Source: a virus
Virus record (IMG/VR): IMGVR_UViG_3300035670_000038
Coordinates: 1 to 64,000 of that record
Reading direction: 5' to 3' (one strand)
DNA: 64,000 nucleotides
Part shown: piece after piece, positions 1 through 64,000 of the stretch
How the letters are laid out: each line of letters starts with the position of its first letter
Numbering within the stretch: position 1 is the first letter of the stretch
The notes under the pieces: generated by a model
Database searches by the model: none
The model's input: only the letters and a program-made list of their open reading frames with translations
What the model was told of the DNA's origin: nothing
Program-made: the position numbers and the translations under genes

Positions 1-2
1 AC

Positions 3-1445
3 AAAGTTGAAGAATTAAACTCTCGTCGGCAAGACCTTGATGAAATTCGTGTTCAAGAAGATACGAACTTTGATATTAAGGGAATGAAACTCAGTCTTTA
101 TCCATACCAAAAAGTCGGTGTCCAATTCGTAGACAGAGCAGGTGGTCGATGTTTAATCGCTGATGCACCTGGTTTGGGTAAAACTGCACAGGCAATTGGA
201 TATGCACAACATCACAACCTCAAAACTCTTATCGTCTGTCCATTATCGGTCGTGGTCAATTGGCAACGTGAAATCAAGAAGTTCACAGGTAAGAAATCTA
301 CTATTTGGGATAGTAAACATTACGATGGAGAATTGGACAATCAGTTTCATATCGTCCATTACGATGCCGTAGCAAAGATTAACAAGGCACTTCGTGACCA
401 GAAGTTTGACCTTTTGGTATGCGACGAAGCAACCTATCTCAAAAATCGTCAAACCATTCGAGCAAAAAGTATCTTGGGGTCGTGGAAAGAACGACGAAAG
501 TATCCTGGGATTAAAACCAAGTATTCTATTTTCTTGACGGGAACACCAGTAATGTCTCGTCCAATAGAAGCGTTTAGTTTATTAAATTTCTTGGATAAAG
601 AACGATTTAATAATTTCTATCATTTCGTCGAACGATATGGTGGATGGAAAGGTGACGCACCTCGTAATCTTCAAGACCTCCACGACAGAACAAAAGATTT
701 GGTCATTCGTCGCAAGAAAGACCAAGTGTTGAAGGAATTACCAAAGAAACAACGTAATGACCTGTACGTAGAATTAACTAAGGAAGAAAAGAAAGAATAT
801 CAGCAATTACTCAAAGAAGTCTTTGGTCAGTGGAAAATGACGGGTAAACCATCAGTCACCCACATGCCAAAACTCCAAGGATTTCTTATCCAGAAGAAGA
901 TGCCACGATTGATGGAAATGATTGATGAATTTTTGGATAATGATAGGTCAATTCTTATCTTTAGTAATTATCTCGAACCTCTTCGTTTCTTGACCGAACA
1001 TTATGGAAACAAGGCAGCTCTCTTGACGGGTGATATGAACAGAAACCAACGACAAGAAAGTATTGATAGATTGGTAAGTGGTGAAGCTAAAATCGGATGT
1101 TTTAGTTTATTGGCAGCAGGTATGGGTATTGACGGATTACAGAAAGTAATAGATACGGTAGTATTTTTAAATTGTGATTGGGTTCCAGCAAACCACGAAC
1201 AAGCAGAGGACAGAACTCATCGTATCGGTCAAACAAACCAAGTCCAAGCGTATTATATGTTATGTGAGGACACTATAGACGAATATATGCGGGATATTTT
1301 GAAGGAGAAACAGAAGGTGGCCGACCTCGTAGTAGACGGGGAATTGGTCACTCCTGACAGTAATAAATCATTTTTTAGAGAATTTGTCCGTAGAATTAGT
1401 AGTGCATATAATACTCATTTTACCGATGAAAATATAGAAGATTGA
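3..1445 (+). CDS. SNF2-family (SF2) helicase, 5'-truncated by window edge
   Basis: Motifs ADAPGLGKT, DEAT, LTGTP, QAEDRTHRIGQ; the frame is open from base 3, upstream of the ATG at 84. Confidence 0.9.
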   Translation, partial: KVEELNSRRQDLDEIRVQEDTNFDIKGMKLSLYPYQKVGVQFVDRAGGRCLIADAPGLGKTAQAIGYAQHHNLKTLIVCPLSVVVNWQREIKKFTGKKSTIWDSKHYDGELDNQFHIVHYDAVAKINKALRDQKFDLLVCDEATYLKNRQTIRAKSILGSWKERRKYPGIKTKYSIFLTGTPVMSRPIEAFSLLNFLDKERFNNFYHFVERYGGWKGDAPRNLQDLHDRTKDLVIRRKKDQVLKELPKKQRNDLYVELTKEEKKEYQQLLKEVFGQWKMTGKPSVTHMPKLQGFLIQKKMPRLMEMIDEFLDNDRSILIFSNYLEPLRFLTEHYGNKAALLTGDMNRNQRQESIDRLVSGEAKIGCFSLLAAGMGIDGLQKVIDTVVFLNCDWVPANHEQAEDRTHRIGQTNQVQAYYMLCEDTIDEYMRDILKEKQKVADLVVDGELVTPDSNKSFFREFVRRISSAYNTHFTDENIED

Positions 1446-1453
1446 TATTTATA
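1446..1453 (+). promoter_or_regulatory. Putative late-promoter motif TATTTAT(A/T)
   Basis: Intergenic TATTTATA before the tail module; the same motif occurs at 12145, 17479, 23833, 45364 and 63053. Confidence 0.45.
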
Positions 1454-1484
1454 TACAAGTATTTACAACACAAGGAGTTATTTT

Positions 1485-2231
1485 ATGTCAAATGTTACAT
1501 TCCCTACAGAGGTAATTGATTTACCAAGTAAGGGTAAGTTTTACCCAGAAGGGCATCCTCTAAAAAGTGGTCAAATTGAATTGAAGTATATGACCGCAAA
1601 GGAAGAAGATATTTTAACTTCACAAAATCTTATTAAAAAAGGTATTGTGCTGGATAAACTCGTTGATAGTTTAATTGTTACAAAAGGCGTAACACATGAA
1701 GATTTATTTTTGGGTGACTTAAATGCGGTAATGGTTGCAAGTCGTATTCTTGGATATGGTAAGGATTATCCAGTAACGGCAACGTGTCCAAAATGTGGTG
1801 AATCTAATGAACATATAGTGAATCTCACAGAATTGGAAACAAAAGAAATAGATGAAAATGCAAGTATGGAATTGGAATTACCAATAAGTAAAAAGAAACT
1901 CAAACTTCGTTTGTTGACTCGTAAGATTGAAAAGGCAGTTGAACAGGAACTAGAAGGGTTACGAAAGGTTGGATTACAAGTAGAACCCGAAGCTACTACA
2001 AGAATGAGATATTTGGTAGAAGAAGTGGATGGTTCAACTAATCAAAAAGACATTCGGGAAACAGTAGAAAATATGTTGGTGGCGGATACACGAGCTATCA
2101 GAGATTTTTATAAAAAGGTTTCACCAGATATCAAGTTTGAATCAAGTTATACTTGTTCTAGTTGTGATCAAACTTCTGTATTACCAATCGCAATAGGCTT
2201 GAACTTTTTTTGGCCTGACGCAAGAATATAG
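1485..2231 (+). CDS. Baseplate hub assembly protein / tail assembly chaperone (T4 gp26-like)
   Basis: LPSKG, MTAKEEDIL, two CxxC pairs and C-terminal FFWP; lies upstream of the tape measure gene. Confidence 0.75.
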   Translation: MSNVTFPTEVIDLPSKGKFYPEGHPLKSGQIELKYMTAKEEDILTSQNLIKKGIVLDKLVDSLIVTKGVTHEDLFLGDLNAVMVASRILGYGKDYPVTATCPKCGESNEHIVNLTELETKEIDENASMELELPISKKKLKLRLLTRKIEKAVEQELEGLRKVGLQVEPEATTRMRYLVEEVDGSTNQKDIRETVENMLVADTRAIRDFYKKVSPDIKFESSYTCSSCDQTSVLPIAIGLNFFWPDARI

Positions 2232-2238
2232 GATAAAC

Positions 2239-2409
2239 ATGCATAAGGTCATCTTTTCTATGATATATCACGGAAAAGGTGGATTTACCTTTCAAGATTT
2301 ATACAATATGCCAGTGTTCTTGCGCGGCTTCTATTTAGGTGAAATGAATAAAGAAGTTGAACGACAAAATGCAGAGATTGAAAAGATTACTAAAAAACCT
2401 CGTAAATGA
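2239..2409 (+). CDS. Small gp51-like hub assembly ORF, probably also a frameshift extension of the upstream gene
   Basis: Not in ORF track; MHKVIFSMIYHGKGGFTFQDLYNMPVFLRGFYL...; the frame is open back to 2203 across a T7 run. Confidence 0.7.
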   Translation: MHKVIFSMIYHGKGGFTFQDLYNMPVFLRGFYLGEMNKEVERQNAEIEKITKKPRK

Positions 2410-2417
2410 GATAGTAG

Positions 2418-4283
2418 ATGGCAACTCCACTAGACGTACAGATAGCTTATAGCGAAACAATGGAGGAACTTACAGCAACATCACGTAAGTTCGAAGAGTT
2501 AATAAGAAAAAATAATATGCGTCAATTAGTTGACTTTAATAAGGAACTAATTGACTCGGCTACCGCTTTTAATTCATTAGCAGGTAAGATTACACAATCG
2601 GTACAAACATTAGACAAATTTAACACCTCAGTAAAAGCTGGAAACACTACTGCCACGATGTTATATATGGGTCAGGCACTATCTAGTGCTGGTAGATCAT
2701 TAATTGATCTCCGTGACAAAATATATCAATTACAAAATCAATTAGGTACTACATTCGCAACAGCAGTAGATTCTGGAACAGCAGCTTTTACAAATCAAAT
2801 TACATCCCTATTCACTGCTGGACCGGCATTAAGTTTCAAAGATAGTATAGATGCCATCAACGCATTCCAAAAAGAATTTGGTACGTTATTAACACGTGGT
2901 GCAGCGGCCGATATAGCAAAGAGTGCAAAGCAATTTGGTACTGATGTTGGTGTGTTCGTTAGAGCACAGCGTGCGTTTTTAGTTGGTCCAAACGGTTTAG
3001 CAAACCAAGCAAGATTACAACAACAATTTATTACACAATTTAGAGCTGCAGGATTAACTGCAAATCAGGCATTGACTTTTGCTGCAAATAATGCAAACCT
3101 TGTAGCTATCGCTGGTGTTAAATACGCAGATGCATTGGCACGAGCAGCAGCAAACGCAACAAAAATTGGTGTATCATTAGAAAAAACTGAAGGATTTGCA
3201 GATACACTGGTTGGTGATTTTGAAGGAGGATTGGAACGTATCTCTGAATTACGAGCAATGGGTGTTGAAGTAGACTTCAACGAATTGGCTCGTATCGCAG
3301 GCACGGGTACCCCAGAAGAAGTATTTAATGAACTATCCCGACAACTTGGTGGAAATAACGCATTACTTAATGAAGTGCAACGTAATCGTTTTCTTAAAGT
3401 TGCAATAGAACGTGATTTGGGATTGAGTATAGCAGATGTAAGACGTTTAGCAGCAGGACCAGGAGGATTACCTGGTGAAGAAACTAAACCTGAAGAAAAT
3501 CAAGGTGGGTTTCTTGCAGGATTAACAAAAGTTATAGGACCATTTGCAAAGGTCGGTGGTATTTTAGCAACTGCCATGGGATTACAAACTATGGCAACCA
3601 TAGGAAATACCATGGCTCTTATGAAAAATACTGGTGCAAGTATGGCACAAGCACTAGGATTAAAAACGGGTGGTGGTGGACTGACGGGATTAGGAACAGC
3701 AGCTAAGGGACTTGGTATCGCTGGTGGTATTGCGGGTACAGTAGGTGGTGCGGTAGGTGCATACCAATCAATGAAAGCAGGAGACAAAGGTGGTGCATTA
3801 GCAAACGTATTGATGTCTACTTTATCGGGAGCAGGTACGGGTGCTATAATCGGTGGTGGACCTATCGGTGCATTAGTTGGTGGTTTGATTGGGTTGGGGT
3901 CAGGACTTATTAGTATGGCAGCAGCAAGTGATATCGCAATGGGGCCTGGTGCTGGTAGAGTATTATTGGGTCCAGAAGGTGCATTTTCATTAAATCCAAA
4001 AGATTCTATATTAGCAGGAACAAATTTGTTCCAACAAGCAAATGATGTGGCATACGTCAATCCATCCTCACCACCAGTAGAAAAATTAGCACAATCAAAA
4101 ATGATGAATGCATCGGAAGCATCAACTACAAATGTAAATGTTGATATGTCTAAGTTGGAATCTAAACTTGATAAATTAGCATCTGCATTCTCCGCAATAA
4201 AGATTGAAATGGACGGAAACACAGTAGGACGGGTTTCATTAAACGCACGGTCACCACTTGACCGTCTTTCTGTGGTGGGTTAA
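2418..4283 (+). CDS. Tail tape measure protein
   Basis: 621 aa, Ala/Gly-rich helical protein with a hydrophobic Gly-rich C-terminal half; follows the chaperone genes. Confidence 0.75.
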   Translation: MATPLDVQIAYSETMEELTATSRKFEELIRKNNMRQLVDFNKELIDSATAFNSLAGKITQSVQTLDKFNTSVKAGNTTATMLYMGQALSSAGRSLIDLRDKIYQLQNQLGTTFATAVDSGTAAFTNQITSLFTAGPALSFKDSIDAINAFQKEFGTLLTRGAAADIAKSAKQFGTDVGVFVRAQRAFLVGPNGLANQARLQQQFITQFRAAGLTANQALTFAANNANLVAIAGVKYADALARAAANATKIGVSLEKTEGFADTLVGDFEGGLERISELRAMGVEVDFNELARIAGTGTPEEVFNELSRQLGGNNALLNEVQRNRFLKVAIERDLGLSIADVRRLAAGPGGLPGEETKPEENQGGFLAGLTKVIGPFAKVGGILATAMGLQTMATIGNTMALMKNTGASMAQALGLKTGGGGLTGLGTAAKGLGIAGGIAGTVGGAVGAYQSMKAGDKGGALANVLMSTLSGAGTGAIIGGGPIGALVGGLIGLGSGLISMAAASDIAMGPGAGRVLLGPEGAFSLNPKDSILAGTNLFQQANDVAYVNPSSPPVEKLAQSKMMNASEASTTNVNVDMSKLESKLDKLASAFSAIKIEMDGNTVGRVSLNARSPLDRLSVVG

Positions 4284-4286
4284 TTT

Positions 4287-6464
4287 ATGGCAAAGATATT
4301 TAGTAATATTGCAAAAAACGCTCCGAATCTACGTAAAAGATACGATGATTCAACCGTAGCAAACGAATTAACCACGTTCACAGCGTTAAGAAATGAAGGT
4401 GGTACAGACATAGTATATAAATCAAATTTACAACAAAATGTATATAATTTATATACAGACCCAGCAACTACATCCACAATAATAGATAGAAACTTCGCAT
4501 CTAGTAGACTGGTACAACCAGAAATTGTTATTCGTATCAGACGTTCTAAATTTTATGACGCATTTAGAATAGCAAACGTAAATATACCATCATTGAACGT
4601 TCCAGTAAACAATACGTTAGTTGAAATAAAACCTTATAGTTCTGCAAATGTTGACGAAATTTATTCGGTGGATAATAGTAGAATGCTACGGGACAGCCGT
4701 TCCAACCCATTAGTATCTGGTCCACGTGATGTAGTTCGTATGCGACGATATTTGAATAGTGGTGCTGGTGTAAACTTTAAATTATTCCAACAGATACTAC
4801 AAGCAGGTAATACCTTTGGTCAATCACAAGGATATAATCCTGTGTCTGTGGAAACAATGGTATTGAATTATCGTAACGCTACCTTCTATAATCCATTAGA
4901 ACGAGTTTCTAGAATACTCGAAGGTAATGCAATCACAAACCCAGAACTACAAGGTCGTTTACAAAAAAGAACTGCATTGGATGCACAAAGTAGATTACGA
5001 TTAAAATTTGTTGGTGGTGGTAATGCACAATCACAACAATCTCCATTTCTTGGGGCACTCAATAATTTATTATCATCTACTTTACGTGACAGAATCAATA
5101 GTATAAACATCCCAATTCCAGGATTTGCTAGAAATTTGTTTGGTAGTTCCATCAATGTTGGGCAAATTAACAGACAACTTGATGCAATTTCTGCTGGTGC
5201 GGATGCAATTCGTCGTGGGTTGAATACTAATAATTCAACATTAGAAGCAGACCAAACAGCATACGATTCTTTATACTTGAAGAATTTATGGCCATTAATG
5301 AAGGAAAATGATGGTACAATTAGAAATTTTCAAGGTCCACAAGGAACAAGACAACAATATCTTGATAGAGCACGACAAGCGATACGTAAAGGTAAGGATA
5401 TCAATAATGTAAACAAAAATACACTAGAATATCCTGACGATGATTACAGAAGTTCTGCAACGTACACAGAAGATGTTCGGTCAACTGGAACAAAAACAAA
5501 GGAAGGATTAATAACTGCAACTTATATTAAGGATGAAATGAATTTCATCAACCAAGGTACAGCAGGTGCGGTTGATGCAGCACAGTTAGATGGGTTGCAT
5601 GAAGATGCGGATTATATTAAGTTTAGAATTGTAGTTCCTGGTGTATTTGATAGAGGTATTAACTTTAGAGCATTTATTGAAGATATTAACCACAATTCAC
5701 GAGGACAATACGAAGAAGTTCGATATGTTGGTAGACCGGAACGATTTATTACATATAAGGGTATGAATCGTAGTATGACCGTTAGTGTGTTCTTAGTGGC
5801 ATTTAGTGACCAAGAATTAACAACCATTTGGACTCGTGCTAATATGTTAAATAAATTAACGTTCCCAATAGACGCATCTGGTGGATTTATGACTCCCCCA
5901 ATTGCAAGATTAACTATTGGTAATGTAATTGTAAACCAACCAGGATATGTAGAAAATGTAGATATGCGCTTACAAGACATTCCGTGGGACATTGATAGAG
6001 AATTGCCACAAGCTATCAAATTAAATTTCACATATAATATCATCGAAGAAGGATTCGTTACACAAAAAGCAACAAATCCATTTGCACCAGGTTCTCAAAT
6101 ATTTGGTGAACGTGATGTCGCACAACGAACTCAACAACTATTTGCTGGATTTGAACAAACAAATCAAAGTATTAATTCTGCATTAAGTAATTTAAATATA
6201 CCAACACCTAACATTCCTAATATTACAACCGATTTGACATTCCCACGAGGGAGTACTACTCAAACTGGTGCAAGTATCGCCGGATATCTTAATCAACGAG
6301 ACTTGGATGCACAACGTAGAGCAGAAACAAGATTTTCGGAAGGTGCTGCAAGAATAGCGGCACAACAAGAATTAGATAGACGAGCTGTATCAAATAATCA
6401 ACTACAAGGTACGGCGGAAGGCGGATTAGAACAGGTGTTCCGTGATTTAGGCGTAGTCCCATAA
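4287..6464 (+). CDS. Baseplate/tail-tube initiator-like structural protein
   Basis: C-terminal tube-like domain (FRAFIEDI...YVGRPE...RLTIGN...PGYVENV...PWDI); lies between tape measure and LysM genes. Confidence 0.55.
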   Translation: MAKIFSNIAKNAPNLRKRYDDSTVANELTTFTALRNEGGTDIVYKSNLQQNVYNLYTDPATTSTIIDRNFASSRLVQPEIVIRIRRSKFYDAFRIANVNIPSLNVPVNNTLVEIKPYSSANVDEIYSVDNSRMLRDSRSNPLVSGPRDVVRMRRYLNSGAGVNFKLFQQILQAGNTFGQSQGYNPVSVETMVLNYRNATFYNPLERVSRILEGNAITNPELQGRLQKRTALDAQSRLRLKFVGGGNAQSQQSPFLGALNNLLSSTLRDRINSINIPIPGFARNLFGSSINVGQINRQLDAISAGADAIRRGLNTNNSTLEADQTAYDSLYLKNLWPLMKENDGTIRNFQGPQGTRQQYLDRARQAIRKGKDINNVNKNTLEYPDDDYRSSATYTEDVRSTGTKTKEGLITATYIKDEMNFINQGTAGAVDAAQLDGLHEDADYIKFRIVVPGVFDRGINFRAFIEDINHNSRGQYEEVRYVGRPERFITYKGMNRSMTVSVFLVAFSDQELTTIWTRANMLNKLTFPIDASGGFMTPPIARLTIGNVIVNQPGYVENVDMRLQDIPWDIDRELPQAIKLNFTYNIIEEGFVTQKATNPFAPGSQIFGERDVAQRTQQLFAGFEQTNQSINSALSNLNIPTPNIPNITTDLTFPRGSTTQTGASIAGYLNQRDLDAQRRAETRFSEGAARIAAQQELDRRAVSNNQLQGTAEGGLEQVFRDLGVVP

Positions 6465-6477
6465 CCCATAATATAAT

Positions 6478-6750
6478 ATGTTACCAAGATACGTTAATAA
6501 CTTACAAATACGAAGAACGGATAGTGGAACTCGTTACTATTCTACAGTAATAACAAATCCCATTCCACCAGACACATTTGAGTTAGTTATCACTGCACAA
6601 GACGGTGACCGTTTTGACTCATTAGCTGTACGATACTATAAAGATGCCGCTAAGTGGTGGATTATTGCAAAGGCAAATAATTTATTGAATGGAACGATGA
6701 TGGTACCTGGTGGTACACAGTTGGTTATTCCATCTGCGGGGTTATTATAA
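6478..6750 (+). CDS. LysM-domain baseplate wedge protein (gp53/gpX-like)
   Basis: GDRFDSLAVRYY..WWIIAKAN..PGGTQLVIP LysM pattern. Confidence 0.8.
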   Translation: MLPRYVNNLQIRRTDSGTRYYSTVITNPIPPDTFELVITAQDGDRFDSLAVRYYKDAAKWWIIAKANNLLNGTMMVPGGTQLVIPSAGLL

Positions 6751-6753
6751 TTT

Positions 6754-9204
6754 ATGGCGTTGAATCCAGTTGAAACTATGAACGTATTTGCTGATGGTCT
6801 TTCAAAAGAACTTCGCAAACGTTCCTTATCAACAAATTTAGTTAAAACACGCACCCCATTTTTACGGTTCACTACTGCTGCGTATATGGATGATGTAGCT
6901 ACCAGAATGCGTGAAATAAATTCAGCAAATGCAGAAAAATTTGCAAATGATATTACTGGATATAGAGGTTATAAATTTTTTACACTTGGTGTACATGGGT
7001 ACGAACAACTTAATTATAGTATCCACGATTTGTATGGAACCCAAGGAGATAATGGGTTGGTTATTGGTACAACCTATAAGCAAGGTGTACAAAAATTAGT
7101 AAAAACATTTGGAGGTAAAGCTAAAGCAGGTGATACAGTAGCAAAAAATTACCCACCACCAGGTATCACTAATGCAAAAGTAGAACGATTACGTAATGGT
7201 AACGTTCTTAGATTTACTATTGAAACTCAATGTTATACACAAGAACAATTGGAAATGTTGGATATGATATGTTTTGTTCCTGGTATGACTTGTATTTTAG
7301 AATGGGGAACGCAATACTCAACATCAACGAATCAAGAAAAACTTATAAAGACTCTGGATTTCAAGAATCTCAATGCAACAGTAACGTCAGTAGAAAAAGT
7401 ATTAGGTAATCAATCAAGAACATCGTTTATAGAAGAGTGGTGTGAACCGAATGGATACAATTACGATTGGGCAGTAGCAAACATTGCCAATGTAAAAACC
7501 GTTGTACAAGACAATGTATACAAAACTACGATTATAGCATATGGTGTAGCAGATAATTTACTTTATATTTCCGCATACGCTACCAATAATCCATTAAAGA
7601 CCGAAACAGATACATCAACATCATTAACAAATTATTTTAGATTGAACGGTGAATTCAGCAATACACTAAGACAATATGTAACAACACCGGAGTTATTACC
7701 TAATAGAATATACAGAGATCAAATATTAAAGTTTACTGACGATTATAACAGAGAACAACTTATTGATGTGGTACCAACATCACAAAATACAGGACAAGTA
7801 AACGATTTCGGCCTAGAAGATTCCTATTTCATTACTATGCCATTTTTTATAGATTTGATAATAAATGGTCCTGTTAAGCAAATCATTGAGTCGGGATTAC
7901 CGAATAGATTAAACCAATTAATCGCAACTACAGGTGGGCAAGATCCTATATATGTTGGATATAACGAATCATTACGATCCACTAGTCCAGAAGTTTGTAT
8001 CATATATAACAAAAAGGCAAGAACAAGTAATGCAGCATCGGCAGCGGACAAACGTAATTTAGTAGATCAAGCTACTACTTTAGACGCACGTAATATTGGT
8101 GCACTTAAAGGGTTACCAAATACAAATGCTGCAAATATACAAGGAAGTAATACCGACAAAACTAGTGTGTTTGGTGTAATATCTACATTGAATGATAATT
8201 CTTTTGGTAGTGACATAAATACACCCAGTGGTATCACTCCATTAACAAAGGGAGTTTATATAAACAGTAAGGCTATACAATCTGCGTTCATTAATGCACG
8301 TACCTTTATGGAAGGATTTGAAACTCTACTTAGAAATATAAACTCTGCAACAGAAAATTATTGGGATTTAAAATTATTTTTTGATGATGACATCAATGCA
8401 TATCGTATTTTAGATGACAATGTACGTACAGCACCACAAAGTTCTGATATCTACGAATTTAACAAAAGATTGAACAATTTGGATGGTGATACCATAGGAC
8501 CTGATGTACTAAATATTGAGTTAACTACCGATTATCCAAAGATGTTATTTTCTCAATTAGCTGTAACTGGTATAAACGGAGGTACATTAAATAACATAGC
8601 TAGCTCTCCTGATCGTAAAGACGTTGATTTTAAATTAAATACGTCTGTAAGAGACATATTTAAAATACAGATAGGAGAACCACAACAAACATCGGAAGCA
8701 GGATTAAATAGACCCTCTACAGCAATTTTAGAGTTTGCTACTGGATTGAGTCAAACTGAATCGGGAAGATTATTAGCTAGAGAAGGATTCTCATTTGTTG
8801 GTCCACAATTTGCTAGTACATTCGGTAATTATTTTGCAAGTGGAGTTTCCGGTACTGTTACAGACTTAATACGGGGAGTATTTACTTCTACAAATTTACT
8901 ATCTCAGGCAGAGGCTTTGGATTTAAAGCAACGACTATCTAGAGAAACATTAACACAACAACAATCGGCAGCAATAAGTGACTTATTTGCTACACGAGCA
9001 AAGAGTATCATTAGAAGAAATAAACAAAATGAAATAGAAAGATATGAAAAAGCAATAGATGACGCCATCGAAAGTGGAGTGATTACAGATAGATTTGGTC
9101 GTGATGTAACAAATGTAAAACGTGTTGTTCGAGAAGCAATAGAACGTCAAAGAGATGAATTAATATCTCAAATAGACTCTACAATATCAAACGTAAGAAG
9201 ATAA
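6754..9204 (+). CDS. Baseplate hub-like protein, N-terminal part
   Basis: PPPGIT, PGMTCILEWG motifs typical of large-phage hub proteins; follows the LysM gene. Confidence 0.55.
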   Translation: MALNPVETMNVFADGLSKELRKRSLSTNLVKTRTPFLRFTTAAYMDDVATRMREINSANAEKFANDITGYRGYKFFTLGVHGYEQLNYSIHDLYGTQGDNGLVIGTTYKQGVQKLVKTFGGKAKAGDTVAKNYPPPGITNAKVERLRNGNVLRFTIETQCYTQEQLEMLDMICFVPGMTCILEWGTQYSTSTNQEKLIKTLDFKNLNATVTSVEKVLGNQSRTSFIEEWCEPNGYNYDWAVANIANVKTVVQDNVYKTTIIAYGVADNLLYISAYATNNPLKTETDTSTSLTNYFRLNGEFSNTLRQYVTTPELLPNRIYRDQILKFTDDYNREQLIDVVPTSQNTGQVNDFGLEDSYFITMPFFIDLIINGPVKQIIESGLPNRLNQLIATTGGQDPIYVGYNESLRSTSPEVCIIYNKKARTSNAASAADKRNLVDQATTLDARNIGALKGLPNTNAANIQGSNTDKTSVFGVISTLNDNSFGSDINTPSGITPLTKGVYINSKAIQSAFINARTFMEGFETLLRNINSATENYWDLKLFFDDDINAYRILDDNVRTAPQSSDIYEFNKRLNNLDGDTIGPDVLNIELTTDYPKMLFSQLAVTGINGGTLNNIASSPDRKDVDFKLNTSVRDIFKIQIGEPQQTSEAGLNRPSTAILEFATGLSQTESGRLLAREGFSFVGPQFASTFGNYFASGVSGTVTDLIRGVFTSTNLLSQAEALDLKQRLSRETLTQQQSAAISDLFATRAKSIIRRNKQNEIERYEKAIDDAIESGVITDRFGRDVTNVKRVVREAIERQRDELISQIDSTISNVRR

Positions 9205-9206
9205 GT

Positions 9207-10397
9207 ATGGCTATAACTATAATAGATAGAAAATCAGCAAATTTAAATACCGGTGATAGAAGAGCAGAAACTAGATTTTTGGTCATTCATCATACAGCGG
9301 GTGGAACTGTTGAAAGTACTATAAAAACACTACAAGATAGAAGATTAAGTTATCACTATTTGGTTGATAAAGATGGTAAAGTTTATCAATTGGTAGATGA
9401 TGCTATTATTGCATATCACGCGTTCGAAGCTAATAGAGTATCTGTCAGTATATCATTGGTTGCACCGAACGATCGTGGAGTTACAAGTCCGCAAGTTCAA
9501 GCAGCACTGGAACTGGGAAGAACTCTTCAACGAAAGTATAATTTACCAGTAAATGCGGTATATGGGCATGGAGAAATTGCATTACCAGCAGAAAAAGAAC
9601 CAACCGAAGGACTTACTGTTACAAATTTACTTCGTAATAATCAAGCACCACCACCATATAATTTAGTTAGAGTACCTGAAGAAAGACAACAACGTGCAGT
9701 TTCAGGAACATCATCGCAATCAACATCTACAAATTACTTTGATAGAATATATTTAACCCCACTGAGAACACTAGCAAATCAGAGTGGTAATGCTGGATTA
9801 CTAGCTCAAGAAGTTATAAAGAAAATAAATACGATAACTACCTCTCCGGCAAGAACGGCTACAGGACAACCACCACGAGTATCTTTGAAAACATTTATTG
9901 AAAATAATAATAGTGTCACTCCAAACGAAAGAATTATTACAGATGTTGTTGGAGAAGTTTCACTTTTAAGCGCGGTAACAACTGTTAATTTGGAAGCACA
10001 AGCAAGAGTGCAATCCATAACATCCAGAGTGGACGGGTTATTACCAGCAGAGGCTGCATTTGCAATACAATATGATTTGTTTGAATTTTTCCCAGATAAA
10101 ATGAGACAAAAAATGTCAATAAATGCTGTCGGTGAAAATCCAAACTATTCTCATGCATGGAGATCACCTGGTAAGTTAGCTATCACGGCAAATGTAACCA
10201 TTCCAGGAGCATCAGGATTTCGTATTGGTCAAATATTTTGGATAGGTCGTACTTATGAACATTATAAACAGTTTGGAGCATTCCAATTATTCGGATTAAC
10301 AGAAACAATAGATTTGAGTAGAGGATGGACAACCCAGATATATGCAAGATTTAATGCAATGCCAAGTACTAAAGTTGCAACATTAAAACCGGTATAA
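9207..10397 (+). CDS. N-acetylmuramoyl-L-alanine amidase (Amidase_2) fused to hub C-terminal-like domain
   Basis: VIHHTAG, SYHYLVD, AYHA, GHGE amidase motifs; C-terminal VTIPGASGFRIGQIF...GWTTQI. Confidence 0.75.
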   Translation: MAITIIDRKSANLNTGDRRAETRFLVIHHTAGGTVESTIKTLQDRRLSYHYLVDKDGKVYQLVDDAIIAYHAFEANRVSVSISLVAPNDRGVTSPQVQAALELGRTLQRKYNLPVNAVYGHGEIALPAEKEPTEGLTVTNLLRNNQAPPPYNLVRVPEERQQRAVSGTSSQSTSTNYFDRIYLTPLRTLANQSGNAGLLAQEVIKKINTITTSPARTATGQPPRVSLKTFIENNNSVTPNERIITDVVGEVSLLSAVTTVNLEAQARVQSITSRVDGLLPAEAAFAIQYDLFEFFPDKMRQKMSINAVGENPNYSHAWRSPGKLAITANVTIPGASGFRIGQIFWIGRTYEHYKQFGAFQLFGLTETIDLSRGWTTQIYARFNAMPSTKVATLKPV

Positions 10398-10400
10398 TAT

Positions 10401-10814
10401 ATGAGAGGTATGCCTAGAACTTTGTTCGAATCTTTGGGAAATATAAATAACAAACAAGACCTACTTGCGGTTATTAGTAACGTTATTCCTACTGTTTCAC
10501 AAGAAGATATTGACCGTAAAATTAAAACACGTTACTTTGCAAAGTATGCAACGCAACGCAATGGTCTTATATACGAGTTGGATGGTGGTCAATATTCTCG
10601 TATAGAAAGAAATAGTTTATTTTTAAAAACTACTATTGATTGGATAATAGTTGGTAAATTAGAAGATACGATCTTGACTTTACCAAGTGGTGATAATATA
10701 TTAATCAAGGGAGTGATTAGCCAAAACAAAACGTTGGTTGCGTTGGCAGAAGAAGAACTTCCAGGTATCACCAACCACTTACGAAACTACGTGGAGTTTT
10801 ATTCGGGGGAATAA
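10401..10814 (+). CDS. Hypothetical protein
   Basis: 137-aa ORF tightly coupled to neighbours. Confidence 0.6.
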   Translation: MRGMPRTLFESLGNINNKQDLLAVISNVIPTVSQEDIDRKIKTRYFAKYATQRNGLIYELDGGQYSRIERNSLFLKTTIDWIIVGKLEDTILTLPSGDNILIKGVISQNKTLVALAEEELPGITNHLRNYVEFYSGE

Positions 10815-12124
10815 TGCTGGTTCAATCGGTTACGGATTTACAGAAGTTACAAACCAGAATAGAGACAGAGGTATCCGTTGTGGTGCCTATTTTCGTTGAT
10901 CAGAATCTCCATCCCGCAGGAAATACCGTATCATCTATTCACATATTGATTGACCAAGATTACTACTGCGTTCCAATTAAACACCCAGACGCAGTACCGA
11001 TGACTATTTCGTTCAAGAACGCATTTAAAGTCATTACATTATACAAGAGAGAAATACTTCATTCGTTTGATGTTCCGCAAGAACGAGTGCATGATGTTGC
11101 AACTATTCTACATTTGTCTAGTAAAAATATTCCTGAAATCCGTGAATATTATACTCCTATTATCACACGGATGTTGCAGCAATTTCAATTCAAGAATTTA
11201 CATCTGAGTGTTCCATTGACGATTTGGATGGAATATGGTAGAAAGTTGACCAAGTTCATTCGAGACAATTTCTATACAGAAATTCCAGACGGATATGAGT
11301 TTGTGAGCAACACACTTATTCCTACATTAACACATATAGAAAAGTCTGGTATGTCTGTAAATACTTCTATCCTTACCGAACATTTTGGTGATGTAAAAAA
11401 GTATATTACTGATAATATAATATATTCCGAATATAATCCATACACAGCAACAGGTAGACCAAGTAACAAATATGGTGGGATTAATTTCGCAGCTCTTAAT
11501 AAGAACGATGGAACAAGAGAGGCATTTGTCAGTAGATACGGAGATGATGGATTACTTATCCAGTTTGATTACGAGGCGTTCCACTTACGTCTGGTTGCGG
11601 CACAACTTGGATATGAACTCCCCGAAACATCGGTCCATACCTATCTTGCCCAACAATATTACGGGAAGCAGGAAGTCAGTCCTGACGAATATGAGGCGTC
11701 AAAGGCAAGAACCTTTGCCCTAATGTATGGAATGAATGAGGATTTAGGTGGTGTTGAATTCTTTCACAAGGTTAGACAATATTCTGGTCAGTTGTGGAAT
11801 CTGTATAAAACTATGGGATATATCAAAACTAAAACTGGTAAGAATATTGTAGTAGATGAACCTTCGTCCAATAAAGTATTCAACTATTCTGTACAATGGT
11901 TAGAAACGGAAACCGCATTACAGAATGTGGCAAAGGTATGTGAACTTTTGAGTGATAAGTTGACCAAACCAATCTTATATACTTACGATGCAATCTTGCT
12001 AGATTTACATAGATCTGAAACCGCATTACTTCCCCGTATCAAGCATTTGTTGGAGGAAGGTGGGTATCCAACTCGAATGTATAAAGGAAAGAACTATAAC
12101 GAACTTTCACCTATAGAAATCTAA
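10814..12124 (+). CDS. Divergent family A DNA polymerase-like protein
   Basis: TATGRPS; motif A FDYEAFHLRL; motif B SKARTFALMYG; motif C YTYDA. Confidence 0.75.
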   Translation: MLVQSVTDLQKLQTRIETEVSVVVPIFVDQNLHPAGNTVSSIHILIDQDYYCVPIKHPDAVPMTISFKNAFKVITLYKREILHSFDVPQERVHDVATILHLSSKNIPEIREYYTPIITRMLQQFQFKNLHLSVPLTIWMEYGRKLTKFIRDNFYTEIPDGYEFVSNTLIPTLTHIEKSGMSVNTSILTEHFGDVKKYITDNIIYSEYNPYTATGRPSNKYGGINFAALNKNDGTREAFVSRYGDDGLLIQFDYEAFHLRLVAAQLGYELPETSVHTYLAQQYYGKQEVSPDEYEASKARTFALMYGMNEDLGGVEFFHKVRQYSGQLWNLYKTMGYIKTKTGKNIVVDEPSSNKVFNYSVQWLETETALQNVAKVCELLSDKLTKPILYTYDAILLDLHRSETALLPRIKHLLEEGGYPTRMYKGKNYNELSPIEI

Positions 12125-12195
12125 GGTTTCACCTTACATAATAATATTTATTAGGAGTAAAAGTAGTATAGTTCTACCCTAATGAGTTTATTATT

Positions 12196-12597
12196 ATGAA
12201 ACCAGAAACACAGTTACTTTGTACATTCTGTGCTAAAAAAGACATAGATTCCACCATTGAACATATCAAGAAAGTTTATTCTTTAGCGTTTAATTCAGTG
12301 TATGTGTTGGATAATGTGAATGATGAAAATCAAGCAATATTGACATACAATATTGATATGTCTAAACCAGTGCGTGGTGAAGCACCTGAATCTACAATTT
12401 CAGTACATAGAAAGAAGCAAACCAACACCATCTATACAATCAATGCAATTAATAAGTTGATTGAAGAAAAGAATGGTGGTGTATTAGATAAGACATATAA
12501 AATTGAATGGAACGAATTACAAAATACCGTATTAGTTACAGCATATGGTAAATTAAAAAAAGTAAATACTAAAATATCAAATATTATTAATCTTTAA
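12196..12597 (+). CDS. Conserved phage hypothetical protein
   Basis: 133-aa ORF (TQLLCTF...HRKKQTNTIYTINAIN) upstream of the SSB gene. Confidence 0.65.
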   Translation: MKPETQLLCTFCAKKDIDSTIEHIKKVYSLAFNSVYVLDNVNDENQAILTYNIDMSKPVRGEAPESTISVHRKKQTNTIYTINAINKLIEEKNGGVLDKTYKIEWNELQNTVLVTAYGKLKKVNTKISNIINL

Positions 12598-12606
12598 AAC
12601 TGGCAC

Positions 12607-12635
12607 TTGACAAACTAAGCTGACCTCATTATCAT
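12607..12635 (+). promoter_or_regulatory. sigma70-type promoter
   Basis: TTGACA-17 nt-TATCAT upstream of the SSB gene. Confidence 0.75.
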
Positions 12636-12686
12636 ACTAGTGAGGTGTATTAAACACTCAACTCTAAACACTAAGGAGAAAATTGT

Positions 12687-13505
12687 ATGGCACTAGATTT
12701 TAATGCCCTAAAGGCAAAGCTCAACACGTTCACAAAGCAAACTGACCGCAGTGAAGCTCTGTGGAAGCCCACCGAAGGTAAGACAACCATCCGTATTGTC
12801 CCATGGGCAAAGAACCGCGAGAACCCCTTTATCGAACTCTATTTCCATTATATCGGAAATAAGACGTATATCTCGCCTCTTTCATTTGGTCGCCGCGACC
12901 CTATCGCGGAATTCGCAGACAAGTTAGTTGAAGATGCACGCCGTGAGGGTCGTGAGGCGGAGAAGGCTGCTTGGAAGCAAGCTAACACCTTCCGTCCGAA
13001 GCTCCGTACCTATGTTCCTGTCATCGTTCGTGGTGAAGAGAGCAAGGGTGTTCGTTTCTTCTCATTCGGTAAGACTGTCTATCAGGACCTTCTTTCGTAC
13101 ATCGCTGACCCTGATTACGGTGATATTACTGACCCAAAGGCTGGTCGTGACGTTGTGGTTGAGTACATCCCACAAGAGAAGTCGGACACGAACTTCGCAA
13201 AGACCTCGGTAAAGGTCAAGCCAAATCAGACCCCTGTGGTCGCTGATGTGGAGTTGGCAAAGACCCTTCTTAACGAGCAGCCCGACATCTTTGCACTATA
13301 CAAGGAACCTTCATATGAAGAGCTCCGTGTTGTTCTCGAAAAGTATCTCGACCCAGATGGAACTACTCCTACCCCAGCTCCTGCTCGTGGTAATTCCGAA
13401 GTAAAGAGTGTGACCGCTGAAGTCCTCGACGTTAAGACGGAGATTTCTGAGTCGGCACAAGTCAAGAACGCTCTTGATGAATTTGATAAGCTCTTTGATA
13501 ATTAA
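12687..13505 (+). CDS. Single-stranded DNA-binding protein (gp32-like)
   Basis: WKP..G..TIRIVP, FGKTVY, YGDITDP..GRD, acidic C-terminal tail; precedes RecA. Confidence 0.8.
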   Translation: MALDFNALKAKLNTFTKQTDRSEALWKPTEGKTTIRIVPWAKNRENPFIELYFHYIGNKTYISPLSFGRRDPIAEFADKLVEDARREGREAEKAAWKQANTFRPKLRTYVPVIVRGEESKGVRFFSFGKTVYQDLLSYIADPDYGDITDPKAGRDVVVEYIPQEKSDTNFAKTSVKVKPNQTPVVADVELAKTLLNEQPDIFALYKEPSYEELRVVLEKYLDPDGTTPTPAPARGNSEVKSVTAEVLDVKTEISESAQVKNALDEFDKLFDN

Positions 13506-13517
13506 TCGGTAATCATT

Positions 13518-14681
13518 ATGAGTACCGAAAAGAAATCAAAGAAACCAATTCCGTCAGCAGACCGTGACGAATTGGCACAAGTCATCGCAGACTCACTTAA
13601 TAAATTAAACAAAGACTCTGACCAGATTGCATATTTCCTTGATGGTAAGGAAGATACTCCGACAGATTTCACCGATTTTATCTCAACTGGTGCAACGATG
13701 TTGGATATCGCAATCAGCAATCGTCCGCACGGTGGTATCGCTGTGGGTCGTATCACCGAACTTACTGGTCTTGAAGGTTCTGGTAAGTCGTTGGTTGGAG
13801 CACAACTTATCGCTAACACGCAGAAGCGTGGTGGTGTCGCGGTTCTTATTGATACGGAAACCGCAGTCAATCCTGACTTCTTCAAGGCAGTTGGTATTGA
13901 TATGAATAAGTTGGTATATGTCCATCTTTCTACTGTTGAAGATATCTTCGACGCAATCACGAATATCATTGAGAAGGTTCGTGCAGGAAAGGACAAGGAC
14001 AAGTTGGTGACCATTATCGTTGACTCCGTTGCCGCAGCTTCTACCAAGAAGGAAATGGAAGCAGACTTCGGTAAGGATGGATACGCTACGGATAAGGCAA
14101 TTATTATCAGTAAGGCAATGCGTAAGATTACTGGCCTCTTGGGTCGTGAACGCATCGCATTGGTATTCACCAACCAGCTCCGTCAGAAGATGAACGCACC
14201 AGCGTTCTCTGACCCTTGGACAACTTCTGGTGGTAAGGCAATTGCGTTCCACGCATCCACTCGTATTCGTTTGTCATTGATTGGTAAAATCCAAGATGGT
14301 AATAAGAATGTGATTGGTGTAAATGTGAAGGCAGTTGTGGTCAAGAACCGTCTTGGCCCACCACATCGTGTCGCAGAATTTGATATCTACTTCGACCGTG
14401 GTATTGATGACTTCGGTAGTTGGTTGGATGTCTTAAAGGACAATGGTTTGGTCAAGCAGTCGGGTGCATGGTACACGATGGTTGATGAAACTACTGGTGA
14501 AGAAGTCAAGTTCCAATCAAAGGACTTCCCGAAGTTCTTGGAATCTAATGTTACTCGTAAGGAAGCAGTCTATAACAAGATTTGCGATGCACTCATTATG
14601 AAGTATCGTAGTGAGTATAATCCAGACGAACATACATTAGATACTGGTGAAGGTGATACTAAAGAACTCTTACTGGACTAA
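13518..14681 (+). CDS. recA: RecA/UvsX recombinase
   Basis: GLEGSGKS Walker A, IIVDSVA, NQLRQK, SGGKAIAFHAS, VKNR. Confidence 0.95.
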   Translation: MSTEKKSKKPIPSADRDELAQVIADSLNKLNKDSDQIAYFLDGKEDTPTDFTDFISTGATMLDIAISNRPHGGIAVGRITELTGLEGSGKSLVGAQLIANTQKRGGVAVLIDTETAVNPDFFKAVGIDMNKLVYVHLSTVEDIFDAITNIIEKVRAGKDKDKLVTIIVDSVAAASTKKEMEADFGKDGYATDKAIIISKAMRKITGLLGRERIALVFTNQLRQKMNAPAFSDPWTTSGGKAIAFHASTRIRLSLIGKIQDGNKNVIGVNVKAVVVKNRLGPPHRVAEFDIYFDRGIDDFGSWLDVLKDNGLVKQSGAWYTMVDETTGEEVKFQSKDFPKFLESNVTRKEAVYNKICDALIMKYRSEYNPDEHTLDTGEGDTKELLLD

Positions 14682-14684
14682 TAT

Positions 14685-15011
14685 ATGTTAGAAGAATTTA
14701 TTTCAGTCGCACTAGAAGCATTTAGTAATGCAAACGGTGATGTAGATAAGTTTGAACTACAACTCCGTAGAAAACTGATGGTGTACAATACTGGTGTCGC
14801 ATCGGCGGCACCAGTTACACCACAGGCAATAACTAATAGTATTGTTACACCAGAATTTGAAAAAGTAGTAAATTCACTTGATGTGAACGATCCTATTTTT
14901 CAAGAATTGGAAAATGTCGATGTCAATAGTTTGAGTGATGAAGATATTTTGGCATTGGCAAGAAAAATGGGATTGATGACTAATTCACAAGAAGAATCTT
15001 TTGATGAGTGA
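14685..15011 (+). CDS. Hypothetical protein
   Basis: 108-aa ORF within the operon. Confidence 0.6.
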   Translation: MLEEFISVALEAFSNANGDVDKFELQLRRKLMVYNTGVASAAPVTPQAITNSIVTPEFEKVVNSLDVNDPIFQELENVDVNSLSDEDILALARKMGLMTNSQEESFDE

Positions 15012-16074
15012 TTTACATAAAGTTTTTGAATCAATGAATTTTGATGTCAGTAAGGAGGACACGAAGTATAATAGTCGTGTCCTCTTTATTGACGCACTCA
15101 ACACGTTTTTACGAAGTTACGCAGCTATTCCTACCCTTGATGATAATGGTAATCATATTGGTGGGATGTCTGGGTTTCTAAAAAGTGTTGGTGCTGTAGT
15201 TCGTGATTTCAAACCTTCTCGTGTTGTGATTGTGTTTGACGGAAAAGGTGGGTCACAACGTAGACGTAAAATCTATTCAGATTACAAATCAAATCGTAAG
15301 CCACCGACTCGGTTGAATCGTCAGTATGATATGACAACCGAACAACAAGAAACAGAAAATATGAAGTGGCAGTTAGTGACACTTATTGAAATGTTGGAAT
15401 GTCTCCCTGTTACGGTATTTACGATGGATAATATTGAAGCAGACGATGTGATTGCATACGCATCAGAACTGATTACCGCACAGGGTGGTGAGTCTATTAT
15501 CTATTCAACGGATAAAGACTTCTTACAAATGGTGACAGAGACTACTAAAGTATATAATCCAGTCAAGAAAAAAACATTTGATGTAAATACCGTAGTAGAA
15601 ACATACGGAGTACATCCTGACAACTTTGTATATTATCGTGCATTGCTTGGTGACAAGAGTGATAATATTGATGGTATTCGGGGAGCAGGTGAAAAAACTG
15701 TTCTTAAATTACTACCAGAGTTAGTTGGCAACGCATCAACTATTGATTATGATTTTATAGAACAAAAATATACAGATGTAAAGAAGAAACCAAAATTAAT
15801 TGAAACTATTTTGGATAATAAAGATATATTAGATAGAAATATGCAATTAATGCAACTCAGAGATGTGAATATTTCTGCTGATGCAAAAATGAAAATTGTT
15901 CATAAGTTAGATATTGTTAAGACAGATTTACGCAAGATGGACTTGACAAAGATGCTCATTCGTAGTAGAGTTATATCTAACTTTCCGAATTACGATATGT
16001 GGCTTGCGTCCACATTTGGTACACTAACGAGGTTCTCTAATGGTTCCGATAGCAGCAACACCACCAAGCTATGA
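15001..16074 (+). CDS. 5'-3' exonuclease / flap endonuclease (PolI N-terminal / T4 RNase H-like)
   Basis: IDALN, VFDG, YKSNR, EADDVI, STDKDFLQ, GDKSDNIDGI..GEKT. Confidence 0.92.
   Translation: MMSDLHKVFESMNFDVSKEDTKYNSRVLFIDALNTFLRSYAAIPTLDDNGNHIGGMSGFLKSVGAVVRDFKPSRVVIVFDGKGGSQRRRKIYSDYKSNRKPPTRLNRQYDMTTEQQETENMKWQLVTLIEMLECLPVTVFTMDNIEADDVIAYASELITAQGGESIIYSTDKDFLQMVTETTKVYNPVKKKTFDVNTVVETYGVHPDNFVYYRALLGDKSDNIDGIRGAGEKTVLKLLPELVGNASTIDYDFIEQKYTDVKKKPKLIETILDNKDILDRNMQLMQLRDVNISADAKMKIVHKLDIVKTDLRKMDLTKMLIRSRVISNFPNYDMWLASTFGTLTRFSNGSDSSNTTKL
15943..15971 (+). promoter_or_regulatory. Possible internal sigma70-type promoter for the helicase gene
   Basis: TTGACA-17 nt-TAGAGT within the end of the exonuclease gene. 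Confidence 0.4.
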
Positions 16075-17446
16075 CACGAATGTAGACAATCTATCAAAGT
16101 ATGGTATTGAGTTTCAAACGAAAGTATTAGCATCTATTATTTCAGCTCCTAATTTCTTGGAGCAATCGTTTGATGTCATCAATCCCTACTTCTTTGATAG
16201 TGACTCTGGTAAATGGATTGCGAAGAAGGCTCTATCCTATTACAACGAATATCGCACTTTACCAACACTCGAATATTTCAAGGTAGAATTATCGCACGAG
16301 GCAGATGATAGTCTCCGCGCGGGAACTATTGAATTGCTCCGTAAGGTAGTCACGAAGGTCACAGATAGTGACGCAGAATATATTCGTGATAAGTTCCTTG
16401 ACTTTGCCCGTAATCAATCATTAAAGTCCGCAATCATTAAGTCTGTGGATTTGTTACAGAGTGGTGATTATGATAAGATTAAGAATGTTGTTGATAACGC
16501 ACTTCGTAGTGGGCAACCAAAAGAAATCGGTTTGAACTGGTCGGAAGATGTTGAAGGACGATTGATGAAGGTGGCTCGTGAAGTGGTTCCTACTGGTTGG
16601 GATGTAATTGACGCACTTACTGGTGGTGGTCTTGGACCTGGTGAGTTAGGTGTTATCGCAGCACCATCGGGTATTGGTAAGAGTTGGGCATTATCTTCTA
16701 TTGGTGCAAACGCATTGAAGAAAGGAAAACGAGTAGTCCATTATACTCTTGAATTAAATGAAAATTATGTTGGTATCAGATATGATACTATCTTTACTGG
16801 AATTGAACCTGGAAAAATTCCAGATAATGTTGAAACTGTAAAAGATGTGGTGTCTAAGATTACTGGACAATTAATTATTAAGTATTACCCCGCTCGTAGT
16901 GCAAATTGCAACACCCTTATAGCACATGTGCAGCAACTCACGGCGTTGGGATATAAACCAGATTTAATGTTGGTGGATTACGCAGACTTGCTACGATCAT
17001 CCGAACGTGTAGATGCTCGGTATCAAGAACTTGGTGCAATTTACGAGGAACTTCGTGGTATTGCAGGAGAACTTGGTATTCCGTGTTGGACGGCATCACA
17101 AACACAGCGGTCATCTATCCAAGACGAGGTAATTCAGGCAGATAAGATTTCGGAGTCATATAATAAGATTATGACTGCTGATTTAGTTATCTCATTGAGT
17201 AGAAAATTAGAAGATAAGGTCAATAAGACAGGACGTGCCCATATTATCAAAAATAGATTTGGTGCAGATGGTCAGACATTCCCTGTCTTGATGGATACAA
17301 GTATCGGTCAGATACAGATTTACGATGAGAAGTCATCAAAGGGTATTTTATTGAAGAAGCAGATGGATAATCAGGTTAACGATGAAAGAAATTCACTCCG
17401 TAAAAAGCTGGCAGAGATGAGTGGATTAGAAAGTCTTGATGATTAA
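16040..17446 (+). CDS. dnaB: Replicative DnaB-like helicase (gp41-like)
   Basis: APSGIGKS, TLEL, VDYADLL, WTASQ, KNRFG. Confidence 0.92.
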   Translation: MVPIAATPPSYDTNVDNLSKYGIEFQTKVLASIISAPNFLEQSFDVINPYFFDSDSGKWIAKKALSYYNEYRTLPTLEYFKVELSHEADDSLRAGTIELLRKVVTKVTDSDAEYIRDKFLDFARNQSLKSAIIKSVDLLQSGDYDKIKNVVDNALRSGQPKEIGLNWSEDVEGRLMKVAREVVPTGWDVIDALTGGGLGPGELGVIAAPSGIGKSWALSSIGANALKKGKRVVHYTLELNENYVGIRYDTIFTGIEPGKIPDNVETVKDVVSKITGQLIIKYYPARSANCNTLIAHVQQLTALGYKPDLMLVDYADLLRSSERVDARYQELGAIYEELRGIAGELGIPCWTASQTQRSSIQDEVIQADKISESYNKIMTADLVISLSRKLEDKVNKTGRAHIIKNRFGADGQTFPVLMDTSIGQIQIYDEKSSKGILLKKQMDNQVNDERNSLRKKLAEMSGLESLDD

Positions 17447-17529
17447 CTAACACATAATTTTTTCCTAAATCAACACCCTATTTATTTAACCACAACCCCT
17501 AACAAAATTGAAAAGTTTGGAGTAAGCAA

Positions 17530-19380
17530 ATGCAGATTGAAGCAAAGATTTTGAGTGATATTACCGTGTTTATGAAGTATGCGAAGTTTAATCCTGAATT
17601 AAATCGCAGAGAAAATTGGAAAGAATTAGTTGATAGAAACAAACAAATGCATTTGGAAAAGTTTCCAAACTTAAAGGATGAAATTGAAAATGCGTATCAA
17701 TACGTCTACGATAAGAAGATACTACCTTCCATGCGCAGTTTGCAGTTTGCTGGCAAACCAATTGCCATTAATAACGCTCGTTTGTATAATTGCTGTTTCC
17801 TACCTGTTGATCACGTGGACGCATTCTCAGAAGTCATGTTCCTCTTGTTGTCGGGAACAGGTGTAGGATATTCAGTTCAACGTCATCATATTGAAAACCT
17901 TCCTGAAATTAATAAGCCAACTAAGCATCGTCGTTATTTGGTCGGTGATAGTATCGAAGGTTGGGCAGATGCGGTGAAGGTGTTGATGACTGCATATATG
18001 AAGGGCAAGGCAATGCCTGTGTATGATTTTTCAGATATTCGCCCAAAGGGTGCGATGTTAATCACCAGTGGTGGAAAGGCACCTGGTCCTGAACCATTGA
18101 AGGATTGCTTACACAATGTGCAAAAGGTATTGGATAGAAAGCAAAATGGTGAAAAGCTTACCACATTAGAAGTCCACGACATTCTCTGCTACATCGCAGA
18201 CGCAGTGTTGGCAGGTGGTATTCGTCGTTCAGCAATGATTTCATTGTTTGATATTGACGATGATGATATGTTGACTTGTAAGTTCGGCAACTGGTGGGAA
18301 AATAATCCACAACGTGGTCGTGCAAATAATAGTGCAGTAATTGTTCGTTCAAAGGTTGAAGCAGAAACATTCTTTGATTTATGGAAGAAGATTGAATTGT
18401 CTGGTTCAGGTGAACCTGGATTCTTCTTTACAAATGACAAGGATTGGGGTATGAACCCATGTGCGGAAATTTCACTCCGTCCATTCCAATTCTGTAATCT
18501 CACTACTATCCACGCAGGTGATGTTGAGTCGCAAGATGACTTGAATAATCGTGCAAAGGCAGCGGCATTTATTGGCACATTACAAGCATCCTATACCAAT
18601 TTTCACTATTTGAGAGACATATGGAAGAGAACAACAGAGAAGGAAGCACTCATCGGAGTGTCGATGACTGGAATCGCATCGGGTGGAGTATTAAAACTCG
18701 ACATGAAGGAAGCTGCAAATATGGTGAAGGAAGAGAATGCACGTGTATCGTCCTTAATTGGTACGATGCCAGCGGCCCGTTGCACGACCGTGAAGCCAGA
18801 GGGCACGTCATCCCTCGTCTTGGGTACGAGTAGTGGTATCCACGCTTGGCATAACAAGCACTACATTCGTCGTATCCGTGTAGGTAAGAACGAAAGTATC
18901 TATGCATACTTGAAGGATAATCACCCAGAATTGGTGACCGACGAATATTTCAAGCCAAACATCCAAGCAGTTATTGAAGTACCACAGAAGTCACCAGAAG
19001 ATGCAATCACTCGTCAAGAATCAGCTCTTGATTTGTTGAAGCGTGTATCGAAGGTCTGGAAGGAATGGGTAAAGCCAGGACATCGTAAGGGTGCAAACAA
19101 GAACAATGTGTCTACCACCGTATCCATTAAGGATGGTGAATGGAAGGAAGTTGGTGAATGGATGTGGGACAATCGTGAAAACTTCACAGCATTAAGTGTT
19201 CTTCCATATTCAGACCATACCTACATTCAAGCACCATTCGAAGATATTGATGAAGAAACCTACAATGAACTTGTCGGTCACTTACATGATATCAATCTTG
19301 ACGATGTAGTTGAGGGAGTAGATGCAACCAACTTACAAGCAGAAGCTGCTTGTGGTGCTGGTGGTTGTGAAGTGGTGTAA
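17530..19380 (+). CDS. nrdJ: Class II (adenosylcobalamin-dependent) ribonucleotide reductase
   Basis: PSMR, YNC, GTGVG, NPCAEI, TVKPEGTSS, C-terminal CGAGGC; no small subunit adjacent. Confidence 0.9.
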   Translation: MQIEAKILSDITVFMKYAKFNPELNRRENWKELVDRNKQMHLEKFPNLKDEIENAYQYVYDKKILPSMRSLQFAGKPIAINNARLYNCCFLPVDHVDAFSEVMFLLLSGTGVGYSVQRHHIENLPEINKPTKHRRYLVGDSIEGWADAVKVLMTAYMKGKAMPVYDFSDIRPKGAMLITSGGKAPGPEPLKDCLHNVQKVLDRKQNGEKLTTLEVHDILCYIADAVLAGGIRRSAMISLFDIDDDDMLTCKFGNWWENNPQRGRANNSAVIVRSKVEAETFFDLWKKIELSGSGEPGFFFTNDKDWGMNPCAEISLRPFQFCNLTTIHAGDVESQDDLNNRAKAAAFIGTLQASYTNFHYLRDIWKRTTEKEALIGVSMTGIASGGVLKLDMKEAANMVKEENARVSSLIGTMPAARCTTVKPEGTSSLVLGTSSGIHAWHNKHYIRRIRVGKNESIYAYLKDNHPELVTDEYFKPNIQAVIEVPQKSPEDAITRQESALDLLKRVSKVWKEWVKPGHRKGANKNNVSTTVSIKDGEWKEVGEWMWDNRENFTALSVLPYSDHTYIQAPFEDIDEETYNELVGHLHDINLDDVVEGVDATNLQAEAACGAGGCEVV

Positions 19381-19381
19381 T

Positions 19382-20089
19382 ATGAAGGATCTTCTTACTA
19401 TCGTCATCCCTTGTAAAAATGAAGAAGATTATATCGTACCTTTATTGGAAGATTTGTCTCAACAGTACGGTATTAGAGATGTCCGCATCATTATCGCAGA
19501 TGCCAATAGTACCGATGCTACTGTCCCTCTTATAAACACCTATAAAGATGAACTGAATATTGAGGTCATCAAAGGTGGACCAGTATCGGTAGGACGGAAT
19601 AATGGTGCGGCACTAGCAACTACTCCATACATTTTATTCTTGGACGCCGATGTTCGGCTCTTTAATGAATTAACCATTTTTGATGCAGTACATATGATGG
19701 ATTTTCATCAATTGGATTTGGTGACGGCAAACATTAAGAACTATGGGAAGGATTGGAGAGCATCATTCTTGTTCTGGAAATTTAATCTTGTCAATCAAAT
19801 CATGACCAAGAAAACTCCATTTGCGATTGGAGCATTCTTCTTGACTCGTCGTGATAGATTTGAAGAATTGGGTGGGTTCCCGAACAAGTATGAAACCTCA
19901 GAAGATTACATCCTGAGTAAACAATATGATGCTGATAAATTTCGAATCATCCACCATTACTTCGGTCAAGATGAACGCCGTTTCAAGAAGTTAGGATACT
20001 TGGGAATGATGTGGTATATGACTGTGAACTTTTTTAACAGAAACAATCTGAAACATTTTGAGAAAGCTAAAGTAAACTATTGGGATTAA
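19382..20089 (+). CDS. Glycosyltransferase family 2
   Basis: IVIPCKNEE, ADANSTD, GRNNGA, FLDAD; likely start at 19382. Confidence 0.85.
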   Translation: MKDLLTIVIPCKNEEDYIVPLLEDLSQQYGIRDVRIIIADANSTDATVPLINTYKDELNIEVIKGGPVSVGRNNGAALATTPYILFLDADVRLFNELTIFDAVHMMDFHQLDLVTANIKNYGKDWRASFLFWKFNLVNQIMTKKTPFAIGAFFLTRRDRFEELGGFPNKYETSEDYILSKQYDADKFRIIHHYFGQDERRFKKLGYLGMMWYMTVNFFNRNNLKHFEKAKVNYWD

Positions 20090-20090
20090 T

Positions 20091-20831
20091 ATGAAACACC
20101 ATAAAGCAGTCATCATTTCTGATGTTCACTTAGGAACTGAAGCAAGTAAGGCAGCAGAACTCCTTGAATTCCTAAACGAAAACCATACTGATATTCTTAT
20201 TATTAATGGTGACTTCGTTGACGGATGGGCGTTGGCAAAGGGATATAAGTGGAGAGCTAAACACACCAAGGTCATCTCAAAGATATTGGACATTTCCAGA
20301 AAGGTGCCTGTAGTATGGATTCGTGGTAATCACGATGAGTTTTTACATGAATTTATGCATATGCATTTAGGAAAACTTCAAGTCGAAGAAAATTACATCC
20401 TTGACTTAGGTGAAGGAAAGCGTTATTTTATATTTCACGGAGATGTTCTTGACGTATTCGTGGCCAAGTGGAAGTGGATTGCGAAGATTGGTGCAAGTGG
20501 ATATGAGTTGGCACTTCGTATTAATACCTTATACAATAAGTGGAGAGCATGGAGAGGACTTCCATATTACTCTATTTCCAAAGATATTAAGAACGGAGTA
20601 AAGGCGGCAGTCAACTATATCACAGACTTTGAAGTAAGTGCAACAAAATTAGCAAGACAAAATAATTGTTCTGGAGTCATTTGTGGTCACATCCACAAAC
20701 CAGAAAATAGACAAATCGCAGGAATACATTATATTAACTCTGGTGATTGGGTAGAAAACTTAACTGCAATCATCGTTGATTATGATAATAACATCACATT
20801 AAAGGAATTTCATAATGTTAAAAAGCATTGA
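20091..20831 (+). CDS. LpxH-like metallophosphoesterase (UDP-2,3-diacylglucosamine hydrolase family)
   Basis: SDVHLG, GDFVDGW, GNHD, HGD, CGHIH, NSGDWVE. Confidence 0.85.
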   Translation: MKHHKAVIISDVHLGTEASKAAELLEFLNENHTDILIINGDFVDGWALAKGYKWRAKHTKVISKILDISRKVPVVWIRGNHDEFLHEFMHMHLGKLQVEENYILDLGEGKRYFIFHGDVLDVFVAKWKWIAKIGASGYELALRINTLYNKWRAWRGLPYYSISKDIKNGVKAAVNYITDFEVSATKLARQNNCSGVICGHIHKPENRQIAGIHYINSGDWVENLTAIIVDYDNNITLKEFHNVKKH

Positions 20832-21132
20832 TACGATAGATGAACTCAAAGATGCGGTCAACAATAACAATATTGCAATTGTAGATTTATACGCAACGTG
20901 GTGCAAACCATGCCAAGAAATGCTACCTGTTATTGAAGAAATATCAAACACAACAGATATTCCATTCTTCAAGGTAGATATTGACCAAGTACCAGAAGCA
21001 AAGACGTTCACAGGGGCAAAGGCTGTTCCGATGTTATATATGTACAAGGAAGGTCGTATCCGTGAATTTGCGTATGGGGTCAACGACAAGTCAAAGATTG
21101 AAATGAAACTTAAACGGGTTATGAGGTCATAA
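20815..21132 (+). CDS. trxA: Thioredoxin
   Basis: WCKPC active site. Confidence 0.9.
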   Translation: MLKSIDTIDELKDAVNNNNIAIVDLYATWCKPCQEMLPVIEEISNTTDIPFFKVDIDQVPEAKTFTGAKAVPMLYMYKEGRIREFAYGVNDKSKIEMKLKRVMRS

Positions 21133-21551
21133 TGAAGGTAAAGAAGTTAGTAGAAAACGCTATCCTCCCAACCAAAGCACATGCAGGGGATTTGGGATAC
21201 GATTTATACACTAGTTCTCCAATAGCAATATTCCCTGGGGAAGTGAAATTAGTTTCTACTGGTATTTCCGTAGAATTCCCACAAGGATATGGAGCATTAC
21301 TTCGGGACCGTTCTTCGGTGGCTACAAAACAATACTTATTTGTAGTGGCTGGTGTAATAGACAACGGTTATACTGGTGAAATAAAAATTGCTTTATATAA
21401 TGGTGGTGGAGATGTTGCTAAAATCACCGAAGGAACCAAGATTGCACAAATGATTTTAGTTCCTACAGTTAATTTTGATATAGAAGAAGTCACAGAAACC
21501 ACATCGGTAGATGGAAGGGGGTCAAATGGATTCGGTTCAACAGGAAGTTGA
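21132..21551 (+). CDS. dut: dUTPase
   Basis: GYDL, RSS, GVIDNGYTGEI, RGSNGFGSTG. Confidence 0.95.
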   Translation: MKVKKLVENAILPTKAHAGDLGYDLYTSSPIAIFPGEVKLVSTGISVEFPQGYGALLRDRSSVATKQYLFVVAGVIDNGYTGEIKIALYNGGGDVAKITEGTKIAQMILVPTVNFDIEEVTETTSVDGRGSNGFGSTGS

Positions 21552-21876
21552 TTTCAAGATTACCTTTACCAAAGCAGCACTTGGGGAAATGAAGAAGTTT
21601 GCAGAAGCGGAAGGAGTGGACTACTTCCGTATTTCTGTACTTCCAGGTGGGTGTTCTGGTTTTAAATACGACTTCAATATAATTGATAATCCAGAAGCAG
21701 ATGATATGGTCATTGAACAAGAAAACGGACTGAAGGTAGTTGTTGACCCATTCTCAATGTCATATTTAAATGGTACATTAGTCCATTATGTAATGACGAT
21801 GCAAGCATCTGGATTTACATTTCAAAATCCAAACTCAACAGCAAAATGTGGATGCGGAAGTAGTTTCGCAGCGTAA
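21526..21876 (+). CDS. iscA: Fe-S cluster carrier IscA/HesB family
   Basis: GGCSGFKY and CGCGSSF motifs. Confidence 0.92.
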   Translation: MDSVQQEVDFKITFTKAALGEMKKFAEAEGVDYFRISVLPGGCSGFKYDFNIIDNPEADDMVIEQENGLKVVVDPFSMSYLNGTLVHYVMTMQASGFTFQNPNSTAKCGCGSSFAA

Positions 21877-21885
21877 GGAGGTTTT

Positions 21886-22452
21886 ATGAGTAGGAAAGAT
21901 ATGCATTGGTTATTCTCTGTTCCTGTGGGTGTGTATGATTTATCCCACATGCTGACGGATGAAATTAACCAAGCTCTACAAAAGATTGGTTATACACAAA
22001 ATGATTTGGTAGAAGGTATTCGTGGAACGCAAGATCCTAGTACAATACCTGAACTCAAAAATTTATACGATGAATTTCAAAAATATGTAGATTTATATTC
22101 TGCAGAGATAGGTATTAATACCAGCAAGATTTATGAAAGTTGGATGAATATTTTGACGATGCATGGTTCTGTGGGAGTGCATAGACATTATGATAGTGTA
22201 GTCAGTGCGGCGTATTATCCGTATGTAGAAGAAGGAAGTGCACCAATAACATTTGTAAGTTCAACTGAAGGATTTAGAATGTTAGATGTTCAGCACACGG
22301 CACCAAACGCTCCTGGAACATATACGTCTAATATACAACACGTGGAAGCAAAGACAGGACAACTCGTATTATTCCCTGGATGGTTGCAACATTATGTTCC
22401 ACCCAATAAGACTAATATGAGAATCACTTTAAGTTTCAACACTAAATACTAA
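21886..22452 (+). CDS. Putative 2OG-Fe(II) oxygenase
   Basis: HRH..VVSAAYY, LFPGWLQHYV..N...RITLSFN. Confidence 0.8.
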   Translation: MSRKDMHWLFSVPVGVYDLSHMLTDEINQALQKIGYTQNDLVEGIRGTQDPSTIPELKNLYDEFQKYVDLYSAEIGINTSKIYESWMNILTMHGSVGVHRHYDSVVSAAYYPYVEEGSAPITFVSSTEGFRMLDVQHTAPNAPGTYTSNIQHVEAKTGQLVLFPGWLQHYVPPNKTNMRITLSFNTKY

Positions 22453-22472
22453 TATGACCCTTTTCATTACAT

Positions 22473-22859
22473 ATGGCTCGTAAGAAAAAAGAGAAACGAG
22501 AGATAGGTAATAAAATTGAGAAAACGGTTTCGACAATATTAACGAGATTAAATCTTCCATTTGAAGAGCAAGTCTCGGTAGATAAATATACCGTTGACTT
22601 TTTGGTAAATAAGAAGTATATTGTTGAATGTTATGGTGACTTCTGGCACTGTAATCCACAGCAGTATACTTCTTCGTATTTCAATCGTGGTAAAAAGAAA
22701 ACCGCGGAAGAAATATGGGAACGTGATACTGAACGAAAAAAGAAATTTGAACAGATGGGATATAAGTTTTTATGTTTGTGGGAAGATGATATACGAAACA
22801 ATCCAAAAATTGTTCAGTCAAAAATAAAAAAGCATATCAAATTAGATGAGGGGTTATGA
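22473..22859 (+). CDS. Vsr/DUF559-like endonuclease
   Basis: VDF, VECYGDFWH, RD, WE motifs. Confidence 0.75.
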   Translation: MARKKKEKREIGNKIEKTVSTILTRLNLPFEEQVSVDKYTVDFLVNKKYIVECYGDFWHCNPQQYTSSYFNRGKKKTAEEIWERDTERKKKFEQMGYKFLCLWEDDIRNNPKIVQSKIKKHIKLDEGL

Positions 22860-23293
22860 GAATTTTACTATTCGGTTTACCTGGTTCTGGAAAGACTACA
22901 TTAGCACAAGAGTTGGTTAAGTTACTTCCAAACGCGGGTCATTTAAACGCGGACGCCATCCGTAAAGCATTTGAAGATTGGGATTTTAGTCCCGCAGGAC
23001 GAGCACGACAAGCACTTCGTATGAGAACAATGGCCGACAATCTTTTGGAAGATGGTCGGGTGCAATATGTCGTATCTGATTTCGTGGCACCAACACGAGA
23101 ACTCAGAGCAATTTATCAACCAGATTATGCTATCTGGATGGATACTATTAAAGAAGGAAGATTTGAAGATACAAATAAAGCATGGCAAGTCCCACAACAA
23201 GACGAATATCAACTTACAATTACAGATTTTGTTCCAGTAGAACAGGAGGCACAACGAGTATGCAATTTAATTCTAAATCACCCACGGGGTTGA
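22856..23293 (+). CDS. Adenylyl-sulfate-kinase-like P-loop kinase
   Basis: GLPGSGKTT, LNADAIR, DWDFS..GR (CysC-like). Confidence 0.7.
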   Translation: MRILLFGLPGSGKTTLAQELVKLLPNAGHLNADAIRKAFEDWDFSPAGRARQALRMRTMADNLLEDGRVQYVVSDFVAPTRELRAIYQPDYAIWMDTIKEGRFEDTNKAWQVPQQDEYQLTITDFVPVEQEAQRVCNLILNHPRG

Positions 23294-23616
23294 TGATTGG
23301 ACGCTTTCAGCCGTGGCATAAGGGGCATCGTACTCTCTTCGAGAAGATTTTGGAGAGAGAAGGTCAAGTTTGCATCGTGGTGCGTGACACGCAGGGAACA
23401 AGTGATAAAGATCCTCTTGATGCCGAAACTGTGGTCGCTAACATCCATCACGACTTGGAAGAAGATTATTACGGGAAGTATACGATACACGTGCTACCAA
23501 ACATCACAGGTGTATATTATGGGCGTGATGTGGGTTACAAGGTCGAACAACTCAAATTGGATGACGAAATCGAAGCTATTAGCGCCACAAAGATTCGTAA
23601 GGAAATGGGGTTGTAA
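23260..23616 (+). CDS. HxGH-class nucleotidyltransferase (cytidyltransferase-like)
   Basis: GRFQPWHKGH and ISATKIR; start placed at 23260 after GGAGG. Confidence 0.8.
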   Translation: MQFNSKSPTGLMIGRFQPWHKGHRTLFEKILEREGQVCIVVRDTQGTSDKDPLDAETVVANIHHDLEEDYYGKYTIHVLPNITGVYYGRDVGYKVEQLKLDDEIEAISATKIRKEMGL

Positions 23617-23831
23617 TGGTCCATGTAAAACGCCATATTGCGAAGGCTATATCTTACAGAGCACTCGGAACTCTCCAAACAATAACAATCGGATATATAC
23701 TCACAGGTAGTCTTGTTATTTCCTCTACGATTGGTGTCGTAGAATTATGCGTGAAACCTGTGATGTATTTTCTCCACGAACGAGTATGGTATAAATGGAT
23801 TAAATTTGGATTAAATAAGGAAAACGAGTAA
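23616..23831 (+). CDS. DUF2061-like small membrane protein
   Basis: KAISYR...YFLHERVW pattern. Confidence 0.7.
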   Translation: MVHVKRHIAKAISYRALGTLQTITIGYILTGSLVISSTIGVVELCVKPVMYFLHERVWYKWIKFGLNKENE

Positions 23832-23863
23832 CTATTTATATTATAATACTTCGGAGATTATAA

Positions 23864-24661
23864 ATGCCTTCACAAATAACGATTACAAATACAGGAACAT
23901 TTGATACTGTAATAAGTTCCAACGCATCTGGAAATCCATCCATAGTATCACCAGCAGTAAGTACAGGTGGCACATCCGATATTTTATTAACAAATCTGTT
24001 CATGCACCTTGACGCTTCAGATTACACAAGTGGAACATGGAACGATAAAACAGCAAATGGTAATAACGCAACAATTGATGGGGCAACGTGGTCAGATACG
24101 GATGGTGGAATATTTGATTTGGATGGAAATAACGATACAATCAGTATTCCACATAACGCATCATTATCATTAACTACTACAGCTCAAAGAACAATTCAAG
24201 TGTGGGTTAAATTTGACACCTTACCTTCAGTAAGTGTTCAAATGCCAGTATTTGGTAAATTATCATCTGCAAGTGGATTTGATGGTTATTGGGGTGGATT
24301 ATTCTCTAATACAGGTAATACAAGAGTAGTGACTAATGGAACGGCGGTTCAAAGAATTACTGATTCCACTACAACTCCAATATCAATTGATACTTGGTAT
24401 TTATACACATTTATATCACAAATAACATCAACTTCAAACACCACAAAGGTTTATATTAATACAACGGAAGTAGCTTCATCGGCACACGGTAATGATGGAT
24501 ATGGTGAAACCAACCCATTATATTTAGGATTTATAGGAAGTGGTGTCGGTTCTGGATACTTAAATGGAAAAATTGGAGCGTGTTATTTTTATACGAGTGG
24601 CTTGAGTGCATCCGACATCTCCACTAACTTCAATGCAACTAAAGCAAGATTCGGACTCTAA
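23864..24661 (+). CDS. LamG/concanavalin A-like lectin domain protein (probable virion component)
   Basis: LDAS, WND, FDLDG, TIQVWVK, GKIG..YFY, NFNATKARFGL; preceded by TATTTATA. Confidence 0.75.
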   Translation: MPSQITITNTGTFDTVISSNASGNPSIVSPAVSTGGTSDILLTNLFMHLDASDYTSGTWNDKTANGNNATIDGATWSDTDGGIFDLDGNNDTISIPHNASLSLTTTAQRTIQVWVKFDTLPSVSVQMPVFGKLSSASGFDGYWGGLFSNTGNTRVVTNGTAVQRITDSTTTPISIDTWYLYTFISQITSTSNTTKVYINTTEVASSAHGNDGYGETNPLYLGFIGSGVGSGYLNGKIGACYFYTSGLSASDISTNFNATKARFGL

Positions 24662-24664
24662 TAC

Positions 24665-24693
24665 TTGACAAACACGGAAACAAAGGTTATATT
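24665..24693 (+). promoter_or_regulatory. sigma70-type promoter
   Basis: TTGACA-17 nt-TATATT upstream of the PolB unit. Confidence 0.75.
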
Positions 24694-24992
24694 TGATGAG
24701 ATTACTATTAGTATTTGCATTCCAAGTATTATTTAATATTTTTAAGGTATTAGAAATACGATTTACTCTACAGCATAATGTTCGTAAATTGTTGATTAAT
24801 TCCATATGGATAAACTTAGTATCACTTGGTTCCACATTCGTTTCAATTGACCAACTCTTGAAAGGAAACTTCTTGGTGATTATATTCTATATCGCAGGAA
24901 GTGTGGTCGGCAAGTATATTGGAATGAATTTAGAAATCACACCAAAGAAGAAAAACAAAAGAGGTTTCCGTGTATCAGAATATTTTTATTGA
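24693..24992 (+). CDS. Small membrane protein
   Basis: About 3 hydrophobic segments; probable start is the ATG at 24696. Confidence 0.6.
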   Translation: MMRLLLVFAFQVLFNIFKVLEIRFTLQHNVRKLLINSIWINLVSLGSTFVSIDQLLKGNFLVIIFYIAGSVVGKYIGMNLEITPKKKNKRGFRVSEYFY

Positions 24993-27492
24993 GGATGGTG
25001 AAGGTCGTGGTATGGTGCATCTCTGGGATGACCAGAATGGTTATACCACTATGCCGTTCGCACAATTTGATTACGCATACAAACCAGACCGTAATGGGTC
25101 AAAGTTAAGTATGACGGGTGTTCGGGTCAGCAAGACAAAGTATTATAAGTTTGATGACCCGACTATGTTTGAAAGTGATGTCCCTCGTGAAACGCGAGTA
25201 TTGACAGACTTATATCTCAACGAAGATAATCCATCCACAGGTCACAAAGTTATCTTCTTTGATATCGAAGTATCGATGGAAAATGGTATTCCAAATATCG
25301 AAAATCCAAATAATGAAGTCACAGCAATCACGCTTTACGATAGTGTGACCAAGGAATACACTGTGCTTGTTCTCGACAAGACAGGTTCTCGTGACAATTA
25401 TAAGAAAGGTGATATTGACACCTATTTCTTCAAGGACGAAATCGACCTCCTTTACAAGTTTGTTGATGTCTATGAAGCTATCGGTCCCACGATTATTACG
25501 GGATGGAATAGTGATTACTTCGATGTGCCATATCTTTATAACAGATTAAAGCAGCAGTGTGGAAACGGAATTGCTAGTCGGTTATCCCCGATTGGAAAGT
25601 TGAAGTATTCCAAGTTCCGTAAGAAGTGGATGATTGCTGGTGTCTCATCGTTGGATTATCTTGACCTCTATAAGAAGTTTACCTACGGACAACAGCAGAA
25701 TTATCGTCTTGACACGATTGGTCGTATCGAAGTTGGAATGGGAAAGATTGAATATGAAGGGTCGTTGGATGAACTCTTCAAGAACGATTTAGATAAATTT
25801 ATCGACTATAACGTACAAGACGTGCGTATCATTGTGGAAATCGACAAGAAGATGAAGTTAATTGAATTGGTCCGTGGTATCTGTCATGTCGGTCACGTAC
25901 AATACGAGGATTATTGTTACAGTTCCAAGTTTCTTGAAGGGACGATCATTACGTATCTTCACCGCAAGGGAATGGTAGTTAGTAATAAACCCGCCGATGG
26001 TCGGCAGTTAATGAATGACCGTGTGGAAAATAATGACGAAGGGTTCTCTGGGGCATATGTGAAACCTCCTGTTCCTGGATTGTATGATTGGGTATATTCA
26101 CTTGACTTACAATCTCTATATCCGTCAATTATTATGTCTCTTAATATCTCACCAGAAACAAAGGTGGGATTCGTTACGAATTGGGATGTGGAAAAGCATC
26201 GTAAAGGTGAGATTGACATTTATCTTGTTCGGGATAAGGAAACGGACGAAGTGGTGAAATTGACCAAAGACAACTTTATCAAGTTTATGGACGAAATGCA
26301 GTATATGATTAGTTCCAACGGTGTCTTGTATTCCTCAACCAAGATGGGTATTATTCCAGAAGTGCTTGACCGATGGTTTGAGGAACGAGTGGAATATAAG
26401 AACTTGATGAAGAAGTATAAGAATGAAGGAAATGCGGAGTTGGCGGATTACTACGATCGTCGTCAGCATATTCAAAAGATTTTCTTGAATTCTCTGTATG
26501 GTGTTCTTGGACTTCCAATTTTCCGTTTCTTTGATATTGACAACGCACTCGCTGTCACGGCAACGGGTCAAGATGTGATTAAGAATAGTGCAGAGTTTGC
26601 AAACAAGTTATACCAAGACAGACTAAAGGACAATAACGACCATTGTATCTACATTGATACTGACTCGTTGTATTTCTCGTCAAAACCTTTACTCCCAGAA
26701 AATGTGGATGCAAAGGATTTCACGATTAAACTGGCTCGTGCGGTGGAAAAGAAACTCAATGATTACTATAATGTAATGTCGAAGGAACTATTCTTCTGTG
26801 ATAAGCATCGGTTCTATATTAAGGGTGAGTCGGTGGCAAGTAAGGGGTTCTGGGTCGCCAAGAAGCGTTACGCAATGAACGCGGTGTATGATTTGGAATC
26901 CAACCTTGATGTAGATAATAAAATCAAGATTAAGGGATTGGATGTGGTTCGTTCCACCTTCCCACCAGCATTTCGTGATTTTATGAACAAGGTATTAAAG
27001 AGTGTCTTGGGTGGCATTACAAAGAATGAGATGGACGAACGAGTATTGGAATTCCGTGAGTCTTTGGATAGCAAATATTATATGGAAGTAGCACGAAATA
27101 CTTCAGTTAAGAACATCAGTGAATACGAGAAGGGATTGTCGAAACAGCTGAACGAGTTTAGGAAGGGAACTCCTGCGCACGTCAAGGCATGTATCAGTTA
27201 TAACAAACTCCTTCATCACTTTAAGATTGCAAACAAGTATGAGAAGATTAGTGACGGAGAGAAAATCAAGTATGTATATCTCAAACCCAATCCATTTAAT
27301 CTCGAAACCATCGCGGTTAAGGGATATAATGACCCGAAGGAAATTATAGAGATTGCTGAGAAGTATATTGACTATGAAGCACTGTTCGTCAACGAATTAA
27401 AAACGAAATTAGAAGATTTTTATAGCGCATTGGGATGGGGATTACTTCCAACTGATGTCAACCAAAAAGCAACAGAATTCTTCTCATTCTAA
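24970..27492 (+). CDS. polB: Family B DNA polymerase
   Basis: Exo motifs FDIE, GWNSDYFD; polymerase motifs DLQSLYPS, KIFLNSLYG, YIDTDS, KKRY; no intein evident. Confidence 0.97.
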   Translation: MYQNIFIEDGEGRGMVHLWDDQNGYTTMPFAQFDYAYKPDRNGSKLSMTGVRVSKTKYYKFDDPTMFESDVPRETRVLTDLYLNEDNPSTGHKVIFFDIEVSMENGIPNIENPNNEVTAITLYDSVTKEYTVLVLDKTGSRDNYKKGDIDTYFFKDEIDLLYKFVDVYEAIGPTIITGWNSDYFDVPYLYNRLKQQCGNGIASRLSPIGKLKYSKFRKKWMIAGVSSLDYLDLYKKFTYGQQQNYRLDTIGRIEVGMGKIEYEGSLDELFKNDLDKFIDYNVQDVRIIVEIDKKMKLIELVRGICHVGHVQYEDYCYSSKFLEGTIITYLHRKGMVVSNKPADGRQLMNDRVENNDEGFSGAYVKPPVPGLYDWVYSLDLQSLYPSIIMSLNISPETKVGFVTNWDVEKHRKGEIDIYLVRDKETDEVVKLTKDNFIKFMDEMQYMISSNGVLYSSTKMGIIPEVLDRWFEERVEYKNLMKKYKNEGNAELADYYDRRQHIQKIFLNSLYGVLGLPIFRFFDIDNALAVTATGQDVIKNSAEFANKLYQDRLKDNNDHCIYIDTDSLYFSSKPLLPENVDAKDFTIKLARAVEKKLNDYYNVMSKELFFCDKHRFYIKGESVASKGFWVAKKRYAMNAVYDLESNLDVDNKIKIKGLDVVRSTFPPAFRDFMNKVLKSVLGGITKNEMDERVLEFRESLDSKYYMEVARNTSVKNISEYEKGLSKQLNEFRKGTPAHVKACISYNKLLHHFKIANKYEKISDGEKIKYVYLKPNPFNLETIAVKGYNDPKEIIEIAEKYIDYEALFVNELKTKLEDFYSALGWGLLPTDVNQKATEFFSF

Positions 27493-27501
27493 GAGGTTAT
27501 T

Positions 27502-28356
27502 ATGGAAAAGGACAAAAACATAACTGTATATAGAACATACGACAACAAACTCATTCCTGGATGGGAGTTTCACGCAGCTTCACCAAAACGTGAGTGGATG
27601 GACGAATATATTCATATGTATCGTTGCCTTCCAATGACGATTGCAAATCAAAATGGATGGGTCATTGAATGTCCTTGTGATATTCGAGCTGTATGGTTTG
27701 GTGGGCAAGATAGACGTTCAATGCACTTCTGGTTAGACCCAGAATACAATGTTCAAAATCCCTGGGTGAAGTGTCATTTCGTTGGTGGAGTTATAACTTT
27801 TGAATTTGATTTTTTGATTAAAACATCACCAGGTGTAAATCTTTTGGTTCGTGGAGCACCTAACTTTTTTATTGATGGTGCAATGCCATTGGAAGGTGTT
27901 GTTGAATCAGATTGGTTAAATTATTCCTTTACGATGAATTGGAGAATTACAGAAACAAACAAAGTGGTTTACTTTAAAAAGGGTGATCCCATTTGTTTCA
28001 TCCAACCAATACCACATAATTACGCTGAACAATTCGATTTTAAAATTGATTTCCTAAACAATAATCCTGATTTAGCAGAAAAATTTCACAGTTATCACGC
28101 ATCACGTGCATCGTTTTCTGAAGGTAAAAAAACAGGTGAGCATAATGAAGATTGGCAACGTCATTACTTTAACGGAATTGATGTGAAAACTGGTGTAAAA
28201 GTAAAAAATGATGTTCATGCCATTAAATTAAATTTAACAGAACCACCATCTCAGAATCTAGTCGCGGAAGAACAATTGCCAACACCAACTCACGCAGATG
28301 TGGTTCCTACTTGGTATAAAGTAGGTGCGGACACCACTTTAAAAATTGTTAAATAA
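27502..28356 (+). CDS. DUF6065-like protein
   Basis: REWMD, YRCLPMTIANQNGW, FTMNW motifs. Confidence 0.6.
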   Translation: MEKDKNITVYRTYDNKLIPGWEFHAASPKREWMDEYIHMYRCLPMTIANQNGWVIECPCDIRAVWFGGQDRRSMHFWLDPEYNVQNPWVKCHFVGGVITFEFDFLIKTSPGVNLLVRGAPNFFIDGAMPLEGVVESDWLNYSFTMNWRITETNKVVYFKKGDPICFIQPIPHNYAEQFDFKIDFLNNNPDLAEKFHSYHASRASFSEGKKTGEHNEDWQRHYFNGIDVKTGVKVKNDVHAIKLNLTEPPSQNLVAEEQLPTPTHADVVPTWYKVGADTTLKIVK

Positions 28357-28371
28357 TATTTAATAAAGGAC

Positions 28372-28400
28372 TTGACATTTTGGGGGATGTGTGATATATT
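28372..28400 (+). promoter_or_regulatory. sigma70-type promoter
   Basis: TTGACA-17 nt-TATATT. Confidence 0.8.
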
Positions 28401-28420
28401 TCATACATCCCCTATTCCTT
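28383..28420 (+). terminator. 12-bp hairpin with the -10 box in its loop
   Basis: GGGGATGTGTGA-TATATT-TCATACATCCCC followed by TATTCCTT. Confidence 0.5.
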
Positions 28421-28430
28421 GGAGGCAGGT

Positions 28431-28532
28431 ATGAGTTCGATTGGTGTATGGTTAAGCAGAGGTAATGCAGGGTGGGTATCTGCGGCTATCGGGTTCGTTA
28501 TCATTATTTACCTCATCATTACAGAGGACTAA
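28431..28532 (+). CDS. Small single-TM protein (33 aa)
   Basis: Not in track; GGAGG SD; MSSIGVWLSRGNAGWVSAAIGFVIIIYLIITED. Confidence 0.6.
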   Translation: MSSIGVWLSRGNAGWVSAAIGFVIIIYLIITED

Positions 28533-28533
28533 T

Positions 28534-28656
28534 ATGCTATTCAAAATTGGTGTCATCCTTGTTGGACTATTCGCAATCGTCGTATTGATTAGTGCGATAT
28601 ACGCCCACATCAGTTATGCTCTTATGAAGATGGACGAGGAGCGTGATATCTCATGA
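28534..28656 (+). CDS. Small single-TM protein (40 aa)
   Basis: MLFKIGVILVGLFAIVVLISAIYAH...; GAGG SD. Confidence 0.6.
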   Translation: MLFKIGVILVGLFAIVVLISAIYAHISYALMKMDEERDIS

Positions 28657-28727
28657 CTAATATTGGACTAAAAATTTTTGTTGTTAGCGTTGTTGTTATG
28701 TTCATCCTCGATAGGATTATCAAATGA
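28653..28727 (+). CDS. Small single-TM protein (24 aa)
   Basis: ATGA overlaps at both ends; MTNIGLKIFVVSVVVMFILDRIIK. Confidence 0.5.
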   Translation: MTNIGLKIFVVSVVVMFILDRIIK

Positions 28728-29824
28728 AGATTATCAAGTCAAGTGATTGGTTGATTTCAGAAAATAAGAATGGTGGTGAAAAGTTCTGGCGGTTGCATAT
28801 CGTCAAGGACGGAAATGACTATTATACCCAGACTGAATGGTATCAGATTAGTAAGACGGGTCGTGAGACAAAGAAGCAAATGTCCGAACCGTATTTCGCT
28901 GAACCTACGAACGTTGGTCGTTCTAATGAACGGAATTCTGAGCAGCAGGCAGAATTTGAGTTTGATGCCGTTATCAAAAAGCAACGTGACAAGGGATTCC
29001 GTGCAAAGGGTGAACGGAAGAATGTTCGTCCGATGCCGATGCTCGCTCATAAGTTCACCGACCACAAGAAGAAGATTGAATTCCCCGTTTACGTGCAACC
29101 CAAGTTGAATGGAATGCGGATGTTGTTTGACGGGGAGAACGGATGGAGTCGTGGTAACAAGGAAGTGATTCCCGAAGTCATTCAGCACTTGAAGTTTGAT
29201 ACGGGTGGGTTTATTCTTGATGGTGAATTGATGCTTCCGAACAACGTACTCCTCCAAGAGAGTATGACTGCGATTAAGAAGTATCGCCCAGAGTTGTCTC
29301 CGAAGTTGCTGTATCACGTGTATGACATTGTGGATAGTGAACTTCCGTATGCGAAGCGTCAGCAGATTATCCACGACATTTTCCACAGCGCTCCAAAGAA
29401 TGTGGTTCGTGTTCCTACGTGGGAAGCACATAACGAGTCAGATGTACTGGTCTGGCATAAGTCCTTCACCCGTGATGGGTTTGAGGGAACGATGATTCGG
29501 AATCCCGATATGCCGTATGAGATTGGTAAGCGTTCCTATTCACTTCTTAAACTCAAGGACTTCGTAGATGCAGAATATCGTATTGTTGCTGTTACTGATG
29601 GGGACGGTAGTGATGTTGGGCTCGCCATATTTGAATTGGAGACTGATTCTGGTGAGCGCTTCAATTGCCGTCCAGAAGGTTCGCAGGAGAATCGGGCAGA
29701 CCTATTCAAGAATCGTCGTGAGTTGGTTGGGAAATATCTGACGGTTCGTTATCAAGAGCTTTCTAAGGATGGCATTCCCATCTTCCCTGTGGGTGTTTCT
29801 ATTCGGGAGTGGGGTGAGTTTTGA
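28724..29824 (+). CDS. ATP-dependent DNA ligase
   Basis: PMLA, QPKLNGMR, LDGEL, YDI, EGTMIR, LLKLK, OB-fold end PIFPV. Confidence 0.92.
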   Translation: MKIIKSSDWLISENKNGGEKFWRLHIVKDGNDYYTQTEWYQISKTGRETKKQMSEPYFAEPTNVGRSNERNSEQQAEFEFDAVIKKQRDKGFRAKGERKNVRPMPMLAHKFTDHKKKIEFPVYVQPKLNGMRMLFDGENGWSRGNKEVIPEVIQHLKFDTGGFILDGELMLPNNVLLQESMTAIKKYRPELSPKLLYHVYDIVDSELPYAKRQQIIHDIFHSAPKNVVRVPTWEAHNESDVLVWHKSFTRDGFEGTMIRNPDMPYEIGKRSYSLLKLKDFVDAEYRIVAVTDGDGSDVGLAIFELETDSGERFNCRPEGSQENRADLFKNRRELVGKYLTVRYQELSKDGIPIFPVGVSIREWGEF

Positions 29825-29979
29825 TACTGACTAAACTCTTTCGCATCGTCACCCGAACGAACTTTCTGTTGGGTATACTATTGATACATCACGGTGTATA
29901 TTTCCGTAATTTGATTGAGATATATGTGGGTACGCTAATGACTATTGTATTTGCACTTTACATCAAGAGAGGTTACTAA
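29821..29979 (+). CDS. Small membrane protein (TTG start)
   Basis: Overlaps the ligase stop; two hydrophobic stretches. Confidence 0.4.
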   Translation: MILTKLFRIVTRTNFLLGILLIHHGVYFRNLIEIYVGTLMTIVFALYIKRGY

Positions 29980-29980
29980 A

Positions 29981-30229
29981 ATGCCTAAGGGGGTTCTAAT
30001 GCCGAAATTTACTGTAGAGTTGGATTGGGATACGGTGGATAACATCGTCGTACAACAGGTTACCGATGCCCGTGATGATTTGATTGAGCAGTTAGAGGAA
30101 CGGAAAGGAGATGGTAATAAGGGTGGTGTCTTTGATAATAACAAGAAGAAGGATATTATACTTATTAAGGCACATATTGATGCCTTTGAGTTGGTGATTA
30201 AGTATTTTGGTGGGACGGTAGATGAATAA
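29981..30229 (+). CDS. Hypothetical protein
   Basis: Track ORF 29945..30229; start more likely at 29981 or 29999. Confidence 0.55.
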   Translation: MPKGVLMPKFTVELDWDTVDNIVVQQVTDARDDLIEQLEERKGDGNKGGVFDNNKKKDIILIKAHIDAFELVIKYFGGTVDE

Positions 30230-30428
30230 GTACAAATACGAGGTCACAACGATTTCCGCGTCAAGTTATGATAGAAAGATTAGTGTCGAAATTCCTCTTG
30301 ATGCTACTATGGAAGAAATTATGGATGCCTTTGGAACAATAGTTAAAGGATTGACTTTTCCCGATGGTGTGTGGGAAGATGCGATATTGACCCAAGCAGA
30401 AATCATCAAGGAACGAGAAAATATTTAA
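30222..30428 (+). CDS. Hypothetical protein
   Basis: 68-aa coupled ORF. Confidence 0.55.
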   Translation: MNKYKYEVTTISASSYDRKISVEIPLDATMEEIMDAFGTIVKGLTFPDGVWEDAILTQAEIIKERENI

Positions 30429-30433
30429 GAAAC

Positions 30434-30552
30434 GGCACCGCAGTTGGTCGGGACAACGATAGTATGACACGGGCGCTACCCGAGGTTACAAGCATACTAT
30501 GCTAGCCAAGGACTAGGTGAGAGCCTAGATGGGTTCGAATCCCACGGTGCCA
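30434..30552 (+). ncRNA. tRNA-like structured RNA (non-canonical, 119 nt)
   Basis: GGCACCG/CGGTGCC terminal stem, GTTG/CAAC D-like arm, 8-bp ATAGTATG/CATACTAT stem, CTAGG/CCTAG hairpin, TGGG-TTCGAAT-CCCA T arm. Confidence 0.7.
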
Positions 30553-30566
30553 CTAACGAGGTCACT

Positions 30567-31151
30567 ATGGCATTACAGGGTTATACAGTAGAACACATTT
30601 CATTTTCAGAAACAGTCAGAAACTTTCTTCGTCGCTGGCATTATTCTGATTATGTGAATATCCAAGAAAAAGAAACATTTGGATTATTCCGTGAAGGAAC
30701 GTTCTTGCCAGAACTGGTGGGTGTTTGTATTTATACCCGTCCTGCAGGGGCTGCGGCGGCACAAAAGTATTATCCAAAAGACCCCGATAAGTGTTTAGAA
30801 CTTCGACGTTTGTGTTTGATTGATGATACGCCGAAGAACGCTGAGAGTTTCTTTGTGAGTAGAACACTAAAGTGGTTAAAAAAGAATAGTGAGTGGGAAT
30901 TCATAATTAGTTATGCTGACCCAAACCACGGTCATAAAGGAACTATTTACAGAGCAGCAAATTTCAAGTATGGGGGATTGACTTCTCCTGGTAATACCCT
31001 TATTGTTGATGGTAAGAGTTTTCATCCACGAACCCTCACGATGTTAGACCGTCCCTATGGTGTCGAAATCAACAATCGATATAAGCGTGGTGACCCTGGG
31101 GTACAATTAATTAAAACTGAACCGAAACACATTTACACATATCAATTATGA
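30567..31151 (+). CDS. Mom-like GNAT-fold DNA modification protein
   Basis: WHYS, ELRRL, KNAESFF, ISYADP..GHKGTIYRAANF. Confidence 0.75.
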   Translation: MALQGYTVEHISFSETVRNFLRRWHYSDYVNIQEKETFGLFREGTFLPELVGVCIYTRPAGAAAAQKYYPKDPDKCLELRRLCLIDDTPKNAESFFVSRTLKWLKKNSEWEFIISYADPNHGHKGTIYRAANFKYGGLTSPGNTLIVDGKSFHPRTLTMLDRPYGVEINNRYKRGDPGVQLIKTEPKHIYTYQL

Positions 31152-31243
31152 AAGCCGCAATCCTCACATTCTTATTCATCGCAGTTTCTATTAGTGTGGC
31201 AACATTTTATATTGCCAGATTTTTAGAACGTGATGATTTCTAA
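31148..31243 (+). CDS. Small single-TM protein (31 aa)
   Basis: ATGA overlap; MKAAILTFLFIAVSISVATFYIARFLERDDF. Confidence 0.5.
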   Translation: MKAAILTFLFIAVSISVATFYIARFLERDDF

Positions 31244-31244
31244 T

Positions 31245-31616
31245 ATGGATGACGAAAAGAAAAATCCAAATGCTCTCACATATGGAATAAGTCCAAGCGC
31301 ACCTGCCAGTATCAAACCTGTTGATATTGAGAAGTGGAAAGCGGTGGTGTCTCCTACATTTAAACATTATTTTACCGAAAGATATAATGAACTGGTAAAA
31401 GAATATGAAGAACTTGTACGAGATTACCAGATTAATCAAATGTTATACGAAAGTTCCATAGGTTTTAAGCCGATTATCGGTCAAACTTATTACTTATATA
31501 AGAAGGACAACGGCACCGCATTTATCTCAATAGTATCACCAGACGAATCCTTTTGGGGTGGATATGTTGGAGCATTCAAATTTAATGCGCAATACGCGTG
31601 GGAAGAGGTTCTATGA
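31245..31616 (+). CDS. DUF2452-like protein
   Basis: YG..PSAP, FKPIIGQTYYLY, SPDE. Confidence 0.6.
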   Translation: MDDEKKNPNALTYGISPSAPASIKPVDIEKWKAVVSPTFKHYFTERYNELVKEYEELVRDYQINQMLYESSIGFKPIIGQTYYLYKKDNGTAFISIVSPDESFWGGYVGAFKFNAQYAWEEVL

Positions 31617-32467
31617 CGATAGACTATAGCAGAATAATCAACGCACAACAAGACGGGTACGATATCCAAGTCTACCAACAGATTAAGAAAGAACGTGGAT
31701 TCGTAAAAAAAGAATTCCCATATGGTAAACTTGTAGGTATGTACATACATACGTGGATGACAAAAGCGGATATGGAAGCAGATTATTTCGTTGATGAACG
31801 ATTATTAAATAACGTTGCGAATGAAGCAGAAAAAGCGGTTCCTACTATTTGGAAATCCATCACGAGTCTTGTTGATGTGTTTACCCCTATTGCATGTATA
31901 GACGGTAATGAGTTCTCTTGTCAACACGCAGCACGTGAATATCCGAACAGTTGGATTGTGATGGCACCTCTTACGGACGATCCCGTAATCAGCGTTCGTA
32001 ATATGTATCACGAAATGATTCATTGGAAATTTACAGCACTTGGTTTTGGTAAAGGATGTACACCGGAAGTATTTGATATGTTGCATACTACGGATGAATT
32101 TGTATTAAATCCAGTCACCGAACTTCACCATTCTATTGTCAATAGTTATAATGACACTGCTCAATCCGCTGTAGGACATAAAGCATCAGGCCGTCCTATT
32201 AGTGCATCTCTTCACGCGTATGGTTCATTCTTAGGTGAAGCAGAAGTTGCACTAAAGTTCGTACAGTACAATCCCCAAAAGTATTACAGTTGGATGGGAT
32301 ATGCAAAGAAGTGGGGTAGTAGACTAGATGAATCATTAGAAGCTATTATGAAAGGAACGAAGGCAACCGCAAAAGGTGCCCAACTTCTTCTTGGATTATA
32401 TCGATGGACAAAGGATTATCAAGAAGAATATAACGATACAATTAAAACACTATCTAAATTAATGTAA
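31613..32467 (+). CDS. HExxH-motif protein resembling aKG-HExxH peptide hydroxylases
   Basis: YHEMIHWK plus downstream RPISASLHAY. Confidence 0.55.
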   Translation: MTIDYSRIINAQQDGYDIQVYQQIKKERGFVKKEFPYGKLVGMYIHTWMTKADMEADYFVDERLLNNVANEAEKAVPTIWKSITSLVDVFTPIACIDGNEFSCQHAAREYPNSWIVMAPLTDDPVISVRNMYHEMIHWKFTALGFGKGCTPEVFDMLHTTDEFVLNPVTELHHSIVNSYNDTAQSAVGHKASGRPISASLHAYGSFLGEAEVALKFVQYNPQKYYSWMGYAKKWGSRLDESLEAIMKGTKATAKGAQLLLGLYRWTKDYQEEYNDTIKTLSKLM

Positions 32468-33072
32468 TGCATTCATTAACAGCATCTCTTCCACAACATT
32501 TATATGGTCGTGTTCGTCGTGAGTTTATTACGAACGGAATTGATACGGGAATAGATAATTGCATCATCCACGCAGTGTCGGTCAGACCTGCCCAAGCATT
32601 GACATTTTCTGTGTTACTAGAAAATGGTGCGCAATATCGTGGTGTTCCGATTCACGGACTCGTTATTGGACAAGACCCTATTAAAGCTACACCTTACGCA
32701 CTAGATTTACATAGTCATCAAGTGTGGGGATGTTTTGGTACTGAATTTAGTATAGTTGATATGACGTTTTCCAAAGGATTAAGTGCGGAATGGATAGACT
32801 CAAACGGAACTAAATTTACTGGTCGTGGATTAGGATGGTCTATAGAATTTCACGATGATGGATATTCTAACGCACCACAACAAGATAAGAGTTTTAATAT
32901 GTTGGTGTCGAATGAAGGATACTTGGCAGCAATGCCAAACAATCGTGTTCGATGGTGGGAAGATTCTTTTACTAACTGGAAATTACCAATTAAGTTAAAG
33001 GTCAATCACAAAACATATTATGTAGAAAAAATTGGAAATAATCCAGAGGAAACGGCTTTTGTTAAGGAGTAG
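32467..33072 (+). CDS. Conserved phage hypothetical protein
   Basis: 201-aa coupled ORF (LLENGAQY..VPIH, AAMPNNRV). Confidence 0.6.
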   Translation: MHSLTASLPQHLYGRVRREFITNGIDTGIDNCIIHAVSVRPAQALTFSVLLENGAQYRGVPIHGLVIGQDPIKATPYALDLHSHQVWGCFGTEFSIVDMTFSKGLSAEWIDSNGTKFTGRGLGWSIEFHDDGYSNAPQQDKSFNMLVSNEGYLAAMPNNRVRWWEDSFTNWKLPIKLKVNHKTYYVEKIGNNPEETAFVKE

Positions 33073-33075
33073 AAT

Positions 33076-33435
33076 ATGGGAATGTTTGATTATATAAAGT
33101 GCGAAGTCCAACTTCCAGGATATTCATTTATTACAGATGAAGAATTCCAAACAAAATCATTTGATAATTGTATGGACCATTATGTTTTAACTAAAAATGG
33201 TGAATTATATAGAGAAATTTGGGACCACGAATGGGTAGATAATCCAGAGTCACCAATCGGCGGTAGTTTCAAGAAAATAGAAGGTACTTATCGCAGGCAC
33301 TACTTGACAGACTTACACGGAGACATTATATTCTATAGTGATACACTTATAGACGGAAAACGATATGATTACTTCGCAAGGTTTACCGAAGGTAAGTTGT
33401 CACGAATGTGGACTAAGGAGTGGGACAGATGGTAA
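33076..33435 (+). CDS. Conserved phage hypothetical protein
   Basis: MGMFDYI..FQTKS..ARFTEGKL; AGGAG SD. Confidence 0.65.
   Translation: MGMFDYIKCEVQLPGYSFITDEEFQTKSFDNCMDHYVLTKNGELYREIWDHEWVDNPESPIGGSFKKIEGTYRRHYLTDLHGDIIFYSDTLIDGKRYDYFARFTEGKLSRMWTKEWDRW
33304..33332 (+). promoter_or_regulatory. Internal sigma70-type promoter
   Basis: TTGACA-17 nt-TATATT inside a CDS, upstream of the JmjC and clamp genes. Confidence 0.6.
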
Positions 33436-34097
33436 ATGATGAAGTATTTGAACGTATCTTAGAAAACAAAGAAAGGGCATTTGTTCTTACTAACTCCTGT
33501 GTACCAGAGCAAATACTTACGTGGACTGATGTAGAACGTTATCTAAATGATAATTCACACAATACAGAAATTACCATAATTGGTGATAACAAACAAAAGA
33601 AAGATGTATACAGAAGCACAGAAACTAGTGGTACTCCGTCCGAAACTATATTCGGTGAAATAAACAACGGTAGTTCTTTTATATTGAATTATATGGAACG
33701 ACATACAAAAGGTTTATTTTACGCATCAAATATGTGTTCACGTATTCATAATATGTACGTAACAACAAATATATACGGTGGATTAAAAAGTACTTCTAAA
33801 TCATTTTACACACATGCCGATTCACAGTATGTATTGATATTACAATTAGAAGGTGAATCGGATTGGACGGTTTATGGTGAGCAGTGGAATGGAAATCCAG
33901 ACGAAGTAGTATGTACAAATGACAGTATATTAACTGTTGATTTCCGATACACTTTACAATCTGGAGATGTGTGTTATATTCCATATAGACGGTATCACAA
34001 GTGTATACCGTTGAGTAAAAGATTATCGGCAAGTGTAAGTGCAGATTACAACACGGTAAGACCAGTAAATTATGGTGATTGGTTCAGTTTAAATTAA
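33429..34097 (+). CDS. JmjC/cupin 2OG oxygenase (RoxA/YcfD-like)
   Basis: HAD..VLILQLEG...W, LQSGDVCYIP..YH. Confidence 0.75.
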   Translation: MVNDEVFERILENKERAFVLTNSCVPEQILTWTDVERYLNDNSHNTEITIIGDNKQKKDVYRSTETSGTPSETIFGEINNGSSFILNYMERHTKGLFYASNMCSRIHNMYVTTNIYGGLKSTSKSFYTHADSQYVLILQLEGESDWTVYGEQWNGNPDEVVCTNDSILTVDFRYTLQSGDVCYIPYRRYHKCIPLSKRLSASVSADYNTVRPVNYGDWFSLN

Positions 34098-34117
34098 ACA
34101 ACAGAGGTTAAAAGGTT

Positions 34118-34837
34118 ATGGAAAAGTCAAAGTTAGAGCGGTTTATCGCCAAGTACAATCTCGGTGGTTCATGTGAGAGTGTTTTATGGAAGTCCGATGG
34201 TGACGATATCACCGTTAAGTGTATTTCCGATGACAAGAATGTTTTGGGCATCGTGACAGTCAAGGATGCAAAGTTGGATGAAGGTGACTATGGTATCTTT
34301 GATACAAAGCAACTTTCGTCAATGTTGTCTGTTCTTGGTGAAGGTATTGAGATTACGACCAAGAAGAACAATGGTAAGGTTTCCGCTATCCATCTTACCG
34401 ACAGTAATGCAAAGGTTGACTATGTGTTGGCAGATAGTGCGGTCATCCCCGCAGCACCAGATTTGAAGCAACTCCCATCATTCGATATTGAAATCAAACT
34501 TGACCAGAAGGTAATGAATACTTTCTTGAAGGCCAAGGGTGCTCTTTCCGATGTCGAAACCTTCACGGTCATTAGTGATGGTGATAAGGCACAAATCATT
34601 CTTGGTTATTCGGATATGAATACCAATCGTATTACCCTTGATGTCGAAACTTCCAAGAACGGTAAGTTAAACCCCACCAATTTCTCAGCTCGTTATTTGA
34701 AGGAAATCATCGCAGCAAATCGTGAAGCGGCGAGTGGTGTCCTGAAGGTCAGTTCGAAGGGATTGGCGTATGTCAAGTTCGGTGTCACCGACTATAACAC
34801 CGATTATTATCTCGTCCAAATTCAGACTGCTTCATAA
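34118..34837 (+). CDS. DNA sliding clamp (gp45/PCNA-like)
   Basis: 239 aa, two-domain beta/alpha pattern, GIFD..QL, YYLV ending; in operon with the clamp loader. Confidence 0.75.
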   Translation: MEKSKLERFIAKYNLGGSCESVLWKSDGDDITVKCISDDKNVLGIVTVKDAKLDEGDYGIFDTKQLSSMLSVLGEGIEITTKKNNGKVSAIHLTDSNAKVDYVLADSAVIPAAPDLKQLPSFDIEIKLDQKVMNTFLKAKGALSDVETFTVISDGDKAQIILGYSDMNTNRITLDVETSKNGKLNPTNFSARYLKEIIAANREAASGVLKVSSKGLAYVKFGVTDYNTDYYLVQIQTAS

Positions 34838-36273
34838 TGTCATTCTTTGAGTTTGACGATACACCAAAGCAGACAGCACCTAAACCCCCTTCGGCAAAGA
34901 AACCGCCGAAGGGTGGTGTTGTCTTAAATACCGCTGCCACGGATTTCTTTAGTGGTGAAGGGGCATCGTTTGACTTTGATGTAGAAAAGGTGAGATTCAA
35001 AGAGCATATGGATTTACTTAAAAGCCAAACAGTACAAGAAAGTACATTATATAAAAAGTGGAAAGAACTCTCTACAGATTATAATAATACAAAAGATATT
35101 CAAATGGCGCAAATCGTGCAAGCAAAGATTTGGCAGCCTACGGATATAATGAACAAGGATTTGACCATCCAAGAGGTCAGTGCGATTGACCCCGAAATTA
35201 TTATTGTAGAACCAGAAGATACGCAGTATTTTAATGATTGGAAATATATTCGAGTGTTTTGCCACACTATGGAATTTACTGCAAATGTTGGTCGGTTGAT
35301 TCGTGTATTGATTCGTGACCGTTCATCTGGAAAATATGTTGGAGCAGCATCACTTGGCTCCGATGTAGCATCAATCAATGTCAGAGACAACTGGATTGGC
35401 TGGTCAAGAGAAAATAAATTTGAACAGGGTTTGTTAAACTCTACTGCAATTTGTACAACTATAATTCCTACACAACCATTCGGATATAATTTTTTGGGTG
35501 GTAAGATGATTGCATCGTTACTTACCACAAAAGTCATCCGTGATGAATGGAAAAGAAAATTTGGTGATACTTTGGTTGGTGTTACTACAACATCACTTTA
35601 TGGTTCGCATAGTATGTACCAACGTATTCCATTTTGGAAGGAACTTGGGGTCACTGCAGGAAAGATTTCACTCAAACCAGATGACGATGTGTTTGAGAAA
35701 TGGGCAAATTATTTAAAAGTAAATCATTCCGAAGCGTTTGATAAATGCACAATTCCATACTTTGGTGATATTACACAAGATGGTGAAATGTGGGTATGCA
35801 CAGATGGCACTACAAAGATAACAGCATCATCACGTGACGAGTTAGTTTCTATACTAGAAAACGATAACTATTCTGTACATACCACTGGTGAAGTTTATGA
35901 TAAGAAGTGTAGATGCGGATCACCACCAACAGGTCCAAAACTACAGCAGATGTTACTTTTATATAAAATATTAGGTATCAAATCTAGTGATTACGAACAC
36001 GGATTCCAGCGTGGTGTCTATTTCGCACCACTTTATGAAAATACTCGTGAATATCTCCGTGGAGAAATCGGTGACGATAAACTAAAATTGTCAAGCCGAT
36101 TGACAAATGATGTGGAGAGTGTTATGTTATGGTGGAAGGAAAAAGCACTGAATCGGTATAATAACTTATTGGAAAGTGGAAGAATCAATCCTAATATTCT
36201 TTATTATCGTAAGATGGTGCAAATGACTTGGGATGAAGCCAAGAACACTTACTTGGGTGAGGTTGGACGATGA
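34837..36273 (+). CDS. DruA/DUF4338-like protein
   Basis: VGR, LGSD, RDNWIGW, PTQPFGYNFLGGK, TTTSLYG..SMY motifs. Confidence 0.65.
   Translation: MSFFEFDDTPKQTAPKPPSAKKPPKGGVVLNTAATDFFSGEGASFDFDVEKVRFKEHMDLLKSQTVQESTLYKKWKELSTDYNNTKDIQMAQIVQAKIWQPTDIMNKDLTIQEVSAIDPEIIIVEPEDTQYFNDWKYIRVFCHTMEFTANVGRLIRVLIRDRSSGKYVGAASLGSDVASINVRDNWIGWSRENKFEQGLLNSTAICTTIIPTQPFGYNFLGGKMIASLLTTKVIRDEWKRKFGDTLVGVTTTSLYGSHSMYQRIPFWKELGVTAGKISLKPDDDVFEKWANYLKVNHSEAFDKCTIPYFGDITQDGEMWVCTDGTTKITASSRDELVSILENDNYSVHTTGEVYDKKCRCGSPPTGPKLQQMLLLYKILGIKSSDYEHGFQRGVYFAPLYENTREYLRGEIGDDKLKLSSRLTNDVESVMLWWKEKALNRYNNLLESGRINPNILYYRKMVQMTWDEAKNTYLGEVGR
36100..36128 (+). promoter_or_regulatory. Possible internal sigma70-type promoter for the clamp loader
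   Basis: TTGACA-17 nt-TATGTT with TG before the -10 box. Confidence 0.5.
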
Positions 36274-37184
36274 CCGAAAATACACTCTGGGTCGAAAAAT
36301 ATAGACCAGACACATTAGAAAACTATATTGGTAATGATAATCTCAAAGCCAAGTTAGAGCAGTTTATCAAGAACCAAGACATTCCACATCTCTTGTTCTG
36401 TGGTACTGCGGGTACTGGTAAGACCACCGCTGCGAAGATATTGGTGAAGAACATCGAATGTGATTATCTTTTCATCAACGCATCCGACGAAAACTCTGTG
36501 GATACAATCAGAACAAAGATTAAGAACTTCGCAGCCACGATGAGTTTTAAACCGATGAAGATTATTGTTCTTGACGAGGCGGACTTCATTACTCCACAGG
36601 CACAGGCAGCACTTCGTAATCTAATGGAAGTGTTCAGTAAGAATACTCGTTTCATCTTGACTTGTAATTATGTGGAACGGATTATTGACCCACTTATCAG
36701 TCGGTCACAAGTGTTTAAACTCACTCCACCGTCCAAGAAGGAAGTGGCGGTGCATGTGATGAAGATTTTAGATACGGAAAATGTCTCCTACGAGAAGGGA
36801 ACCTTAGCAGCATTGGTCACCTCATATTATCCAGACATCCGTAGAATTCTAAACAACTCGCAACTCCAAGTGATTGACGGAAAGTTGCAGATTAATGTAG
36901 ACGAGATTATCGCTGGTGATTACAAGTTGCAAGTACTAGATGTATTGGCAAGTAATCTTCCACTAAAGGATAAGGTCAATGGTGTGAGACAGATTGTAGC
37001 AGATAGTAATGTAAAAGATTTTACAGAGTTATACAGAGTATTGTTCGACAAGGTGCAAGAGTATGCACCAACCAAAGTCCCCCAGAGTATCTTGGCAATC
37101 GCTGAGGGGCAATATCGGGATAGCTTCGTAGTTGATAAAGAGATTAATTTCGTAGCTACATTATATAACATTTTGAATAGTTGA
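36270..37184 (+). CDS. Clamp loader AAA+ subunit (RFC small / gp44-like)
   Basis: WVEKYRP, GTAGTGKTT, NASDE, LDEAD, SRS. Confidence 0.95.
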   Translation: MTENTLWVEKYRPDTLENYIGNDNLKAKLEQFIKNQDIPHLLFCGTAGTGKTTAAKILVKNIECDYLFINASDENSVDTIRTKIKNFAATMSFKPMKIIVLDEADFITPQAQAALRNLMEVFSKNTRFILTCNYVERIIDPLISRSQVFKLTPPSKKEVAVHVMKILDTENVSYEKGTLAALVTSYYPDIRRILNNSQLQVIDGKLQINVDEIIAGDYKLQVLDVLASNLPLKDKVNGVRQIVADSNVKDFTELYRVLFDKVQEYAPTKVPQSILAIAEGQYRDSFVVDKEINFVATLYNILNS

Positions 37185-37191
37185 GGAAGTT

Positions 37192-37497
37192 ATGGCACGA
37201 GACAAGTTTGGTGGTCCACCTCCGATGGCTCCGCAGATGAACGTAGATTTATCAAAGGCAGAGGATGTGGTATGTGAGAAGTGTGGAAACTATACCTTTG
37301 AGCAGGTAATGTTGATGAAGCGTATCTCCGCACTAGTATCTCCAACGGGAAAGGAAGCAATCGTTCCTATTCCAACCTTCGCATGTAATGCGTGTGGTTT
37401 CATCAATAAGCAATTCCTTCCAGTTCTTCCAAAGGGTCGGGAAGAGGAGCAGGTTGAAGAAGCACCAAGAAAGCCAATTTTAACCCTGGAGAAGTAA
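37192..37497 (+). CDS. Zinc-ribbon protein
   Basis: CEKC...CNAC. Confidence 0.65.
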   Translation: MARDKFGGPPPMAPQMNVDLSKAEDVVCEKCGNYTFEQVMLMKRISALVSPTGKEAIVPIPTFACNACGFINKQFLPVLPKGREEEQVEEAPRKPILTLEK

Positions 37498-37498
37498 T

Positions 37499-38068
37499 AT
37501 GGCAAATACACCATCACCTATGATGCCCCCTGCCACGGTTAATATGCGTGACGCTGGGATTTACTACCTCTGTGATGAGTTTAACACGAATGTCGCAAAG
37601 GATGTGGTGTCATGGATTATCGAAGCCAACTTAAACAAGACAAAGAAGTTTGACCACCTTACGTTGATGATTACCAGTTATGGTGGTGACCTCAGCGCAG
37701 CTTTTTCAATCATTGACGTTATGCGGGGAAGTAAGATTCCTGTACACACCGTTGGATTGGGATGTATCGCTTCGGCTGGATTGTTGACCTTTATCTCTGG
37801 TGCAAAGAAGAATCGTGTTATTACTCCTAACACCAGCATCTTGTCTCACCAGTGGTCGTGGGGTCAAGTTGGTAAGGAACATGAACTTATCGCTACGATG
37901 CGTGAATTCGAACTTACGACAATTCGTATGATTAATCATTACAAGAAGTGCACGGGATTGCCTGATAAGATGATTCGTGAACGACTTCTCCCACCGCAGG
38001 ATGTATGGCTTTCACCGCAGGAAGCACTGAAGTATAAGCTCTGTGACGCGGTGAGAGATATTAAGTGA
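37499..38068 (+). CDS. clpP: ClpP-like serine protease
   Basis: ITSYGG, IASAG (Ser), SHQ (His), QDVWLS..EA (Asp). Confidence 0.85.
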   Translation: MANTPSPMMPPATVNMRDAGIYYLCDEFNTNVAKDVVSWIIEANLNKTKKFDHLTLMITSYGGDLSAAFSIIDVMRGSKIPVHTVGLGCIASAGLLTFISGAKKNRVITPNTSILSHQWSWGQVGKEHELIATMREFELTTIRMINHYKKCTGLPDKMIRERLLPPQDVWLSPQEALKYKLCDAVRDIK

Positions 38069-38074
38069 GGTTAT

Positions 38075-38902
38075 ATGGAAGAACAGTTCGTTGATAAGTC
38101 CCGTGTCTCAGTCCGTGAAATCAGTAAGGCTGTGGCACGGGATTTTATCGAAAAACATCATTACACACATAAGTTCAGTTCCACACGATATGCCCTTGGG
38201 GTTTTTTATCGTGAGGAAACTGAGCATATGTTCTTTGCTGGTGACAACGAACAGTTAATCGGTTGTATGACCTATGGGCATCCTGTGAGTAATAGAACCG
38301 TAGATAGTATTGTGGATGATTTGGAATTGGACGAAGTGTTAGAATTAACCCGATTGGTGTGTTTAGATGGATATGGAAAGAATCTGGAAAGTTTTGTAAT
38401 TGCTCAGTCCTTTGATTGGATGAAGAAGAATGACCCAAAGGTAAAAGTCTTGGTCAGTTACGCAGACCCCGAACAAGCACATACGGGTGGTATCTATAGA
38501 GCAACCAATTGGATATATCAAGGCTGTGGATATTCCAAATTGATGCCAGATTTTAGTCTTAGACTCAACGAAGAAGATTTGTGGATACATTCACGAACTG
38601 TTGGAGCCAAGTTTGGAAATAAAAATGTAGAAAACTTGGCAAAAACAATCGGTCATACCTTCTGGAGAAAAGAAGAAACCGCGAAGCATCGGTATATTTA
38701 TTTTCTCTGTAATAAGAAAGAAAAGAAACGAATGATGAAGAATTTGAAAATTCCAGTTATTCCTTATAATGATATCAAAGAGTATGTCCAACTCATTCAG
38801 AAGGTACATGTGAAGGATGGAGTAATTGAGAAAATTGAAGTATTACAAGGTGTGGACAATGGATGGAAACCGCAAAAGGTAGAATTACAGGAGAAAATAT
38901 GA
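38075..38902 (+). CDS. Second Mom-like GNAT-fold DNA modification protein
   Basis: HHYTH, ELTRL, KNLES, VSYADP..HTGGIYRATNW, KHRY. Confidence 0.75.
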   Translation: MEEQFVDKSRVSVREISKAVARDFIEKHHYTHKFSSTRYALGVFYREETEHMFFAGDNEQLIGCMTYGHPVSNRTVDSIVDDLELDEVLELTRLVCLDGYGKNLESFVIAQSFDWMKKNDPKVKVLVSYADPEQAHTGGIYRATNWIYQGCGYSKLMPDFSLRLNEEDLWIHSRTVGAKFGNKNVENLAKTIGHTFWRKEETAKHRYIYFLCNKKEKKRMMKNLKIPVIPYNDIKEYVQLIQKVHVKDGVIEKIEVLQGVDNGWKPQKVELQEKI

Positions 38903-39675
38903 AAGTGATAGTTGTATCAACACCACGAACGTGTTCTAGTTATCTTTGTAACATTTTTGCAAAACGATTTGATTTGATAGATTATTCTGAATTATTTTCT
39001 GAGATGTGGGTAAAAGCTGACGTTAATACAAAAATGAAATTGGTTACACGGAGTGATAATTACACCGCAAAGATTACTAGTACGTCACTTACTACGTATC
39101 CACATGTATTTGATTACCAGACATTTCCTTGGGAAATATTTGACTATATCATTGTAACAGAACGATTGGATATTACCGCTCAAGCCGCTAGTTGGTTATT
39201 ATTGTCACACGCACAAATGAATGGTAAGGGTGACCAAAGATTATTGGTAGAGTATTTGGTAGATGGTATGCAGCATCCAGAAGATTTCCCAGAAGTTGAT
39301 AAAGGACTACTCCTAGGAATATTAAAAACAATTAATTACTTTTATGATTATATAAAGCCACATCTATTGAATTCTGGATTGAAATCTGTTAAGTTAGTAA
39401 ACCACGAAATGTTTCAGCAACAACCAGAAGAGTATATAGAAGAATTAAGAAACAAAACAGATATCTATTGGCGTATTGAAAATTTGGTTGATCAAGGTAA
39501 TCCTACTTATGTAGATTACACACCATATATTGAAACAAAGAATCTACGTCAAATTATAGAAGAGATGCAAAATGAGTTGAAGGGAATTCCTACACAAACA
39601 GAGGTATCAGATGCCCCCACGGAAGAAGCAAACAACGACAGACCAGATTCAACAGAAAACGAAGGGACTGTTTGA
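38899..39675 (+). CDS. Sulfotransferase-like protein
   Basis: N-terminal STPRTCSS PAPS-binding-like motif, ELF, ER...QAASW. Confidence 0.6.
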   Translation: MKVIVVSTPRTCSSYLCNIFAKRFDLIDYSELFSEMWVKADVNTKMKLVTRSDNYTAKITSTSLTTYPHVFDYQTFPWEIFDYIIVTERLDITAQAASWLLLSHAQMNGKGDQRLLVEYLVDGMQHPEDFPEVDKGLLLGILKTINYFYDYIKPHLLNSGLKSVKLVNHEMFQQQPEEYIEELRNKTDIYWRIENLVDQGNPTYVDYTPYIETKNLRQIIEEMQNELKGIPTQTEVSDAPTEEANNDRPDSTENEGTV

Positions 39676-40087
39676 CCACATAGACGCAATTTATACGAAC
39701 CAGAAGCCAGATTACTATACTTCGTTATCTGATGGTGATAAGAAGTCATATAACAACTATATGGTCAATAAGTTTTTGAGTATGAATCCTCACCAACTTC
39801 CTTTTGTGAACGAAGTACAAAAATATACACTTACTCCAGAACTTCATTACGCATTCTTTAGTCGAGTGATTCCAAAGGGTAAACAGTTTAACAAATATAT
39901 CAAATCGAAGAAGGAGAGTTCATATGAAACGTGGTTGGTTGGATTGGTTGGGGAACATTATAACGTTAGCTCAGCAGAAGCTACAGACTACCTCGACATC
40001 TTCTATAAGCACAACAAAGCAGGATTGCGAACGTTGTGCCAAATGTACGGAAAAACAGAGAAAGAAATAAAGAAAGCAAAACTATGA
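39611..40087 (+). CDS. Clamp loader small subunit (gp62-like)
   Basis: LFDHI, YMVNKFLS, IPKGKQFNKYIK, YNVS..EA..Y. Confidence 0.7.
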   Translation: MPPRKKQTTTDQIQQKTKGLFDHIDAIYTNQKPDYYTSLSDGDKKSYNNYMVNKFLSMNPHQLPFVNEVQKYTLTPELHYAFFSRVIPKGKQFNKYIKSKKESSYETWLVGLVGEHYNVSSAEATDYLDIFYKHNKAGLRTLCQMYGKTEKEIKKAKL

Positions 40088-40590
40088 TACAGGATTTGGT
40101 TACTATGGTAAAATTAAGTTGGGCAGAATATTTCAGACAAATCGCACATACTATTAAACTCAAATCAAAAGATAAGAGTACACAGATTGGTGCAGTTATT
40201 GTCGGTTCCAATAATGAAATCCGTTCGACGGGATACAATTCATTTCCTCGTGGGATTGAAGATTTCCACGATAAACGGCAGGAACGTCCAGAGAAGTATT
40301 ATTGGATGGAACATGCTGAACGTAACGCAATTATTAATGCAGCACGTATTGGTGTCTCCACGAATAACTGCACTATGTACATGACTTCCGACATTCCGTG
40401 TGTGGATTGCACTCGTGCGATTATCAACGCAGGTATCAAGATTATCTATTGTGAAAAAGATGGTGGAACCAAGGCAGAGCATTGGGAAGGACACAGAGAA
40501 CGTAGTATCCAGATGTTGAAGGAAGCGCATCGAACAGTTTGGTACTATGGTGAATCAAAACCTTTTATTGATATTGGTGAAATACGATGA
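40084..40590 (+). CDS. dCMP deaminase
   Basis: SKD, GAVI, TGYN, HAERNAI, PCVDC. Confidence 0.92.
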   Translation: MIQDLVTMVKLSWAEYFRQIAHTIKLKSKDKSTQIGAVIVGSNNEIRSTGYNSFPRGIEDFHDKRQERPEKYYWMEHAERNAIINAARIGVSTNNCTMYMTSDIPCVDCTRAIINAGIKIIYCEKDGGTKAEHWEGHRERSIQMLKEAHRTVWYYGESKPFIDIGEIR

Positions 40591-40805
40591 CGAATGGTAA
40601 AGGTGATACTCCACGCCCACTGAGTGTGGATACTGAAACATATAAGAATAATTGGGAACAAACATTTGGAAATACCCCAGAAAAGAATCGTGCTAGAATT
40701 TCTGCATCATTACAAGAAGTTAAAGAAGAAATAGATAGACTACGAGAAATCGTGGATAATTGTGAATATAGTGGATTACCACACACTTCATCTTACGAGG
40801 ACTAA
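40587..40805 (+). CDS. Hypothetical protein
   Basis: GKGDTPRP..Y..NWE..F small phage ORF. Confidence 0.6.
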   Translation: MTNGKGDTPRPLSVDTETYKNNWEQTFGNTPEKNRARISASLQEVKEEIDRLREIVDNCEYSGLPHTSSYED

Positions 40806-41011
40806 TGGCTTTATATAACGCAAAACAAAAAGGAACCACGGAGTCTGGAAGTTGGTACTCCATTCTCCAAGATGGTCCTGCATCGTTTCACATAAGTGTG
40901 GGGAAAGGTGATAATGTAGTATATGATTATTTTCTAAACCCTCCTAATATACAACATTTAATGGATAATATAGTATTATTGGAGAAAGAATTAGAGCAAA
41001 TGACCCCTTGA
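40805..41011 (+). CDS. Hypothetical protein
   Basis: 68-aa coupled ORF. Confidence 0.55.
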   Translation: MALYNAKQKGTTESGSWYSILQDGPASFHISVGKGDNVVYDYFLNPPNIQHLMDNIVLLEKELEQMTP

Positions 41012-41030
41012 TTTTTGAGGGGTTTTTTGT
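41003..41030 (+). terminator. Rho-independent terminator-like hairpin
   Basis: ACCCCT...AGGGGT stem followed by a T tract. Confidence 0.6.
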
Positions 41031-41036
41031 TATATT
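41008..41036 (+). promoter_or_regulatory. sigma70-type promoter overlapping the terminator
   Basis: TTGATT-17 nt-TATATT. Confidence 0.6.
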
Positions 41037-41063
41037 TCTACTGTATCTATCTGTGAGGAATTT

Positions 41064-41429
41064 ATGACCGATGTAAATTACAAAGGATATACAAGAGAGA
41101 TGGGGCTAAATAGTGTCGGGAAGGGATGGGCACATTTGGTCAATCGTGTCTTTGATAAGTTGGATACTATCAAAGGGTCTATCAAGATTGTGCAGGTCAA
41201 GGAGAAATACGCAGGACTCCGTATCTATACAGATTACAGTAATAAAGAACTTGACAAGTTAATCTACGATGTAGAGAACGAGAGTCTAAGGACTTGTGAA
41301 GAATGTGGTAAGCCAGGCAAGGTTCGTGGGAAGGGATGGTATTATACATCGTGCGACATTCATTCCAAGAACGGGGACACTCCACACAAATACCAACCAG
41401 GAGATAAAAATGCCAAAGAAAAAAACTAA
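41064..41429 (+). CDS. Conserved phage hypothetical protein with CxxC
   Basis: GW, QVKEKYAGLRIY, TCEECG. Confidence 0.65.
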   Translation: MTDVNYKGYTREMGLNSVGKGWAHLVNRVFDKLDTIKGSIKIVQVKEKYAGLRIYTDYSNKELDKLIYDVENESLRTCEECGKPGKVRGKGWYYTSCDIHSKNGDTPHKYQPGDKNAKEKN

Positions 41430-41640
41430 CACTACAAAAGAACTCAAACTGAACTTTACGGGTAAGGCTACCTTCTTGGTTGAGCTGGAAGATTTCGGTC
41501 CAATTGAATATCGTATTGATGATAGGGAAGTGGTGGTTGAAATCTTTAAGGTGTTAATTGAGAAGATGGGACCGACTACACCTGTTAATAGCTACGACAA
41601 GAAAACACAAAAGAAACTTGAAACTTTACTGGATTTCTAA
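41410..41640 (+). CDS. Hypothetical protein
   Basis: Start at 41410 after GGAG; ends QKKLETLLDF. Confidence 0.6.
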   Translation: MPKKKTNTTKELKLNFTGKATFLVELEDFGPIEYRIDDREVVVEIFKVLIEKMGPTTPVNSYDKKTQKKLETLLDF

Positions 41641-42542
41641 TGAATAAAATCTCTTACTCACAATACTCCATCTGGGCTAATTGTCCTCTCGCATGGAAGC
41701 TGAAGTATGTTGATGGTGTGAAGTTGGATGACGCATCAATTCATACCGTATTCGGTACTGCGATGCATGAGGTCATTCAAGAGTGGTTAGAGAACTATGT
41801 GTATCAAGGAAAGGATACACAGGCCAAGAGTATTGACTTGACCGAACCCTTGAAGCAGAAGTTTATTACTTTGTTCCAAGAGCAAACCACCGTAGATAAT
41901 AATGGTAACAAGGTATTCCTTTGTGATAAGAAAACTTTGATGGAGTTCTACAATCAAGGATGTGAGATTTTGTCGTATGTCCAGCAGCATCGTCAGAAGT
42001 TGTTCCCATCGAAGGATGTAACCCTTCTTGGAATTGAGCATCCGATTGAGGAAGAGGTTCGTCCTGGTGTCACCTTTATCGGATATATTGATATTATGGT
42101 GAAGAACGAAAAGACGGGAAAGATTACCATTTATGATTTAAAGACTTCTCGTGCAAGTTGGACACAGGCACAAAAGAGTGATCCTGTTAAGTTGAACCAA
42201 ATTCTTCTCTATAAGAAGTTTATCTCTGAGAAGTTTAATACTCCGTTGGAAATGATTGGGACCGAGTTTGTTATCTTGAAGCGGACGATTAGTGAGAATA
42301 GTCCGTATCCTATTCCTCGTGTTAGTTCCTTCGAACCGTCTAATGGAAAACCATCGGTCAACCGTGCATGGGGTCATATTGAAAAGTTCCTTAATGAGTG
42401 TTTCGATAATGAGGGAAATTATCGTACCGATTTGATTAAGGCAAACCCTAGTAAGGATAGTTGTAAGTATTGTGTGTATAATGATAAGGAAATCTATTGT
42501 CAAGAATCCTTTTACAAGATTAAGAAAAAGGTATTGGTGTGA
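41640..42542 (+). CDS. PD-(D/E)XK nuclease (RecB/Cas4-like)
   Basis: ISYSQ, CP, GTAMH, GYID, YDLKT, Q..LY, CKYC. Confidence 0.85.
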   Translation: MNKISYSQYSIWANCPLAWKLKYVDGVKLDDASIHTVFGTAMHEVIQEWLENYVYQGKDTQAKSIDLTEPLKQKFITLFQEQTTVDNNGNKVFLCDKKTLMEFYNQGCEILSYVQQHRQKLFPSKDVTLLGIEHPIEEEVRPGVTFIGYIDIMVKNEKTGKITIYDLKTSRASWTQAQKSDPVKLNQILLYKKFISEKFNTPLEMIGTEFVILKRTISENSPYPIPRVSSFEPSNGKPSVNRAWGHIEKFLNECFDNEGNYRTDLIKANPSKDSCKYCVYNDKEIYCQESFYKIKKKVLV

Positions 42543-43054
42543 TAGTCCAAGAGTTGAGTGTAGAGCATATCCCATCCACATACCATCTTGTAAGAGAAAC
42601 TATGTTCAATCTTTCCGAATATAATAGTCGGGGAAAAGAGGACCAATTAATAGCGTATTCACCTGATAAGTTAAAACTAAACATTAATAATCCTGATAGA
42701 CTTAATATTATTGCTATAGAAAACAATCAAGTTGTAGGATTTTTGTTTGGTGTAATAGAAAGATTGTCAATAGCTAATATGTTTTACGTAGAATGGTTTG
42801 GTGTAGACACTAAGTACAAAACTAAACGAATCAAGTTGGTGGATGGAAATACCACAACTGTAATTAATTTATTGTGGGACCATATGGAAATGTTTGCAAA
42901 GAGTAAAAATTTGAACGGTATATTAGGGGATAGTTTGGTAAGTAATAATAAAGCTATCAACTTTGGAAAACATAATGGAATGAATCTTTGGGCAGAAATG
43001 AAAAATCACTGGTACGGACAAGATTATTTTCTTTTTGGGAAATTTTATGGATAA
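42539..43054 (+). CDS. GNAT-family acetyltransferase
   Basis: VVGF, WFGV, N..AINF GNAT pattern. Confidence 0.6.
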   Translation: MIVQELSVEHIPSTYHLVRETMFNLSEYNSRGKEDQLIAYSPDKLKLNINNPDRLNIIAIENNQVVGFLFGVIERLSIANMFYVEWFGVDTKYKTKRIKLVDGNTTTVINLLWDHMEMFAKSKNLNGILGDSLVSNNKAINFGKHNGMNLWAEMKNHWYGQDYFLFGKFYG

Positions 43055-43655
43055 TCCGATGGTCAACTATAGCAAGATTATTGCAGATACCGCAAGTAAT
43101 CATTATAATGTTCGTGATGAGTATAAGAACAACTCATACGAACAGAATGTAGCTATTACTATTAGTGAGCAACGTCCGTTTTCAGTTGGTGCGATTAACA
43201 TTACGGGTGAACTCAATATCGGAATGATGATTCGGTCTGCGTGTCTATTGGGTGCAGAGAACTTTTATATCTTTGGACGAAAGAAATTCGATAAGCGGTC
43301 CACAGTAGGGGCTGAGAAATATATTAATATCGTCCAGTATACGTTTGATGACCCGATACACGCGGATACCGAAATCAATGACCGATTGATGTATCTGTTG
43401 AAATGGAACAGTGTGGTATTGTGTGAACATGGTGGGACGGAGGCTGGTTCGTATCTCGCAAAACAAATGTACACCGAGTTGAAGAATCCGTTGTTCGTGT
43501 TCGGTTCGGAGAGTCATGGACTACCCGATATTATTACACAGAACGAAAACTTCTATAAGTTGAGTATTCCACAACGAGGTGTCCTTCGTTCGTTCAACGT
43601 ATCAGCAGCAATGAATATTATCGTGTGGGATTATATCAAGGAGAGGTACCTATGA
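43047..43655 (+). CDS. SpoU/TrmH-family RNA methyltransferase
   Basis: NIGMMIRSA, FVFGSESHGL, IPQRG..RSFNVSAA. Confidence 0.88.
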   Translation: MDNPMVNYSKIIADTASNHYNVRDEYKNNSYEQNVAITISEQRPFSVGAINITGELNIGMMIRSACLLGAENFYIFGRKKFDKRSTVGAEKYINIVQYTFDDPIHADTEINDRLMYLLKWNSVVLCEHGGTEAGSYLAKQMYTELKNPLFVFGSESHGLPDIITQNENFYKLSIPQRGVLRSFNVSAAMNIIVWDYIKERYL

Positions 43656-43867
43656 ATCTGGAACGCAGAGTACAAGTATATGAAATGGTTCTTCGTCGGC
43701 TGAACGCATTCGGTAATCTCAATCCCAATCACGAAAAGATGCGGGAGCTAATGGTTGAGATTATGCATTGGCAACATACCAGACGAGGTGGAGAGTATAC
43801 CCAAGAAGAGTTGGACCAGATGGAAAATAAAGCATTTGAAAAACTTGCAAAAAAGGTGGGTCTATGA
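43652..43867 (+). CDS. Hypothetical protein
   Basis: Coupled ORF, start adjusted. Confidence 0.55.
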   Translation: MNLERRVQVYEMVLRRLNAFGNLNPNHEKMRELMVEIMHWQHTRRGGEYTQEELDQMENKAFEKLAKKVGL

Positions 43868-44130
43868 CTAAATTAAAGGAAGCAGCAGTATTATTTTTTA
43901 TTCAGGTATTGAGTTATACCATTTGGTGTATTAACTTTAGAGCAGTGGCAGATGCACATTATCACACGGCTGCGGCAAGTGATTTCCTAATCGCATCAAT
44001 CCAGTTCTTCGTGATTCGTCGGATTGCTCACGGACAAGACCACCTACATCAATGGATGGGATATGCCGCAGGAAGTGTGGTAGGAAGTTATTTGGGGATT
44101 TGGATTTCCGCAACATTCTTGGGAGGTTGA
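43864..44130 (+). CDS. Small membrane protein
   Basis: Three hydrophobic segments; GSVVG motif also seen in 24693..24992. Confidence 0.6.
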   Translation: MTKLKEAAVLFFIQVLSYTIWCINFRAVADAHYHTAAASDFLIASIQFFVIRRIAHGQDHLHQWMGYAAGSVVGSYLGIWISATFLGG

Positions 44131-44131
44131 T

Positions 44132-44296
44132 ATGAGTGAAGGATTAGCTATTACATTGACGATTATCGTAACCACTATCGTTGGAATAGGAATATCCACC
44201 ACGTTCTATGCACGTTGTCGTGATTGTAGAGCAAAGATATACAAACATAGTATTCACAAGTGTCCAGTATCGGGCAAACGATATAGGGGGATGTAA
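44132..44296 (+). CDS. Small TM protein with Cys/His cluster
   Basis: Not in track; GGAGG SD; TM segment then CRDC..H..C. Confidence 0.55.
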   Translation: MSEGLAITLTIIVTTIVGIGISTTFYARCRDCRAKIYKHSIHKCPVSGKRYRGM

Positions 44297-44297
44297 T

Positions 44298-44657
44298 ATG
44301 ATTGAGAAGATTGAGAAGCCGTGGGGAAGTGAATTAAAGTTTGCACATACGGCACATTATGTTGGAAAGATTCTGGAAGTGAAAGGTGGGGAAGCATTGA
44401 GTGTCCAATACCACAAACAGAAAGTGGAAACGATGCACGTAATTGAAGGTACGGGTCGTATGGTTCTTTATGTGATGGATGAAGATGGTGAAACCACGGT
44501 GACAAGTGTTAAGGCTATGGAACCGAAGGATACATTTCATATCCCACCCAACCAGATTCACAGAATTATTGCAGATACAGATATGAAGATTATTGAAGTA
44601 TCTACCAACCATTTAAATGATTTGGTCAGATTACAGGACAAATACGATAGGAAGTAA
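44298..44657 (+). CDS. Cupin (mannose-6-phosphate isomerase type II C-terminal-like)
   Basis: KPWG, LSVQYH..K.E, H, EVS, DLVRLQDKY. Confidence 0.8.
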   Translation: MIEKIEKPWGSELKFAHTAHYVGKILEVKGGEALSVQYHKQKVETMHVIEGTGRMVLYVMDEDGETTVTSVKAMEPKDTFHIPPNQIHRIIADTDMKIIEVSTNHLNDLVRLQDKYDRK

Positions 44658-44659
44658 TT

Positions 44660-45358
44660 ATGATTTTATTATTGGGTGACATCCACGGAGACTACACTAT
44701 TCTCCAAAAGGCGATAGAGAAGGCTGAATGGGCGGGTGCAAAGGCACTTATCCAAGTTGGTGACTTTTGCTTATTTCGTGGTGGTCAAACCGATTTGGGT
44801 GCAAGACTTCCCGATAATCAAGATGACTTTCATAAAGTAGTCACCAAGTCTAAAATCCCAGTGTATTTCATCGACGGTAATCACGATGACTGTGACCGAT
44901 GGTTATATCACACAGAGGTTACACAGGTGTTCGATGATGCACCATTCTATTATGTCCCTCGTGGAACTGTTATGGAAATAGATGATAGGATTGTTGCTTT
45001 TATGGGTGGTGCGTCGAGTATCAATAAGAAGTGGTCACTTCGTGATGGTGCACATTGGACACCATTGGAAGATATTCGTCAAGAAGATATTGATAAGCTT
45101 CTACGAAATATCGAAGGTAAGAAGATTGATATGTTTATTACGCACATACCTCCACACAGTGTTATCCAAGAACATTTTGATAATAGTGCAAAACTATTCT
45201 TCGAAGTGGGATTAGACTGGCACGACCAGAACCAAACGATTGTTGAGGAATTGTGGCATAAGTTAGGAACACCTGAGATTTTCTCAGGACATATGCATAA
45301 ACGAGTAGTGGGAATGACTTACAGAATTTTGGATATAAACGAACTTTTGGCAGTCTAA
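44660..45358 (+). CDS. Calcineurin-like metallophosphoesterase
   Basis: GDIHG, QVGDF, GNHD, TH, GHMH. Confidence 0.88.
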   Translation: MILLLGDIHGDYTILQKAIEKAEWAGAKALIQVGDFCLFRGGQTDLGARLPDNQDDFHKVVTKSKIPVYFIDGNHDDCDRWLYHTEVTQVFDDAPFYYVPRGTVMEIDDRIVAFMGGASSINKKWSLRDGAHWTPLEDIRQEDIDKLLRNIEGKKIDMFITHIPPHSVIQEHFDNSAKLFFEVGLDWHDQNQTIVEELWHKLGTPEIFSGHMHKRVVGMTYRILDINELLAV

Positions 45359-45370
45359 CTTACTATTTAT

Positions 45371-45390
45371 TCTATAGAAATCTATAGAAA
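45371..45390 (+). repeat. Tandem direct repeat TCTATAGAAA x2 with palindromic core
   Basis: Read directly; lies between the TATTTAT motif and a small DNA-binding gene. Confidence 0.7.
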
Positions 45391-45398
45391 GGTTACGT

Positions 45399-45563
45399 AT
45401 GAAAAAAGATAAGCAACACTATACTACCGTTCAAATCACGAAAGAAATAAACAACCACATCCGTGAGTTCTGTAAACTCAATGGACTGGTCGCTAGCTCT
45501 GTAACAGAGATGTTATGGTCTAGGCATATTTCTTCAAGTATGAGCGGTAGTATTGTTTTATAG
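45399..45563 (+). CDS. Putative ribbon-helix-helix DNA-binding protein
   Basis: Not in track; YTTVQITKEINNHIREFCKLNGL beta-alpha-alpha pattern. Confidence 0.55.
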   Translation: MKKDKQHYTTVQITKEINNHIREFCKLNGLVASSVTEMLWSRHISSSMSGSIVL

Positions 45564-45571
45564 GAGATAAT

Positions 45572-45829
45572 ATGTCAGAAGAACAATTGGTGAATATCAT
45601 CAGACAACAATTGGATGAAGAAGCAGATACATCTTCTCCAAGACAACGTGTTTTCAAAACAGCACAGAAGGGAAATAACATCTTCGCAGAAAGTATAGGT
45701 CGTGCAGTGTATGAATATTTGGATACAATATACTTTGAACGTATCATTACGTACATCGAAGATACCTACGAACCACGTATCAAGAGATTAGAAGAACGAG
45801 TTACATCATTAGAAGCAAGGGTAAAATAA
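45572..45829 (+). CDS. Hypothetical coiled-coil protein
   Basis: 85 aa, AGGAG SD. Confidence 0.55.
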   Translation: MSEEQLVNIIRQQLDEEADTSSPRQRVFKTAQKGNNIFAESIGRAVYEYLDTIYFERIITYIEDTYEPRIKRLEERVTSLEARVK

Positions 45830-45832
45830 TAT

Positions 45833-47239
45833 ATGAGTAATAAGAAAGGTTACATTCCAAAGGACCAACGAAAGAAAATTTTATTCCTCGCAGACGATAT
45901 GCGAGTAACATCTGGTGTTGGAACAATGGCACGAGAAATCATTGAAGGTACTGCTCACCGATTTAATTGGGTACAAGTAGGAGCAGCGGTAAGTCATCCA
46001 GAAGCAGGTAAGATGTTGGATATGTCTGATGCTTTAAATAACGAACTTGGTATGACGGATGCCAATGTTAAGATCGTTCCATATAATGGATATGGTGACA
46101 GTCGATTAATCCGTCAATTAATTGAAATGGAAAAGCCAGATGCCATTCTTCATTTTACTGACCCTCGTTATTGGATTTGGTTGTATCAAATAGAACACGA
46201 AATTCGTCAAAAGATTCCGATGTTTTTCTACGCCATCTGGGATGACCTCCCATATCCATATTACAATGAAAACTTCTATCGGTCTGATGATTGGATTGGA
46301 TGTATCAGTAAGCAGACCTATAATATTGTTAAACACGTATCCCGTAAGGAACCACGTGAACCGTGGTCATTGACTTATGTTCCGCATGGCATTAATACAA
46401 AGCGATTTGGTCCATTACCTGCGGACGATAAGGAAATGTTGGAAGTTCGTCAACGATTGTTTAATGGTGAAGAAGTTGATTATGTAGTATTTTACAACAG
46501 CAGAAACATTCGTCGTAAGATGACATCCGACATTTTGTTGGCATTTGATACATTTATGAAGGCACTTCCAGAAGAAAAACGAAAGAAGTGTCGTTTAGTA
46601 ATGCATACGCAGAAAGTAGATGACCATGGTACAGATTTACCTGTTGTCATCCGTGATGTGGTTCCTGGTATTGAACCATATGTTGTATTCTCAGACGAAC
46701 GTATCGAAGCAAAGCACATTAATATTCTTTACAATATCGCAGATGTTACAATCAATCTTTCCAGTAACGAAGGATTTGGTTTAGGTACTTGCGAAAGTAT
46801 AATAGCAGGAACTCCTATTATTGTAAACGTTACTGGTGGATTACAAGACCAATGTGGATTCGTAAATGACGAAGGAGAATATCTAGACCCAGAACGTGAC
46901 TTCACATATGAATGGGGAACAAACGCAGATGGTAGATTCCGTAAGCATGGTGAATGGGCATTTCCAGTATTTCCAGTATCACGTTCTCTTCAAGGTTCAC
47001 CATTAACTCCATATATTTTTGATGACCGTGCATCGTGGACAGATGCAGCAAATCGTTTGATGGAAGTATATTTGTTAGACCGTGAGGAACGGAAACGCCG
47101 TGGAATGTTAGGTCGTGAATATGCACTTGGACCAGGACAATTTACCGCAGAACGTATGTGTGAATTATTCATTCAAGATATGGAAAACGCATGGGAAAAC
47201 TGGACTCCACGTAAACGATTTACTTTGGTGAAGGCATGA
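45833..47239 (+). CDS. GT-B glycosyltransferase (GT4-like)
   Basis: PHG, RNIRRK, YNIADV, NEGFGL..ES. Confidence 0.85.
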   Translation: MSNKKGYIPKDQRKKILFLADDMRVTSGVGTMAREIIEGTAHRFNWVQVGAAVSHPEAGKMLDMSDALNNELGMTDANVKIVPYNGYGDSRLIRQLIEMEKPDAILHFTDPRYWIWLYQIEHEIRQKIPMFFYAIWDDLPYPYYNENFYRSDDWIGCISKQTYNIVKHVSRKEPREPWSLTYVPHGINTKRFGPLPADDKEMLEVRQRLFNGEEVDYVVFYNSRNIRRKMTSDILLAFDTFMKALPEEKRKKCRLVMHTQKVDDHGTDLPVVIRDVVPGIEPYVVFSDERIEAKHINILYNIADVTINLSSNEGFGLGTCESIIAGTPIIVNVTGGLQDQCGFVNDEGEYLDPERDFTYEWGTNADGRFRKHGEWAFPVFPVSRSLQGSPLTPYIFDDRASWTDAANRLMEVYLLDREERKRRGMLGREYALGPGQFTAERMCELFIQDMENAWENWTPRKRFTLVKA

Positions 47240-48213
47240 TGAAAACAGCATTGGTTACTGGAATTAATGGACAAGACGGTTCCTATATGGCAGACTTTCT
47301 TCTCGACAGGGGATATAAAGTATATGGAATGGAACGTAGAGCATCAGTAAAGATTCGTGAAAACACAAAACATTTGGAGAGTAATCCAAACTTTGAATTT
47401 ATTATCGGAGATTTGTCTGACCAGAATTCACTACTCCGGTGTTTAAAAGCTACGAAGTGCTCGGAAGTATACAACTTCGCAGCACAATCATTCGTGGGTG
47501 AAAGTTGGAATACCCCAGAACAGACAAGTGATATTACTGGATTAGGTGTTCTTCGTATGTTAGAAGCTATTCGTGAATATGGTGAACCTGTAAAATTCTA
47601 CCAAGCATCGTCAAGTGAAATGTTTGGTCGGTTGGTGGAGAATCCAGCAAAGGAAACTACTCCATTCTATCCACGGTCACCATATGGTGTGTCCAAGTTG
47701 TATGGACATTGGATTACAAAGAACTACCGTGAGAGTTATGGAATGTTTAATGTTTCTGGGTTATTGTTCAATCACGAATCGGAACGCCGTGGGTTAGAAT
47801 TCGTTACTAGAAAGATTACTAATGGTGTTGCACGAATTGACCGTGGATTTGATAAAGTTATTGAATTGGGAAACCTTGACGCCGGACGAGATTGGGGTTA
47901 TGCTCCTGATTATGTAGAAGCAGCATGGATGATGTTACAACAAGACGAACCAGATGATTATGTTATTGCTACTGGTGTTACGAAAACTATCCGTGATTTC
48001 TTGGACGCAGCGTTTGCAGCAGTAGATATTATGGATTGGGAACCATTTGTAAAGGTAAATCCAAAGTTCCTTCGTCCAGCAGAAGTAGAGACACTTCGTG
48101 GAGATGCAAGTAAGGCAAAAGAAAAGTTTGGATGGGAACCCAAAACTCCATTTGAAGTGTGGGTAGAAAGAATGGTAGTAGCAGATATTGATAGATTAGA
48201 AAAACGAGGTTAA
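47236..48213 (+). CDS. gmd: GDP-mannose 4,6-dehydratase
   Basis: TGINGQDGSY, YQASSSE, PRSPYGVSK, NHES, FVTRKIT, RDWG. Confidence 0.95.
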   Translation: MMKTALVTGINGQDGSYMADFLLDRGYKVYGMERRASVKIRENTKHLESNPNFEFIIGDLSDQNSLLRCLKATKCSEVYNFAAQSFVGESWNTPEQTSDITGLGVLRMLEAIREYGEPVKFYQASSSEMFGRLVENPAKETTPFYPRSPYGVSKLYGHWITKNYRESYGMFNVSGLLFNHESERRGLEFVTRKITNGVARIDRGFDKVIELGNLDAGRDWGYAPDYVEAAWMMLQQDEPDDYVIATGVTKTIRDFLDAAFAAVDIMDWEPFVKVNPKFLRPAEVETLRGDASKAKEKFGWEPKTPFEVWVERMVVADIDRLEKRG

Positions 48214-48214
48214 T

Positions 48215-49522
48215 ATGTTAGGTAAACCGTTATGTATAGTTAGAGCACCATGCCAAACACGTTCTGGATATGGTGATATGAGTAGAGACATCATCCGTCA
48301 CATTATTGAATGGGATAAGTTTGATGTGAAGATTCACAGTGTACCGTGGGGTGATACACCGATGAATGCATTGGATGAAAATAATCCAAAAGACAAGATG
48401 TTGCTAGATAGAATTGTTAAGAATGGACAACTCCCAAGACCAGACTTGTATGTGACCATTACCATTCCAACGGAATTTGAACCAGTTGGTAAATATAACA
48501 TTGGTATTACCGCTGGCATTGAGACATCAGTTGCATCGGTACAATGGATTCAGGCGTGTAACAAAATGGATTTGGTACTAACCATTTCTGAGCATTCCAA
48601 GAACGTATTTCACTTTTCAAAATACACACAAAAAGACCAAAATGGAAATACTCTTGGTGAAATTAAAATTGAAAAACCGTTAGAAGTTTTACATAACTGC
48701 ATTGACACCAATGTATTTAAGAAGTTGGAATATGAATCGGATGTAGAAAAGTCGGTTCGAGAAGAACTTGCACAAATTCCAGAAAAGTTCTGTTATTTGT
48801 TTGTCGGTCACTGGCTCCGTGGTGACTTTGGTGAAGATAGAAAGAATGTTCCTTTCCTCATCAAGATATTCTTAGAAACTTTCAAACAAGTTCCAGACAA
48901 GGAAAAACCAGCGTTAATTCTCAAAACCAGCTCGGCTGGATTCTCCCTACTTGACAGGGAAGAAATTTTGAATAAGATTAATCAAGTGAAAAATTCAGTT
49001 TCTTTGGCTGCTGGACAAACTCTTCCAAATATTTATTTATTGCATGGTGAGTTGACAGATAAAGAAATGAATTCTTTATACAATCATCCAAAGGTAATGG
49101 CACACGTTAGTTTCACCAAGGGTGAAGGATTCGGCCGTCCATTACTCGAAGCATCGGTAAGCGGTAAACCAATTATTGCATCTGGTTGGAGTGGTCAATT
49201 AGATTTCTTAGACCAGAGTAATGCAGTTTTGGTTGGTGGTGAACTAAAACCAATTCATAATAGTTCTATATGGGATGGGGTATTAATTAAAGAATCAACT
49301 TGGTTTGCACCAGACATGAATCAGAGCGCAAATGCTCTGTACGCAGTGTTCAAGAATTATAGTCAGTTTAAGAAGCGTGCAAATATGTTGGCTAGAGAAA
49401 ATAGTAAAAAGTTTTCTTACCAAACAATACAGAAGAAAACGTGGGAACTTCTCGACCAATATGTTCCAAAGTTCTCAGTAGAAACTAAACTGGTTTTGCC
49501 AACACTTAAAAAGATTAACTAA
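48215..49522 (+). CDS. GT-B glycosyltransferase (GT4-like)
   Basis: SGYG, DRKN, KGEGFGRPLLEA. Confidence 0.85.
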   Translation: MLGKPLCIVRAPCQTRSGYGDMSRDIIRHIIEWDKFDVKIHSVPWGDTPMNALDENNPKDKMLLDRIVKNGQLPRPDLYVTITIPTEFEPVGKYNIGITAGIETSVASVQWIQACNKMDLVLTISEHSKNVFHFSKYTQKDQNGNTLGEIKIEKPLEVLHNCIDTNVFKKLEYESDVEKSVREELAQIPEKFCYLFVGHWLRGDFGEDRKNVPFLIKIFLETFKQVPDKEKPALILKTSSAGFSLLDREEILNKINQVKNSVSLAAGQTLPNIYLLHGELTDKEMNSLYNHPKVMAHVSFTKGEGFGRPLLEASVSGKPIIASGWSGQLDFLDQSNAVLVGGELKPIHNSSIWDGVLIKESTWFAPDMNQSANALYAVFKNYSQFKKRANMLARENSKKFSYQTIQKKTWELLDQYVPKFSVETKLVLPTLKKIN

Positions 49523-49902
49523 TGGCAATTGAAGAAATTAGAAGTACGTTGGGGATTCGTTCCTTCGTATCTAGAGCAGATTTAACACCAGGTAAAGTTA
49601 TTCAGTTCACATACGATGGTGAACAAAAATACGCACTGGTGTTAAATCCCGAATGGGAAGGTAAACTCCACGCACTTTCTATTAAAGATGTAAATCTTTC
49701 TAAATTTACAGAAATAAGAAAGTTGGTAGGTTCAGATGTTGATGGACAAGTATTATATTCTAAGTTTAGAAATTCAAGTTTAGTCGCGGATAGACCTTAT
49801 CGAACCTATTTATTATCAAAGGTATCTACGTTACGTGAAGTGTTTGTAAAAGAAGAAGTATTAAAGAAAGCTGAAGTAACGGAGAATATGTATGGGGAAT
49901 AA
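49522..49902 (+). CDS. Hypothetical protein (weak resemblance to DNA end-protector gp2 family)
   Basis: PGKVIQFTYD...YRTY pattern. Confidence 0.45.
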   Translation: MAIEEIRSTLGIRSFVSRADLTPGKVIQFTYDGEQKYALVLNPEWEGKLHALSIKDVNLSKFTEIRKLVGSDVDGQVLYSKFRNSSLVADRPYRTYLLSKVSTLREVFVKEEVLKKAEVTENMYGE

Positions 49903-50047
49903 CACATACCAACACCCACTTACCAATCTAAATTACGATAAACCAATAAATTTACAGAAGCTAATACCTAAAAGGGAATGGTGGACTGTTTGGTATTATA
50001 TCTTTACTGGTAAGATGATTGACTTAAAAAAAGAAAACAATAACTAA
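49892..50047 (+). CDS. Hypothetical small protein
   Basis: 51-aa ORF filling the gap; not in track. Confidence 0.35.
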   Translation: MGNNTYQHPLTNLNYDKPINLQKLIPKREWWTVWYYIFTGKMIDLKKENNN

Positions 50048-50066
50048 TATTTAAAGGAAGGGTTAT

Positions 50067-51092
50067 ATGACATACGAAGGTAATGTAAGTAAAAAACCAC
50101 TGAACACAGCGGAGAAAGTCGCTGTGGTTTTCGGTGGTTGTGGTTTTATAGGACACCATCTAGCTCGTAGATTACAACAAGAAGGATATTGGGTCAGAGT
50201 TGCTGACATCAAACCCCCAGAACATTGTGAACTTTCTACTTTCGCAGACGATTTCTATCACGGAGACTTGTCAAATGAAGGTATGACGTACAACGCTCTC
50301 AATCTTGGTAGAACCGATATTGAGGTATATCAACTTGCCGCGGATATGGGTGGTGCACAATATATCTTTAGTGGTGATAATGACGCAAATGTAATGTCAA
50401 ACTCCGCAGCTATCAATCTGAACGTTGTTCGTTCGATGATACGCTTGAAGTTAAAGAAGGTATTCTACTCATCGTCAGCATGTATCTATCCAGAACATAA
50501 CCAGATGGACCCTGACAATCCCAATTGCGAAGAGAGTTCGGCATATCCCGCAAATCCAGATTCGGAATATGGATGGGAGAAATTGTTTAGTGAACGCCTT
50601 TATATGTCATTCAAGAGAAACTATGGTATCGAATGTCGTATTGCACGATTTCATAATATCTACGGACCAGAAGGTACGTGGAGAGGTGGTAAAGAAAAGG
50701 CACCCGCAGCTCTCTGTCGTAAGGTATTGTTTACCCCAAGTGGTCGTTCAATAGAAATGTTTGGAGATGGTAAGCAGACCCGTTCATTCTTATATGTAGA
50801 CGAATGTGTTGAAGGTATTCTTCGATTGATGCGGTCTGATTATTGGAAGCCAGTTAATATTGGTTCGGAAGAAATGATTTCCATCAATGACTTTGCAAAG
50901 ATGATTATGGAAGTTGCTGGTAAGGAACTAGATATTGAACACATTCCAGGCCCACTTGGTGTCCGTGGTCGTTCTTCTGATAATAGACTTGTTCGTGAAG
51001 TATTGGGATGGGAACCAAATGCTCCACTTCGTGAAGGTATAACCAAGACATACAACTGGATTAAGGAAGTTGTAGAGAGTGAAAAGACATGA
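50067..51092 (+). CDS. GDP-mannose 3,5-epimerase-like SDR
   Basis: LAADMGG, YSSSACIYP, YGWEKL, RFHNIYGP.GTW.GGKEKAPAALCRK. Confidence 0.85.
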   Translation: MTYEGNVSKKPLNTAEKVAVVFGGCGFIGHHLARRLQQEGYWVRVADIKPPEHCELSTFADDFYHGDLSNEGMTYNALNLGRTDIEVYQLAADMGGAQYIFSGDNDANVMSNSAAINLNVVRSMIRLKLKKVFYSSSACIYPEHNQMDPDNPNCEESSAYPANPDSEYGWEKLFSERLYMSFKRNYGIECRIARFHNIYGPEGTWRGGKEKAPAALCRKVLFTPSGRSIEMFGDGKQTRSFLYVDECVEGILRLMRSDYWKPVNIGSEEMISINDFAKMIMEVAGKELDIEHIPGPLGVRGRSSDNRLVREVLGWEPNAPLREGITKTYNWIKEVVESEKT

Positions 51093-51925
51093 TTACGCAT
51101 GTTGGGATAGGAAACTCTGGACGATTTGGTAATCAAATATTCCAACTTGCTGCATTGATTGGTATTGCAGAAAAGAACGGATATGATATAAAGATTCCCA
51201 TAGAGAATACTGATAATCCATTTACATTTTTCGATTTGGCAAAACAACAAGCCGAACCAACTGGTATGGAACTTCGTAGACCATTTCTTATCCCAGACGA
51301 ATACTTTTCTCCATTTACTGACATCGCATCTGTGGTCAAGCAACGATATCAAGAACCATTCTTTCACTTCAATGGTGCAACATTAGATATTCCCGACAAT
51401 ACAGATATTGCTGGATTTTTTCAAAGTGAAAAGTATTTCAAACACGCAGAACAAACGGTTCGTGAAGTACTTACATTCCGTCCAGAAATAAGACAACAAG
51501 CTCAAATAGAATTGGCAAAGGTCAAGGACGATGCACCACGAGTGTCTATCCACGTTCGTCGTGGAGATTATGTAGCAAACTCGGCAAATCATACGGTGAC
51601 GGGTATGGAGTATTATGCTGAAGCTATTAGCAAGTTCTTTTCAAATGAATCATATCGATTCGTTGTATTCTCCGATGACCCAGAATGGTGTAAGGAAATG
51701 TTTGAAGGTGGACATATCGTAGACATCAATAACTCATATGTTGAGATGTGTATGATGAGTATGTGCGACCACCATATTATCGCAAATAGTTCATTCAGTT
51801 GGTGGGGAGCATGGTTAAATCCAAACCCAAAGAAGATTGTCACTGCACCCTCACTCTGGTTTGGTCCGAACCTTCGTCATAATAGTATTGTAGACATTCT
51901 ACCTGATGAGTGGTTTTGGATATGA
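51089..51925 (+). CDS. Alpha-1,2-fucosyltransferase family (GT11)
   Basis: GRFGNQIFQ, FQSEKYF, HVRRGDY, FSDD, NSSFSWW. Confidence 0.92.
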   Translation: MITHVGIGNSGRFGNQIFQLAALIGIAEKNGYDIKIPIENTDNPFTFFDLAKQQAEPTGMELRRPFLIPDEYFSPFTDIASVVKQRYQEPFFHFNGATLDIPDNTDIAGFFQSEKYFKHAEQTVREVLTFRPEIRQQAQIELAKVKDDAPRVSIHVRRGDYVANSANHTVTGMEYYAEAISKFFSNESYRFVVFSDDPEWCKEMFEGGHIVDINNSYVEMCMMSMCDHHIIANSSFSWWGAWLNPNPKKIVTAPSLWFGPNLRHNSIVDILPDEWFWI

Positions 51926-52521
51926 GATTAAAAGAATTTTATTATCAAATGGCAGAAGTAGAAGGTATTGGATTTTCTGATAAAGGTGACCGTCATCCAA
52001 CACACAAACACTTTTATATTGACATTTATGATGGAATGTTTTCTGCATGGAAGGATGAACCTGTTAAGTTGATGGAACTTGGTATAGCTTCTGGTGCAAG
52101 TTTATTAATGTGGTCACAGTTCTTTACAAAGGGACATATCCTTGGTCTTGACATCGTAGAACCTGTTCGTAAAGAGTATTTGGAAAAATTACCAAATGTT
52201 GGAATGATTTTTGGTGATGCATACAACAATGATAATGCTAAATACCTCGTAGAAAACTTACCAAAGCAAGACATTTTTATTGAAGATGGTGCACACGATA
52301 TAGATAATCAAATTACAGCACTACTGAAATATAATACACTCGTTAGACCAGGTGGATATTATATTTGCGAAGATTTATATATTGCAAATCTTGCAAGATA
52401 TCTCACCGAAGGTGTCTATCAAATAAACAATAGAAATTTTACAACCACTATATTTGACCAACATCGTCGTATCAATGGTTTGTATGACGATGTTATGGTT
52501 ATCATTCAATTCTTAAATTAA
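51922..52521 (+). CDS. Class I SAM-dependent (sugar O-) methyltransferase
   Basis: SDK, ELGI..GASL..W, EDGAH, PGGYYICED. Confidence 0.8.
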   Translation: MRLKEFYYQMAEVEGIGFSDKGDRHPTHKHFYIDIYDGMFSAWKDEPVKLMELGIASGASLLMWSQFFTKGHILGLDIVEPVRKEYLEKLPNVGMIFGDAYNNDNAKYLVENLPKQDIFIEDGAHDIDNQITALLKYNTLVRPGGYYICEDLYIANLARYLTEGVYQINNRNFTTTIFDQHRRINGLYDDVMVIIQFLN

Positions 52522-52522
52522 T

Positions 52523-53299
52523 ATGAAGATAGCATTGTGTTTATCTGGACAACCACGGGGATTACCTTTATCACTTAAAATGTTAAAGGCAAATCTTGTG
52601 GGTATAGAAAACATGGATATATTCTTACACGCATGGTTTGACCCATCTACAATCGGTCAACCATACGATAGTGCGCAAGCACATCAACAAGGTCGTGTGG
52701 GATTAGTGCATCCACAAACAGAAGAAATGTTATTGGGATTAACCCCAAAAGATTATTTGTTTGAACCACAAAAAGAATTTCCGTTTGCACGAAAGTTTGT
52801 ATCACCACCAGAGGCAAACCAAGAAAGAATGGCAAGTATTTTCTATTCCATCTATACCGCAAATATGTTGAAGAAACGATACGAAATATTGAACGGATTC
52901 GAATACGATTTGGTAATTCGTGCACGATATGATTTGTGGTATGAACAACCTATCGATGTGATGGAATATTGGGAGCAGTCTAGAACACACATTGTTACAG
53001 CTAATAAGTTTCAAGGAATACGAAACGACCCTAATTTTCAGCAGGGTAGTTATACGATGACAGACATCTTTGCATTCTCTACATCAAAAAATATGAACGT
53101 ATTTTGTGATACTTATCCGCACTTCTCGTTTATTCATTCGCAGATTGATATTCCATATGGTGAAAATTATATCGGGTATAGAGTTCGTGTGATGGGTGGA
53201 ATCGAAGCATACTGTGCTCCATTTAATTATGAAATAATGCATCGTGTGGTCAATATAAACAATTTAGAAGAACTGGAAAAACAATATGCCGCGTACTGA
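52523..53299 (+). CDS. Putative glycosyltransferase-like protein
   Basis: KIALCLSGQPR, FLHAW, YDLVIRARYD. Confidence 0.55.
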   Translation: MKIALCLSGQPRGLPLSLKMLKANLVGIENMDIFLHAWFDPSTIGQPYDSAQAHQQGRVGLVHPQTEEMLLGLTPKDYLFEPQKEFPFARKFVSPPEANQERMASIFYSIYTANMLKKRYEILNGFEYDLVIRARYDLWYEQPIDVMEYWEQSRTHIVTANKFQGIRNDPNFQQGSYTMTDIFAFSTSKNMNVFCDTYPHFSFIHSQIDIPYGENYIGYRVRVMGGIEAYCAPFNYEIMHRVVNINNLEELEKQYAAY

Positions 53300-54158
53300 T
53301 TTTACACCAGATAATGTTGAACTCTGGATTTCCAACTGGCGGAGAAAGGAATTGATGGATGGATTCGCACGTCAGTGGTTAAATACATTTGACTTCGAAC
53401 GAGTCAATATTATCACCAATCACTCATCGGTCACTATTGATGACTTCGCAGATGACATCAAACCTCGTGTCAAGATTTGGAACAATGTAATGCGACACGA
53501 CTACGCAATCGGTCCAATGGTTGAGAATTATAATCAGGCATATGTTCATACCTTCCTCGCTGGTAAAAAGTATTGTATAACGGCACATGACAATATGATT
53601 ATCAAGGATGGGTGGGTTGACATTATCAAAGAAACTGATTATGATTTATATATGGCCCCACAAGGTGACCAAGTAACTTTGATGACATTGGAAGGATTAC
53701 GTTTCTTTGGTTGGTGGGATGAACGATATGCAACAAATGGAAACCACGAATTGGATTTCAGTACACGTGCATTACGTAGAGATTTAGGACATAATAGAGC
53801 ATCAATGGTTGATTATCACGCATGGCATAACTGGCCTGATAAGATAGATGTGGAAGGAGAAATTGTAAGTCCAATATGTAGAAATGGACATCCAGAATTC
53901 GGTGATGGGTTTCCATACCTTAGATGGAATGATATAGGACTGGATAAATACTGGACAAGAGCCAGTAAGCATGACGTTCCACAATGTGGACCCAAGACAC
54001 AGAAGTTTGAGAAGTTGACTTGGAACGATAGGAAGTGGAGAGGACAGGCACCAAACACTTTCAAGAATTTCGCAGAAGGACCAGCAGAACCAGAACTTGA
54101 TTGGTATCCGTGGTTAGATATAAATTCACTAGACTTTGACATTTGTAAAATAGTATAA
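53286..54158 (+). CDS. Putative GT-A glycosyltransferase
   Basis: HDN acidic motif, GWWDERY...ELDF; island context. Confidence 0.5.
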   Translation: MPRTDFTPDNVELWISNWRRKELMDGFARQWLNTFDFERVNIITNHSSVTIDDFADDIKPRVKIWNNVMRHDYAIGPMVENYNQAYVHTFLAGKKYCITAHDNMIIKDGWVDIIKETDYDLYMAPQGDQVTLMTLEGLRFFGWWDERYATNGNHELDFSTRALRRDLGHNRASMVDYHAWHNWPDKIDVEGEIVSPICRNGHPEFGDGFPYLRWNDIGLDKYWTRASKHDVPQCGPKTQKFEKLTWNDRKWRGQAPNTFKNFAEGPAEPELDWYPWLDINSLDFDICKIV

Positions 54159-54170
54159 GGGGAAAATTAA

Positions 54171-54806
54171 ATGTTATCACAAAAGATTCAGGCAGCACTC
54201 GAAGATATTCGTAACGGAAAACCAATCATCGTTGTTGACAGTTATGATAGAGAAAATGAAGGTGACTTGATGATTGCCGCAGAGAAGGCAACTCCACAAA
54301 CCTTGGCGTTTATCGCAAAGGAAGCACGTGGAATTATGTGTATTCCTACACCAAAGTTTATGTTGGACCGTTTGGAAATTCCAATGAGTCCATCAAACAA
54401 CAATGACAAGTTTTCTACTCCATTCACAGTTAGTATTGACGCACGTGATGGTGTCACTACTGGCGTAAGTGTTGAAGATCGTATGGTCACGATTGGATTG
54501 GTGTTGGATGAGAACACCAAACCAGAACAACTTGCGTACCCAGGTCACTTATTTCCACTTCGTCCTCGTCCTGGTTTATTAAAAGAACGTCAAGGTCATA
54601 CGGAAGCATCAGTTCAACTTGCGATGATGGCTGGAACGAAACCAGTGGCAATCATCTGTGAGATTATGAATGACGATGGTAGCATGGCTCGTATTCCAGA
54701 CCTCGAACCATATGCAGAGAAGTGGGGACTTAATATGATTTCTATTGATGAAGTCATCGAATACTGTAATGAAACTGGATGGGAACCACCATTTAATGTT
54801 GGGTAA
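54171..54806 (+). CDS. ribB: 3,4-dihydroxy-2-butanone-4-phosphate synthase
   Basis: DRENEGD, FTVSID, TTGVS..DR, PGHLFPL, RQGHTEA, ICEI. Confidence 0.95.
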   Translation: MLSQKIQAALEDIRNGKPIIVVDSYDRENEGDLMIAAEKATPQTLAFIAKEARGIMCIPTPKFMLDRLEIPMSPSNNNDKFSTPFTVSIDARDGVTTGVSVEDRMVTIGLVLDENTKPEQLAYPGHLFPLRPRPGLLKERQGHTEASVQLAMMAGTKPVAIICEIMNDDGSMARIPDLEPYAEKWGLNMISIDEVIEYCNETGWEPPFNVG

Positions 54807-54809
54807 ACA

Positions 54810-55496
54810 ATGCGTGTAGCAGTTGTAACTTCTCCAAGAACAGGTTCTTCGTTTTGTATAAAATTAATATCCGAATTACTAAATCTTGAAAACTATGAAG
54901 AAATTTTAAATGAGCAGTTATATGTTTTTGAAGATGATAGCCACGTTCGTATTAATACCAACATAACAAACGAAAAAATATTGGAGAAATTATTACACAC
55001 AAATGATTATGTTGTAAAAATAATGGCTTCGGAGTTGTTTGAGAGAAATTTTAATGTAAGTGATTTTCCGTGGGATAAGTTTGATTTAATCATACTACTA
55101 GAACGTGACAATATATTCGAGCAAATAACCAGTTGGTATAGTTTAAATTATTGGCAACAACGTGTTACAAATACTACTACCTCCGAATACAACATAAAAG
55201 ATAAATTTCTTAGATATACAATTGAATGCATAAAAAAATATCACATCGTAAAAGATTTGATAATCCAGAATAGAAATAAGTTTGTTGTGATGGAAAAAGA
55301 AAACATAATAAATGATGTATCTGTAATATTCGACACGCAAATCACAGATGATATAATACTTCGTGCAAGAAAAAAATTAGTTCCTGAATGTGATTTGAAC
55401 GATATTGATTACGAAGTAATAATGAGTAATCAAAATATAAAACAAAGAGTATTAAGTATATTGGAGCAAGAATTAAATGGAACGGATAGTAACTAG
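54810..55496 (+). CDS. Sulfotransferase-like protein
   Basis: SPRTGSS, E, LER..FEQITSW. Confidence 0.65.
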   Translation: MRVAVVTSPRTGSSFCIKLISELLNLENYEEILNEQLYVFEDDSHVRINTNITNEKILEKLLHTNDYVVKIMASELFERNFNVSDFPWDKFDLIILLERDNIFEQITSWYSLNYWQQRVTNTTTSEYNIKDKFLRYTIECIKKYHIVKDLIIQNRNKFVVMEKENIINDVSVIFDTQITDDIILRARKKLVPECDLNDIDYEVIMSNQNIKQRVLSILEQELNGTDSN

Positions 55497-56469
55497 AGCA
55501 TACAATAGATTCGAAATAGATGAAACCAGAGGTGTCATTCGTAAGTTGAGTGCTACCCCCCGGCTTCGTGATGAGATACAATATTATGTTAAGTTAGTTA
55601 ATGCCCATCCACGTGAAGCTACGTTCTTCCCAAGATTGTTTCAATGGTCAGCAGAGGGTGAGAATCATTGGATGGATTTGGAAATGTATGATTATCCCAA
55701 CTTAGGTAAATATCTCCTAGCAGAAGATATACTACCTGAATGGTATTCTGTTTTAGATAAACTAAAAAATATTCTTCTACACTGGTCTACAACGCATCCA
55801 TATTCTGTGTGGACAAAGGAAGAAATTCGTCAGGCAGCATTCGATATGTACATCACCAAAACAGAACGAGAACAAAAAGCATTCTATAACGGATGGAAAG
55901 ATAAACTTGATTGCATATTTCTTGACCAGATAAAAAATCATATAATCTATATTAACAAAAAAGAATATAAACCATTTGAAATTATTTGGTTGCAAGTACG
56001 AAAGTACATAGAAGAAAATATGTTGGAGTTTACACCTTCCCTTATCCACGGTGATTGTTGTTTTAGTAATATTCTATATGGTAAGGATAAGAAAATTATA
56101 CGATTTATAGACCCACGTGGTTCTTTCGGTAAAGATGGTATATACGGAGATATTAGATACGATGTGGCAAAATTGTATCACTCTGTGGATGGAACATATG
56201 AATCATTTATTACAGATAAATTTGAAGTATCAAGTAATGGTAATTTACATGATTTGATTCTAACAGGTCATATGTCAAGAATAGAAACCAGTCATGCGTT
56301 GGAAGCTTTTGAAAATACTTTCTTCCCGCAATTTAATAAGAAAGAAATTAAGATATTGCAAGGATGTATTTTTATTGGAATGTGTGCTCGTCACTATGAT
56401 AGTTTAGAAAGACAACACGCAATGTATCTAACCGGAATCCGTTTACTTAATGAGGCTATGGAACTATGA
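55477..56469 (+). CDS. APH/choline-kinase-fold phosphotransferase (capsule-locus type)
   Basis: TRAYN, IHGDCCFSNIL, FIDPRG, GDIRYDVAKL. Confidence 0.8.
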   Translation: MERIVTRAYNRFEIDETRGVIRKLSATPRLRDEIQYYVKLVNAHPREATFFPRLFQWSAEGENHWMDLEMYDYPNLGKYLLAEDILPEWYSVLDKLKNILLHWSTTHPYSVWTKEEIRQAAFDMYITKTEREQKAFYNGWKDKLDCIFLDQIKNHIIYINKKEYKPFEIIWLQVRKYIEENMLEFTPSLIHGDCCFSNILYGKDKKIIRFIDPRGSFGKDGIYGDIRYDVAKLYHSVDGTYESFITDKFEVSSNGNLHDLILTGHMSRIETSHALEAFENTFFPQFNKKEIKILQGCIFIGMCARHYDSLERQHAMYLTGIRLLNEAMEL

Positions 56470-57236
56470 ATATACTAGTATTGATGGCTGGTAGAGGTCA
56501 ACGATTCCGTGATAAAGGATACGATAAGCCAAAACCATTAATCGAAGTTAATGGTAAGACAATTCTTCAATGGACAACCGAATCATGCCCATACATCAGT
56601 CATAATGGTAAGGGACAAGGTGATTATATAAAACTCCACTTTGCAGTTCTCCAAGAGCATTTAGACGAAGGATTGGATAAATTTCTGTATTCCGTTTATG
56701 GTCGTGATATTGAAATTATTCCATTCAAGGAAGTAACCAGAGGTAGTTTAGATACCGCGATGCAAGCAGCATCTCGTATGTGGCATAAAGAATATCCATT
56801 GTTGGTATTAGATTCCGACAACAAATATAATGACAATGGTTTTAAAGATTTTGTTCGTGAAATAGTCTTTAAAAAGAACGCAATGGCAGTGGCATGCTTC
56901 GACAATCCAGACCAATCACTTCCTAATAAGTGGTCAAATGTAGATGTTCGTGAAGGAGTGGCAAAAGGAATTCGTGAAAAAGACGATTCGTGGGTTCATC
57001 ATCCCACAATGATTGGAATATTCTACTTTGGTCAAACTAAGTTCTTTAAGGAATATGCAAAGTTTATTATGGAGTTTCATAAACCAGTAGAGTTTAATGG
57101 GAACGCAGAGTATTATATGAGTATGGTTCCGTCTTATAATATCGGTATAAATACTCCTGTATATGTTCACAAAGTCACCGATGTTGTTCCACTTGGAACA
57201 CCAGAAGATGTTAAAAAGTTTGAGGAATCTATATGA
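56466..57236 (+). CDS. Sugar-phosphate nucleotidyltransferase
   Basis: LMAGRGQRF...PKPLI, DSD, EK, EYY, LGTPED. Confidence 0.85.
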   Translation: MNILVLMAGRGQRFRDKGYDKPKPLIEVNGKTILQWTTESCPYISHNGKGQGDYIKLHFAVLQEHLDEGLDKFLYSVYGRDIEIIPFKEVTRGSLDTAMQAASRMWHKEYPLLVLDSDNKYNDNGFKDFVREIVFKKNAMAVACFDNPDQSLPNKWSNVDVREGVAKGIREKDDSWVHHPTMIGIFYFGQTKFFKEYAKFIMEFHKPVEFNGNAEYYMSMVPSYNIGINTPVYVHKVTDVVPLGTPEDVKKFEESI

Positions 57237-57613
57237 TTTTTTGTTTTGACATTGATGCAACTATCTGTGAAAATAAAACTGGTGATATGACTTACGCAGA
57301 TGTTAAACCATTCCCAGAAGCATTGGAAACATTACGATGGTTACGAGCAGAAGGACACACCATTATTCTTCATACTGCACGACATATGAAAACTGGTGGT
57401 GGAAATCAAGGAAAGGTATTGAAATTACAAGGTAAAGTATTATTTGATTGGCTAGAAAAGTGGGATGTTCCATATGATGAACTTTGGTGGAGTAAACCAC
57501 ACGCCGATTTAACGATAGATGATGCAGTACATAGACACACAGATTGGGCAACCTCAATCTTAGCAATAAAAGATAGAATACGTAAAGGACCAAGAACCGT
57601 GGAGAATCCATAA
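57233..57613 (+). CDS. HAD phosphatase (EcbF/BcbF capsule-biosynthesis type)
   Basis: FDIDATI, HTAR, KP..D..IDD. Confidence 0.85.
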   Translation: MIFCFDIDATICENKTGDMTYADVKPFPEALETLRWLRAEGHTIILHTARHMKTGGGNQGKVLKLQGKVLFDWLEKWDVPYDELWWSKPHADLTIDDAVHRHTDWATSILAIKDRIRKGPRTVENP

Positions 57614-58446
57614 TGTCACAACCAACATTCTTTTTTGACACAGCAGACACCGACTATATCCGTAAGATTTGGGACAAGTTGGGTAAGTATATTGACGGTA
57701 GTTCCGTAATCGGAATAACCACCAACCCAAACGCATTGGCAAAGGTCAATTGCGATACACTTGAAAAGTTTGAAACACTTGTACCACAGATGACTTCACT
57801 TGTTGGAGAACTTCGTGGTGAAGGACCACAAGGATTGGTCTATGTACAAGTTCCAAATTCTACAATGAAGGATGAAGATATTCTTCGTTGGGCAACCTAT
57901 GTGAATGAGTTTAATGGAAACGGTGCAGCAATCGCATTAAAACTTCCTCATTTCAGTTATGTCCTTCGTTTATCTGGTGAACCTGAATTACAAAATCTTT
58001 TCCTAAATGTAACTGGTGTATCGGATGCAAATACAATCATTAAGGCGTTGAGTTACCAGAATGTATTCTTCGCAAGTATTATTCCAGGTCGTATGGAAGA
58101 AGTTGGTATTGATGCAAACGCACATCTCAAATATTTGGCTGACCAACAACTCCAACGTCACCAGAACATAATCGCTGGTAGTATGAGAACAATTGAAGGA
58201 TTGAAGAACTCTATCTTCTATCACACGGTTCCGACCATCGGTAGTCGTGTATGGGATTTGATTGATAAGGAAAATCGTTGGGAAGAATTTGCATCCTATT
58301 GGGAAACCACATATGAAGTCTCAGAAGAACCAAGTGCTGACTACACACCATTGGTTACAGATACGAATCTGGATTTAAGTAAGCAATTCTTTGACCAGAT
58401 GGATAAGTTGGGTGAATCACTTCATACGGAGTTTATGTCCAGATGA
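57613..58446 (+). CDS. Transaldolase/fructose-6-phosphate aldolase-like protein
   Basis: FFDTAD, GITTNP, LKLP (Schiff-base Lys), NVT, GR, AGSMR. Confidence 0.75.
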   Translation: MSQPTFFFDTADTDYIRKIWDKLGKYIDGSSVIGITTNPNALAKVNCDTLEKFETLVPQMTSLVGELRGEGPQGLVYVQVPNSTMKDEDILRWATYVNEFNGNGAAIALKLPHFSYVLRLSGEPELQNLFLNVTGVSDANTIIKALSYQNVFFASIIPGRMEEVGIDANAHLKYLADQQLQRHQNIIAGSMRTIEGLKNSIFYHTVPTIGSRVWDLIDKENRWEEFASYWETTYEVSEEPSADYTPLVTDTNLDLSKQFFDQMDKLGESLHTEFMSR

Positions 58447-59162
58447 ACATAATCATCCCAATGGCAGGTGAGGGGACTCGTGTAAAAAGCACAGTTCCCA
58501 AACCACTTGTCGAGGTTATTAGTGGAAAACCAATGATTGAGATGGCATTGGAATCATTAAACATTGATGGACATTATTGTTTTATTGTTCGTCGTTATAA
58601 CAATCAAGATTGGAATGTCGCACTTCGTGAAGCAATCCACAAAACGGTAGGAAATGCGGTGATTGTGGAAATCGACTATCTAACAAAAGGACCAGCGATT
58701 TCTGCATTACATGCACCAAATCTTTTCTTTAATGATGAAGATTTATTGGTTACCAACTGTGACCAGATAATGCATTGGGATGCAGACAAGTTTATCGACT
58801 TCACCAAGACAACAGATGCGGATGGTGCTGTGGTCACATATGAAACACAAACACCAAAGAATAGTTACGCAAGAGTTATATCGGACGAAGAACATCCTGA
58901 ATTTGATATTATAAAAGAAAAGGAAGTTATTAGTAAATATTCATTAAATGGTATTCATTGGTGGAAGCATGGAAAGAACTTTGCAAAATCAGTGGTGAAG
59001 ATGATGGAAAGTAAAGACACAGTAAATGGTGAATACTACGTTGGTCCATCATACAATTATTTAGATGGTACTAAGAGAGTTTACAATATAGATTCATCAG
59101 AACATTTTGCTGTTGGAACTCTGGAAGATATTGAACGATATAGGGTGATTTATGGACGTTAA
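58443..59162 (+). CDS. Second sugar-phosphate nucleotidyltransferase
   Basis: PMAGEGTR...PKPL, NCDQ, EK, NGEYYV.P.YN, GT.ED. Confidence 0.85.
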   Translation: MNIIIPMAGEGTRVKSTVPKPLVEVISGKPMIEMALESLNIDGHYCFIVRRYNNQDWNVALREAIHKTVGNAVIVEIDYLTKGPAISALHAPNLFFNDEDLLVTNCDQIMHWDADKFIDFTKTTDADGAVVTYETQTPKNSYARVISDEEHPEFDIIKEKEVISKYSLNGIHWWKHGKNFAKSVVKMMESKDTVNGEYYVGPSYNYLDGTKRVYNIDSSEHFAVGTLEDIERYRVIYGR

Positions 59163-59478
59163 ACGTATTGAGAATATGAAGGGTGGATGGTTTATTGGGG
59201 ACTTCGACCCTGCCGTTTTACGAACCCACGACTTTGAAGTAGGGTATAAGTTTCATCCAAAAGGTGAGAAGTGGGACAAACACTATCACAAACGAGCAGT
59301 CGAGATTACATATCTGATTCGTGGCAAGATGCAAATACAGGATAGGATATTGACTTCTGGTGATATATTCACTATACTTCCGTATGAAGTTGCAGACCCA
59401 ATTTTCTTAGAAGATTGTGAAGTAGTAATAGTAAAAAGCCCATCCGTTGTGGGTGACAAATATACTATAGAGGAATAA
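59152..59478 (+). CDS. Small cupin protein
   Basis: GWFIGDF.P, HYH....E, GD, K.PS..GDKY. Confidence 0.75.
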   Translation: MDVKRIENMKGGWFIGDFDPAVLRTHDFEVGYKFHPKGEKWDKHYHKRAVEITYLIRGKMQIQDRILTSGDIFTILPYEVADPIFLEDCEVVIVKSPSVVGDKYTIEE

Positions 59479-59481
59479 GTT

Positions 59482-60711
59482 ATGAGTGTTAATATTTTTA
59501 CACGTGATGTAGATTTATCAAAATATTTTGTTGTCAAGTATTTCTTAGTCGGTAAGACATCACTACGTGATGCTGCATGGAACTTGGCAATTGGACAAAG
59601 TATCGGCAATCCCAACAACAGAAGTGTGTGGGAAACCGACCAGATGTTTCTTGACCACAGTTGTTTCATTCTTGCAGACGAAGGGGAACTAAAATCAAAG
59701 ACTTCTGGTGAAGTTGAGATTGCTTTCCCACTCGCAAACATCAATCTTGAAGAAGATGGTGTGTCTCAAATTCTTTGCCATATCGCCGGTGGTCAAGTAG
59801 ATATTCTCGAAATTGAACAGTGCCACGTATTAGACATCACATTACCAGAAGAAATTGACCAGATGTTTACCCTCAAACCTGCGTATGGTATCACAGGTTT
59901 CCGTGAATTCAATTGGGTAGAAAATAAACCATTCTTCGGTGGTATCATCAAACCCAAGGTTGGTATGAGTCCAAAGGTATTGTTGGAAGCTGTGAAGGAA
60001 ATGGTTGACGGTGGTGTGAACTTTATCAAGGAAGATGAGTTACTTGGTGACCCATCACACTGTTCACTAAAAGAACGAGTTCCACTCATCTCTAACTGGT
60101 TAAGAAAGAATTGTCCAGAGGTAATGTATACCTTCTGTATCAATGGTGATAGTCCTTACGCACTCCAACGAGCACAGTTCGTAGAGGATGAAGGTGGACT
60201 TGGTGTTCACATCAACGTGTGGAGTGGGTTGGGTGTCTATCGTGCAATTCGTAAGCAGAATCCTAGACTCTGGATTCATTTCCAGAAGTCGGGTGATAAG
60301 TTCTTTACTGACAGACGAGCACCAAATCATATCTATTGGCCTGTTATCTGTAAGATTGCAGGATGGTCTGGTGCAGACTCTATTCACGCAGGTATGATTG
60401 GTGGATATATGAACCAAGACGATACTGAATTGAAGGACGCACTAAAGGTATTGTGGAAGTATAATGTTATCCCAGCACTCAGTTGTGGAATGCATCCTGG
60501 ATTAGTTCAACACATCAACACTTTACTTGGTAGTAATGATTGGATGGCAAACGTTGGTGGGGCGATGCACGGACACCCGATGGGAACCAAGGCTGGTGGA
60601 TTGGCAATGCGCCAAGCTATTAGTGGATTCCACGGACCAGAGTATGAAGCTGCAATCAAGAAATGGGGATTCAAAGAAGTAAACCCTGATTTACAATATA
60701 GAATTTTTTAA
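59482..60711 (+). CDS. RuBisCO-like protein (large-subunit fold, probably non-carboxylating)
   Basis: GGIIKPKVG, GGVNFIKEDE, GADSIHAG, PALSCGMH, VGGAMHGHP..G..AMRQA. Confidence 0.9.
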   Translation: MSVNIFTRDVDLSKYFVVKYFLVGKTSLRDAAWNLAIGQSIGNPNNRSVWETDQMFLDHSCFILADEGELKSKTSGEVEIAFPLANINLEEDGVSQILCHIAGGQVDILEIEQCHVLDITLPEEIDQMFTLKPAYGITGFREFNWVENKPFFGGIIKPKVGMSPKVLLEAVKEMVDGGVNFIKEDELLGDPSHCSLKERVPLISNWLRKNCPEVMYTFCINGDSPYALQRAQFVEDEGGLGVHINVWSGLGVYRAIRKQNPRLWIHFQKSGDKFFTDRRAPNHIYWPVICKIAGWSGADSIHAGMIGGYMNQDDTELKDALKVLWKYNVIPALSCGMHPGLVQHINTLLGSNDWMANVGGAMHGHPMGTKAGGLAMRQAISGFHGPEYEAAIKKWGFKEVNPDLQYRIF

Positions 60712-60723
60712 TAGGAATATACA

Positions 60724-61380
60724 ATGGTCACCCAAGACATCCTTAATGCAATATCAAGAACCCCAACAGACATCTACGGATTGAAATGGGCACCTTCGGT
60801 AGAACCTACTATTGGTAATGATGTGGATTGGATTAATCCAACTCGTGGAAATTGGTCAATTCATTGGAGTGCAGCTAATGATATAGCACTTCGTGAAGCA
60901 TGGTCACGATGTGAGAGTTCTCCAAAACTTATTGTTGAAATCGGTGTACACCGCCCGGAAAGAAATGACGAAGGACGTTCTTCCACAAGTACGTTACTCA
61001 GTTTAAAGGATGACGATTGTATGTACATTGGTATAGATTTAGCAGACAGAACATTCTTAAACGATATGGGTAAGAATATATTTACCATCCAAGGTGATTC
61101 ATCAAACAAGAATGAAGTGTATAAATTGATGGAATGGTATGGTAAAGAAACTATTGATTTTATGTTTGTAGATGGATGGCATTCGATTAATCAATGCTTA
61201 CGAGATTGGCAATATTGGGAAAGAATTTCAAACACAGGTGTTATGGCGTTCCACGATACAAATTATCATCCAGGACCAGTTGCACTTCTTGACGCTGTAG
61301 ACGAATCGATATTTGATATACAGATATTTAATCGTGATGAAGATGACGCCGGTGTTGCATACGTAAAACGTAGAGGTTAA
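60724..61380 (+). CDS. Class I SAM-dependent methyltransferase (Methyltransf_24-like)
   Basis: VEIGV, GDS, FVDGWHS, FHD. Confidence 0.8.
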   Translation: MVTQDILNAISRTPTDIYGLKWAPSVEPTIGNDVDWINPTRGNWSIHWSAANDIALREAWSRCESSPKLIVEIGVHRPERNDEGRSSTSTLLSLKDDDCMYIGIDLADRTFLNDMGKNIFTIQGDSSNKNEVYKLMEWYGKETIDFMFVDGWHSINQCLRDWQYWERISNTGVMAFHDTNYHPGPVALLDAVDESIFDIQIFNRDEDDAGVAYVKRRG

Positions 61381-61381
61381 T

Positions 61382-62293
61382 ATGGCAAAGGGTTTGATTT
61401 CAATATTTACATTACCGCACGAGATTGATAATCTTCAAACAACGTTATACAATCTTCGTAGAAACTATGCGGTGATGTCTGGGCACGAATTCGGATTTGA
61501 CATAACTCTGTGTTTAAGTGATGAACTTACAGATTGGAATACTTCACAATTATCTAGAGAATACTTTGCAAGTAAGTATCGGCAAATTGTAGATAGTTTG
61601 TGTGATTGGGCAACGTTAGAAAGTATCAAGATTGAATATGGAAACACTATTCTTGGATGTGTGTCGCAACGTAGACACTCATTAAAATTCTTGAATAAAT
61701 ATGATTTCACGATGTGGTTAGACAATGATATGTTTTTCAATGATTATCTGTTGGCATATGTTGGTACATCGGTAAATATGTTATTAGAACAAGGTATAGA
61801 ACACTATGTTCTCACACCACAGATTACACGGCAGTGGGATGAAACGTGGGATGTCATTGTCAACAAAGATTTGTTAGATAGACCACTCAATGACAATTTA
61901 ACCGCCGATGTATTTGACTTGGGTTTAACACCGAGTGGTAATGTTGGATTACGACCAATAGAAACCTTTAAAGCTGCGGGTGGATGGTGTACAACAATTA
62001 GTAATGATTTGTTAGAACTTACTGGTATTCCAGATTCATTCGGTCATTACGGATTGGAAGATACATATGTCTTAGTGTGTGCAGATTTACTTCGTAGAAT
62101 GAATCGTAAAGAAAAACCACAACAGTTTGTAATTGACAATTTGATTGTTGGTGAAAACCACAGATATCAAACTAGTGATTACTTGAAGAATCATCTTGTA
62201 TCTTTCGATAGAAAAGATGAGTTTAGACAAATAGCAACAAACAACTTTAATAGTGAGATTGAAAAGTTTATCCAACGGATGCTTCAACAATGA
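61382..62293 (+). CDS. Putative GT-A glycosyltransferase
   Basis: WLDND, GGW, YGLED. Confidence 0.6.
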   Translation: MAKGLISIFTLPHEIDNLQTTLYNLRRNYAVMSGHEFGFDITLCLSDELTDWNTSQLSREYFASKYRQIVDSLCDWATLESIKIEYGNTILGCVSQRRHSLKFLNKYDFTMWLDNDMFFNDYLLAYVGTSVNMLLEQGIEHYVLTPQITRQWDETWDVIVNKDLLDRPLNDNLTADVFDLGLTPSGNVGLRPIETFKAAGGWCTTISNDLLELTGIPDSFGHYGLEDTYVLVCADLLRRMNRKEKPQQFVIDNLIVGENHRYQTSDYLKNHLVSFDRKDEFRQIATNNFNSEIEKFIQRMLQQ

Positions 62294-63048
62294 AAATCTT
62301 TTACAGAATATCAGAATCTACTAATTCACAACACGCAGCTGCAAGAACGTGGCAAGTGAAACTTCCAAATGCAACAAAAAAGAATTGCTTACTCAATACG
62401 ATGGAATGTTTTCCAACCGCAGAGATAAAAGTGTTTGTAGACTCAATTACCGATGAAACGTGGAATTGGTTACACACTCTCCCACGAATCACTATCCAGA
62501 AGATTAATGAAGGTTCTGATGCAAAGTCTATGCGGGTGTTATTGAAGGAAGCAGTATTATTAGAAGATGATAATCAAATCGTATTGTTCCAAGAAGATGA
62601 TTATCTATATCTACCTGGGTCAGAGAAGAAGATAATAGAAGCATTAAACTATTCTCACTACGCTACTGGATATTTACATCCCGACAAGTTTTGGCATCCA
62701 AGTCGTGGTGGTAATCCATTCACTCCGATGGATAATGTGTCCGAAGCAACACAAGTCATAAAAACTTCTGACCATTTCTGGATGGTTACAAACTCCACAA
62801 CAAACACATTCGCAACCACGGTTGGTGTATTAAAGGAAGATATTGATGTGTGGATGTGGGGAACAGAAGATTTAATTAATACAAAAGACTTCGCAATCTT
62901 TCTTAAACTTCGTGAGAAGGGTCGAGCATTGGTGCAACCACTACCATCATTAGCAACACATTGTCTCAAAGGATACGAAGCACCTACTGTTGGATTAGAT
63001 ATTGATTCTTGGGAAAGCATACAACCCTTGACACCAACCACAGAGTAG
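62290..63048 (+). CDS. Putative GT-A glycosyltransferase
   Basis: FQEDDYL, HPDK, STTNTF, ATH. Confidence 0.6.
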   Translation: MKIFYRISESTNSQHAAARTWQVKLPNATKKNCLLNTMECFPTAEIKVFVDSITDETWNWLHTLPRITIQKINEGSDAKSMRVLLKEAVLLEDDNQIVLFQEDDYLYLPGSEKKIIEALNYSHYATGYLHPDKFWHPSRGGNPFTPMDNVSEATQVIKTSDHFWMVTNSTTNTFATTVGVLKEDIDVWMWGTEDLINTKDFAIFLKLREKGRALVQPLPSLATHCLKGYEAPTVGLDIDSWESIQPLTPTTE

Positions 63049-63056
63049 TTTATATT
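63028..63056 (+). promoter_or_regulatory. sigma70-type promoter overlapping the TATTTATA motif
   Basis: TTGACA-17 nt-TATATT. Confidence 0.7.
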
Positions 63057-63089
63057 TATATCTTAGAACCCTTAACATAATATATTATA

Positions 63090-64000
63090 ATGATTAATAA
63101 AGTATTAATTACGGGCGTAGGTGGACTATTGGGTTCACGACTCGCAGATTGGATTTTAGCAAATAAACCAGGTGTAGAAGTTATTGGTATTGACGATTTT
63201 AGTGGTGGATATAGAGAGAACGTTGACCCACGGGTAAAATTGTACGTAATGGATTTGGGTAAGCAATCCGCAGAACGTATCTTCGACGAACACAGACCCG
63301 ACCTCGTGTATCACTTCGCAGCATATGCCGCAGAAGCATTGTCTCCATTCATTCGACAATATAACTATGTAAACAATCTTCTTGCAACTGCAGGGATTGT
63401 TAATAACTGCATCAAGTATGACGTAAAGCGTATTGTCTTTACTTCATCTATGGGTGTGTATGGCTTCGGTGCAAACCAACCTCCGTTCCACGAAGATATG
63501 GCACGAGCACCAATCGATCCATATGGTATTGCAAAGGCAGCGTGTGAACAAGATATCGAAGTGGCTGGAGTCCAACACGGATTAGATTGGTGTATCATCC
63601 GTCCACACAACGTGTTCGGTGCAAAGCAAAACATTTGGGACAGTTACAGAAACGTTCTTGGTATCTGGATGTACAAGCATCTTACTGGTCAACCGTTAAC
63701 TATCTTTGGTGATGGAGAACAAAAACGTGCATTCAGTTGTATTGATGACTCATTAGAACCACTCTGGAATGCTGGAACCTATGAGAAGGCATCCAAGCAG
63801 ATTATCAACCTTGGTGGTATTCACGAATATAGTATCAACATAGCAGCACAGACATTGATTGGGGTTATGGGTGGTGGTCGAGTCAAGTATCTCCCACCCC
63901 GTCACGAAGTCAAGTACGCATATCCAACGTGGCAGAAGTCGGTTGATATTCTTGGGTTCCAACACAAGACCGATTTGTATGAAGGATTACAGAAGATGTG
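63090..64000 (+). CDS. NAD-dependent epimerase/dehydratase (SDR), 3'-truncated by window edge
   Basis: Not in track; VLITGVGGLLG, FTSSM, PYGIAK (YxxxK), GDGEQKRAF. Confidence 0.9.
   Translation, partial: MINKVLITGVGGLLGSRLADWILANKPGVEVIGIDDFSGGYRENVDPRVKLYVMDLGKQSAERIFDEHRPDLVYHFAAYAAEALSPFIRQYNYVNNLLATAGIVNNCIKYDVKRIVFTSSMGVYGFGANQPPFHEDMARAPIDPYGIAKAACEQDIEVAGVQHGLDWCIIRPHNVFGAKQNIWDSYRNVLGIWMYKHLTGQPLTIFGDGEQKRAFSCIDDSLEPLWNAGTYEKASKQIINLGGIHEYSINIAAQTLIGVMGGGRVKYLPPRHEVKYAYPTWQKSVDILGFQHKTDLYEGLQKM

What the first reader, a model, noticed from the sequence alone, without database searches (positions are those of the whole stretch)
34837..36273. DruA-like protein in the clamp operon carries the same peptide motif as the PolB C-terminus
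Seen: the gene sits between sliding clamp and clamp loader and overlaps both. Its Pro/Lys-rich, probably disordered N-tail contains NTAATDFFS (34927-34953), nearly identical to the extreme C-terminus of PolB, NQKATEFFS (27460-27486). Known: T4-like and archaeal PolBs bind their clamp through a C-terminal aromatic peptide. DruA/DUF4338 is known from Druantia defence loci, with unclear biochemistry. Inference: a clamp-tethered enzyme travelling with the replisome, plausibly modifying nascent DNA.
Basis: partly seen in the sequence, partly recalled or inferred. Interest (0 to 1): 0.7.

Follow-up and report, generated by a model that had tools for sequence, protein, structure and literature searches.

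The report
Clamp-docking tail on phage DruA acyltransferase
An uncultured large phage encodes, between its sliding-clamp and clamp-loader genes, an acyltransferase of the unexplained DruA defence family whose floppy front end carries the same short Phe-Phe peptide as the tail of the phage DNA polymerase, so it probably rides on the clamp during DNA copying, although binding and chemistry are untested.

Summary
ORF 34837..36273 (478 aa) is a DruA/DUF4338 protein (Pfam E 1.6e-25). It overlaps a PCNA-fold clamp gene by 1 nt and the clamp-loader gene by 4 nt. Residues 1-42 are predicted disordered. They hold NTAATDFFS, 6 of 9 identical to NQKATEFFS at the PolB C-terminus.

Within this one genome the match is only suggestive: 24 of 300 shuffles reach it. 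Comparison adds weight. ATDFFSGEG is invariant over 8 relatives despite synonymous changes, while the linker varies. 47 of 72 distant phage homologues carry an N-terminal aromatic pair against 99 of 641 control ORFs. All 14 complete relative PolBs end in an FF tail. Homologues with fused N-terminal domains lack the pair (0 of 12 against 16 of 34).

The core is a GNAT fold, nominally closest to Mu Mom (Z 10.1). Co-folding with the clamp trimer gave weak support only (0.52, best control 0.00).

Best reading: a clamp-docked acyl- or aminoacyl-transferase acting on new DNA. Binding and substrate are unproven. This scan's earlier AI notes report the same idea on other phage genomes. I found no paper on it.

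The parts
34837..36273 (+). Focal gene: 478-aa DruA/DUF4338-family protein (solo, no other Druantia gene found)
   Evidence: Pfam PF14236 E 1.6e-25, residues 108-295. PADLOC DruA E 1.7e-23. It is the only PF14236 match in the 131-kb contig, and no MZB/DUF1998 (DruE-type) match was found. AF2 mean pLDDT 86.9.
34837..34962 (+). Disordered N-terminal tail (residues 1-42): MSFFEF, a Pro/Lys linker, then KKPPKGGVVLNTAATDFFSGEG
   Evidence: pLDDT under 50 for residues 1-42. The linker (residues 9-18) varies among 8 relatives while the flanking blocks do not.
34837..34854 (+).
   Evidence: MSFFEF in 7 of 8 sequences, MSFFDF in L021. Similar extreme N-terminal elements occur in P0003 (MNLFGLPD) and L074 (MDNFFEFEP).
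34927..34953 (+). Second Phe-Phe element, NTAATDFFS, with PIP-like spacing N-x-x-A-x-x-F-F; candidate clamp-docking peptide
   Evidence: Read directly. ATDFFSGEG is invariant in 8 of 8 sequences, with 2-3 synonymous codons at T35, D36, F37, F38, E41 and G42. It is the best proteome-wide match to the PolB tail.
35182..36060 (+). GNAT-fold catalytic core (residues about 116-408). Residues about 306-362 form an inserted beta-rich subdomain found only in the closest relatives.
   Evidence: VIA-align: Mu Mom 8bv8_A Z 10.1, rmsd 4.1, 177 aligned, model range 116..408; other GNATs Z 9.0-9.3. The insertion is seen as gaps in L013, P0001 and P0002 in alignment A1.
34118..34837 (+). PCNA-fold sliding clamp (239 aa), the proposed docking partner
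   Evidence: phrog_223 'DNA polymerase processivity factor' E 9e-15. AF2 pLDDT 93.4, pTM 0.89. Foldseek PCNA E 1.3e-14, TMq 0.78. All 29 profile hits in the PDB are PCNA.
36270..37184 (+). Clamp-loader large subunit (gp44-like AAA+)
   Evidence: phrog_168 E 3.5e-83. Pfam AAA, DNA_pol3_delta2 and Gp44_lid.
39611..40087 (+). Clamp-loader small subunit (gp62-like)
   Evidence: phrog_225 E 4.4e-24.
24970..27492 (+). Family B DNA polymerase
   Evidence: Pfam DNA_pol_B E 1.6e-44 and exonuclease domain E 9.7e-20.
27460..27489 (+). PolB C-terminal tail NQKATEFFSF, presumed clamp-binding peptide
   Evidence: Read directly. All 14 complete PolBs of relatives end in an FF tail: [DE]EFFSF in 11, plus NDFFSF, ATFFDF and NNKFF. 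T4 gp43 binds gp45 through its C-terminal region (passages of PMC6212786).
30567..31151 (+). Mom-family gene 1 (context: DNA-modification genes around the clamp operon)
   Evidence: Pfam PF25680 E 1.2e-35.
38075..38902 (+). Mom-family gene 2, lying between the two clamp-loader subunit genes
   Evidence: Pfam PF25680 E 6.2e-47.

Best explanation
The gene encodes a GNAT-fold acyl- or aminoacyl-transferase of the DruA/DUF4338 family. It is expressed from the clamp / clamp-loader operon. Its catalytic core hangs on a roughly 42-residue disordered N-terminal tail. That tail carries one or two short Phe-Phe peptides (MSFFEF and N-x-x-A-T-D-F-F-S) of the same type as the C-terminal tail of the phage's own family B polymerase.

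The peptide most likely docks in the hydrophobic pocket of the phage's PCNA-like trimeric clamp. This would concentrate the enzyme on freshly replicated phage DNA, where it would transfer an acyl or aminoacyl group to a base, by analogy with Mu Mom.

Shown here: family, fold, disorder, motif identity, conservation, and the link to replisome genes. Inferred: clamp binding (my odds about 0.6) and DNA as the substrate (about 0.5-0.6 given binding). Donor and product are unknown. The stated confidence is for both steps together.
For: 1. Anatomy. The gene overlaps clamp and clamp loader by 1 and 4 nt. The tail, residues 1-42, has pLDDT under 50.

2. Motif. NTAATDFFS matches the PolB tail NQKATEFFS at 6 of 9 positions and is the best match in the contig's proteome. 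A[ST][DE]FF occurs in only these two + strand ORFs of 40 aa or more.

3. Conservation as protein. ATDFFSGEG and KKPPKGG are invariant in 8 of 8 sequences at 71-95% identity. Synonymous codon changes occur inside the motif, while the linker varies.

4. Close relatives. 12 of 12 IMG/VR loci carry an FF or MF N-terminal element. The clamp gene lies directly upstream in 11 of 12; the twelfth is cut at the contig end.

5. Distant relatives. Of 80 loci at 30-57% identity, 77 have the ORF. 47 of 72 with an anchor have an N-terminal aromatic pair (FFD, FFE, FFG, FWD, YFG) and 10 more have an internal [LF]F pair. The control is 99 of 641 other ORFs (Fisher 1e-18; related sequences are not independent). 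12 of 14 loci with a clamp homologue within 8 kb have the pair. 50 of 77 have at least one replisome gene within 8 kb, and gene order varies: clamp then DruA then loader, or Mom then DruA then PolB then clamp.

6. Alternative targeting modules. Homologues with fused N-terminal domains lack the pair (0 of 12) against 16 of 34 short forms (p 0.002). Three fusions pass Pfam cut-offs: ParB_N in P0014 (31 bits), UDG in P0025 (35.3) and DUF3102 in P0023 (29.9).

7. Polymerase tails are FF- or LF-type throughout: EFFSF, DFFSF, TFFDF, KFFAF, EFFGF, AFFSFE, LFFG, ALFG, AFFG and DFF.

8. Precedent. Similarity of a flexible T4 ligase loop (EPEGLDFLFD) to the gp43 tail (EKASLDFLFG) led to a proven, crystallised ligase-gp45 complex (passages of PMC6212786).

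9. Fold. The core is GNAT. The nominal top hit is Mu Mom (Z 10.1, rmsd 4.1, 177 aligned residues), and rRNA cytidine acetyltransferase Kre33 also appears (Z 9.0). Mom transfers glycine from Gly-tRNA to adenine in dsDNA (abstract and passages of PMC13219725). ParB homologues activate phage DNA-modifying dioxygenases (PMC13229309).

10. Co-folding of the clamp trimer with residues 1-62 gave 'weak support': score 0.52 (runs 0.50, 0.60, 0.52), best of 3 controls 0.00. The mark was reached by 58 of 80 solved complexes and 2 of 110 mismatched pairs. At 0.60 or under it was reached by only 7 of those 80 and by both mismatches that passed. Runs agree in at least 62% of contacts and the partner's pLDDT is at least 51. 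Many PCNA-peptide complexes are solved, so this pass may reflect likeness only.
Against: No binding has been measured. The co-fold verdict is weak, and the tool says such a pass is more often wrong than right unless the guess was likely beforehand; no interface was reported.

The single-genome 9-mer match is not significant alone: 24 of 300 shuffles reach it.

The motif does not co-vary one-to-one with the polymerase tail. Loci with FWD on the DruA-like protein have KFFAF or EFFGF on PolB, and HTVC008M has LFG against DFF.

15 of 72 distant homologues show no pair under my pattern, and 18 of 34 short representatives lack it.

The widely conserved block 'aromatic pair, then F-D-F-E, then helix' could be an intrinsic structural or oligomerisation element that AlphaFold2 failed to place.

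Mu Mom works post-replicatively on dsDNA without any clamp. The one claimed phage case of a clamp-bound DNA modifier, T4 alpha-glucosyltransferase with gp45, was not reproduced in vitro or in vivo.

Profile-profile comparison with the window's own Mom paralogues is not significant (probability about 1%). The Mom hit is tied within about 1 Z unit with ordinary GNATs. DNA as substrate is therefore not established.
Confidence: 0.42

Rival explanations
1. The aromatic N-terminal element belongs to the phage DruA-like family but does not bind the clamp. It could bind another partner (polymerase, clamp loader, SSB, a tRNA or the enzyme's own core) or mediate oligomerisation. On this reading the likeness to the PolB tail is convergence on a generic sticky acidic-aromatic peptide.
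For: The element is followed by a conserved F-D-F-[DE] and a helix in nearly all homologues, as expected for a family-intrinsic segment. It also occurs in loci where no clamp homologue was detected within 8 kb. There is no one-to-one co-variation with PolB tails. The gp32-like SSB also ends in an acidic-aromatic tail, DEFDKLFDN. The co-fold support is only weak.
Against: AF2 does not pack residues 1-42 on the core (pLDDT under 50). Fused-domain homologues drop the element (0 of 12), which fits a targeting module better than a structural one. The spacing N-x-x-A-x-x-F-F-S is shared with the PolB tail. The gene abuts the clamp gene in several lineages. Loci lacking a detected clamp usually still hold the clamp-loader small subunit (40 of 77), so a clamp probably lies outside the 8-kb flank.
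Confidence: 0.25
2. The enzyme does dock on the clamp, but its substrate is a protein or a small molecule rather than DNA. Candidates are a lysine or N-terminus of the clamp, polymerase, SSB or a host nucleoid protein. It would then be a replisome-localised protein acetyltransferase.
For: Most of the listed GNAT matches are protein or small-molecule N-acetyltransferases (SpeG, RimI, Naa60 at Z 8.8-9.2), essentially tied with Mom. There is no significant sequence-profile link to the window's Mom paralogues.
Against: Homologues are fused to ParB_N, UDG and DUF3102 domains. ParB homologues activate phage DNA-base dioxygenases, and UDG-superfamily proteins act on DNA bases (my knowledge). A Mom-family gene lies within 8 kb in 22 of 77 loci, sometimes directly adjacent. 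DUF4338 is also found fused to DndF in DNA phosphorothioate defence loci (passage of PMC10853773).
Confidence: 0.15
3. The protein is a counter-defence decoy or mimic of bacterial DruA that interferes with Druantia type I. Its place in the clamp operon only ensures early or middle expression.
For: It belongs to the DruA family. Phages often carry homologues of defence components (my knowledge).
Against: The GNAT core is strongly conserved, with many invariant columns across 30-95% identity, as expected of an active enzyme. The family is very widespread in phages: 1077 representatives and at least 591 IMG/VR stretches. It is linked to replication genes, not to anti-defence islands. Nothing here tests Druantia.
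Confidence: 0.05
4. The resemblance between the two peptides is chance and has no function.
For: 24 of 300 proteome shuffles give a 6 of 9 match somewhere.
Against: The motif is invariant with synonymous variation in 8 of 8 relatives, beside a variable linker, and it recurs in distant homologues.
Confidence: 0.03

Closest known systems
T4 DNA ligase loop / T4 and RB69 gp43 C-terminal tail binding the gp45 clamp (PMC6212786, passages read)
   Same: A short hydrophobic-acidic peptide in a flexible segment of a DNA enzyme resembles the C-terminal tail of the phage's own polymerase. In T4 that resemblance predicted a clamp interaction, later proven by ITC and a crystal structure. The clamp is a trimer of two-domain subunits, as modelled here.
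   Different: Here the client is a GNAT/DruA-family enzyme, not a ligase. The peptide sits on an N-terminal tail, with possibly two copies. The motif is N-x-x-A-x-x-F-F-S rather than LDFLF. The clamp model matches PCNA in the fold search. Binding is untested.
Eukaryotic and archaeal PIP-box clients of PCNA (Q-x-x-[ILM]-x-x-[FY]-[FY]; motif recalled from my own knowledge), including the maintenance methyltransferase DNMT1 (recalled)
   Same: The register is the same: polar residue, two residues, small or hydrophobic residue, two residues, then two aromatics. The motif lies in a disordered region. The concept of a DNA-modifying enzyme riding on the clamp behind the fork is shared.
   Different: Asn replaces Gln and Ala replaces the aliphatic residue. 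The system is a phage one, and the enzyme is an acyltransferase fold, not a methyltransferase. The PIP consensus and DNMT1-PCNA were not checked in any call.
Phage Mu Mom (PF25680; PDB 8bv8; PMC13219725, abstract and passages read)
   Same: GNAT fold, and the nominal best structural match (Z 10.1). Phage-encoded. Mom-family genes flank the focal gene in this window and lie within 8 kb in 22 of 77 related loci.
   Different: Different Pfam family. There is no significant profile-profile similarity to the window's Mom paralogues. The Mom catalytic residues R111 and S124 were not mapped here. Mom acts post-replicatively with no clamp motif reported. Donor and product of the DruA-like enzyme are unknown.
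Bacterial DruA of type I Druantia (PF14236; PADLOC DruA)
   Same: Same Pfam and PADLOC family.
   Different: It is solo in a phage. No DruE-type MZB/DUF1998 domain occurs in the contig, and the neighbours are replication genes. The N-terminal 107 residues, including the Phe-Phe tail, lie outside the Pfam domain. The role of bacterial DruA was not described in the passages I read (one search matched 'Druantia' only).
T4 alpha-glucosyltransferase - gp45 (claimed in 2004, as cited by the preprint 10.64898/2025.12.06.692756)
   Same: The idea that a phage DNA-modifying enzyme is tethered to the sliding clamp.
   Different: The interaction was not reproduced in vitro or in vivo in the passages read. 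There is thus no secure phage precedent for a clamp-bound base modifier.

Membership tests
DruA / DUF4338 (Pfam PF14236) | Match to the family HMM above the curated cut-off | tested here: met
   90.3 bits against a cut-off of 27, E 1.6e-25, residues 108-295. PADLOC PDLC00002 E 1.7e-23. 76.7 bits in the six-frame search.
Type I Druantia defence system | DruA encoded together with DruB-DruE (large DruE helicase with an MZB/DUF1998 domain) | tested here: not met
   No PF09369 match in the 131-kb contig (CheckV estimates the contig at 67% complete). The neighbours are clamp, clamp loader, ClpP and Mom.
GNAT acyltransferase superfamily | GNAT fold of the core | tested here: met
   996 chains were aligned and 201 scored Z 8 or more; all 50 entries listed are GNAT-type acyl/acetyltransferases or proteins containing such a domain (Kre33). 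Z 8.5-10.1, 134-207 aligned residues. Foldseek probabilities 0.98-1.00 for small GNATs. DUF4338 is called a GNAT domain in PMC10853773.
GNAT acyltransferase superfamily | Acyl-CoA or aminoacyl-tRNA donor binding and catalytic residues | not testable with these tools
   No ligand docking or residue-level structural alignment was available.
Mom family (PF25680) | Match to the Mom HMM | tested here: not met
   Pfam reports only DruA for the focal protein at E up to 0.01. hhalign against an alignment of the window's Mom paralogues gives probability about 1%.
Mom family (PF25680) | Catalytic R111 and S124 equivalents; Gly-tRNA-dependent transfer to adenine in dsDNA | not tested
   These features are named in PMC13219725.
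Sliding-clamp client with a PIP-like docking peptide | Short aromatic motif located in a disordered terminus or loop | tested here: met
   Residues 1-42 have pLDDT under 50, and the motif lies at residues 31-39.
Sliding-clamp client with a PIP-like docking peptide | Motif resembles the cognate polymerase's clamp-binding tail | tested here: met
   6 of 9 identical with shared N-x-x-A-x-x-F-F-S spacing. Best match in the proteome, but 24 of 300 shuffles equal it.
Sliding-clamp client with a PIP-like docking peptide | Motif conserved across homologues while flanking disordered sequence drifts | tested here: met
   (8 of 8 sequences). (47 of 72) against 99 of 641 control ORFs.
Sliding-clamp client with a PIP-like docking peptide | Physical, motif-dependent binding to the clamp | tested here: inconclusive
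   Co-fold 'weak support': 0.52 against a best control of 0.00. The mark was reached by 58 of 80 solved complexes and 2 of 110 mismatches, but at 0.60 or under by only 7 of the 80 and by both mismatches. At least 62% contact agreement; partner pLDDT at least 51. No experiment.
PCNA/gp45-type sliding clamp (for ORF 34118..34837) | Two-domain clamp fold, encoded with a clamp loader | tested here: met
   Foldseek PCNA E 1.3e-14, TMq 0.78 over 258 columns. phrog_223. gp44-like and gp62-like genes lie downstream.

The most novel reading that the evidence does not exclude
The Phe-Phe / Phe-Trp peptide is a general clamp-docking code. This phage group would use it to assemble several unrelated modification enzymes on the sliding clamp. 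Candidates are the DruA-like GNAT, the JmjC oxygenase ending GDWFSLN, a GT11 glycosyltransferase ending DEWFWI, a sulfotransferase ending YKFFGYV, and perhaps others. Together they would build a multi-step DNA hypermodification as the fork passes. By extension, bacterial DruA would be a DNA-marking acyltransferase, giving Druantia type I a self/non-self mark.
Probability: 0.2. Interest if true: 0.85.

Novelty: new variant of a known kind. Interest (0 to 1): 0.62.

Why it matters
The biochemical role of DruA in Druantia is unexplained, and no substrate is known for any DUF4338 protein in the papers I could search. A phage member wired into the replisome, with a plausible clamp-docking tail and with homologues fused to ParB, UDG and DUF3102 domains, gives a concrete and testable hypothesis: the family acts on DNA.

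If the tail binds the clamp, this would be a secure case of a phage base-modifying-type enzyme physically coupled to replication. That idea was proposed for T4 alpha-glucosyltransferase but recently not reproduced. It would also give a simple sequence rule (a terminal aromatic pair matching the polymerase tail) for finding replication-coupled enzymes in uncultured phages. Finally, it would point to an undescribed DNA modification in an abundant group of environmental phages.

Tried and rejected
- Nucleotide search of the clamp-DruA-loader block against 50,697 phage records found nothing. Only protein-level relatives exist there: 27 records, all under 60% identity, from pelagiphages and cyanophages.
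- The pelagiphage homologues (Mosig, HTVC008M) lie next to recombination-endonuclease genes, not the clamp. They lack the Pro/Lys tail and have an internal NSFFDD or NTLFGE element instead. Clamp adjacency is therefore not universal.
- A profile of the focal family against PDB sequences gave 0 hits at E up to 1. Foldseek against the PDB gave no hit at E 0.001 or better for the 478-residue model (best 1.1e-3, a tandem GNAT). The GNAT and Mom assignment rests on the VIA-align re-scoring.
- hhalign of the family against the window's Mom paralogues was not significant, so I do not call it a Mom.
- I looked for one-to-one co-variation between the DruA-like motif and the PolB tail. None is clear. 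FWD-type proteins sit with KFFAF or EFFGF polymerases. Within T4-like loci there is a hint (LFG with ALFG in L093; FFT with LFFG in L092 and L097), but HTVC008M is a counter-example.
- ARAGORN found no tRNA in the window. Rfam at E up to 1 found no tRNA in 29800-40200. The tRNA-like element noted by another reader at 30434-30552 is thus not recognised by these programs. I did not pursue it.
- My first anchor pattern for the 150 representatives missed 88 of them. The later local-alignment anchor left 91 without an alignable N-terminal segment and 13 truncated. The 16 of 34 and 0 of 12 counts therefore rest on 46 of 150 representatives.
- In one search, 8 of 80 loci were dropped: 3 without a DruA-like ORF of 50 aa or more and 5 without an anchor. 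One of the 47 positives (L104, LFQ) is doubtful. Longest-ORF starts probably over-extend several N-termini (for example L051, L070, L075).
- Supplementary files of papers were not requested. Supplements of PMC13219725 (metagenomic Mom homologues) might bear on whether DruA-like proteins were screened.
- I did not see the residue contacts of the co-fold, because none are given at weak support. I therefore cannot say which of the two Phe-Phe elements the model docked.


Full report
WHAT IS THERE

The window is the first 64 kb of a 131,302-bp viral contig with nearly all genes on the + strand. CheckV estimates it at 67% complete. ORF 34837..36273 encodes a 478-aa protein. It matches Pfam DruA (PF14236) at E 1.6e-25 (90.3 bits, cut-off 27, residues 108-295) and two PADLOC DruA models.

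Its ATG shares one base with the TAA of the upstream ORF 34118..34837. Its TGA overlaps the ATG of the downstream ORF 36270..37184 by four bases.

- The upstream protein has no Pfam hit. It matches phrog_223 'DNA polymerase processivity factor' (E 9e-15) and folds with pLDDT 93.4. It superposes on PCNA (Foldseek E 1.3e-14, TMq 0.78). All 29 weak profile hits in the PDB are PCNA.
- The downstream protein is the gp44-like clamp-loader subunit (phrog_168, E 3.5e-83).
- The gp62-like small subunit lies at 39611..40087.
- Between the two loader genes sit a 101-aa protein, a ClpP homologue, a Mom-family gene (38075..38902) and a 270-aa ORF.
- A second Mom-family gene (30567..31151) and a JmjC protein (33420..34097) lie upstream of the clamp.

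THE OBSERVATION

The N-terminus reads MSFFEFDDTPKQTAPKPPSAKKPPKGGVVLNTAATDFFSGEGASFDFD. NTAATDFFS is at 34927-34953 as stated. PolB (24970..27492; Pfam DNA_pol_B E 1.6e-44) ends ...NQKATEFFSF*, with NQKATEFFS at 27460-27486. The two 9-mers share six identities plus D/E and the register N-x-x-A-x-x-F-F-S. That is the spacing of a PIP box with Asn for Gln (consensus recalled, not from a call).

AlphaFold2, run with a 36-row alignment, gives mean pLDDT 86.9 but under 50 for residues 1-42, so 'probably disordered' holds.

On chance: among the other 199 of 200 non-overlapping + strand ORFs, this is the best match to the PolB 9-mer (next best 5 of 9). However, 24 of 300 shuffles of that proteome reach 6 of 9 somewhere. 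Taken alone, the resemblance is only suggestive.

CONSERVATION

Twelve IMG/VR loci hold close relatives (42-95% identity).

- Ten have the same tail, with GGVVLNT[AS]ATDFFSGEG unchanged.
- L011 (51%) starts MIRSVIDHDVVDMFFQNS, and L013 (42%) starts MGFNDFFEDV.
- The clamp gene lies directly upstream in 11 of 12; L013 is cut 152 nt upstream.
- The loader lies directly downstream in 9 of 12. L004 and L011 have one extra ORF in between.

Codon by codon over 8 sequences, KKPPKGG and ATDFFSGEG never change as protein. T35, D36, F37, F38, E41 and G42 use two or three synonymous codons. Residues 9-18 take two to four different residues. This is selection on the peptide, not on the DNA.

All 14 complete PolBs on related contigs end in an FF tail: [DE]EFFSF in 11, plus NDFFSF, ATFFDF and NNKFF.

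WIDER FAMILY

The family is large: 1077 representatives at E 0.001 or better among 1.84 billion proteins, and at least 591 stretches in IMG/VR. I analysed the 80 best distant loci (30-57% identity).

- 77 have the ORF.
- 72 could be anchored on the conserved T-L-Y-K-K-W helix.
- 47 of these have an aromatic pair followed by an acidic or small residue near the N-terminus (FFD, FFE, FFG, FWD, YFG).
- 10 more, all of the pelagiphage/cyanophage type, have an [LF]F pair in a loop just after that helix.
- 15 have neither.
- The same pattern occurs in the first 25 residues of 99 of 641 other ORFs of 150 aa or more in the same loci (Fisher 1e-18). The sequences are related, so that figure overstates independence.

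50 of 77 loci hold at least one replisome gene within 8 kb: gp62-like 40, gp44-like 16, PolB 16, clamp 14. A Mom homologue occurs in 22. Gene order differs between lineages: clamp then DruA then loader, or Mom then DruA then PolB then clamp then loader. The linkage is therefore kept through rearrangement. 12 of the 14 loci with a clamp homologue have the N-terminal pair.

Of the 16 PolB-matching ORFs in these loci, 13 end in [FL]F-type tails; the other three (572-624 aa) look incomplete. The two pelagiphage PolBs end the same way.

ALTERNATIVE N-TERMINI

Some representatives are 550-740 aa, with the DruA part preceded by another domain. Three pass Pfam cut-offs: ParB_N in P0014 (31 bits), UDG in P0025 (35.3 bits) and DUF3102 in P0023 (29.9 bits). 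ParB_N in P0011 is below the cut-off.

46 of the 150 representatives could be anchored with some sequence upstream of the anchor. None of the 12 with more than 60 residues upstream has the aromatic pair just before the core. 16 of 34 short forms do (one-sided Fisher 0.002). The tail and these domains thus behave as alternative targeting modules. ParB homologues activate phage DNA-base dioxygenases (PMC13229309, passages).

THE ENZYME

The core (about residues 116-408) is a GNAT fold. VIA-align re-scoring of Foldseek's top 1000 chains puts Mu Mom first (8bv8_A, Z 10.1, rmsd 4.1, 177 of 222 residues). KKT23, SpeG, RimI and Naa60 follow at Z 8.8-9.3, and the rRNA cytidine acetyltransferase Kre33 at Z 9.0.

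Sequence-profile comparison with the window's Mom paralogues is not significant. I file the protein as DruA family and GNAT fold, Mom-like in shape only. An independent comparative-genomics paper also calls DUF4338 a GNAT domain and finds it fused to DndF (PMC10853773, passage).

Mom is now known to transfer glycine from Gly-tRNA(Gly) to N6 of adenine in dsDNA, post-replicatively (PMC13219725, abstract and passages). That paper mentions neither DruA nor a clamp (0 occurrences of each term).

DOES THE TAIL BIND THE CLAMP?

The closest proven precedent is T4 DNA ligase. A flexible loop (EPEGLDFLFD) was noticed to resemble the gp43 C-terminal tail (EKASLDFLFG), and it was then shown to bind gp45 tightly and was crystallised (PMC6212786, passages). 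The present inference has the same form.

It returned 'weak support': score 0.52 (runs 0.50, 0.60, 0.52) against 0.00 for the best of three controls. The tool's calibration counts:

- 58 of 80 solved complexes and 2 of 110 mismatched pairs reach the mark;
- at 0.60 or under, only 7 of those 80 solved complexes do, as do both mismatches that passed;
- contact agreement is at least 62% and the partner's pLDDT at least 51.

Because many PCNA-peptide complexes are solved, the pass may show likeness only. No interface was reported.

The claimed T4 alpha-glucosyltransferase-gp45 interaction, the only phage case of a clamp-bound DNA modifier that I know of, was not reproduced in vitro or in vivo (preprint 10.64898/2025.12.06.692756, passages).

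VERDICT

There are two Phe-Phe elements rather than one, and the motif is family-wide.

A clamp-docking tail is the most economical explanation (my odds about 0.6). Action on DNA is plausible from fold, fusions and neighbours, but it is unproven. The main rival is a family-intrinsic N-terminal element with another partner.

LITERATURE AND EARLIER NOTES

Searches for 'DruA' with 'Druantia' (118 papers, 20 listed), for 'DUF4338' (4 papers), and for 'sliding clamp' with 'hypermodification' and 'bacteriophage' (6 papers, 5 listed) showed no description of a clamp-docking DruA-family enzyme in titles, abstracts or the passages I read. Subscription journals are not covered.

This scan's earlier AI notes report the same 'clamp-docking tag' idea on several other phage genomes. 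I treated them as leads. They pointed me to PMC13219725 and to looking for other tagged enzymes in this contig. They are not independent evidence.

I rate the finding a new variant of a known kind: a PIP-like clamp client whose client is a new enzyme class.

Noticed in passing
window 33420..34097 (C-terminus about 34068-34094): The JmjC-domain protein just upstream of the clamp gene (Pfam JmjC_2, E 7.4e-13) ends ...NYGDWFSLN*. This is an acidic residue plus aromatic pair plus Ser, like the PolB tail EFFSF*. Relatives end NWFGLN or DWFGFN; L006 has DWCKFN. It may be another clamp client.
   Followed up: partly
window 51089..51925; window 42539..43054; G000:C1 116298..116927, 97776..98063, 126440..127612: C-terminal aromatic pairs are enriched in this contig: 15 of 160 ORFs of 80 aa or more, against a shuffle mean of 7.5, reached in 3 of 1000 shuffles. 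Carriers include a GT11 glycosyltransferase (DEWFWI*), a sulfotransferase-family protein (YKFFGYV*), a weak GNAT hit (YFLFGKFYG*) and two unknowns (YEWFCFN*, DTWFGDKI*). Conservation of these tails was not checked.
   Followed up: partly
L004:5434-6153 and L011:5308-6132: In two relatives, an extra ORF of 239 or 274 aa is inserted between the DruA-like gene and the clamp loader. One has a weak HNH hit, E 0.006, below the cut-off. Both ORFs end in a Phe-Phe tail (ASKFFNI*, AKTFFTFN*). This may be a homing endonuclease that also carries the tag.
   Followed up: no
window 12687..13505: The gp32-like single-strand DNA-binding protein (Pfam gp32, E 3.4e-15) ends in an acidic-aromatic tail, NALDEFDKLFDN*.
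   Followed up: no
window 37192..38068: A 101-aa protein with two C-x-x-C pairs and a ClpP-family protease (Pfam E 1.6e-26) sit inside the clamp-loader operon, between the gp44-like and Mom genes. This pair is kept in all close relatives. Its function there is unexplained.
   Followed up: no
window 38863..39675: A 270-aa ORF overlaps the end of Mom gene 2 and has no Pfam or PHROG hit. I did not verify this.
   Followed up: no
window 30434..30552: The tRNA-like element that another reader noted upstream of Mom gene 1 is not called by ARAGORN (0 genes in the window). It gives no Rfam tRNA match at E up to 1 in 29800-40200.
   Followed up: partly
proteins P0011, P0014, P0023, P0025 (library representatives): DruA-family cores are fused to N-terminal ParB_N, DUF3102 or uracil-DNA-glycosylase-superfamily domains. 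These architectures may help to find the family's substrate.
   Followed up: partly
window 35752..35922 (residues about 306-362 of the focal protein): A beta-rich insertion with a C-x-C pair lies inside the GNAT core. It is present in the window's clade, L011 and P0003, and absent from L013 and most shorter homologues. Its role is unknown.
   Followed up: no
window 27502..28356: A DUF6065 protein (Pfam E 1.3e-69) is encoded immediately after PolB. Its function is unknown.
   Followed up: no

What the first reader, a model, noticed from the sequence alone, without database searches (positions are those of the whole stretch)
54171..60711. Candidate new pathway: RuBisCO-like protein, transaldolase-like enzyme and RibB wired to a kinase/NTP-transferase/HAD cassette in a phage glycan island
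Seen: a tightly coupled run (overlapping or 0-3 nt spaced genes) of ribB, sulfotransferase, APH-fold kinase, nucleotidyltransferase, EcbF/BcbF-type HAD, transaldolase-like, second nucleotidyltransferase, cupin and RuBisCO-like protein, flanked by glycosyl- and methyltransferases. Known: RibB, transaldolase/FSA and RuBisCO-superfamily enzymes all act on ketose phosphates. Kinase + nucleotidyltransferase + EcbF-type HAD sets occur in bacterial capsule loci (bcbE/F, kfoE type), which I recall being linked to ketofuranose side groups; this should be verified. Inference: the phage diverts pentose/hexose phosphates, rearranges the carbon skeleton (isomerisation, epimerisation or branching) and activates an unusual sugar as an NDP donor for its own glycosyltransferases. 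This would be a biosynthetic role for an RLP, unlike the known methionine-salvage or sugar-catabolic roles.
Basis: partly seen in the sequence, partly recalled or inferred. Interest (0 to 1): 0.88.

Follow-up and report, generated by a model that had tools for sequence, protein, structure and literature searches.

The report
Two adjacent phage sugar-activation gene cassettes
An uncultured large phage carries, side by side in its sugar-coat gene island, two separately inherited gene sets that probably make unusual activated sugars, one built on the riboflavin enzyme RibB and one on a RuBisCO relative that cannot fix CO2, a job never tested for that enzyme family.

Summary
The gene run is real: nine co-directional, overlapping or 3-nt-spaced genes with the stated families. 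The 'sulfotransferase' is only a lead.

It is not one pathway. It is two cassettes.

- **Cassette A (54171-58446):** RibB, APH-fold kinase, nucleotidyltransferase NT1, HAD phosphatase and a transaldolase-like enzyme. In 40 viral loci found with the transaldolase-like gene, kinase and HAD occur in 40, RibB in 39 and the RuBisCO-like protein (RLP) in 7. Its kinase and HAD are homologous to the published phage UDP-arabinofuranose genes.
- **Cassette B (58443-60711):** NT2, cupin and RLP. In 130 RLP loci from viruses, SAR11, Patescibacteria, DPANN archaea and Legionella, a nucleotidyltransferase lies within 3 kb in 122, the cupin in 86, and RibB or the aldolase in 6. Natural fusions exist: RLP-NT, RLP-NT-cupin and miniGDPD-RLP.

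Whole-genome checks with positive controls found neither cassette in four phages carrying the other.

The RLP belongs to the phage 'form IV-like' clade of Jaffe et al. 2019, whose function is unknown. A biosynthetic role is supported by context only, and neither product is known.

This scan reached the same reading earlier on other DNA.

The parts
54171..54806 (+). Cassette A: RibB, 3,4-dihydroxy-2-butanone-4-phosphate synthase
   Evidence: PF00926 E 9e-75; TIGR00506 218.9 bits, above its cutoff of 177.45. Next to the kinase/HAD/aldolase in 39 of 40 loci. Fused to an NT in 16 ORFs elsewhere.
54810..55496 (+). 228-aa insert, sulfotransferase-like P-loop protein (lead only)
   Evidence: No Pfam or NCBIfam family. 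Atlas look-alikes are Stf0 sulfotransferase clusters. No tblastn match to it in the related loci L002-L005 and L009.
55477..56469 (+). Cassette A: APH-fold kinase, homologous to the kinase half of AfhE-like phage enzymes
   Evidence: PF01636 25.3 bits, above 23.2. Catalytic motifs are invariant. tblastn finds 311 phage records, mostly Straboviridae 'GlmU/NTP-transferase' genes. 26% identity over 263 aa to Kosakonia phage Kc304, E 3e-12.
56466..57236 (+). Cassette A: nucleotidyltransferase NT1
   Evidence: PF00483 25.5 bits, above 21.2. Forms its own clade, always between kinase and HAD (100* local support).
57233..57613 (+). Cassette A: small HAD phosphatase (AfhF/GmhB-like, nearest model EcbF-BcbF)
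   Evidence: TIGR01689 E 3e-16, under its cutoff. DxDxT motif at residues 6-10. 38% identity over 102 aa to the 121-aa gene next to the AfhE-like gene of phage Kc304.
57613..58446 (+). Cassette A: transaldolase/FSA-fold Schiff-base enzyme with a C-terminal extension
   Evidence: Profile A6 against PDB transaldolases, E 3.4e-10, Lys in 'KxP' aligned. Invariant DTA, TTNP, Q79, K110, NxT and IPGR.
58443..59162 (+). Cassette B: nucleotidyltransferase NT2
   Evidence: PF00483 29.6 bits, PF12804 30.5 bits. An NT lies within 3 kb of the RLP in 122 of 130 loci. Fused to the RLP in P0122, P0271 and P0272.
59152..59478 (+). Cassette B: 108-aa metal-type cupin
   Evidence: Cupin motif 1. AF2 pLDDT 96. 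Foldseek: archaeal phosphomannose isomerase 7zvm TM 0.68-0.70, and KdgF. Near the RLP in 86 of 130 loci. Fused in P0271 and P0272.
59482..60711 (+). Cassette B: RuBisCO-like protein of the 'form IV-like' clade
   Evidence: PF00016 E 8e-33. Best solved relatives are 3nwr RLP at 116 bits and 2cwx form III at 111 bits. Mg/carbamate residues are kept; the positions of E60, N123, H294, R295 and K334 read Q, G, Q, K, Y.
47236..54158 (+). Upstream glycan-island genes: GDP-mannose 4,6-dehydratase, GT1, SDR epimerase/reductase, GT11, CmcI-like methyltransferase, DUF7796-like, 290-aa unknown
   Evidence: Pfam.
60724..63048 (+). Downstream island genes: Methyltransf_24, 303-aa unknown, weak GT2-like
   Evidence: Pfam. 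Conserved in order in L002-L005 and L009.

Best explanation
The 6.5-kb run is two separately inherited sugar-activation cassettes that came to lie next to each other in a phage glycan island. Each probably supplies its own nucleotide-activated building block to the island's transferases.

Cassette A (RibB, kinase, NT1, HAD, transaldolase-like) works like the published phage UDP-arabinofuranose route and the NDP-heptose route. In that logic a sugar with a terminal phosphate is phosphorylated at the anomeric position, the HAD removes the terminal phosphate, and the NT makes the NDP-sugar. Here the arabinose-5-phosphate isomerase of that route is replaced by RibB, which makes 3,4-dihydroxy-2-butanone 4-phosphate from ribulose 5-phosphate, plus a Schiff-base aldolase that presumably builds the carbon skeleton.

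Cassette B (NT2, cupin, RLP) uses the RLP's retained Mg2+/carbamate site to enolise and isomerise or epimerise a keto-sugar or ketol phosphate without carboxylation. The cupin adds a further keto/aldo isomerisation, and NT2 joins the phosphate to a nucleotide.

Shown: gene content, conservation, fusions, independence of the two cassettes, loss of carboxylase residues, and homology of the kinase and HAD to the Afh genes. Inferred: every substrate, product and reaction order.
For: Independence of the cassettes:
- RLP loci: NT within 3 kb in 122 of 130, cupin in 86 of 130, RibB/aldolase/kinase in 6 of 130.
- Aldolase loci: kinase 40 of 40, HAD 40 of 40, RibB 39 of 40, an NT within 3 kb 34 of 40, RLP 7 of 40.
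- Whole records: 0 of 4 cassette-A phages have an RLP and 0 of 4 RLP phages have the aldolase. Positive controls were 4 of 4 each.
- RLP tree: the window type is a small derived clade (99*) inside a viral clade that has cupin plus mini-GDPD and no aldolase. The other joint layout (L120) sits elsewhere.

Cassette B as a unit:
- Fusions: RLP-NT in P0122, RLP-NT-cupin in P0271 and P0272, miniGDPD-RLP in P0169.
- Non-carboxylase site: Q, Q and Y at the E60, H294 and K334 positions are invariant in 20 clade members of 36-84% identity, with KPK and K-x-D-E kept.

Glycan context:
- The island has GMD, GT1, GT11 and methyltransferases.
- 73 of 130 RLP loci hold a homolog of a window island gene.
- GT2, GT17, GT61, DegT and SDR genes lie near cellular copies.
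- A LicD family gene lies beside RLP-NT in 4 of 4 Legionellaceae loci. LicD enzymes use CDP conjugates (PMC11666461, passage).

Cassette A logic:
- The AfhE/AfhF route is read in PMC13326640 (passages).
- Kinase and HAD homology to Straboviridae genes that lie next to an arabinose-5-P isomerase.
- NT-RibB fusions in 16 ORFs.
Against: - No substrate or product is known for either cassette. All chemistry is inference.
- The two cassettes are translationally coupled here: a 4-nt overlap joins the aldolase and NT2 genes, and no terminator-like site lies between them on the + strand (scan at chance level).
- The cassettes have become neighbours at least twice, so cross-talk in this phage is not excluded.
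- RibB-fused NTs nest inside the clade of RLP-adjacent NTs (FastTree, local support only). That could mean RibB and RLP feed similar substrates.
- The window type lacks the mini-GDPD gene found in 87 of 130 RLP loci, so its cassette B may depend on a neighbour such as the HAD.
- The cupin is missing near 44 of 130 RLPs, so it is not essential to the core reaction.
- 57 of 130 RLP loci showed no homolog of the window's island genes.
- The aldolase lacks, by eye, both usual acid/base residues, so it may not be an aldolase at all.
Confidence: 0.62

Rival explanations
1. One linear pathway. RibB, the transaldolase-like enzyme and the RLP remodel one pentose- or hexose-phosphate skeleton, which the kinase, HAD and two NTs then activate.
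For: - All nine genes are overlapping or 3 nt apart.
- Both gene sets are neighbours in two unrelated layouts: the window type and L120/L156/L157.
- NTs fused to RibB belong to the same subfamily as RLP-adjacent NTs.
- The window type has lost the mini-GDPD that most RLP cassettes carry.
Against: - RibB, aldolase and kinase lie near the RLP in 6 of 130 loci, and the RLP near the aldolase in 7 of 40.
- Neither cassette was found in four near-complete or complete genomes carrying the other, with working positive controls.
- Each cassette has its own NT.
Confidence: 0.1
2. Cassette B is not glycan biosynthesis. It is an auxiliary salvage or catabolic module, like the Rhodospirillum rubrum RLP plus cupin pair that recycles methylthioadenosine-derived ketose 1-phosphates (recalled from memory), or like RLPs of acid-sugar catabolism.
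For: - All characterised RLPs act in salvage or catabolism (abstract and introduction passages of PMC6389311).
- An RLP next to a small cupin recalls the R. rubrum pair (recalled, not tested).
- In T4-like contigs the cassette lies next to gp32 with few glycan genes.
Against: - Fusion to a nucleotidyltransferase has no role in those salvage routes.
- NCBIfam scores for MtnW (95 against cutoff 409) and OiaX (114 against 700) are far under their cutoffs.
- Glycosyltransferase, methyltransferase, epimerase and LicD neighbours.
Confidence: 0.08
3. RibB and the transaldolase-like gene are ordinary auxiliary metabolic genes (flavin supply; pentose-phosphate flux like cyanophage talC) that merely sit in the island. 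Only the kinase, HAD and NT activate a common sugar.
For: - RibB scores as a true equivalog domain.
- Cyanophages are known to carry talC. S-SKS1 has a second, ordinary transaldolase hit (second match; annotation).
Against: - RibB, kinase, HAD and the aldolase-like gene are adjacent in 39 to 40 of 40 loci.
- RibB is fused to the NT in 16 ORFs.
- The aldolase-like protein is a separate, divergent subfamily with its own invariant residues and a C-terminal extension.
- No other riboflavin gene was seen among the 20 island ORFs scanned.
Confidence: 0.04

Closest known systems
'Form IV-like' RuBisCO-related proteins of phages and Beckwithbacteria (Jaffe, Castelle, Dupont, Banfield 2019, Mol Biol Evol; PMC6389311, passages read)
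   Same: A divergent RLP clade on Myoviridae-type and roughly 200-kb phage contigs plus Beckwithbacteria. My clade includes a Beckwithbacteria copy (L021, 50% identity). Key carboxylase residues are missing.
   Different: The paper leaves the function 'unclear'. In the passages I read it describes no link to a nucleotidyltransferase, cupin or GDPD-like gene and no fusions. Its supplementary figures, which I could not open, may show gene maps.
Phage UDP-D-arabinofuranose route: arabinose-5-P isomerase + AfhE (NT + kinase) + AfhF (HAD phosphatase) (PMC13326640, Nucleic Acids Res 2026, passages read)
   Same: Starts from ribulose 5-phosphate and uses the kinase, then HAD phosphatase, then NT logic. 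The window's kinase and HAD are sequence homologs of the Straboviridae genes.
   Different: No isomerase here; RibB and a transaldolase-like enzyme stand in its place. Kinase and NT are separate genes. NT1 and NT2 gave no tblastn match to the Kc304 gene at E 0.01. The context is a glycan island, not DNA modification genes.
Rhodospirillum rubrum RLP (5-methylthioribulose-1-P isomerase) with its neighbouring cupin (recalled from memory, no call)
   Same: A non-carboxylating RLP that moves a carbonyl along a ketose 1-phosphate, next to a small cupin.
   Different: No nucleotidyltransferase is involved there. No sequence test was made here. NCBIfam salvage models score far under their cutoffs.
Type II phosphomannose isomerase / GDP-mannose pyrophosphorylase (AlgA/XanB type: NT domain followed by a cupin isomerase domain; recalled)
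   Same: NT followed by a small metal cupin. The window cupin's best named structural matches include archaeal phosphomannose isomerase.
   Different: The third partner there is a phosphomutase, not an RLP. Homology beyond the fold was not shown.
LicA/LicC/LicD-type decoration (kinase, cytidylyltransferase, LicD transferase of CDP-activated head groups)
   Same: A LicD family gene lies beside RLP-NT in 4 of 4 Legionellaceae loci. LicD enzymes use CDP conjugates (PMC11666461).
   Different: No LicD in the window or in any of the other 126 RLP loci. The nucleotide used by NT2 is unknown.

Membership tests
RuBisCO large-subunit superfamily | Match to PF00016 above the gathering score | tested here: met
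   114.5 bits against 30.1.
Bona fide RuBisCO (forms I-III) | Full catalytic set including the residues at spinach positions E60, N123, H294 and K334 (numbering recalled) | tested here: not met
   Alignment to form III 2cwx reads Q, G, Q, Y at these positions. Q, Q and Y are invariant in the clade. TIGR03326 scores 151 bits against a cutoff of 497.
Form IV-like phage RLP clade (Jaffe 2019) | Groups with phage and Beckwithbacteria sequences, apart from other RLPs | tested here: inconclusive
   The clade is set off by a score gap: 207-458 bits, then about 150. It holds a Beckwithbacteria copy. The paper's own sequences were not in my tree.
MtnW/YkrW enolase and OiaX decarboxylase RLPs | NCBIfam equivalog score above cutoff | tested here: not met
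   PRK09549 95 against 409; TIGR03332 66 against 514; OiaX 114 against 700.
RibB (DHBP synthase) | TIGR00506 above cutoff | tested here: met
   218.9 against 177.45. Activity not testable here.
Transaldolase/FSA family | Pfam PF00923 above the gathering score | tested here: not met
   21.3 against 27, although the match is full length.
Transaldolase/FSA family | Schiff-base lysine and TIM-barrel relatives | tested here: met
   Profile against PDB transaldolases, E 3.4e-10, Lys aligned. K110 is invariant.
Transaldolase/FSA family | Acid/base pair (Glu+Phe in transaldolase, Gln+Tyr in FSA; recalled) | tested here: inconclusive
   Q79 and I157 are invariant, but their equivalence rests on alignment by eye. 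The HMM alignment has a gap at the Glu position.
EcbF-BcbF capsule phosphatase (TIGR01689) | Score above the curated cutoff | tested here: not met
   59.4 against 162. It is the best-scoring model, E 3e-16. HAD motif I is present.
Afh-type UDP-arabinofuranose pathway | Arabinose-5-phosphate isomerase (SIS) gene in the cassette | tested here: not met
   No SIS/API domain among the 20 island ORFs scanned with Pfam.
Afh-type UDP-arabinofuranose pathway | Homologous kinase and HAD phosphatase | tested here: met
   Kinase 26% identity over 263 aa, E 3e-12. HAD 38% over 102 aa, E 2.6e-12, against phage Kc304. 311 phage records match the kinase.
Cupin superfamily | Cupin motif 1 and double-stranded beta-helix fold | tested here: met
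   Motif. AF2 pLDDT 96. 141 Foldseek matches at E<=0.001, all of those listed being cupins.
Sulfotransferase (54810-55496) | Match to a sulfotransferase family model | tested here: not met
   No Pfam or NCBIfam hit. Atlas look-alikes only.

The most novel reading that the evidence does not exclude
The form IV-like RLP is a biosynthetic enzyme of nucleotide-sugar metabolism, a role unknown for the RuBisCO superfamily. It takes a ketose 1-phosphate or 1,5-bisphosphate derived from nucleotides or the Calvin/AMP pathway, such as ribulose-1-P or ribulose-1,5-bisphosphate. It epimerises or shifts the carbonyl through the enediolate, or eliminates phosphate to a deoxy-diketone like RibB's own intermediate. 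The cupin then converts the product to a form with an activatable phosphate, and NT2 makes a new NDP- or CDP-linked pentose or ketol donor. That donor would be used by phages, giant viruses, SAR11, Patescibacteria, DPANN archaea and Legionella. In this phage the RibB cassette and the RLP cassette would then feed chemically related C4/C5 keto-phosphate donors into one glycan.
Probability: 0.2. Interest if true: 0.9.

Novelty: new variant of a known kind. Interest (0 to 1): 0.72.

Why it matters
Several RLP clades have had no known function since they were first seen in ocean metagenomes and phage contigs. Here the phage clade gets a concrete, testable setting: a three-enzyme unit that nature has even fused into one 813-aa protein, embedded in glycan loci of very abundant organisms (SAR11, marine and freshwater phages, DPANN and Patescibacteria) and of culturable Legionella.

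If the RLP makes an activated sugar or ketol, that would be the first biosynthetic role for the RuBisCO superfamily outside CO2 fixation and salvage. It would also reveal an unknown glycan component on widespread microbes and viruses.

The RibB cassette likewise points to an undescribed use of a riboflavin-pathway enzyme, and it can be studied in the cultured cyanophage S-SKS1.

Tried and rejected
I used the search for related loci instead, as the tool message advised.
- **Single-sequence AF2 of the cupin** was useless (pLDDT 45). I repeated it with an alignment.
- **PDB sequence searches** gave nothing for the single transaldolase-like protein, the kinase and NT1. NT2 gave only a weak GlmU hit.
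- **The DUF7796-like putative transferase** (50 of 130 RLP loci) has no solved relative. The Atlas gives only 'capsular polysaccharide biosynthesis / DUF7796'. Its chemistry, glycosyl or phospho-transfer, stays open.
- **LicD** was sought in all ORFs of all loci and the window with jackhmmer. It occurs only in the 4 Legionellaceae loci, so it cannot be generalised.
- **Mini-GDPD**: tblastn with 87 members found none in the window. The profile search of the whole 131-kb record was empty, but it had no positive control, so absence outside the window is not shown.
- **Promoter and terminator scan** of 45000-64000 was at chance level: 70 found against 70.2 expected, and 10 against 10.8.
- **Complex prediction** of RLP with NT2 gave no verdict. 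It counts neither way.
- **Paper searches**:
  - 'RuBisCO-like protein'+phage: 24 papers.
  - 'IV-GOS': 1 paper, a review.
  - RuBisCO-like protein+nucleotidyltransferase+cupin: 0.
  - RuBisCO-like+nucleotidyltransferase: 1, irrelevant by title and abstract.
  - IV-like+RuBisCO+phage from 2019: 0.
  - dihydroxy-2-butanone+polysaccharide+cytidylyltransferase: 2, irrelevant by title.
  - 'bcbF' matched only unrelated words.
  - These searches are the whole basis for saying I found no published function. Subscription journals are not covered and supplements were closed.
- **Considered and dropped**:
  - The RLP as a carboxylase (residues).
  - The 126-aa gene as a phosphoheptose isomerase, as S-SKS1 annotates its homolog; it is a HAD.
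  - A phosphonate pathway (no PEP mutase-like neighbour among the annotated clusters).

Full report
**Observation.** Between 54171 and 60711 the + strand carries nine ORFs whose ends overlap by 1-20 nt or are 3 nt apart.

- Pfam and NCBIfam give RibB (PF00926 E 9e-75; TIGR00506 218.9 bits, above its cutoff) and an APH-fold kinase (25.3 bits against 23.2).
- They give two NTP_transferase proteins (25.5 and 29.6 bits against 21.2).
- They give a small HAD whose best model is EcbF-BcbF (E 3e-16, but under the curated cutoff).
- A full-length but sub-threshold TAL_FSA match and a RuBisCO large-chain protein (E 8e-33) complete the list.
- The 108-aa ORF has no family hit. It shows cupin motif 1, folds with pLDDT 96 when given 24 homologs, and matches cupin_2 structures, among them archaeal phosphomannose isomerase and KdgF.
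- A 15-sequence profile of the transaldolase-like protein hits solved transaldolases at E 3.4e-10 with the Schiff-base lysine aligned.
- The 228-aa 'sulfotransferase' has no family hit and only Atlas look-alikes. It gave no tblastn match in the closest related contigs.
- The flanks hold GDP-mannose dehydratase, GT1, an SDR, GT11, methyltransferases and a DUF7796-like gene.

The window is part of a 131-kb viral record estimated 67% complete, with phage replication genes upstream.

**The RLP and its partners.** The RLP has thousands of relatives: 2624 proteins at E<=1e-10, and the best 120 clusters are all at least 76% identical.

- In a library of 50%-identity representatives it forms its own group: about 20 full-length members at 36-55% identity and 207-458 bits. 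Scores then fall to about 150 bits for other RuBisCO and RLP sequences.
- Against solved structures it is equally far from an RLP (3nwr, 116 bits) and a form III RuBisCO (2cwx, 111 bits).
- The alignment to 2cwx and a 20-member clade alignment show the KPK and K-x-D-E Mg/carbamate residues and the His327 position kept.
- The positions of E60, N123, H294, R295 and K334 read Q, G, Q, K, Y. Q, Q and Y are invariant. The spinach numbering is recalled, not from a call.
- This is therefore a non-carboxylating RLP.
- Jaffe et al. 2019 (PMC6389311, passages read) already reported about 80 such 'form IV-like' sequences on phage contigs and in Beckwithbacteria and left the function unclear. My clade includes a Beckwithbacteria copy (L021).

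**Neighbourhoods of the RLP.** I fetched 80 viral loci (the best of 408 relatives) and 50 loci from cellular genomes. The cellular set covers Pelagibacterales including a complete chromosome, Patescibacteria, Woese-, Nano- and Micrarchaeota, Verrucomicrobiota, Planctomycetota, Legionellaceae, Nonomuraea, Azospirillum and others.

| Feature near the RLP (130 loci) | All | Cellular | Viral |
|---|---|---|---|
| Nucleotidyltransferase within 3 kb | 122 | 45 of 50 | 77 of 80 |
| Cupin | 86 | 16 of 50 | 70 of 80 |
| RibB, aldolase-like gene and kinase | 6 | 0 | 6 |

- Four of the eight loci without a nearby NT have short flanks.
- The six loci with RibB, aldolase and kinase are five near relatives of the window plus L120, which has a different gene order.
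- De novo clustering of neighbours found a fourth frequent partner, a roughly 150-aa protein in 87 of 130 loci, usually right after the RLP.
- Its profile weakly matches glycerophosphodiester phosphodiesterases (E 2.4e-4, with the HRG..EN..ExD..HD motifs aligned).
- That gene is absent from the window.
- Full-length GDPD genes lie near 10 cellular copies.

Fusions settle that these genes work together:
- P0122 is RLP plus NT.
- P0271 and P0272 are RLP plus NT plus cupin in 813 and 817 aa.
- P0169 is mini-GDPD plus RLP.

In the four Legionellaceae loci a LicD family gene (E 3e-43) lies beside RLP-NT. LicD enzymes use CDP conjugates (PMC11666461, passage). No deposited phage genome (50,697 records) has this RLP at E<=1e-10.

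**The RibB cassette.** A scan of viral contigs with the aldolase-like alignment gave 40 loci.

- Kinase and HAD are present in 40, RibB in 39 (the exception is cut at the locus end), an NT within 3 kb in 34, and the RLP in 7.
- There are two layouts. The window type is RibB-kinase-NT1-HAD-aldolase. The type of the cultured cyanophage S-SKS1 is an NT-RibB fusion followed by kinase, HAD and aldolase. I counted 16 such fused ORFs.
- In an NT tree (FastTree, 92 rows kept of 154 after 70% dereplication) NT1 is a separate clade (100*). The RibB-fused NTs nest among the RLP-adjacent NTs.
I read the passages (PMC13326640). The route runs ribulose-5-P to arabinose-5-P by an isomerase, then the AfhE kinase domain, the AfhF HAD phosphatase and the AfhE NT domain.
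- I tested the link. The window kinase finds 311 phage records, mostly Straboviridae genes annotated GlmU or NTP-transferase.
- In Kosakonia phage Kc304 the matched 559-aa gene lies between an arabinose-5-P isomerase and a 121-aa gene.
- The window kinase matches the 559-aa gene at 26% over 263 aa (E 3e-12). The window HAD matches the 121-aa gene at 38% over 102 aa (E 2.6e-12).
- NT1 and NT2 gave no match there.
- Cassette A therefore shares the kinase/phosphatase/NT logic of a known route but replaces the isomerase with RibB and a Schiff-base enzyme.

**Are the cassettes wired together?** At whole-record level they are independent.

- S-SKS1 (complete), a 217.7-kb genome with terminal repeats, and records estimated 90% and 48% complete carry the aldolase cassette and no RLP (0 of 4).
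- Four RLP phages of 246-294 kb (80-100% complete) carry no aldolase-like gene (0 of 4).
- The same searches found their targets in 4 of 4 records each when swapped. Two further loci were not held and not searched.
- On an RLP tree (91 rows kept of 128) the window and its relatives form a small clade (99*). It is nested in a viral clade whose members have cupin and mini-GDPD but no aldolase. L120 sits elsewhere.
- Adjacency therefore arose at least twice and is derived.
- This argues for two cassettes that meet in glycan islands, not one pathway.
- Against full independence in this phage: the tight coupling, the loss of the mini-GDPD and the shared NT subfamily.

**Mechanism.**

Shown:
- Family memberships.
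- Retained enolisation and Mg residues, and lost carboxylation residues.
- Fusions and conserved neighbourhoods.
- Homology to the Afh genes.

Inferred:
- Cassette A makes a terminally phosphorylated sugar from RibB's C4 ketone phosphate through a C-C bond step by the aldolase-like enzyme. It then activates the sugar by anomeric phosphorylation, dephosphorylation and nucleotidyl transfer.
- Aldol addition to the ketone would give a methyl-branched sugar.
- Cassette B enolises a keto-phosphate in the RLP, isomerises it with the cupin and activates it with NT2.
- Whether the donor is a glycosyl donor or a CDP-linked phospho-head group (as LicD in Legionella would suggest) is open.

**Comparison and novelty.** The RLP clade is in print, but its function is not. 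My searches for a published function found none. The limits are that subscription journals are not covered and supplements were closed.

The kinase/HAD/NT logic is known. RibB and a transaldolase-fold enzyme feeding it is not something I found described.

This scan's earlier follow-ups on other genomes reached the same two-cassette reading. I repeated the key tests independently here. I also made further tests here: the whole-genome independence test with controls, the NT tree, the LicD neighbour and the direct homology test to a Straboviridae Afh-like locus.

**Verdict.** Neither product is known.

Noticed in passing
P0215, P0257, P0156, P0163 (proteins): Other RuBisCO-superfamily fusions: a TIR domain plus RuBisCO N+C (583 aa), RuBisCO plus an APH-type kinase (1265 aa), and IF-2B (MtnA / ribose-1,5-bisphosphate isomerase family) plus RuBisCO (726 and 742 aa).
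   Followed up: no
L102, L111, L126: The RLP cassette also occurs on contigs whose names mark them as giant-virus bins (GVMAG), with mini-GDPD and an NT.
   Followed up: partly
window 54810-55496: The 228-aa sulfotransferase-like ORF gave no tblastn match in the five closest related contigs, so it looks like a recent insert between ribB and the kinase gene. It would add sulfation to the island if the Atlas lead holds.
   Followed up: partly
L001 12098-12454 (Synechococcus phage S-SKS1, SWZG_00040): Annotated 'phosphoheptose isomerase', but it is the homolog (46% identity) of the window's HAD phosphatase. The name is probably wrong. SWZG_00042, annotated as DHBP synthase, is an NT-RibB fusion.
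   Followed up: partly
L006 8133-9958: A TylF-type methyltransferase and a UDP-galactopyranose mutase are inserted between the cupin and the RLP, tying that copy of the cassette to furanose sugar metabolism.
   Followed up: no
L019 6713-7714 and 11193-11963 (Pelagibacter chromosome): A D-2-hydroxyacid dehydrogenase and a CMP-sugar type cytidylyltransferase (PF02348) flank miniGDPD-NT-RLP. The dehydrogenase could bear on the RLP's substrate.
   Followed up: no
L143, L147, L150, L151, L169, L171: RibB cassettes without an RLP that carry a second NT2-type NT and a mini-GDPD a few kb downstream. The mini-GDPD therefore travels with NT2-type genes even without the RLP.
   Followed up: no
phages collection: No deposited phage genome among 50,697 records encodes this RLP at E<=1e-10, although 408 IMG/VR stretches do. 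No cultured phage model for cassette B turned up.
   Followed up: yes

Follow-up and report, generated by a model that had tools for sequence, protein, structure and literature searches.

An uncultured phage encodes a RuBisCO-like protein with replaced carboxylation residues beside a sugar-phosphate nucleotidyltransferase

Introduction

To our knowledge, the roles of the RuBisCO superfamily so far are carboxylation and catabolic or salvage reactions. One clade of RuBisCO-like proteins (RLPs) carries the name IV-GOS, from Tabita. In the GOS paper, 65 sequences from the ocean are assigned to new RuBisCO groups (PMC1821046). In Rhodospirillum rubrum and Rhodopseudomonas palustris, an RLP and an adjacent cupin are described as acting in consecutive steps (PMC5893883). 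A "Form IV-like" clade of phages and Beckwithbacteria is described by Jaffe, Castelle, Dupont and Banfield (2019, Mol Biol Evol, PMC6389311).

Here, the fold, kept and replaced residues, purifying selection, clade, gene linkage and fusions of a phage RLP are reported. On balance, the protein is probably a functional, dimeric, Mg2+-dependent, non-carboxylating enzyme that supplies an activated-sugar pathway for a surface glycan.

Results

The window is a stretch of 64,000 nucleotides, positions 1–64,000 of IMG/VR virus record IMGVR_UViG_3300035670_000038, which has 131,302 bases and is ~67% complete. Phage origin is indicated by PHROG matches, including phrog_1645 "virion structural protein" (9.3e-92), CobS/CobT-like genes, DnaB, ribonucleotide reductase and a family B polymerase. 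In the 131-kb record, Pfam Terminase_6N had no match, nor did Gp23, for which the controls were also without a match. No tRNAs were found in the window. The RLP (tblastn) and 20 kb of sequence (megablast) matched none of 50,697 cultured-phage records, a set that may omit records close to the window and so is not evidence of absence. The RLP gene and neighboring features are listed in Table 1.

Table 1. Features of the RLP locus in the window
Feature	Coordinates	Strand	Evidence
Glycan gene island	45833..63998	+	Pfam scans
DUF7796-like protein, 258 aa	52523..53299	+	Pfam DUF7796 4.3e-6, under cut-off; DUF7796-like family profile 8e-66
Second nucleotidyltransferase paralogue, 256 aa	56466..57236	+	Pfam NTP_transferase 1.2e-5; nucleotidyltransferase-family profile 2.7e-35
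HAD-type capsule-biosynthesis phosphatase, 126 aa	57233..57613	+	NCBIfam TIGR01689 3.2e-16, under cut-off
Weak transaldolase/fructose-6-P-aldolase-like protein, 277 aa	57613..58446	+	Pfam TAL_FSA 1.9e-4, under cut-off, full-length
Sugar-phosphate nucleotidyltransferase, 239 aa	58443..59162	+	Pfam NTP_transf_3 4.8e-7, NTP_transferase 6.5e-7
Small metal cupin, 108 aa	59152..59478	+	Conserved H-x-H...E motif; profile, AlphaFold2, Foldseek
RuBisCO-like protein (RLP), Form IV-like clade, 409 aa	59482..60711	+	ATG start; ORF, Pfam, PDB, AlphaFold2, residue table
Methyltransferase, 218 aa	60724..61380	+	Pfam Methyltransf_24 2.4e-6; immediately 3' of RLP

The RLP is confirmed as a real, intact RuBisCO large-chain homologue, the open reading frame being present as the preliminary description had it. 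Pfam PF00016 matches residues 147–315 (7.6e-33; 114.5 bits against a cut-off of 30.1), and the N-terminal RuBisCO domain has a weak Pfam match only. Among PDB sequences there are 99 distinct matches at E<=0.001, led by RLP 3nwr_A (1.4e-32) and form III 2cwx_A (5.8e-31). A structure prediction, which the preliminary description had proposed as a check, is RuBisCO-like: the AlphaFold2 model (pLDDT 91.1, pTM 0.89) has an N-terminal alpha/beta domain and a C-terminal TIM barrel, placing the protein in the RuBisCO large-subunit superfamily. Its best Foldseek match is 2d69 (TM 0.82, 27% identity), with 2cwx likewise at TM 0.82; TM values against RuBisCOs and RLPs are 0.79–0.85, and identity to solved RLPs is at most 28%.

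The gene is under purifying selection, with dN/dS of 0.053–0.056 against its three nearest relatives. Across 20 RLP sequences with identity down to 36%, 29 columns are invariant; this set adds new residues Q39, H243, N245 and Y309, which lie in loops that build the RuBisCO active site. A dimer is predicted with an ipSAE of 0.92 against 0.00 for the best control, a mark that 20 of 30 proteins with a solved paired structure attain, compared with 1 of 23 with a solved single-chain structure. The dimer runs had at least 90% contact agreement and partner pLDDT of at least 88, with loops 38–42 and 102–107 predicted to contact 157–162, 245–252 and 270–275 of the partner. Since RuBisCO dimers are already solved, this score may come from model memory.

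Residue equivalences were taken from a MAFFT alignment of 115 sequences, 15 of which carry a form III-type RuBisCO label from NCBIfam. Every motif string quoted in the preliminary description (IKPK, KEDE, IHAG, GQSIG, IAGG, HFQK and GGYM) is in the translation. The alignment agrees that K175/K177, K201/D203/E204, H327, S379 and G403/G404 are kept. Given as RuBisCO residue and RLP residue, the kept lysines are K175=K157, K177=K159 and K201=K183, the kept acids D203=D185 and E204=E186, and the other kept positions H327=H302, S379=S334, G381=G336 and G403/G404=G359/G360. All of these are kept in 38–42 of the 42 clade members. The carbamate and metal ligands K183, D185 and E186 are each present in 41 of 42 rows, the sole miss being a fragment.

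All four residues that we take to serve the addition of CO2, hydration and cleavage are replaced, E60 by G38, N123 by G104, H294 by Q268 and K334 by Y309, and R295 is K269. The alignment restores none of the four. The by-eye changes N123 to G, H294 to Q, R295 to K and K334 to Y thus stand, as does the loss of E60, but not its replacement by Q: E60 aligns with G38, and Q39 is position 61. Further changes are H298 to D272, T65 to N43, W66 to P44 and G380 to C335. The two RuBP phosphate sites are not both kept in full: of the residues that presumably form them (T65, W66, R295, H298, H327, G381, G403 and G404), the first four are changed and H327, G381 and G403/404 kept. Across the clade, G38 and Q39 are each found in 42/42, G104, Q268 and Y309 each in 41/42, and, less fixed, K269 in 34/42 and D272 in 30/42. 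In the same alignment, form III references have E60 in 15/15, N123 in 13/15, H294 in 13/15 and K334 in 12/15, and OiaX-like rows keep these four in 15–19 of 20.

The 42 RLP rows are monophyletic (SH-aLRT 99) and separate from the groups that resemble form III, MtnW and OiaX, a placement that refers to labelled groups only, as labelled references for IV-Photo, DeepYkr, form I and form II are absent from the tree. OiaX-like proteins form a separate group of 20–22 rows, and MtnW-like rows another. NCBIfam scores are far under cut-off for form III TIGR03326 (151.1 bits against 497.45), the other RuBisCO models NF003252 (138.9 against 438) and NF010002 (86.3 against 489), the MtnW/YkrW models NF007095 (95.3 against 409) and TIGR03332 (65.8 against 513.6), and the OiaX model NF042437 (113.6 against 700); the RLP therefore nests in no labelled characterized group. 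The suggestion of a distinct clade holds for separation from these groups and not for novelty: Jaffe et al. (2019, PMC6389311) had already published the clade. A Beckwithbacteria protein (L102, 50% identity) lies inside the 42 rows, and the RLP fits the phage/Beckwithbacteria Form IV-like clade, matching the description published there.

Besides Beckwithbacteria, clade members occur in cells of SAR11, Verrucomicrobiota, Actinomycetota, Azospirillum, Bacteroidota, Elusimicrobiota, Saccharibacteria and DPANN. Individual cellular loci lie on a complete Pelagibacter chromosome (L100), on a SAR11 contig where pheS/pheT/lepA adjoin the RLP (L120) and on a Verrucomicrobiae chromosome (L124); others belong to Azospirillum oleiclasticum (L130), Nonomuraea rosea (L128), CPR bacteria and DPANN archaea. 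GT17 and GT61 genes adjoin a SAR11 copy. Relatives are very common in aquatic metagenomes, with 2625 at E<=0.001 among 4974 candidates.

In the phage record, the RLP lies in an island that encodes GT4 glycosyltransferases, a GDP-mannose 4,6-dehydratase (Gmd), SDR epimerases, a GT11 fucosyltransferase, methyltransferases and a RibB homologue. The cupin gene overlaps its upstream neighbor by 11 bases and stops 3 bases ahead of the RLP start. H44 and H46 are nearly invariant in the cupin alignment and E51 is conserved; the profile matches phosphomannose isomerase 7zvm (6.5e-5), and the AlphaFold2 model (pLDDT 95.4) matches 7zvm and KdgF, each at TM 0.65. By profile, the nucleotidyltransferase matches NDP-sugar pyrophosphorylase 4evw (2.1e-35), with mannose-1-P guanylyltransferases and RmlA at ~1e-10. 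Lineage-specific accessories are the HAD-type phosphatase, found only in close relatives L003–L006 and L010 (5/9 loci), and the transaldolase-like gene, in 5/9 close loci. Against PDB sequences, the transaldolase-like protein had no match at E<=1 and a kinase-like neighbor no usable match. By single-linkage BLAST clusters, the methyltransferase is found at 24 of 81 viral loci and at position +1 in 21 of these.

Partners were counted by six-frame HMM search within 3 kb of the RLP at 81 viral loci, a sample resting on the best 80 of 273 matches, and 44 cellular loci. The nucleotidyltransferase was found at 77/81 viral and 40/44 cellular loci, the 107–108-aa cupin at 72/81 and 14/44, a GDPD-like mini-phosphodiesterase at 60/81 and 25/44, and a DUF7796-like gene at 38/81 and 7/44, counts that are not phylogenetically independent, many viral loci sharing synteny by descent. 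The GDPD-like (150-aa) and DUF7796-like (260-aa) proteins are two unrelated families. No partner was found at 4 of the 44 cellular loci, one with full flanks (L096) and three on short or cut contigs. In the same count, the cupin was absent from the SAR11/DPANN subclade. The GDPD-like gene had 0 matches in the 131,302 bases of this ~67% complete record. The nucleotidyltransferase is the sole constant partner. Among 130 genomes from the order to which Azospirillum belongs, a cupin profile search found the cupin in only 3. Conserved neighbors of the RLP include neither an acid-sugar kinase nor an acid-sugar dehydrogenase.

Fusions were also found. P0122 joins an RLP (residues 14–419) to a nucleotidyltransferase (430–658), and its 90% cluster comprises 128 proteins, with lengths of 667–671 aa in 12 of 15 listed members. 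P0285 (546 aa) joins a GDPD-like domain to an RLP and is present on 4 contigs. Outside the clade, RuBisCO is fused to an IF-2B-family isomerase (P0156 and P0163).

Discussion

The residues kept and lost suggest that the RLP would carry out enolization chemistry, with carboxylation not expected, as the preliminary description had also predicted. Because the CO2-handling residues are lost and a sugar-activating partner is adjacent here and fused elsewhere, sugar reshaping is the most likely role, rather than carbon fixation. We infer the chemistry, order of steps, substrate and glycan destination as follows. The candidate substrate class is a mono-phosphorylated keto-sugar, which would be bound by the RLP and enolized at the conserved carbamyl-Lys/Asp/Glu metal site. 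Returning the proton elsewhere would amount to isomerization or epimerization. The small metal cupin next door, probably a second isomerase, may then receive the product, as may the partner nucleotidyltransferase, which would add a nucleotide. The activated unit would go to the glycosyltransferases and methyltransferases of the surrounding island. The neighborhood could, however, partly mirror the structure of the glycan island rather than pathway membership.

More tentatively, and with somewhat less than even confidence, the RuBisCO fold may have been recruited for making sugar donors in general. Proton transfers would move the carbonyl of a common keto-sugar phosphate, such as a pentulose 5-phosphate. 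This branch of the fold, whether or not the cupin isomerase takes part, would supply a phosphate ester for direct activation by the fused or adjacent nucleotidyltransferase. Neither a kinase nor a mutase would be needed on this route to an unusual activated sugar, which phages, SAR11, CPR bacteria and DPANN archaea would use for surface glycans.

Four other roles were weighed. A true CO2-fixing RuBisCO acting as a carbon-fixation auxiliary gene is scarcely credible: the pipeline family name is its only support, E60, N123, H294 and K334 are all replaced in 41–42 of 42 clade members, every RuBisCO model scores under cut-off, and the scanned neighbors include no small subunit, phosphoribulokinase or carboxysome gene. 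A role in acid-sugar catabolism, as an OiaX/OiaT-type decarboxylase or transcarboxylase-hydrolase whose substrate is a 3-oxo acid-sugar phosphate, would account for the OiaX model match and for the top PDB sequence match, 3nwr, which we take to belong with the OiaX-like/NonPhoto group. That model match is far under its cut-off, the OiaX-like rows are separate and keep the four residues that the RLP clade does not, and the acid-sugar kinase or dehydrogenase is missing from the conserved neighborhood, making this role very unlikely.

The cupin gives methionine salvage a better case. The RLP would be a 5-methylthioribulose-1-P 1,3-isomerase or DK-MTP-1-P enolase and the cupin a methylsulfurylase, with the phage recycling methylthioadenosine or a related 5-deoxy-pentose. 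The close spacing of the two genes, the high cupin count in the viral sample (from the best 80 of 273 matches) and the consecutive steps of the DeepYkr RLP and cupin described in R. rubrum and R. palustris (PMC5893883) favor it. Both MtnW models score well under cut-off, however, MtnW-like sequences are a separate tree group, and no mtnA-, mtnP- or mtnK-type gene (IF-2B, MTAP families) is among ~70 scanned neighbors. The pathway needs no nucleotidyltransferase, yet that is the constant partner, and the SAR11/DPANN subclade has no cupin; we consider this role unlikely. Nucleotide or pentose salvage, comparable to the AMP pathway that form III RuBisCO serves in archaea, is quite improbable. Here the RLP would act without carboxylation on a ribose- or ribulose-bisphosphate-type compound freed by the phosphodiesterase. 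Form III gives the best curated-model and structural matches, both the GDPD-like-RLP and the RuBisCO-isomerase fusions are compatible, and CPR bacteria and DPANN archaea, described as using RuBisCO for nucleotide salvage (PMC6389311), carry relatives. Against it, RuBP-binding T65, W66, R295 and H298 are changed, the last to D in 30/42, no deoA or e2b2 gene is among the scanned neighbors, glycan genes surround the RLP, and this record is without a GDPD-like gene.

Sugar activation for a surface glycan remains the preferred reading. The pairing with a nucleotidyltransferase and the fusions give a concrete, assayable hypothesis for a published clade, and cultured carriers of the RLP exist (Azospirillum oleiclasticum, Nonomuraea rosea and a Pelagibacter strain). 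If true, the RuBisCO superfamily would gain a biosynthetic role, and a novel building block would be indicated in glycans at the surface of SAR11 and its phages. Annotation is affected as well. The preliminary description warned of mislabelling by automated pipelines, and JGI records of close relatives do carry the name "ribulose-bisphosphate carboxylase large chain"; relatives tallied as carbon-fixation genes would distort surveys of viral auxiliary genes. Within the literature covered by our search, no paper linked RLPs to nucleotidyltransferases and polysaccharide or to glycerophosphodiesterases, and none since 2019 linked RLPs to viral auxiliary genes.

The closest described proteins are the Form IV-like RLPs, which, in the published account of the clade, are likewise on large uncultured IMG/VR phage contigs, group with Beckwithbacteria, are distinct from other RLPs and diverge at key residues (PMC6389311). 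That account has cellular members in Beckwithbacteria only and leaves function open; many more cellular groups are found here. What is new for the clade is gene context, the tie to a nucleotidyltransferase by adjacency and fusion. The DeepYkr RLP and cupin methylsulfurylase of R. rubrum and R. palustris, as described, also pair a non-carboxylating RuBisCO fold with a small cupin acting on the RLP product (PMC5893883), as is proposed here. Both RLPs plausibly isomerize a mono-phosphorylated ketose by proton transfer, but the phage cassette has a nucleotidyltransferase, lies among glycan genes and has no methionine-salvage gene among the scanned neighbors.

The Pyrococcus horikoshii form III RuBisCO (2cwx/2d69), the best structural match, shares the Mg/carbamate triad, K175/K177, H327, S379 and G403/404. 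It keeps E60, N123, H294, R295, H298 and K334 and carboxylates RuBP, whereas the phage RLP has G, G, Q, K, D and Y. RLP 3nwr of Burkholderia fungorum, the best PDB sequence match, and the OiaX-type RLPs are non-carboxylating members of the fold; the OiaX type differs in its tree position, its model score and its mostly kept E60, N123, H294 and K334. Bifunctional type II phosphomannose isomerase/GDP-mannose pyrophosphorylase has a nucleotidyltransferase domain and a C-terminal cupin. The same order, nucleotidyltransferase then small metal cupin, is found in the phage, where the nearest named structures to the cupin are archaeal phosphomannose isomerases. In the phage these are separate, overlapping genes with weak similarity (E ~1e-5, TM 0.65), and the RLP is a third partner.

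RuBisCO-like protein and active site

The RuBisCO-like protein (RLP) matches 99 distinct PDB sequences, led by RLP 3nwr (1.4e-32) and form III RuBisCO 2cwx (5.8e-31). Its AlphaFold2 model, built from a 20-row alignment (pLDDT 91.1, pTM 0.89), has form III RuBisCO 2d69 (TM 0.82) and the RLPs 1tel (0.81), 3nwr (0.79) and 2oem (0.79) among its best Foldseek matches. Folding of two copies gave an ipSAE of 0.92 versus 0.00 for the best control, contact agreement of at least 90% between runs and partner pLDDT of at least 88; the ipSAE mark is reached by 20/30 proteins solved as pairs and 1/23 solved as single chains, and the pass is a likeness that may be model memory because RuBisCO dimers are solved structures. 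N-domain loops 38–42 and 102–107 contact the partner's 157–162, 245–252 and 270–275 in the two-copy model. The gene is under purifying selection, with dN/dS of 0.053–0.056 against the three closest relatives, a rough value because dS is ~1.5. For six pairs at greater distance, saturation prevented an estimate.

Residues were compared in a 115-sequence alignment. Besides the window protein it contains 41 relatives and 73 further members of the RuBisCO family, of which 72 are cluster representatives and the last, L136, is a cellular outlier. Equivalences to spinach form I numbering were set with 15 of these 73 sequences as reference group; the five of its members that were tested hit models of form III or of the large subunit. 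Members P0191 and P0182/P0162 score above the NCBIfam form III and subfamily cut-offs, respectively. The preliminary description had listed Mg/carbamate residues as kept and CO2-fixation residues as lost. Those listed as kept are all retained: K175 (K157 in the RLP), K177 (K159), K201 (K183), D203 (D185), E204 (E186), H327 (H302), S379 (S334) and G403/G404 (G359/G360), as is G381 (G336). The alignment also bears out the changes of N123 to G104, H294/R295 to Q268/K269 and K334 to Y309. E60 is lost as described, but its replacement is G38 rather than Q; Q39 occupies position 61. Further replacements are T65 to N43, W66 to P44, H298 to D272 and G380 to C335. Members of the window protein's clade share these replacements: G38 and Q39 occur in 42/42 rows, G104, Q268 and Y309 in 41/42 (the single miss is a fragment), K269 in 34/42 and D272 in 30/42. 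H243 and N245 (41/42) are additional clade-specific residues at the end of barrel strand 4 (model strand 241–245), at positions that are mostly Met and Asp/Asn in other groups.

Judged from these residues, the RLP keeps what RuBisCO needs for Mg2+ binding and proton abstraction beside a carbonyl, and lacks what it needs for CO2 addition, hydration and cleavage. At H298, which we take to be an RuBP-binding position, the residue is now acidic, which suggests a mono-phosphorylated substrate.

Clade assignment

The RLP was searched against 1.84 billion cluster representatives, giving 873 matches at E ≤ 0.001. About twenty full-length representatives show 38–55% identity (E below 1e-60), after which identity drops to ~30%. 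In a maximum likelihood tree (quick search, LG+G4, 115 rows), the window protein falls in a 42-row clade with SH-aLRT 99, and the other 73 rows lie beyond a branch also supported at 99. Viral and cellular rows are interleaved within the clade, including a Beckwithbacteria protein (L102). Outside it, NCBIfam labelling of twenty of the 73 rows identified a form III-like group, one group nearest MtnW (317–323 bits, cut-off 409) and one nearest OiaX (324–431 bits, cut-off 700); several groups are unlabelled. The window protein scores far under every curated NCBIfam cut-off.

The initial observation is real and was correctly read: the suggested distinct clade is separate from the groups labelled here. 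It agrees with the "Form IV-like" clade that Jaffe et al. described in 2019, and is therefore already in print. That paper (PMC6389311) and its preprint describe a non-redundant set of ~90 phage sequences, taken from IMG/VR and groundwater, that grouped with Beckwithbacteria; their key residues were divergent and their function was unclear. Some came from Myoviridae, and one from a curated ~200-kb phage genome. Already in 2007, the GOS paper reported new groups that included 65 RuBisCO homologues from the ocean (PMC1821046). None of the papers searched connects RLPs, of this clade or otherwise, with a nucleotidyltransferase or with polysaccharide synthesis.

Gene neighborhood

The RLP gene lies in a glycan island (table), and the final three genes before it overlap one another or nearly abut.

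Features of the glycan island, in window order, and of the whole phage record (G000)
Feature	Coordinates	Strand	Remarks
GT4 glycosyltransferases			first in island
GDP-mannose 4,6-dehydratase (2.2e-125), SDR epimerase, GT11 fucosyltransferase (1.8e-29)	47236-51925	+	
Methyltransferases			
DUF7796-like protein			
RibB homologue	54171-54806	+	full-length; Pfam 8.7e-75
Kinase-like ORF			
Nucleotidyltransferase, HAD capsule phosphatase, transaldolase-like ORF			transaldolase-like match weak
Second nucleotidyltransferase	58443-59162		directly before cupin
Cupin	59152-59478		108 aa; directly before RLP
RLP	59482-60711	+	409 aa; Pfam RuBisCO_large 7.6e-33
Methyltransferase, two glycosyltransferase-like ORFs, another SDR			after RLP
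CobT-like gene	G000 71464-73725		phrog_5298, 3.2e-9; beyond window
Virion structural protein	G000 77049-78437		phrog_1645, 9.3e-92; beyond window
CobS-like gene	G000 79215-80381		phrog_249, 1.5e-23; beyond window

The dehydratase, epimerase and fucosyltransferase genes probably form a GDP-fucose branch of the same island. The RibB (3,4-dihydroxy-2-butanone-4-phosphate synthase) homologue is common only to the five closest relatives, and no other riboflavin genes were seen near it. RibB yields a keto-phosphate, which could serve as input to the cassette of RLP and partners.

The window covers bases 1–64000 of an IMG/VR virus record that is 131,302 bases long (CheckV completeness 67), with nearly all ORFs of at least 150 aa on the + strand. 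PHROG matches to a DnaB-like helicase, ribonucleotide reductase, family B DNA polymerase, the virion structural protein and CobS/CobT-like proteins support a large tailed phage. Two Pfam searches gave no match to a T4-type capsid or terminase. The structural protein gene sits between the CobT-like and CobS-like genes.

Among PDB entries, the nucleotidyltransferase profile has its strongest match in 4evw (2.1e-35), an NDP-sugar pyrophosphorylase that is uncharacterised; mannose-1-P guanylyltransferases and RmlA follow at ~1e-10. The cupin (model pLDDT 95.4) retains the H-x-H...E metal motif and is weakly similar to small phosphomannose isomerases of archaea (7zvm, TM 0.65) and to KdgF; its nearest Atlas clusters are 70–100% viral. 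A third partner, a GDPD-like 150-aa protein, carries the HR...EN...E-D...HD motifs of glycerophosphodiester phosphodiesterases (top PDB match 3i10, 1.9e-4) and was not found in the record of the window phage.

Neighbors were counted as six-frame matches to HMMs of four families within 3 kb of the RLP, in 81 viral loci (the best 80 of 273 relatives plus the window) and 44 cellular loci with a strong RLP match, out of 45 fetched. The nucleotidyltransferase is near the RLP in 77/81 viral and 40/44 cellular loci, the cupin in 72/81 and 14/44, the GDPD-like protein in 60/81 and 25/44, and the DUF7796-like protein in 38/81 and 7/44. One viral and four cellular loci have no partner, and three of those four are short or cut contigs. 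Because of common descent, these counts cannot be taken as independent events, but the pairing recurs in three different gene orders and in viruses as well as two domains of life. Carriers that are clearly cellular include a complete Pelagibacter chromosome (L100), a 2.28-Mb Verrucomicrobiae chromosome (L124), Nonomuraea rosea (L128), Azospirillum oleiclasticum (L130; GDPD-like, RLP, cupin, nucleotidyltransferase) and a SAR11 contig (L120) with pheS, pheT and lepA, then the cassette, and flanking GT17 and GT61 genes. In a SAR11/DPANN subclade, a second nucleotidyltransferase replaces the cupin.

The same RLP, at 52–54% identity, also occurs on five contigs that bear a giant-virus bin label (GVMAG; L048, L059, L063, L064 and L067); in L059, nucleotidyltransferase-family proteins of 537 and 353 aa and the GDPD-like mini-phosphodiesterase are upstream. 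The cupin occurs in only 3/130 genomes of the order of Azospirillum, and in two loci of that order (L145 and L146) it lies between two nucleotidyltransferase paralogues with no RLP in the 3.3 kb examined.

Longer matches from the cluster-representative search were checked for fusions. P0122 (667 aa) joins a clade RLP (14–419, 550 bits) to the partner nucleotidyltransferase (430–658, E 4e-85), in agreement with Pfam (RuBisCO_large 9.1e-42, NTP_transferase 1.7e-13). The 90% cluster of P0122 comprises 128 sequences, drawn from assemblies in ENA, JGI, Tara and MGnify, and 12 of the 15 members listed are two-domain proteins of 667–671 aa. P0285 (546 aa) is a GDPD-like-RLP fusion on 4 contigs of up to 62.8 kb. 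Outside the clade, P0156 and P0163 have an IF-2B-family domain before RuBisCO (Pfam 2e-53 and 4.3e-52), a family that includes ribose-1,5-bisphosphate and methylthioribose-1-P isomerases; P0215 has a TIR domain before its RuBisCO-family protein, and P0257 (1265 aa) has an APH-type kinase domain after its RuBisCO-family region.

Proposed pathway

In the most economical pathway, the RLP would enolise and reprotonate a keto-sugar phosphate, the cupin would isomerise it further in the window phage lineage, the partner nucleotidyltransferase would activate the product with a nucleotide, and island transferases would consume the activated sugar. We consider this scheme, with its putative chemistry, substrate and step order, moderately likely. 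The MTA-isoprenoid shunt (PMC5893883) is a precedent for the succession of an RLP and then a cupin.
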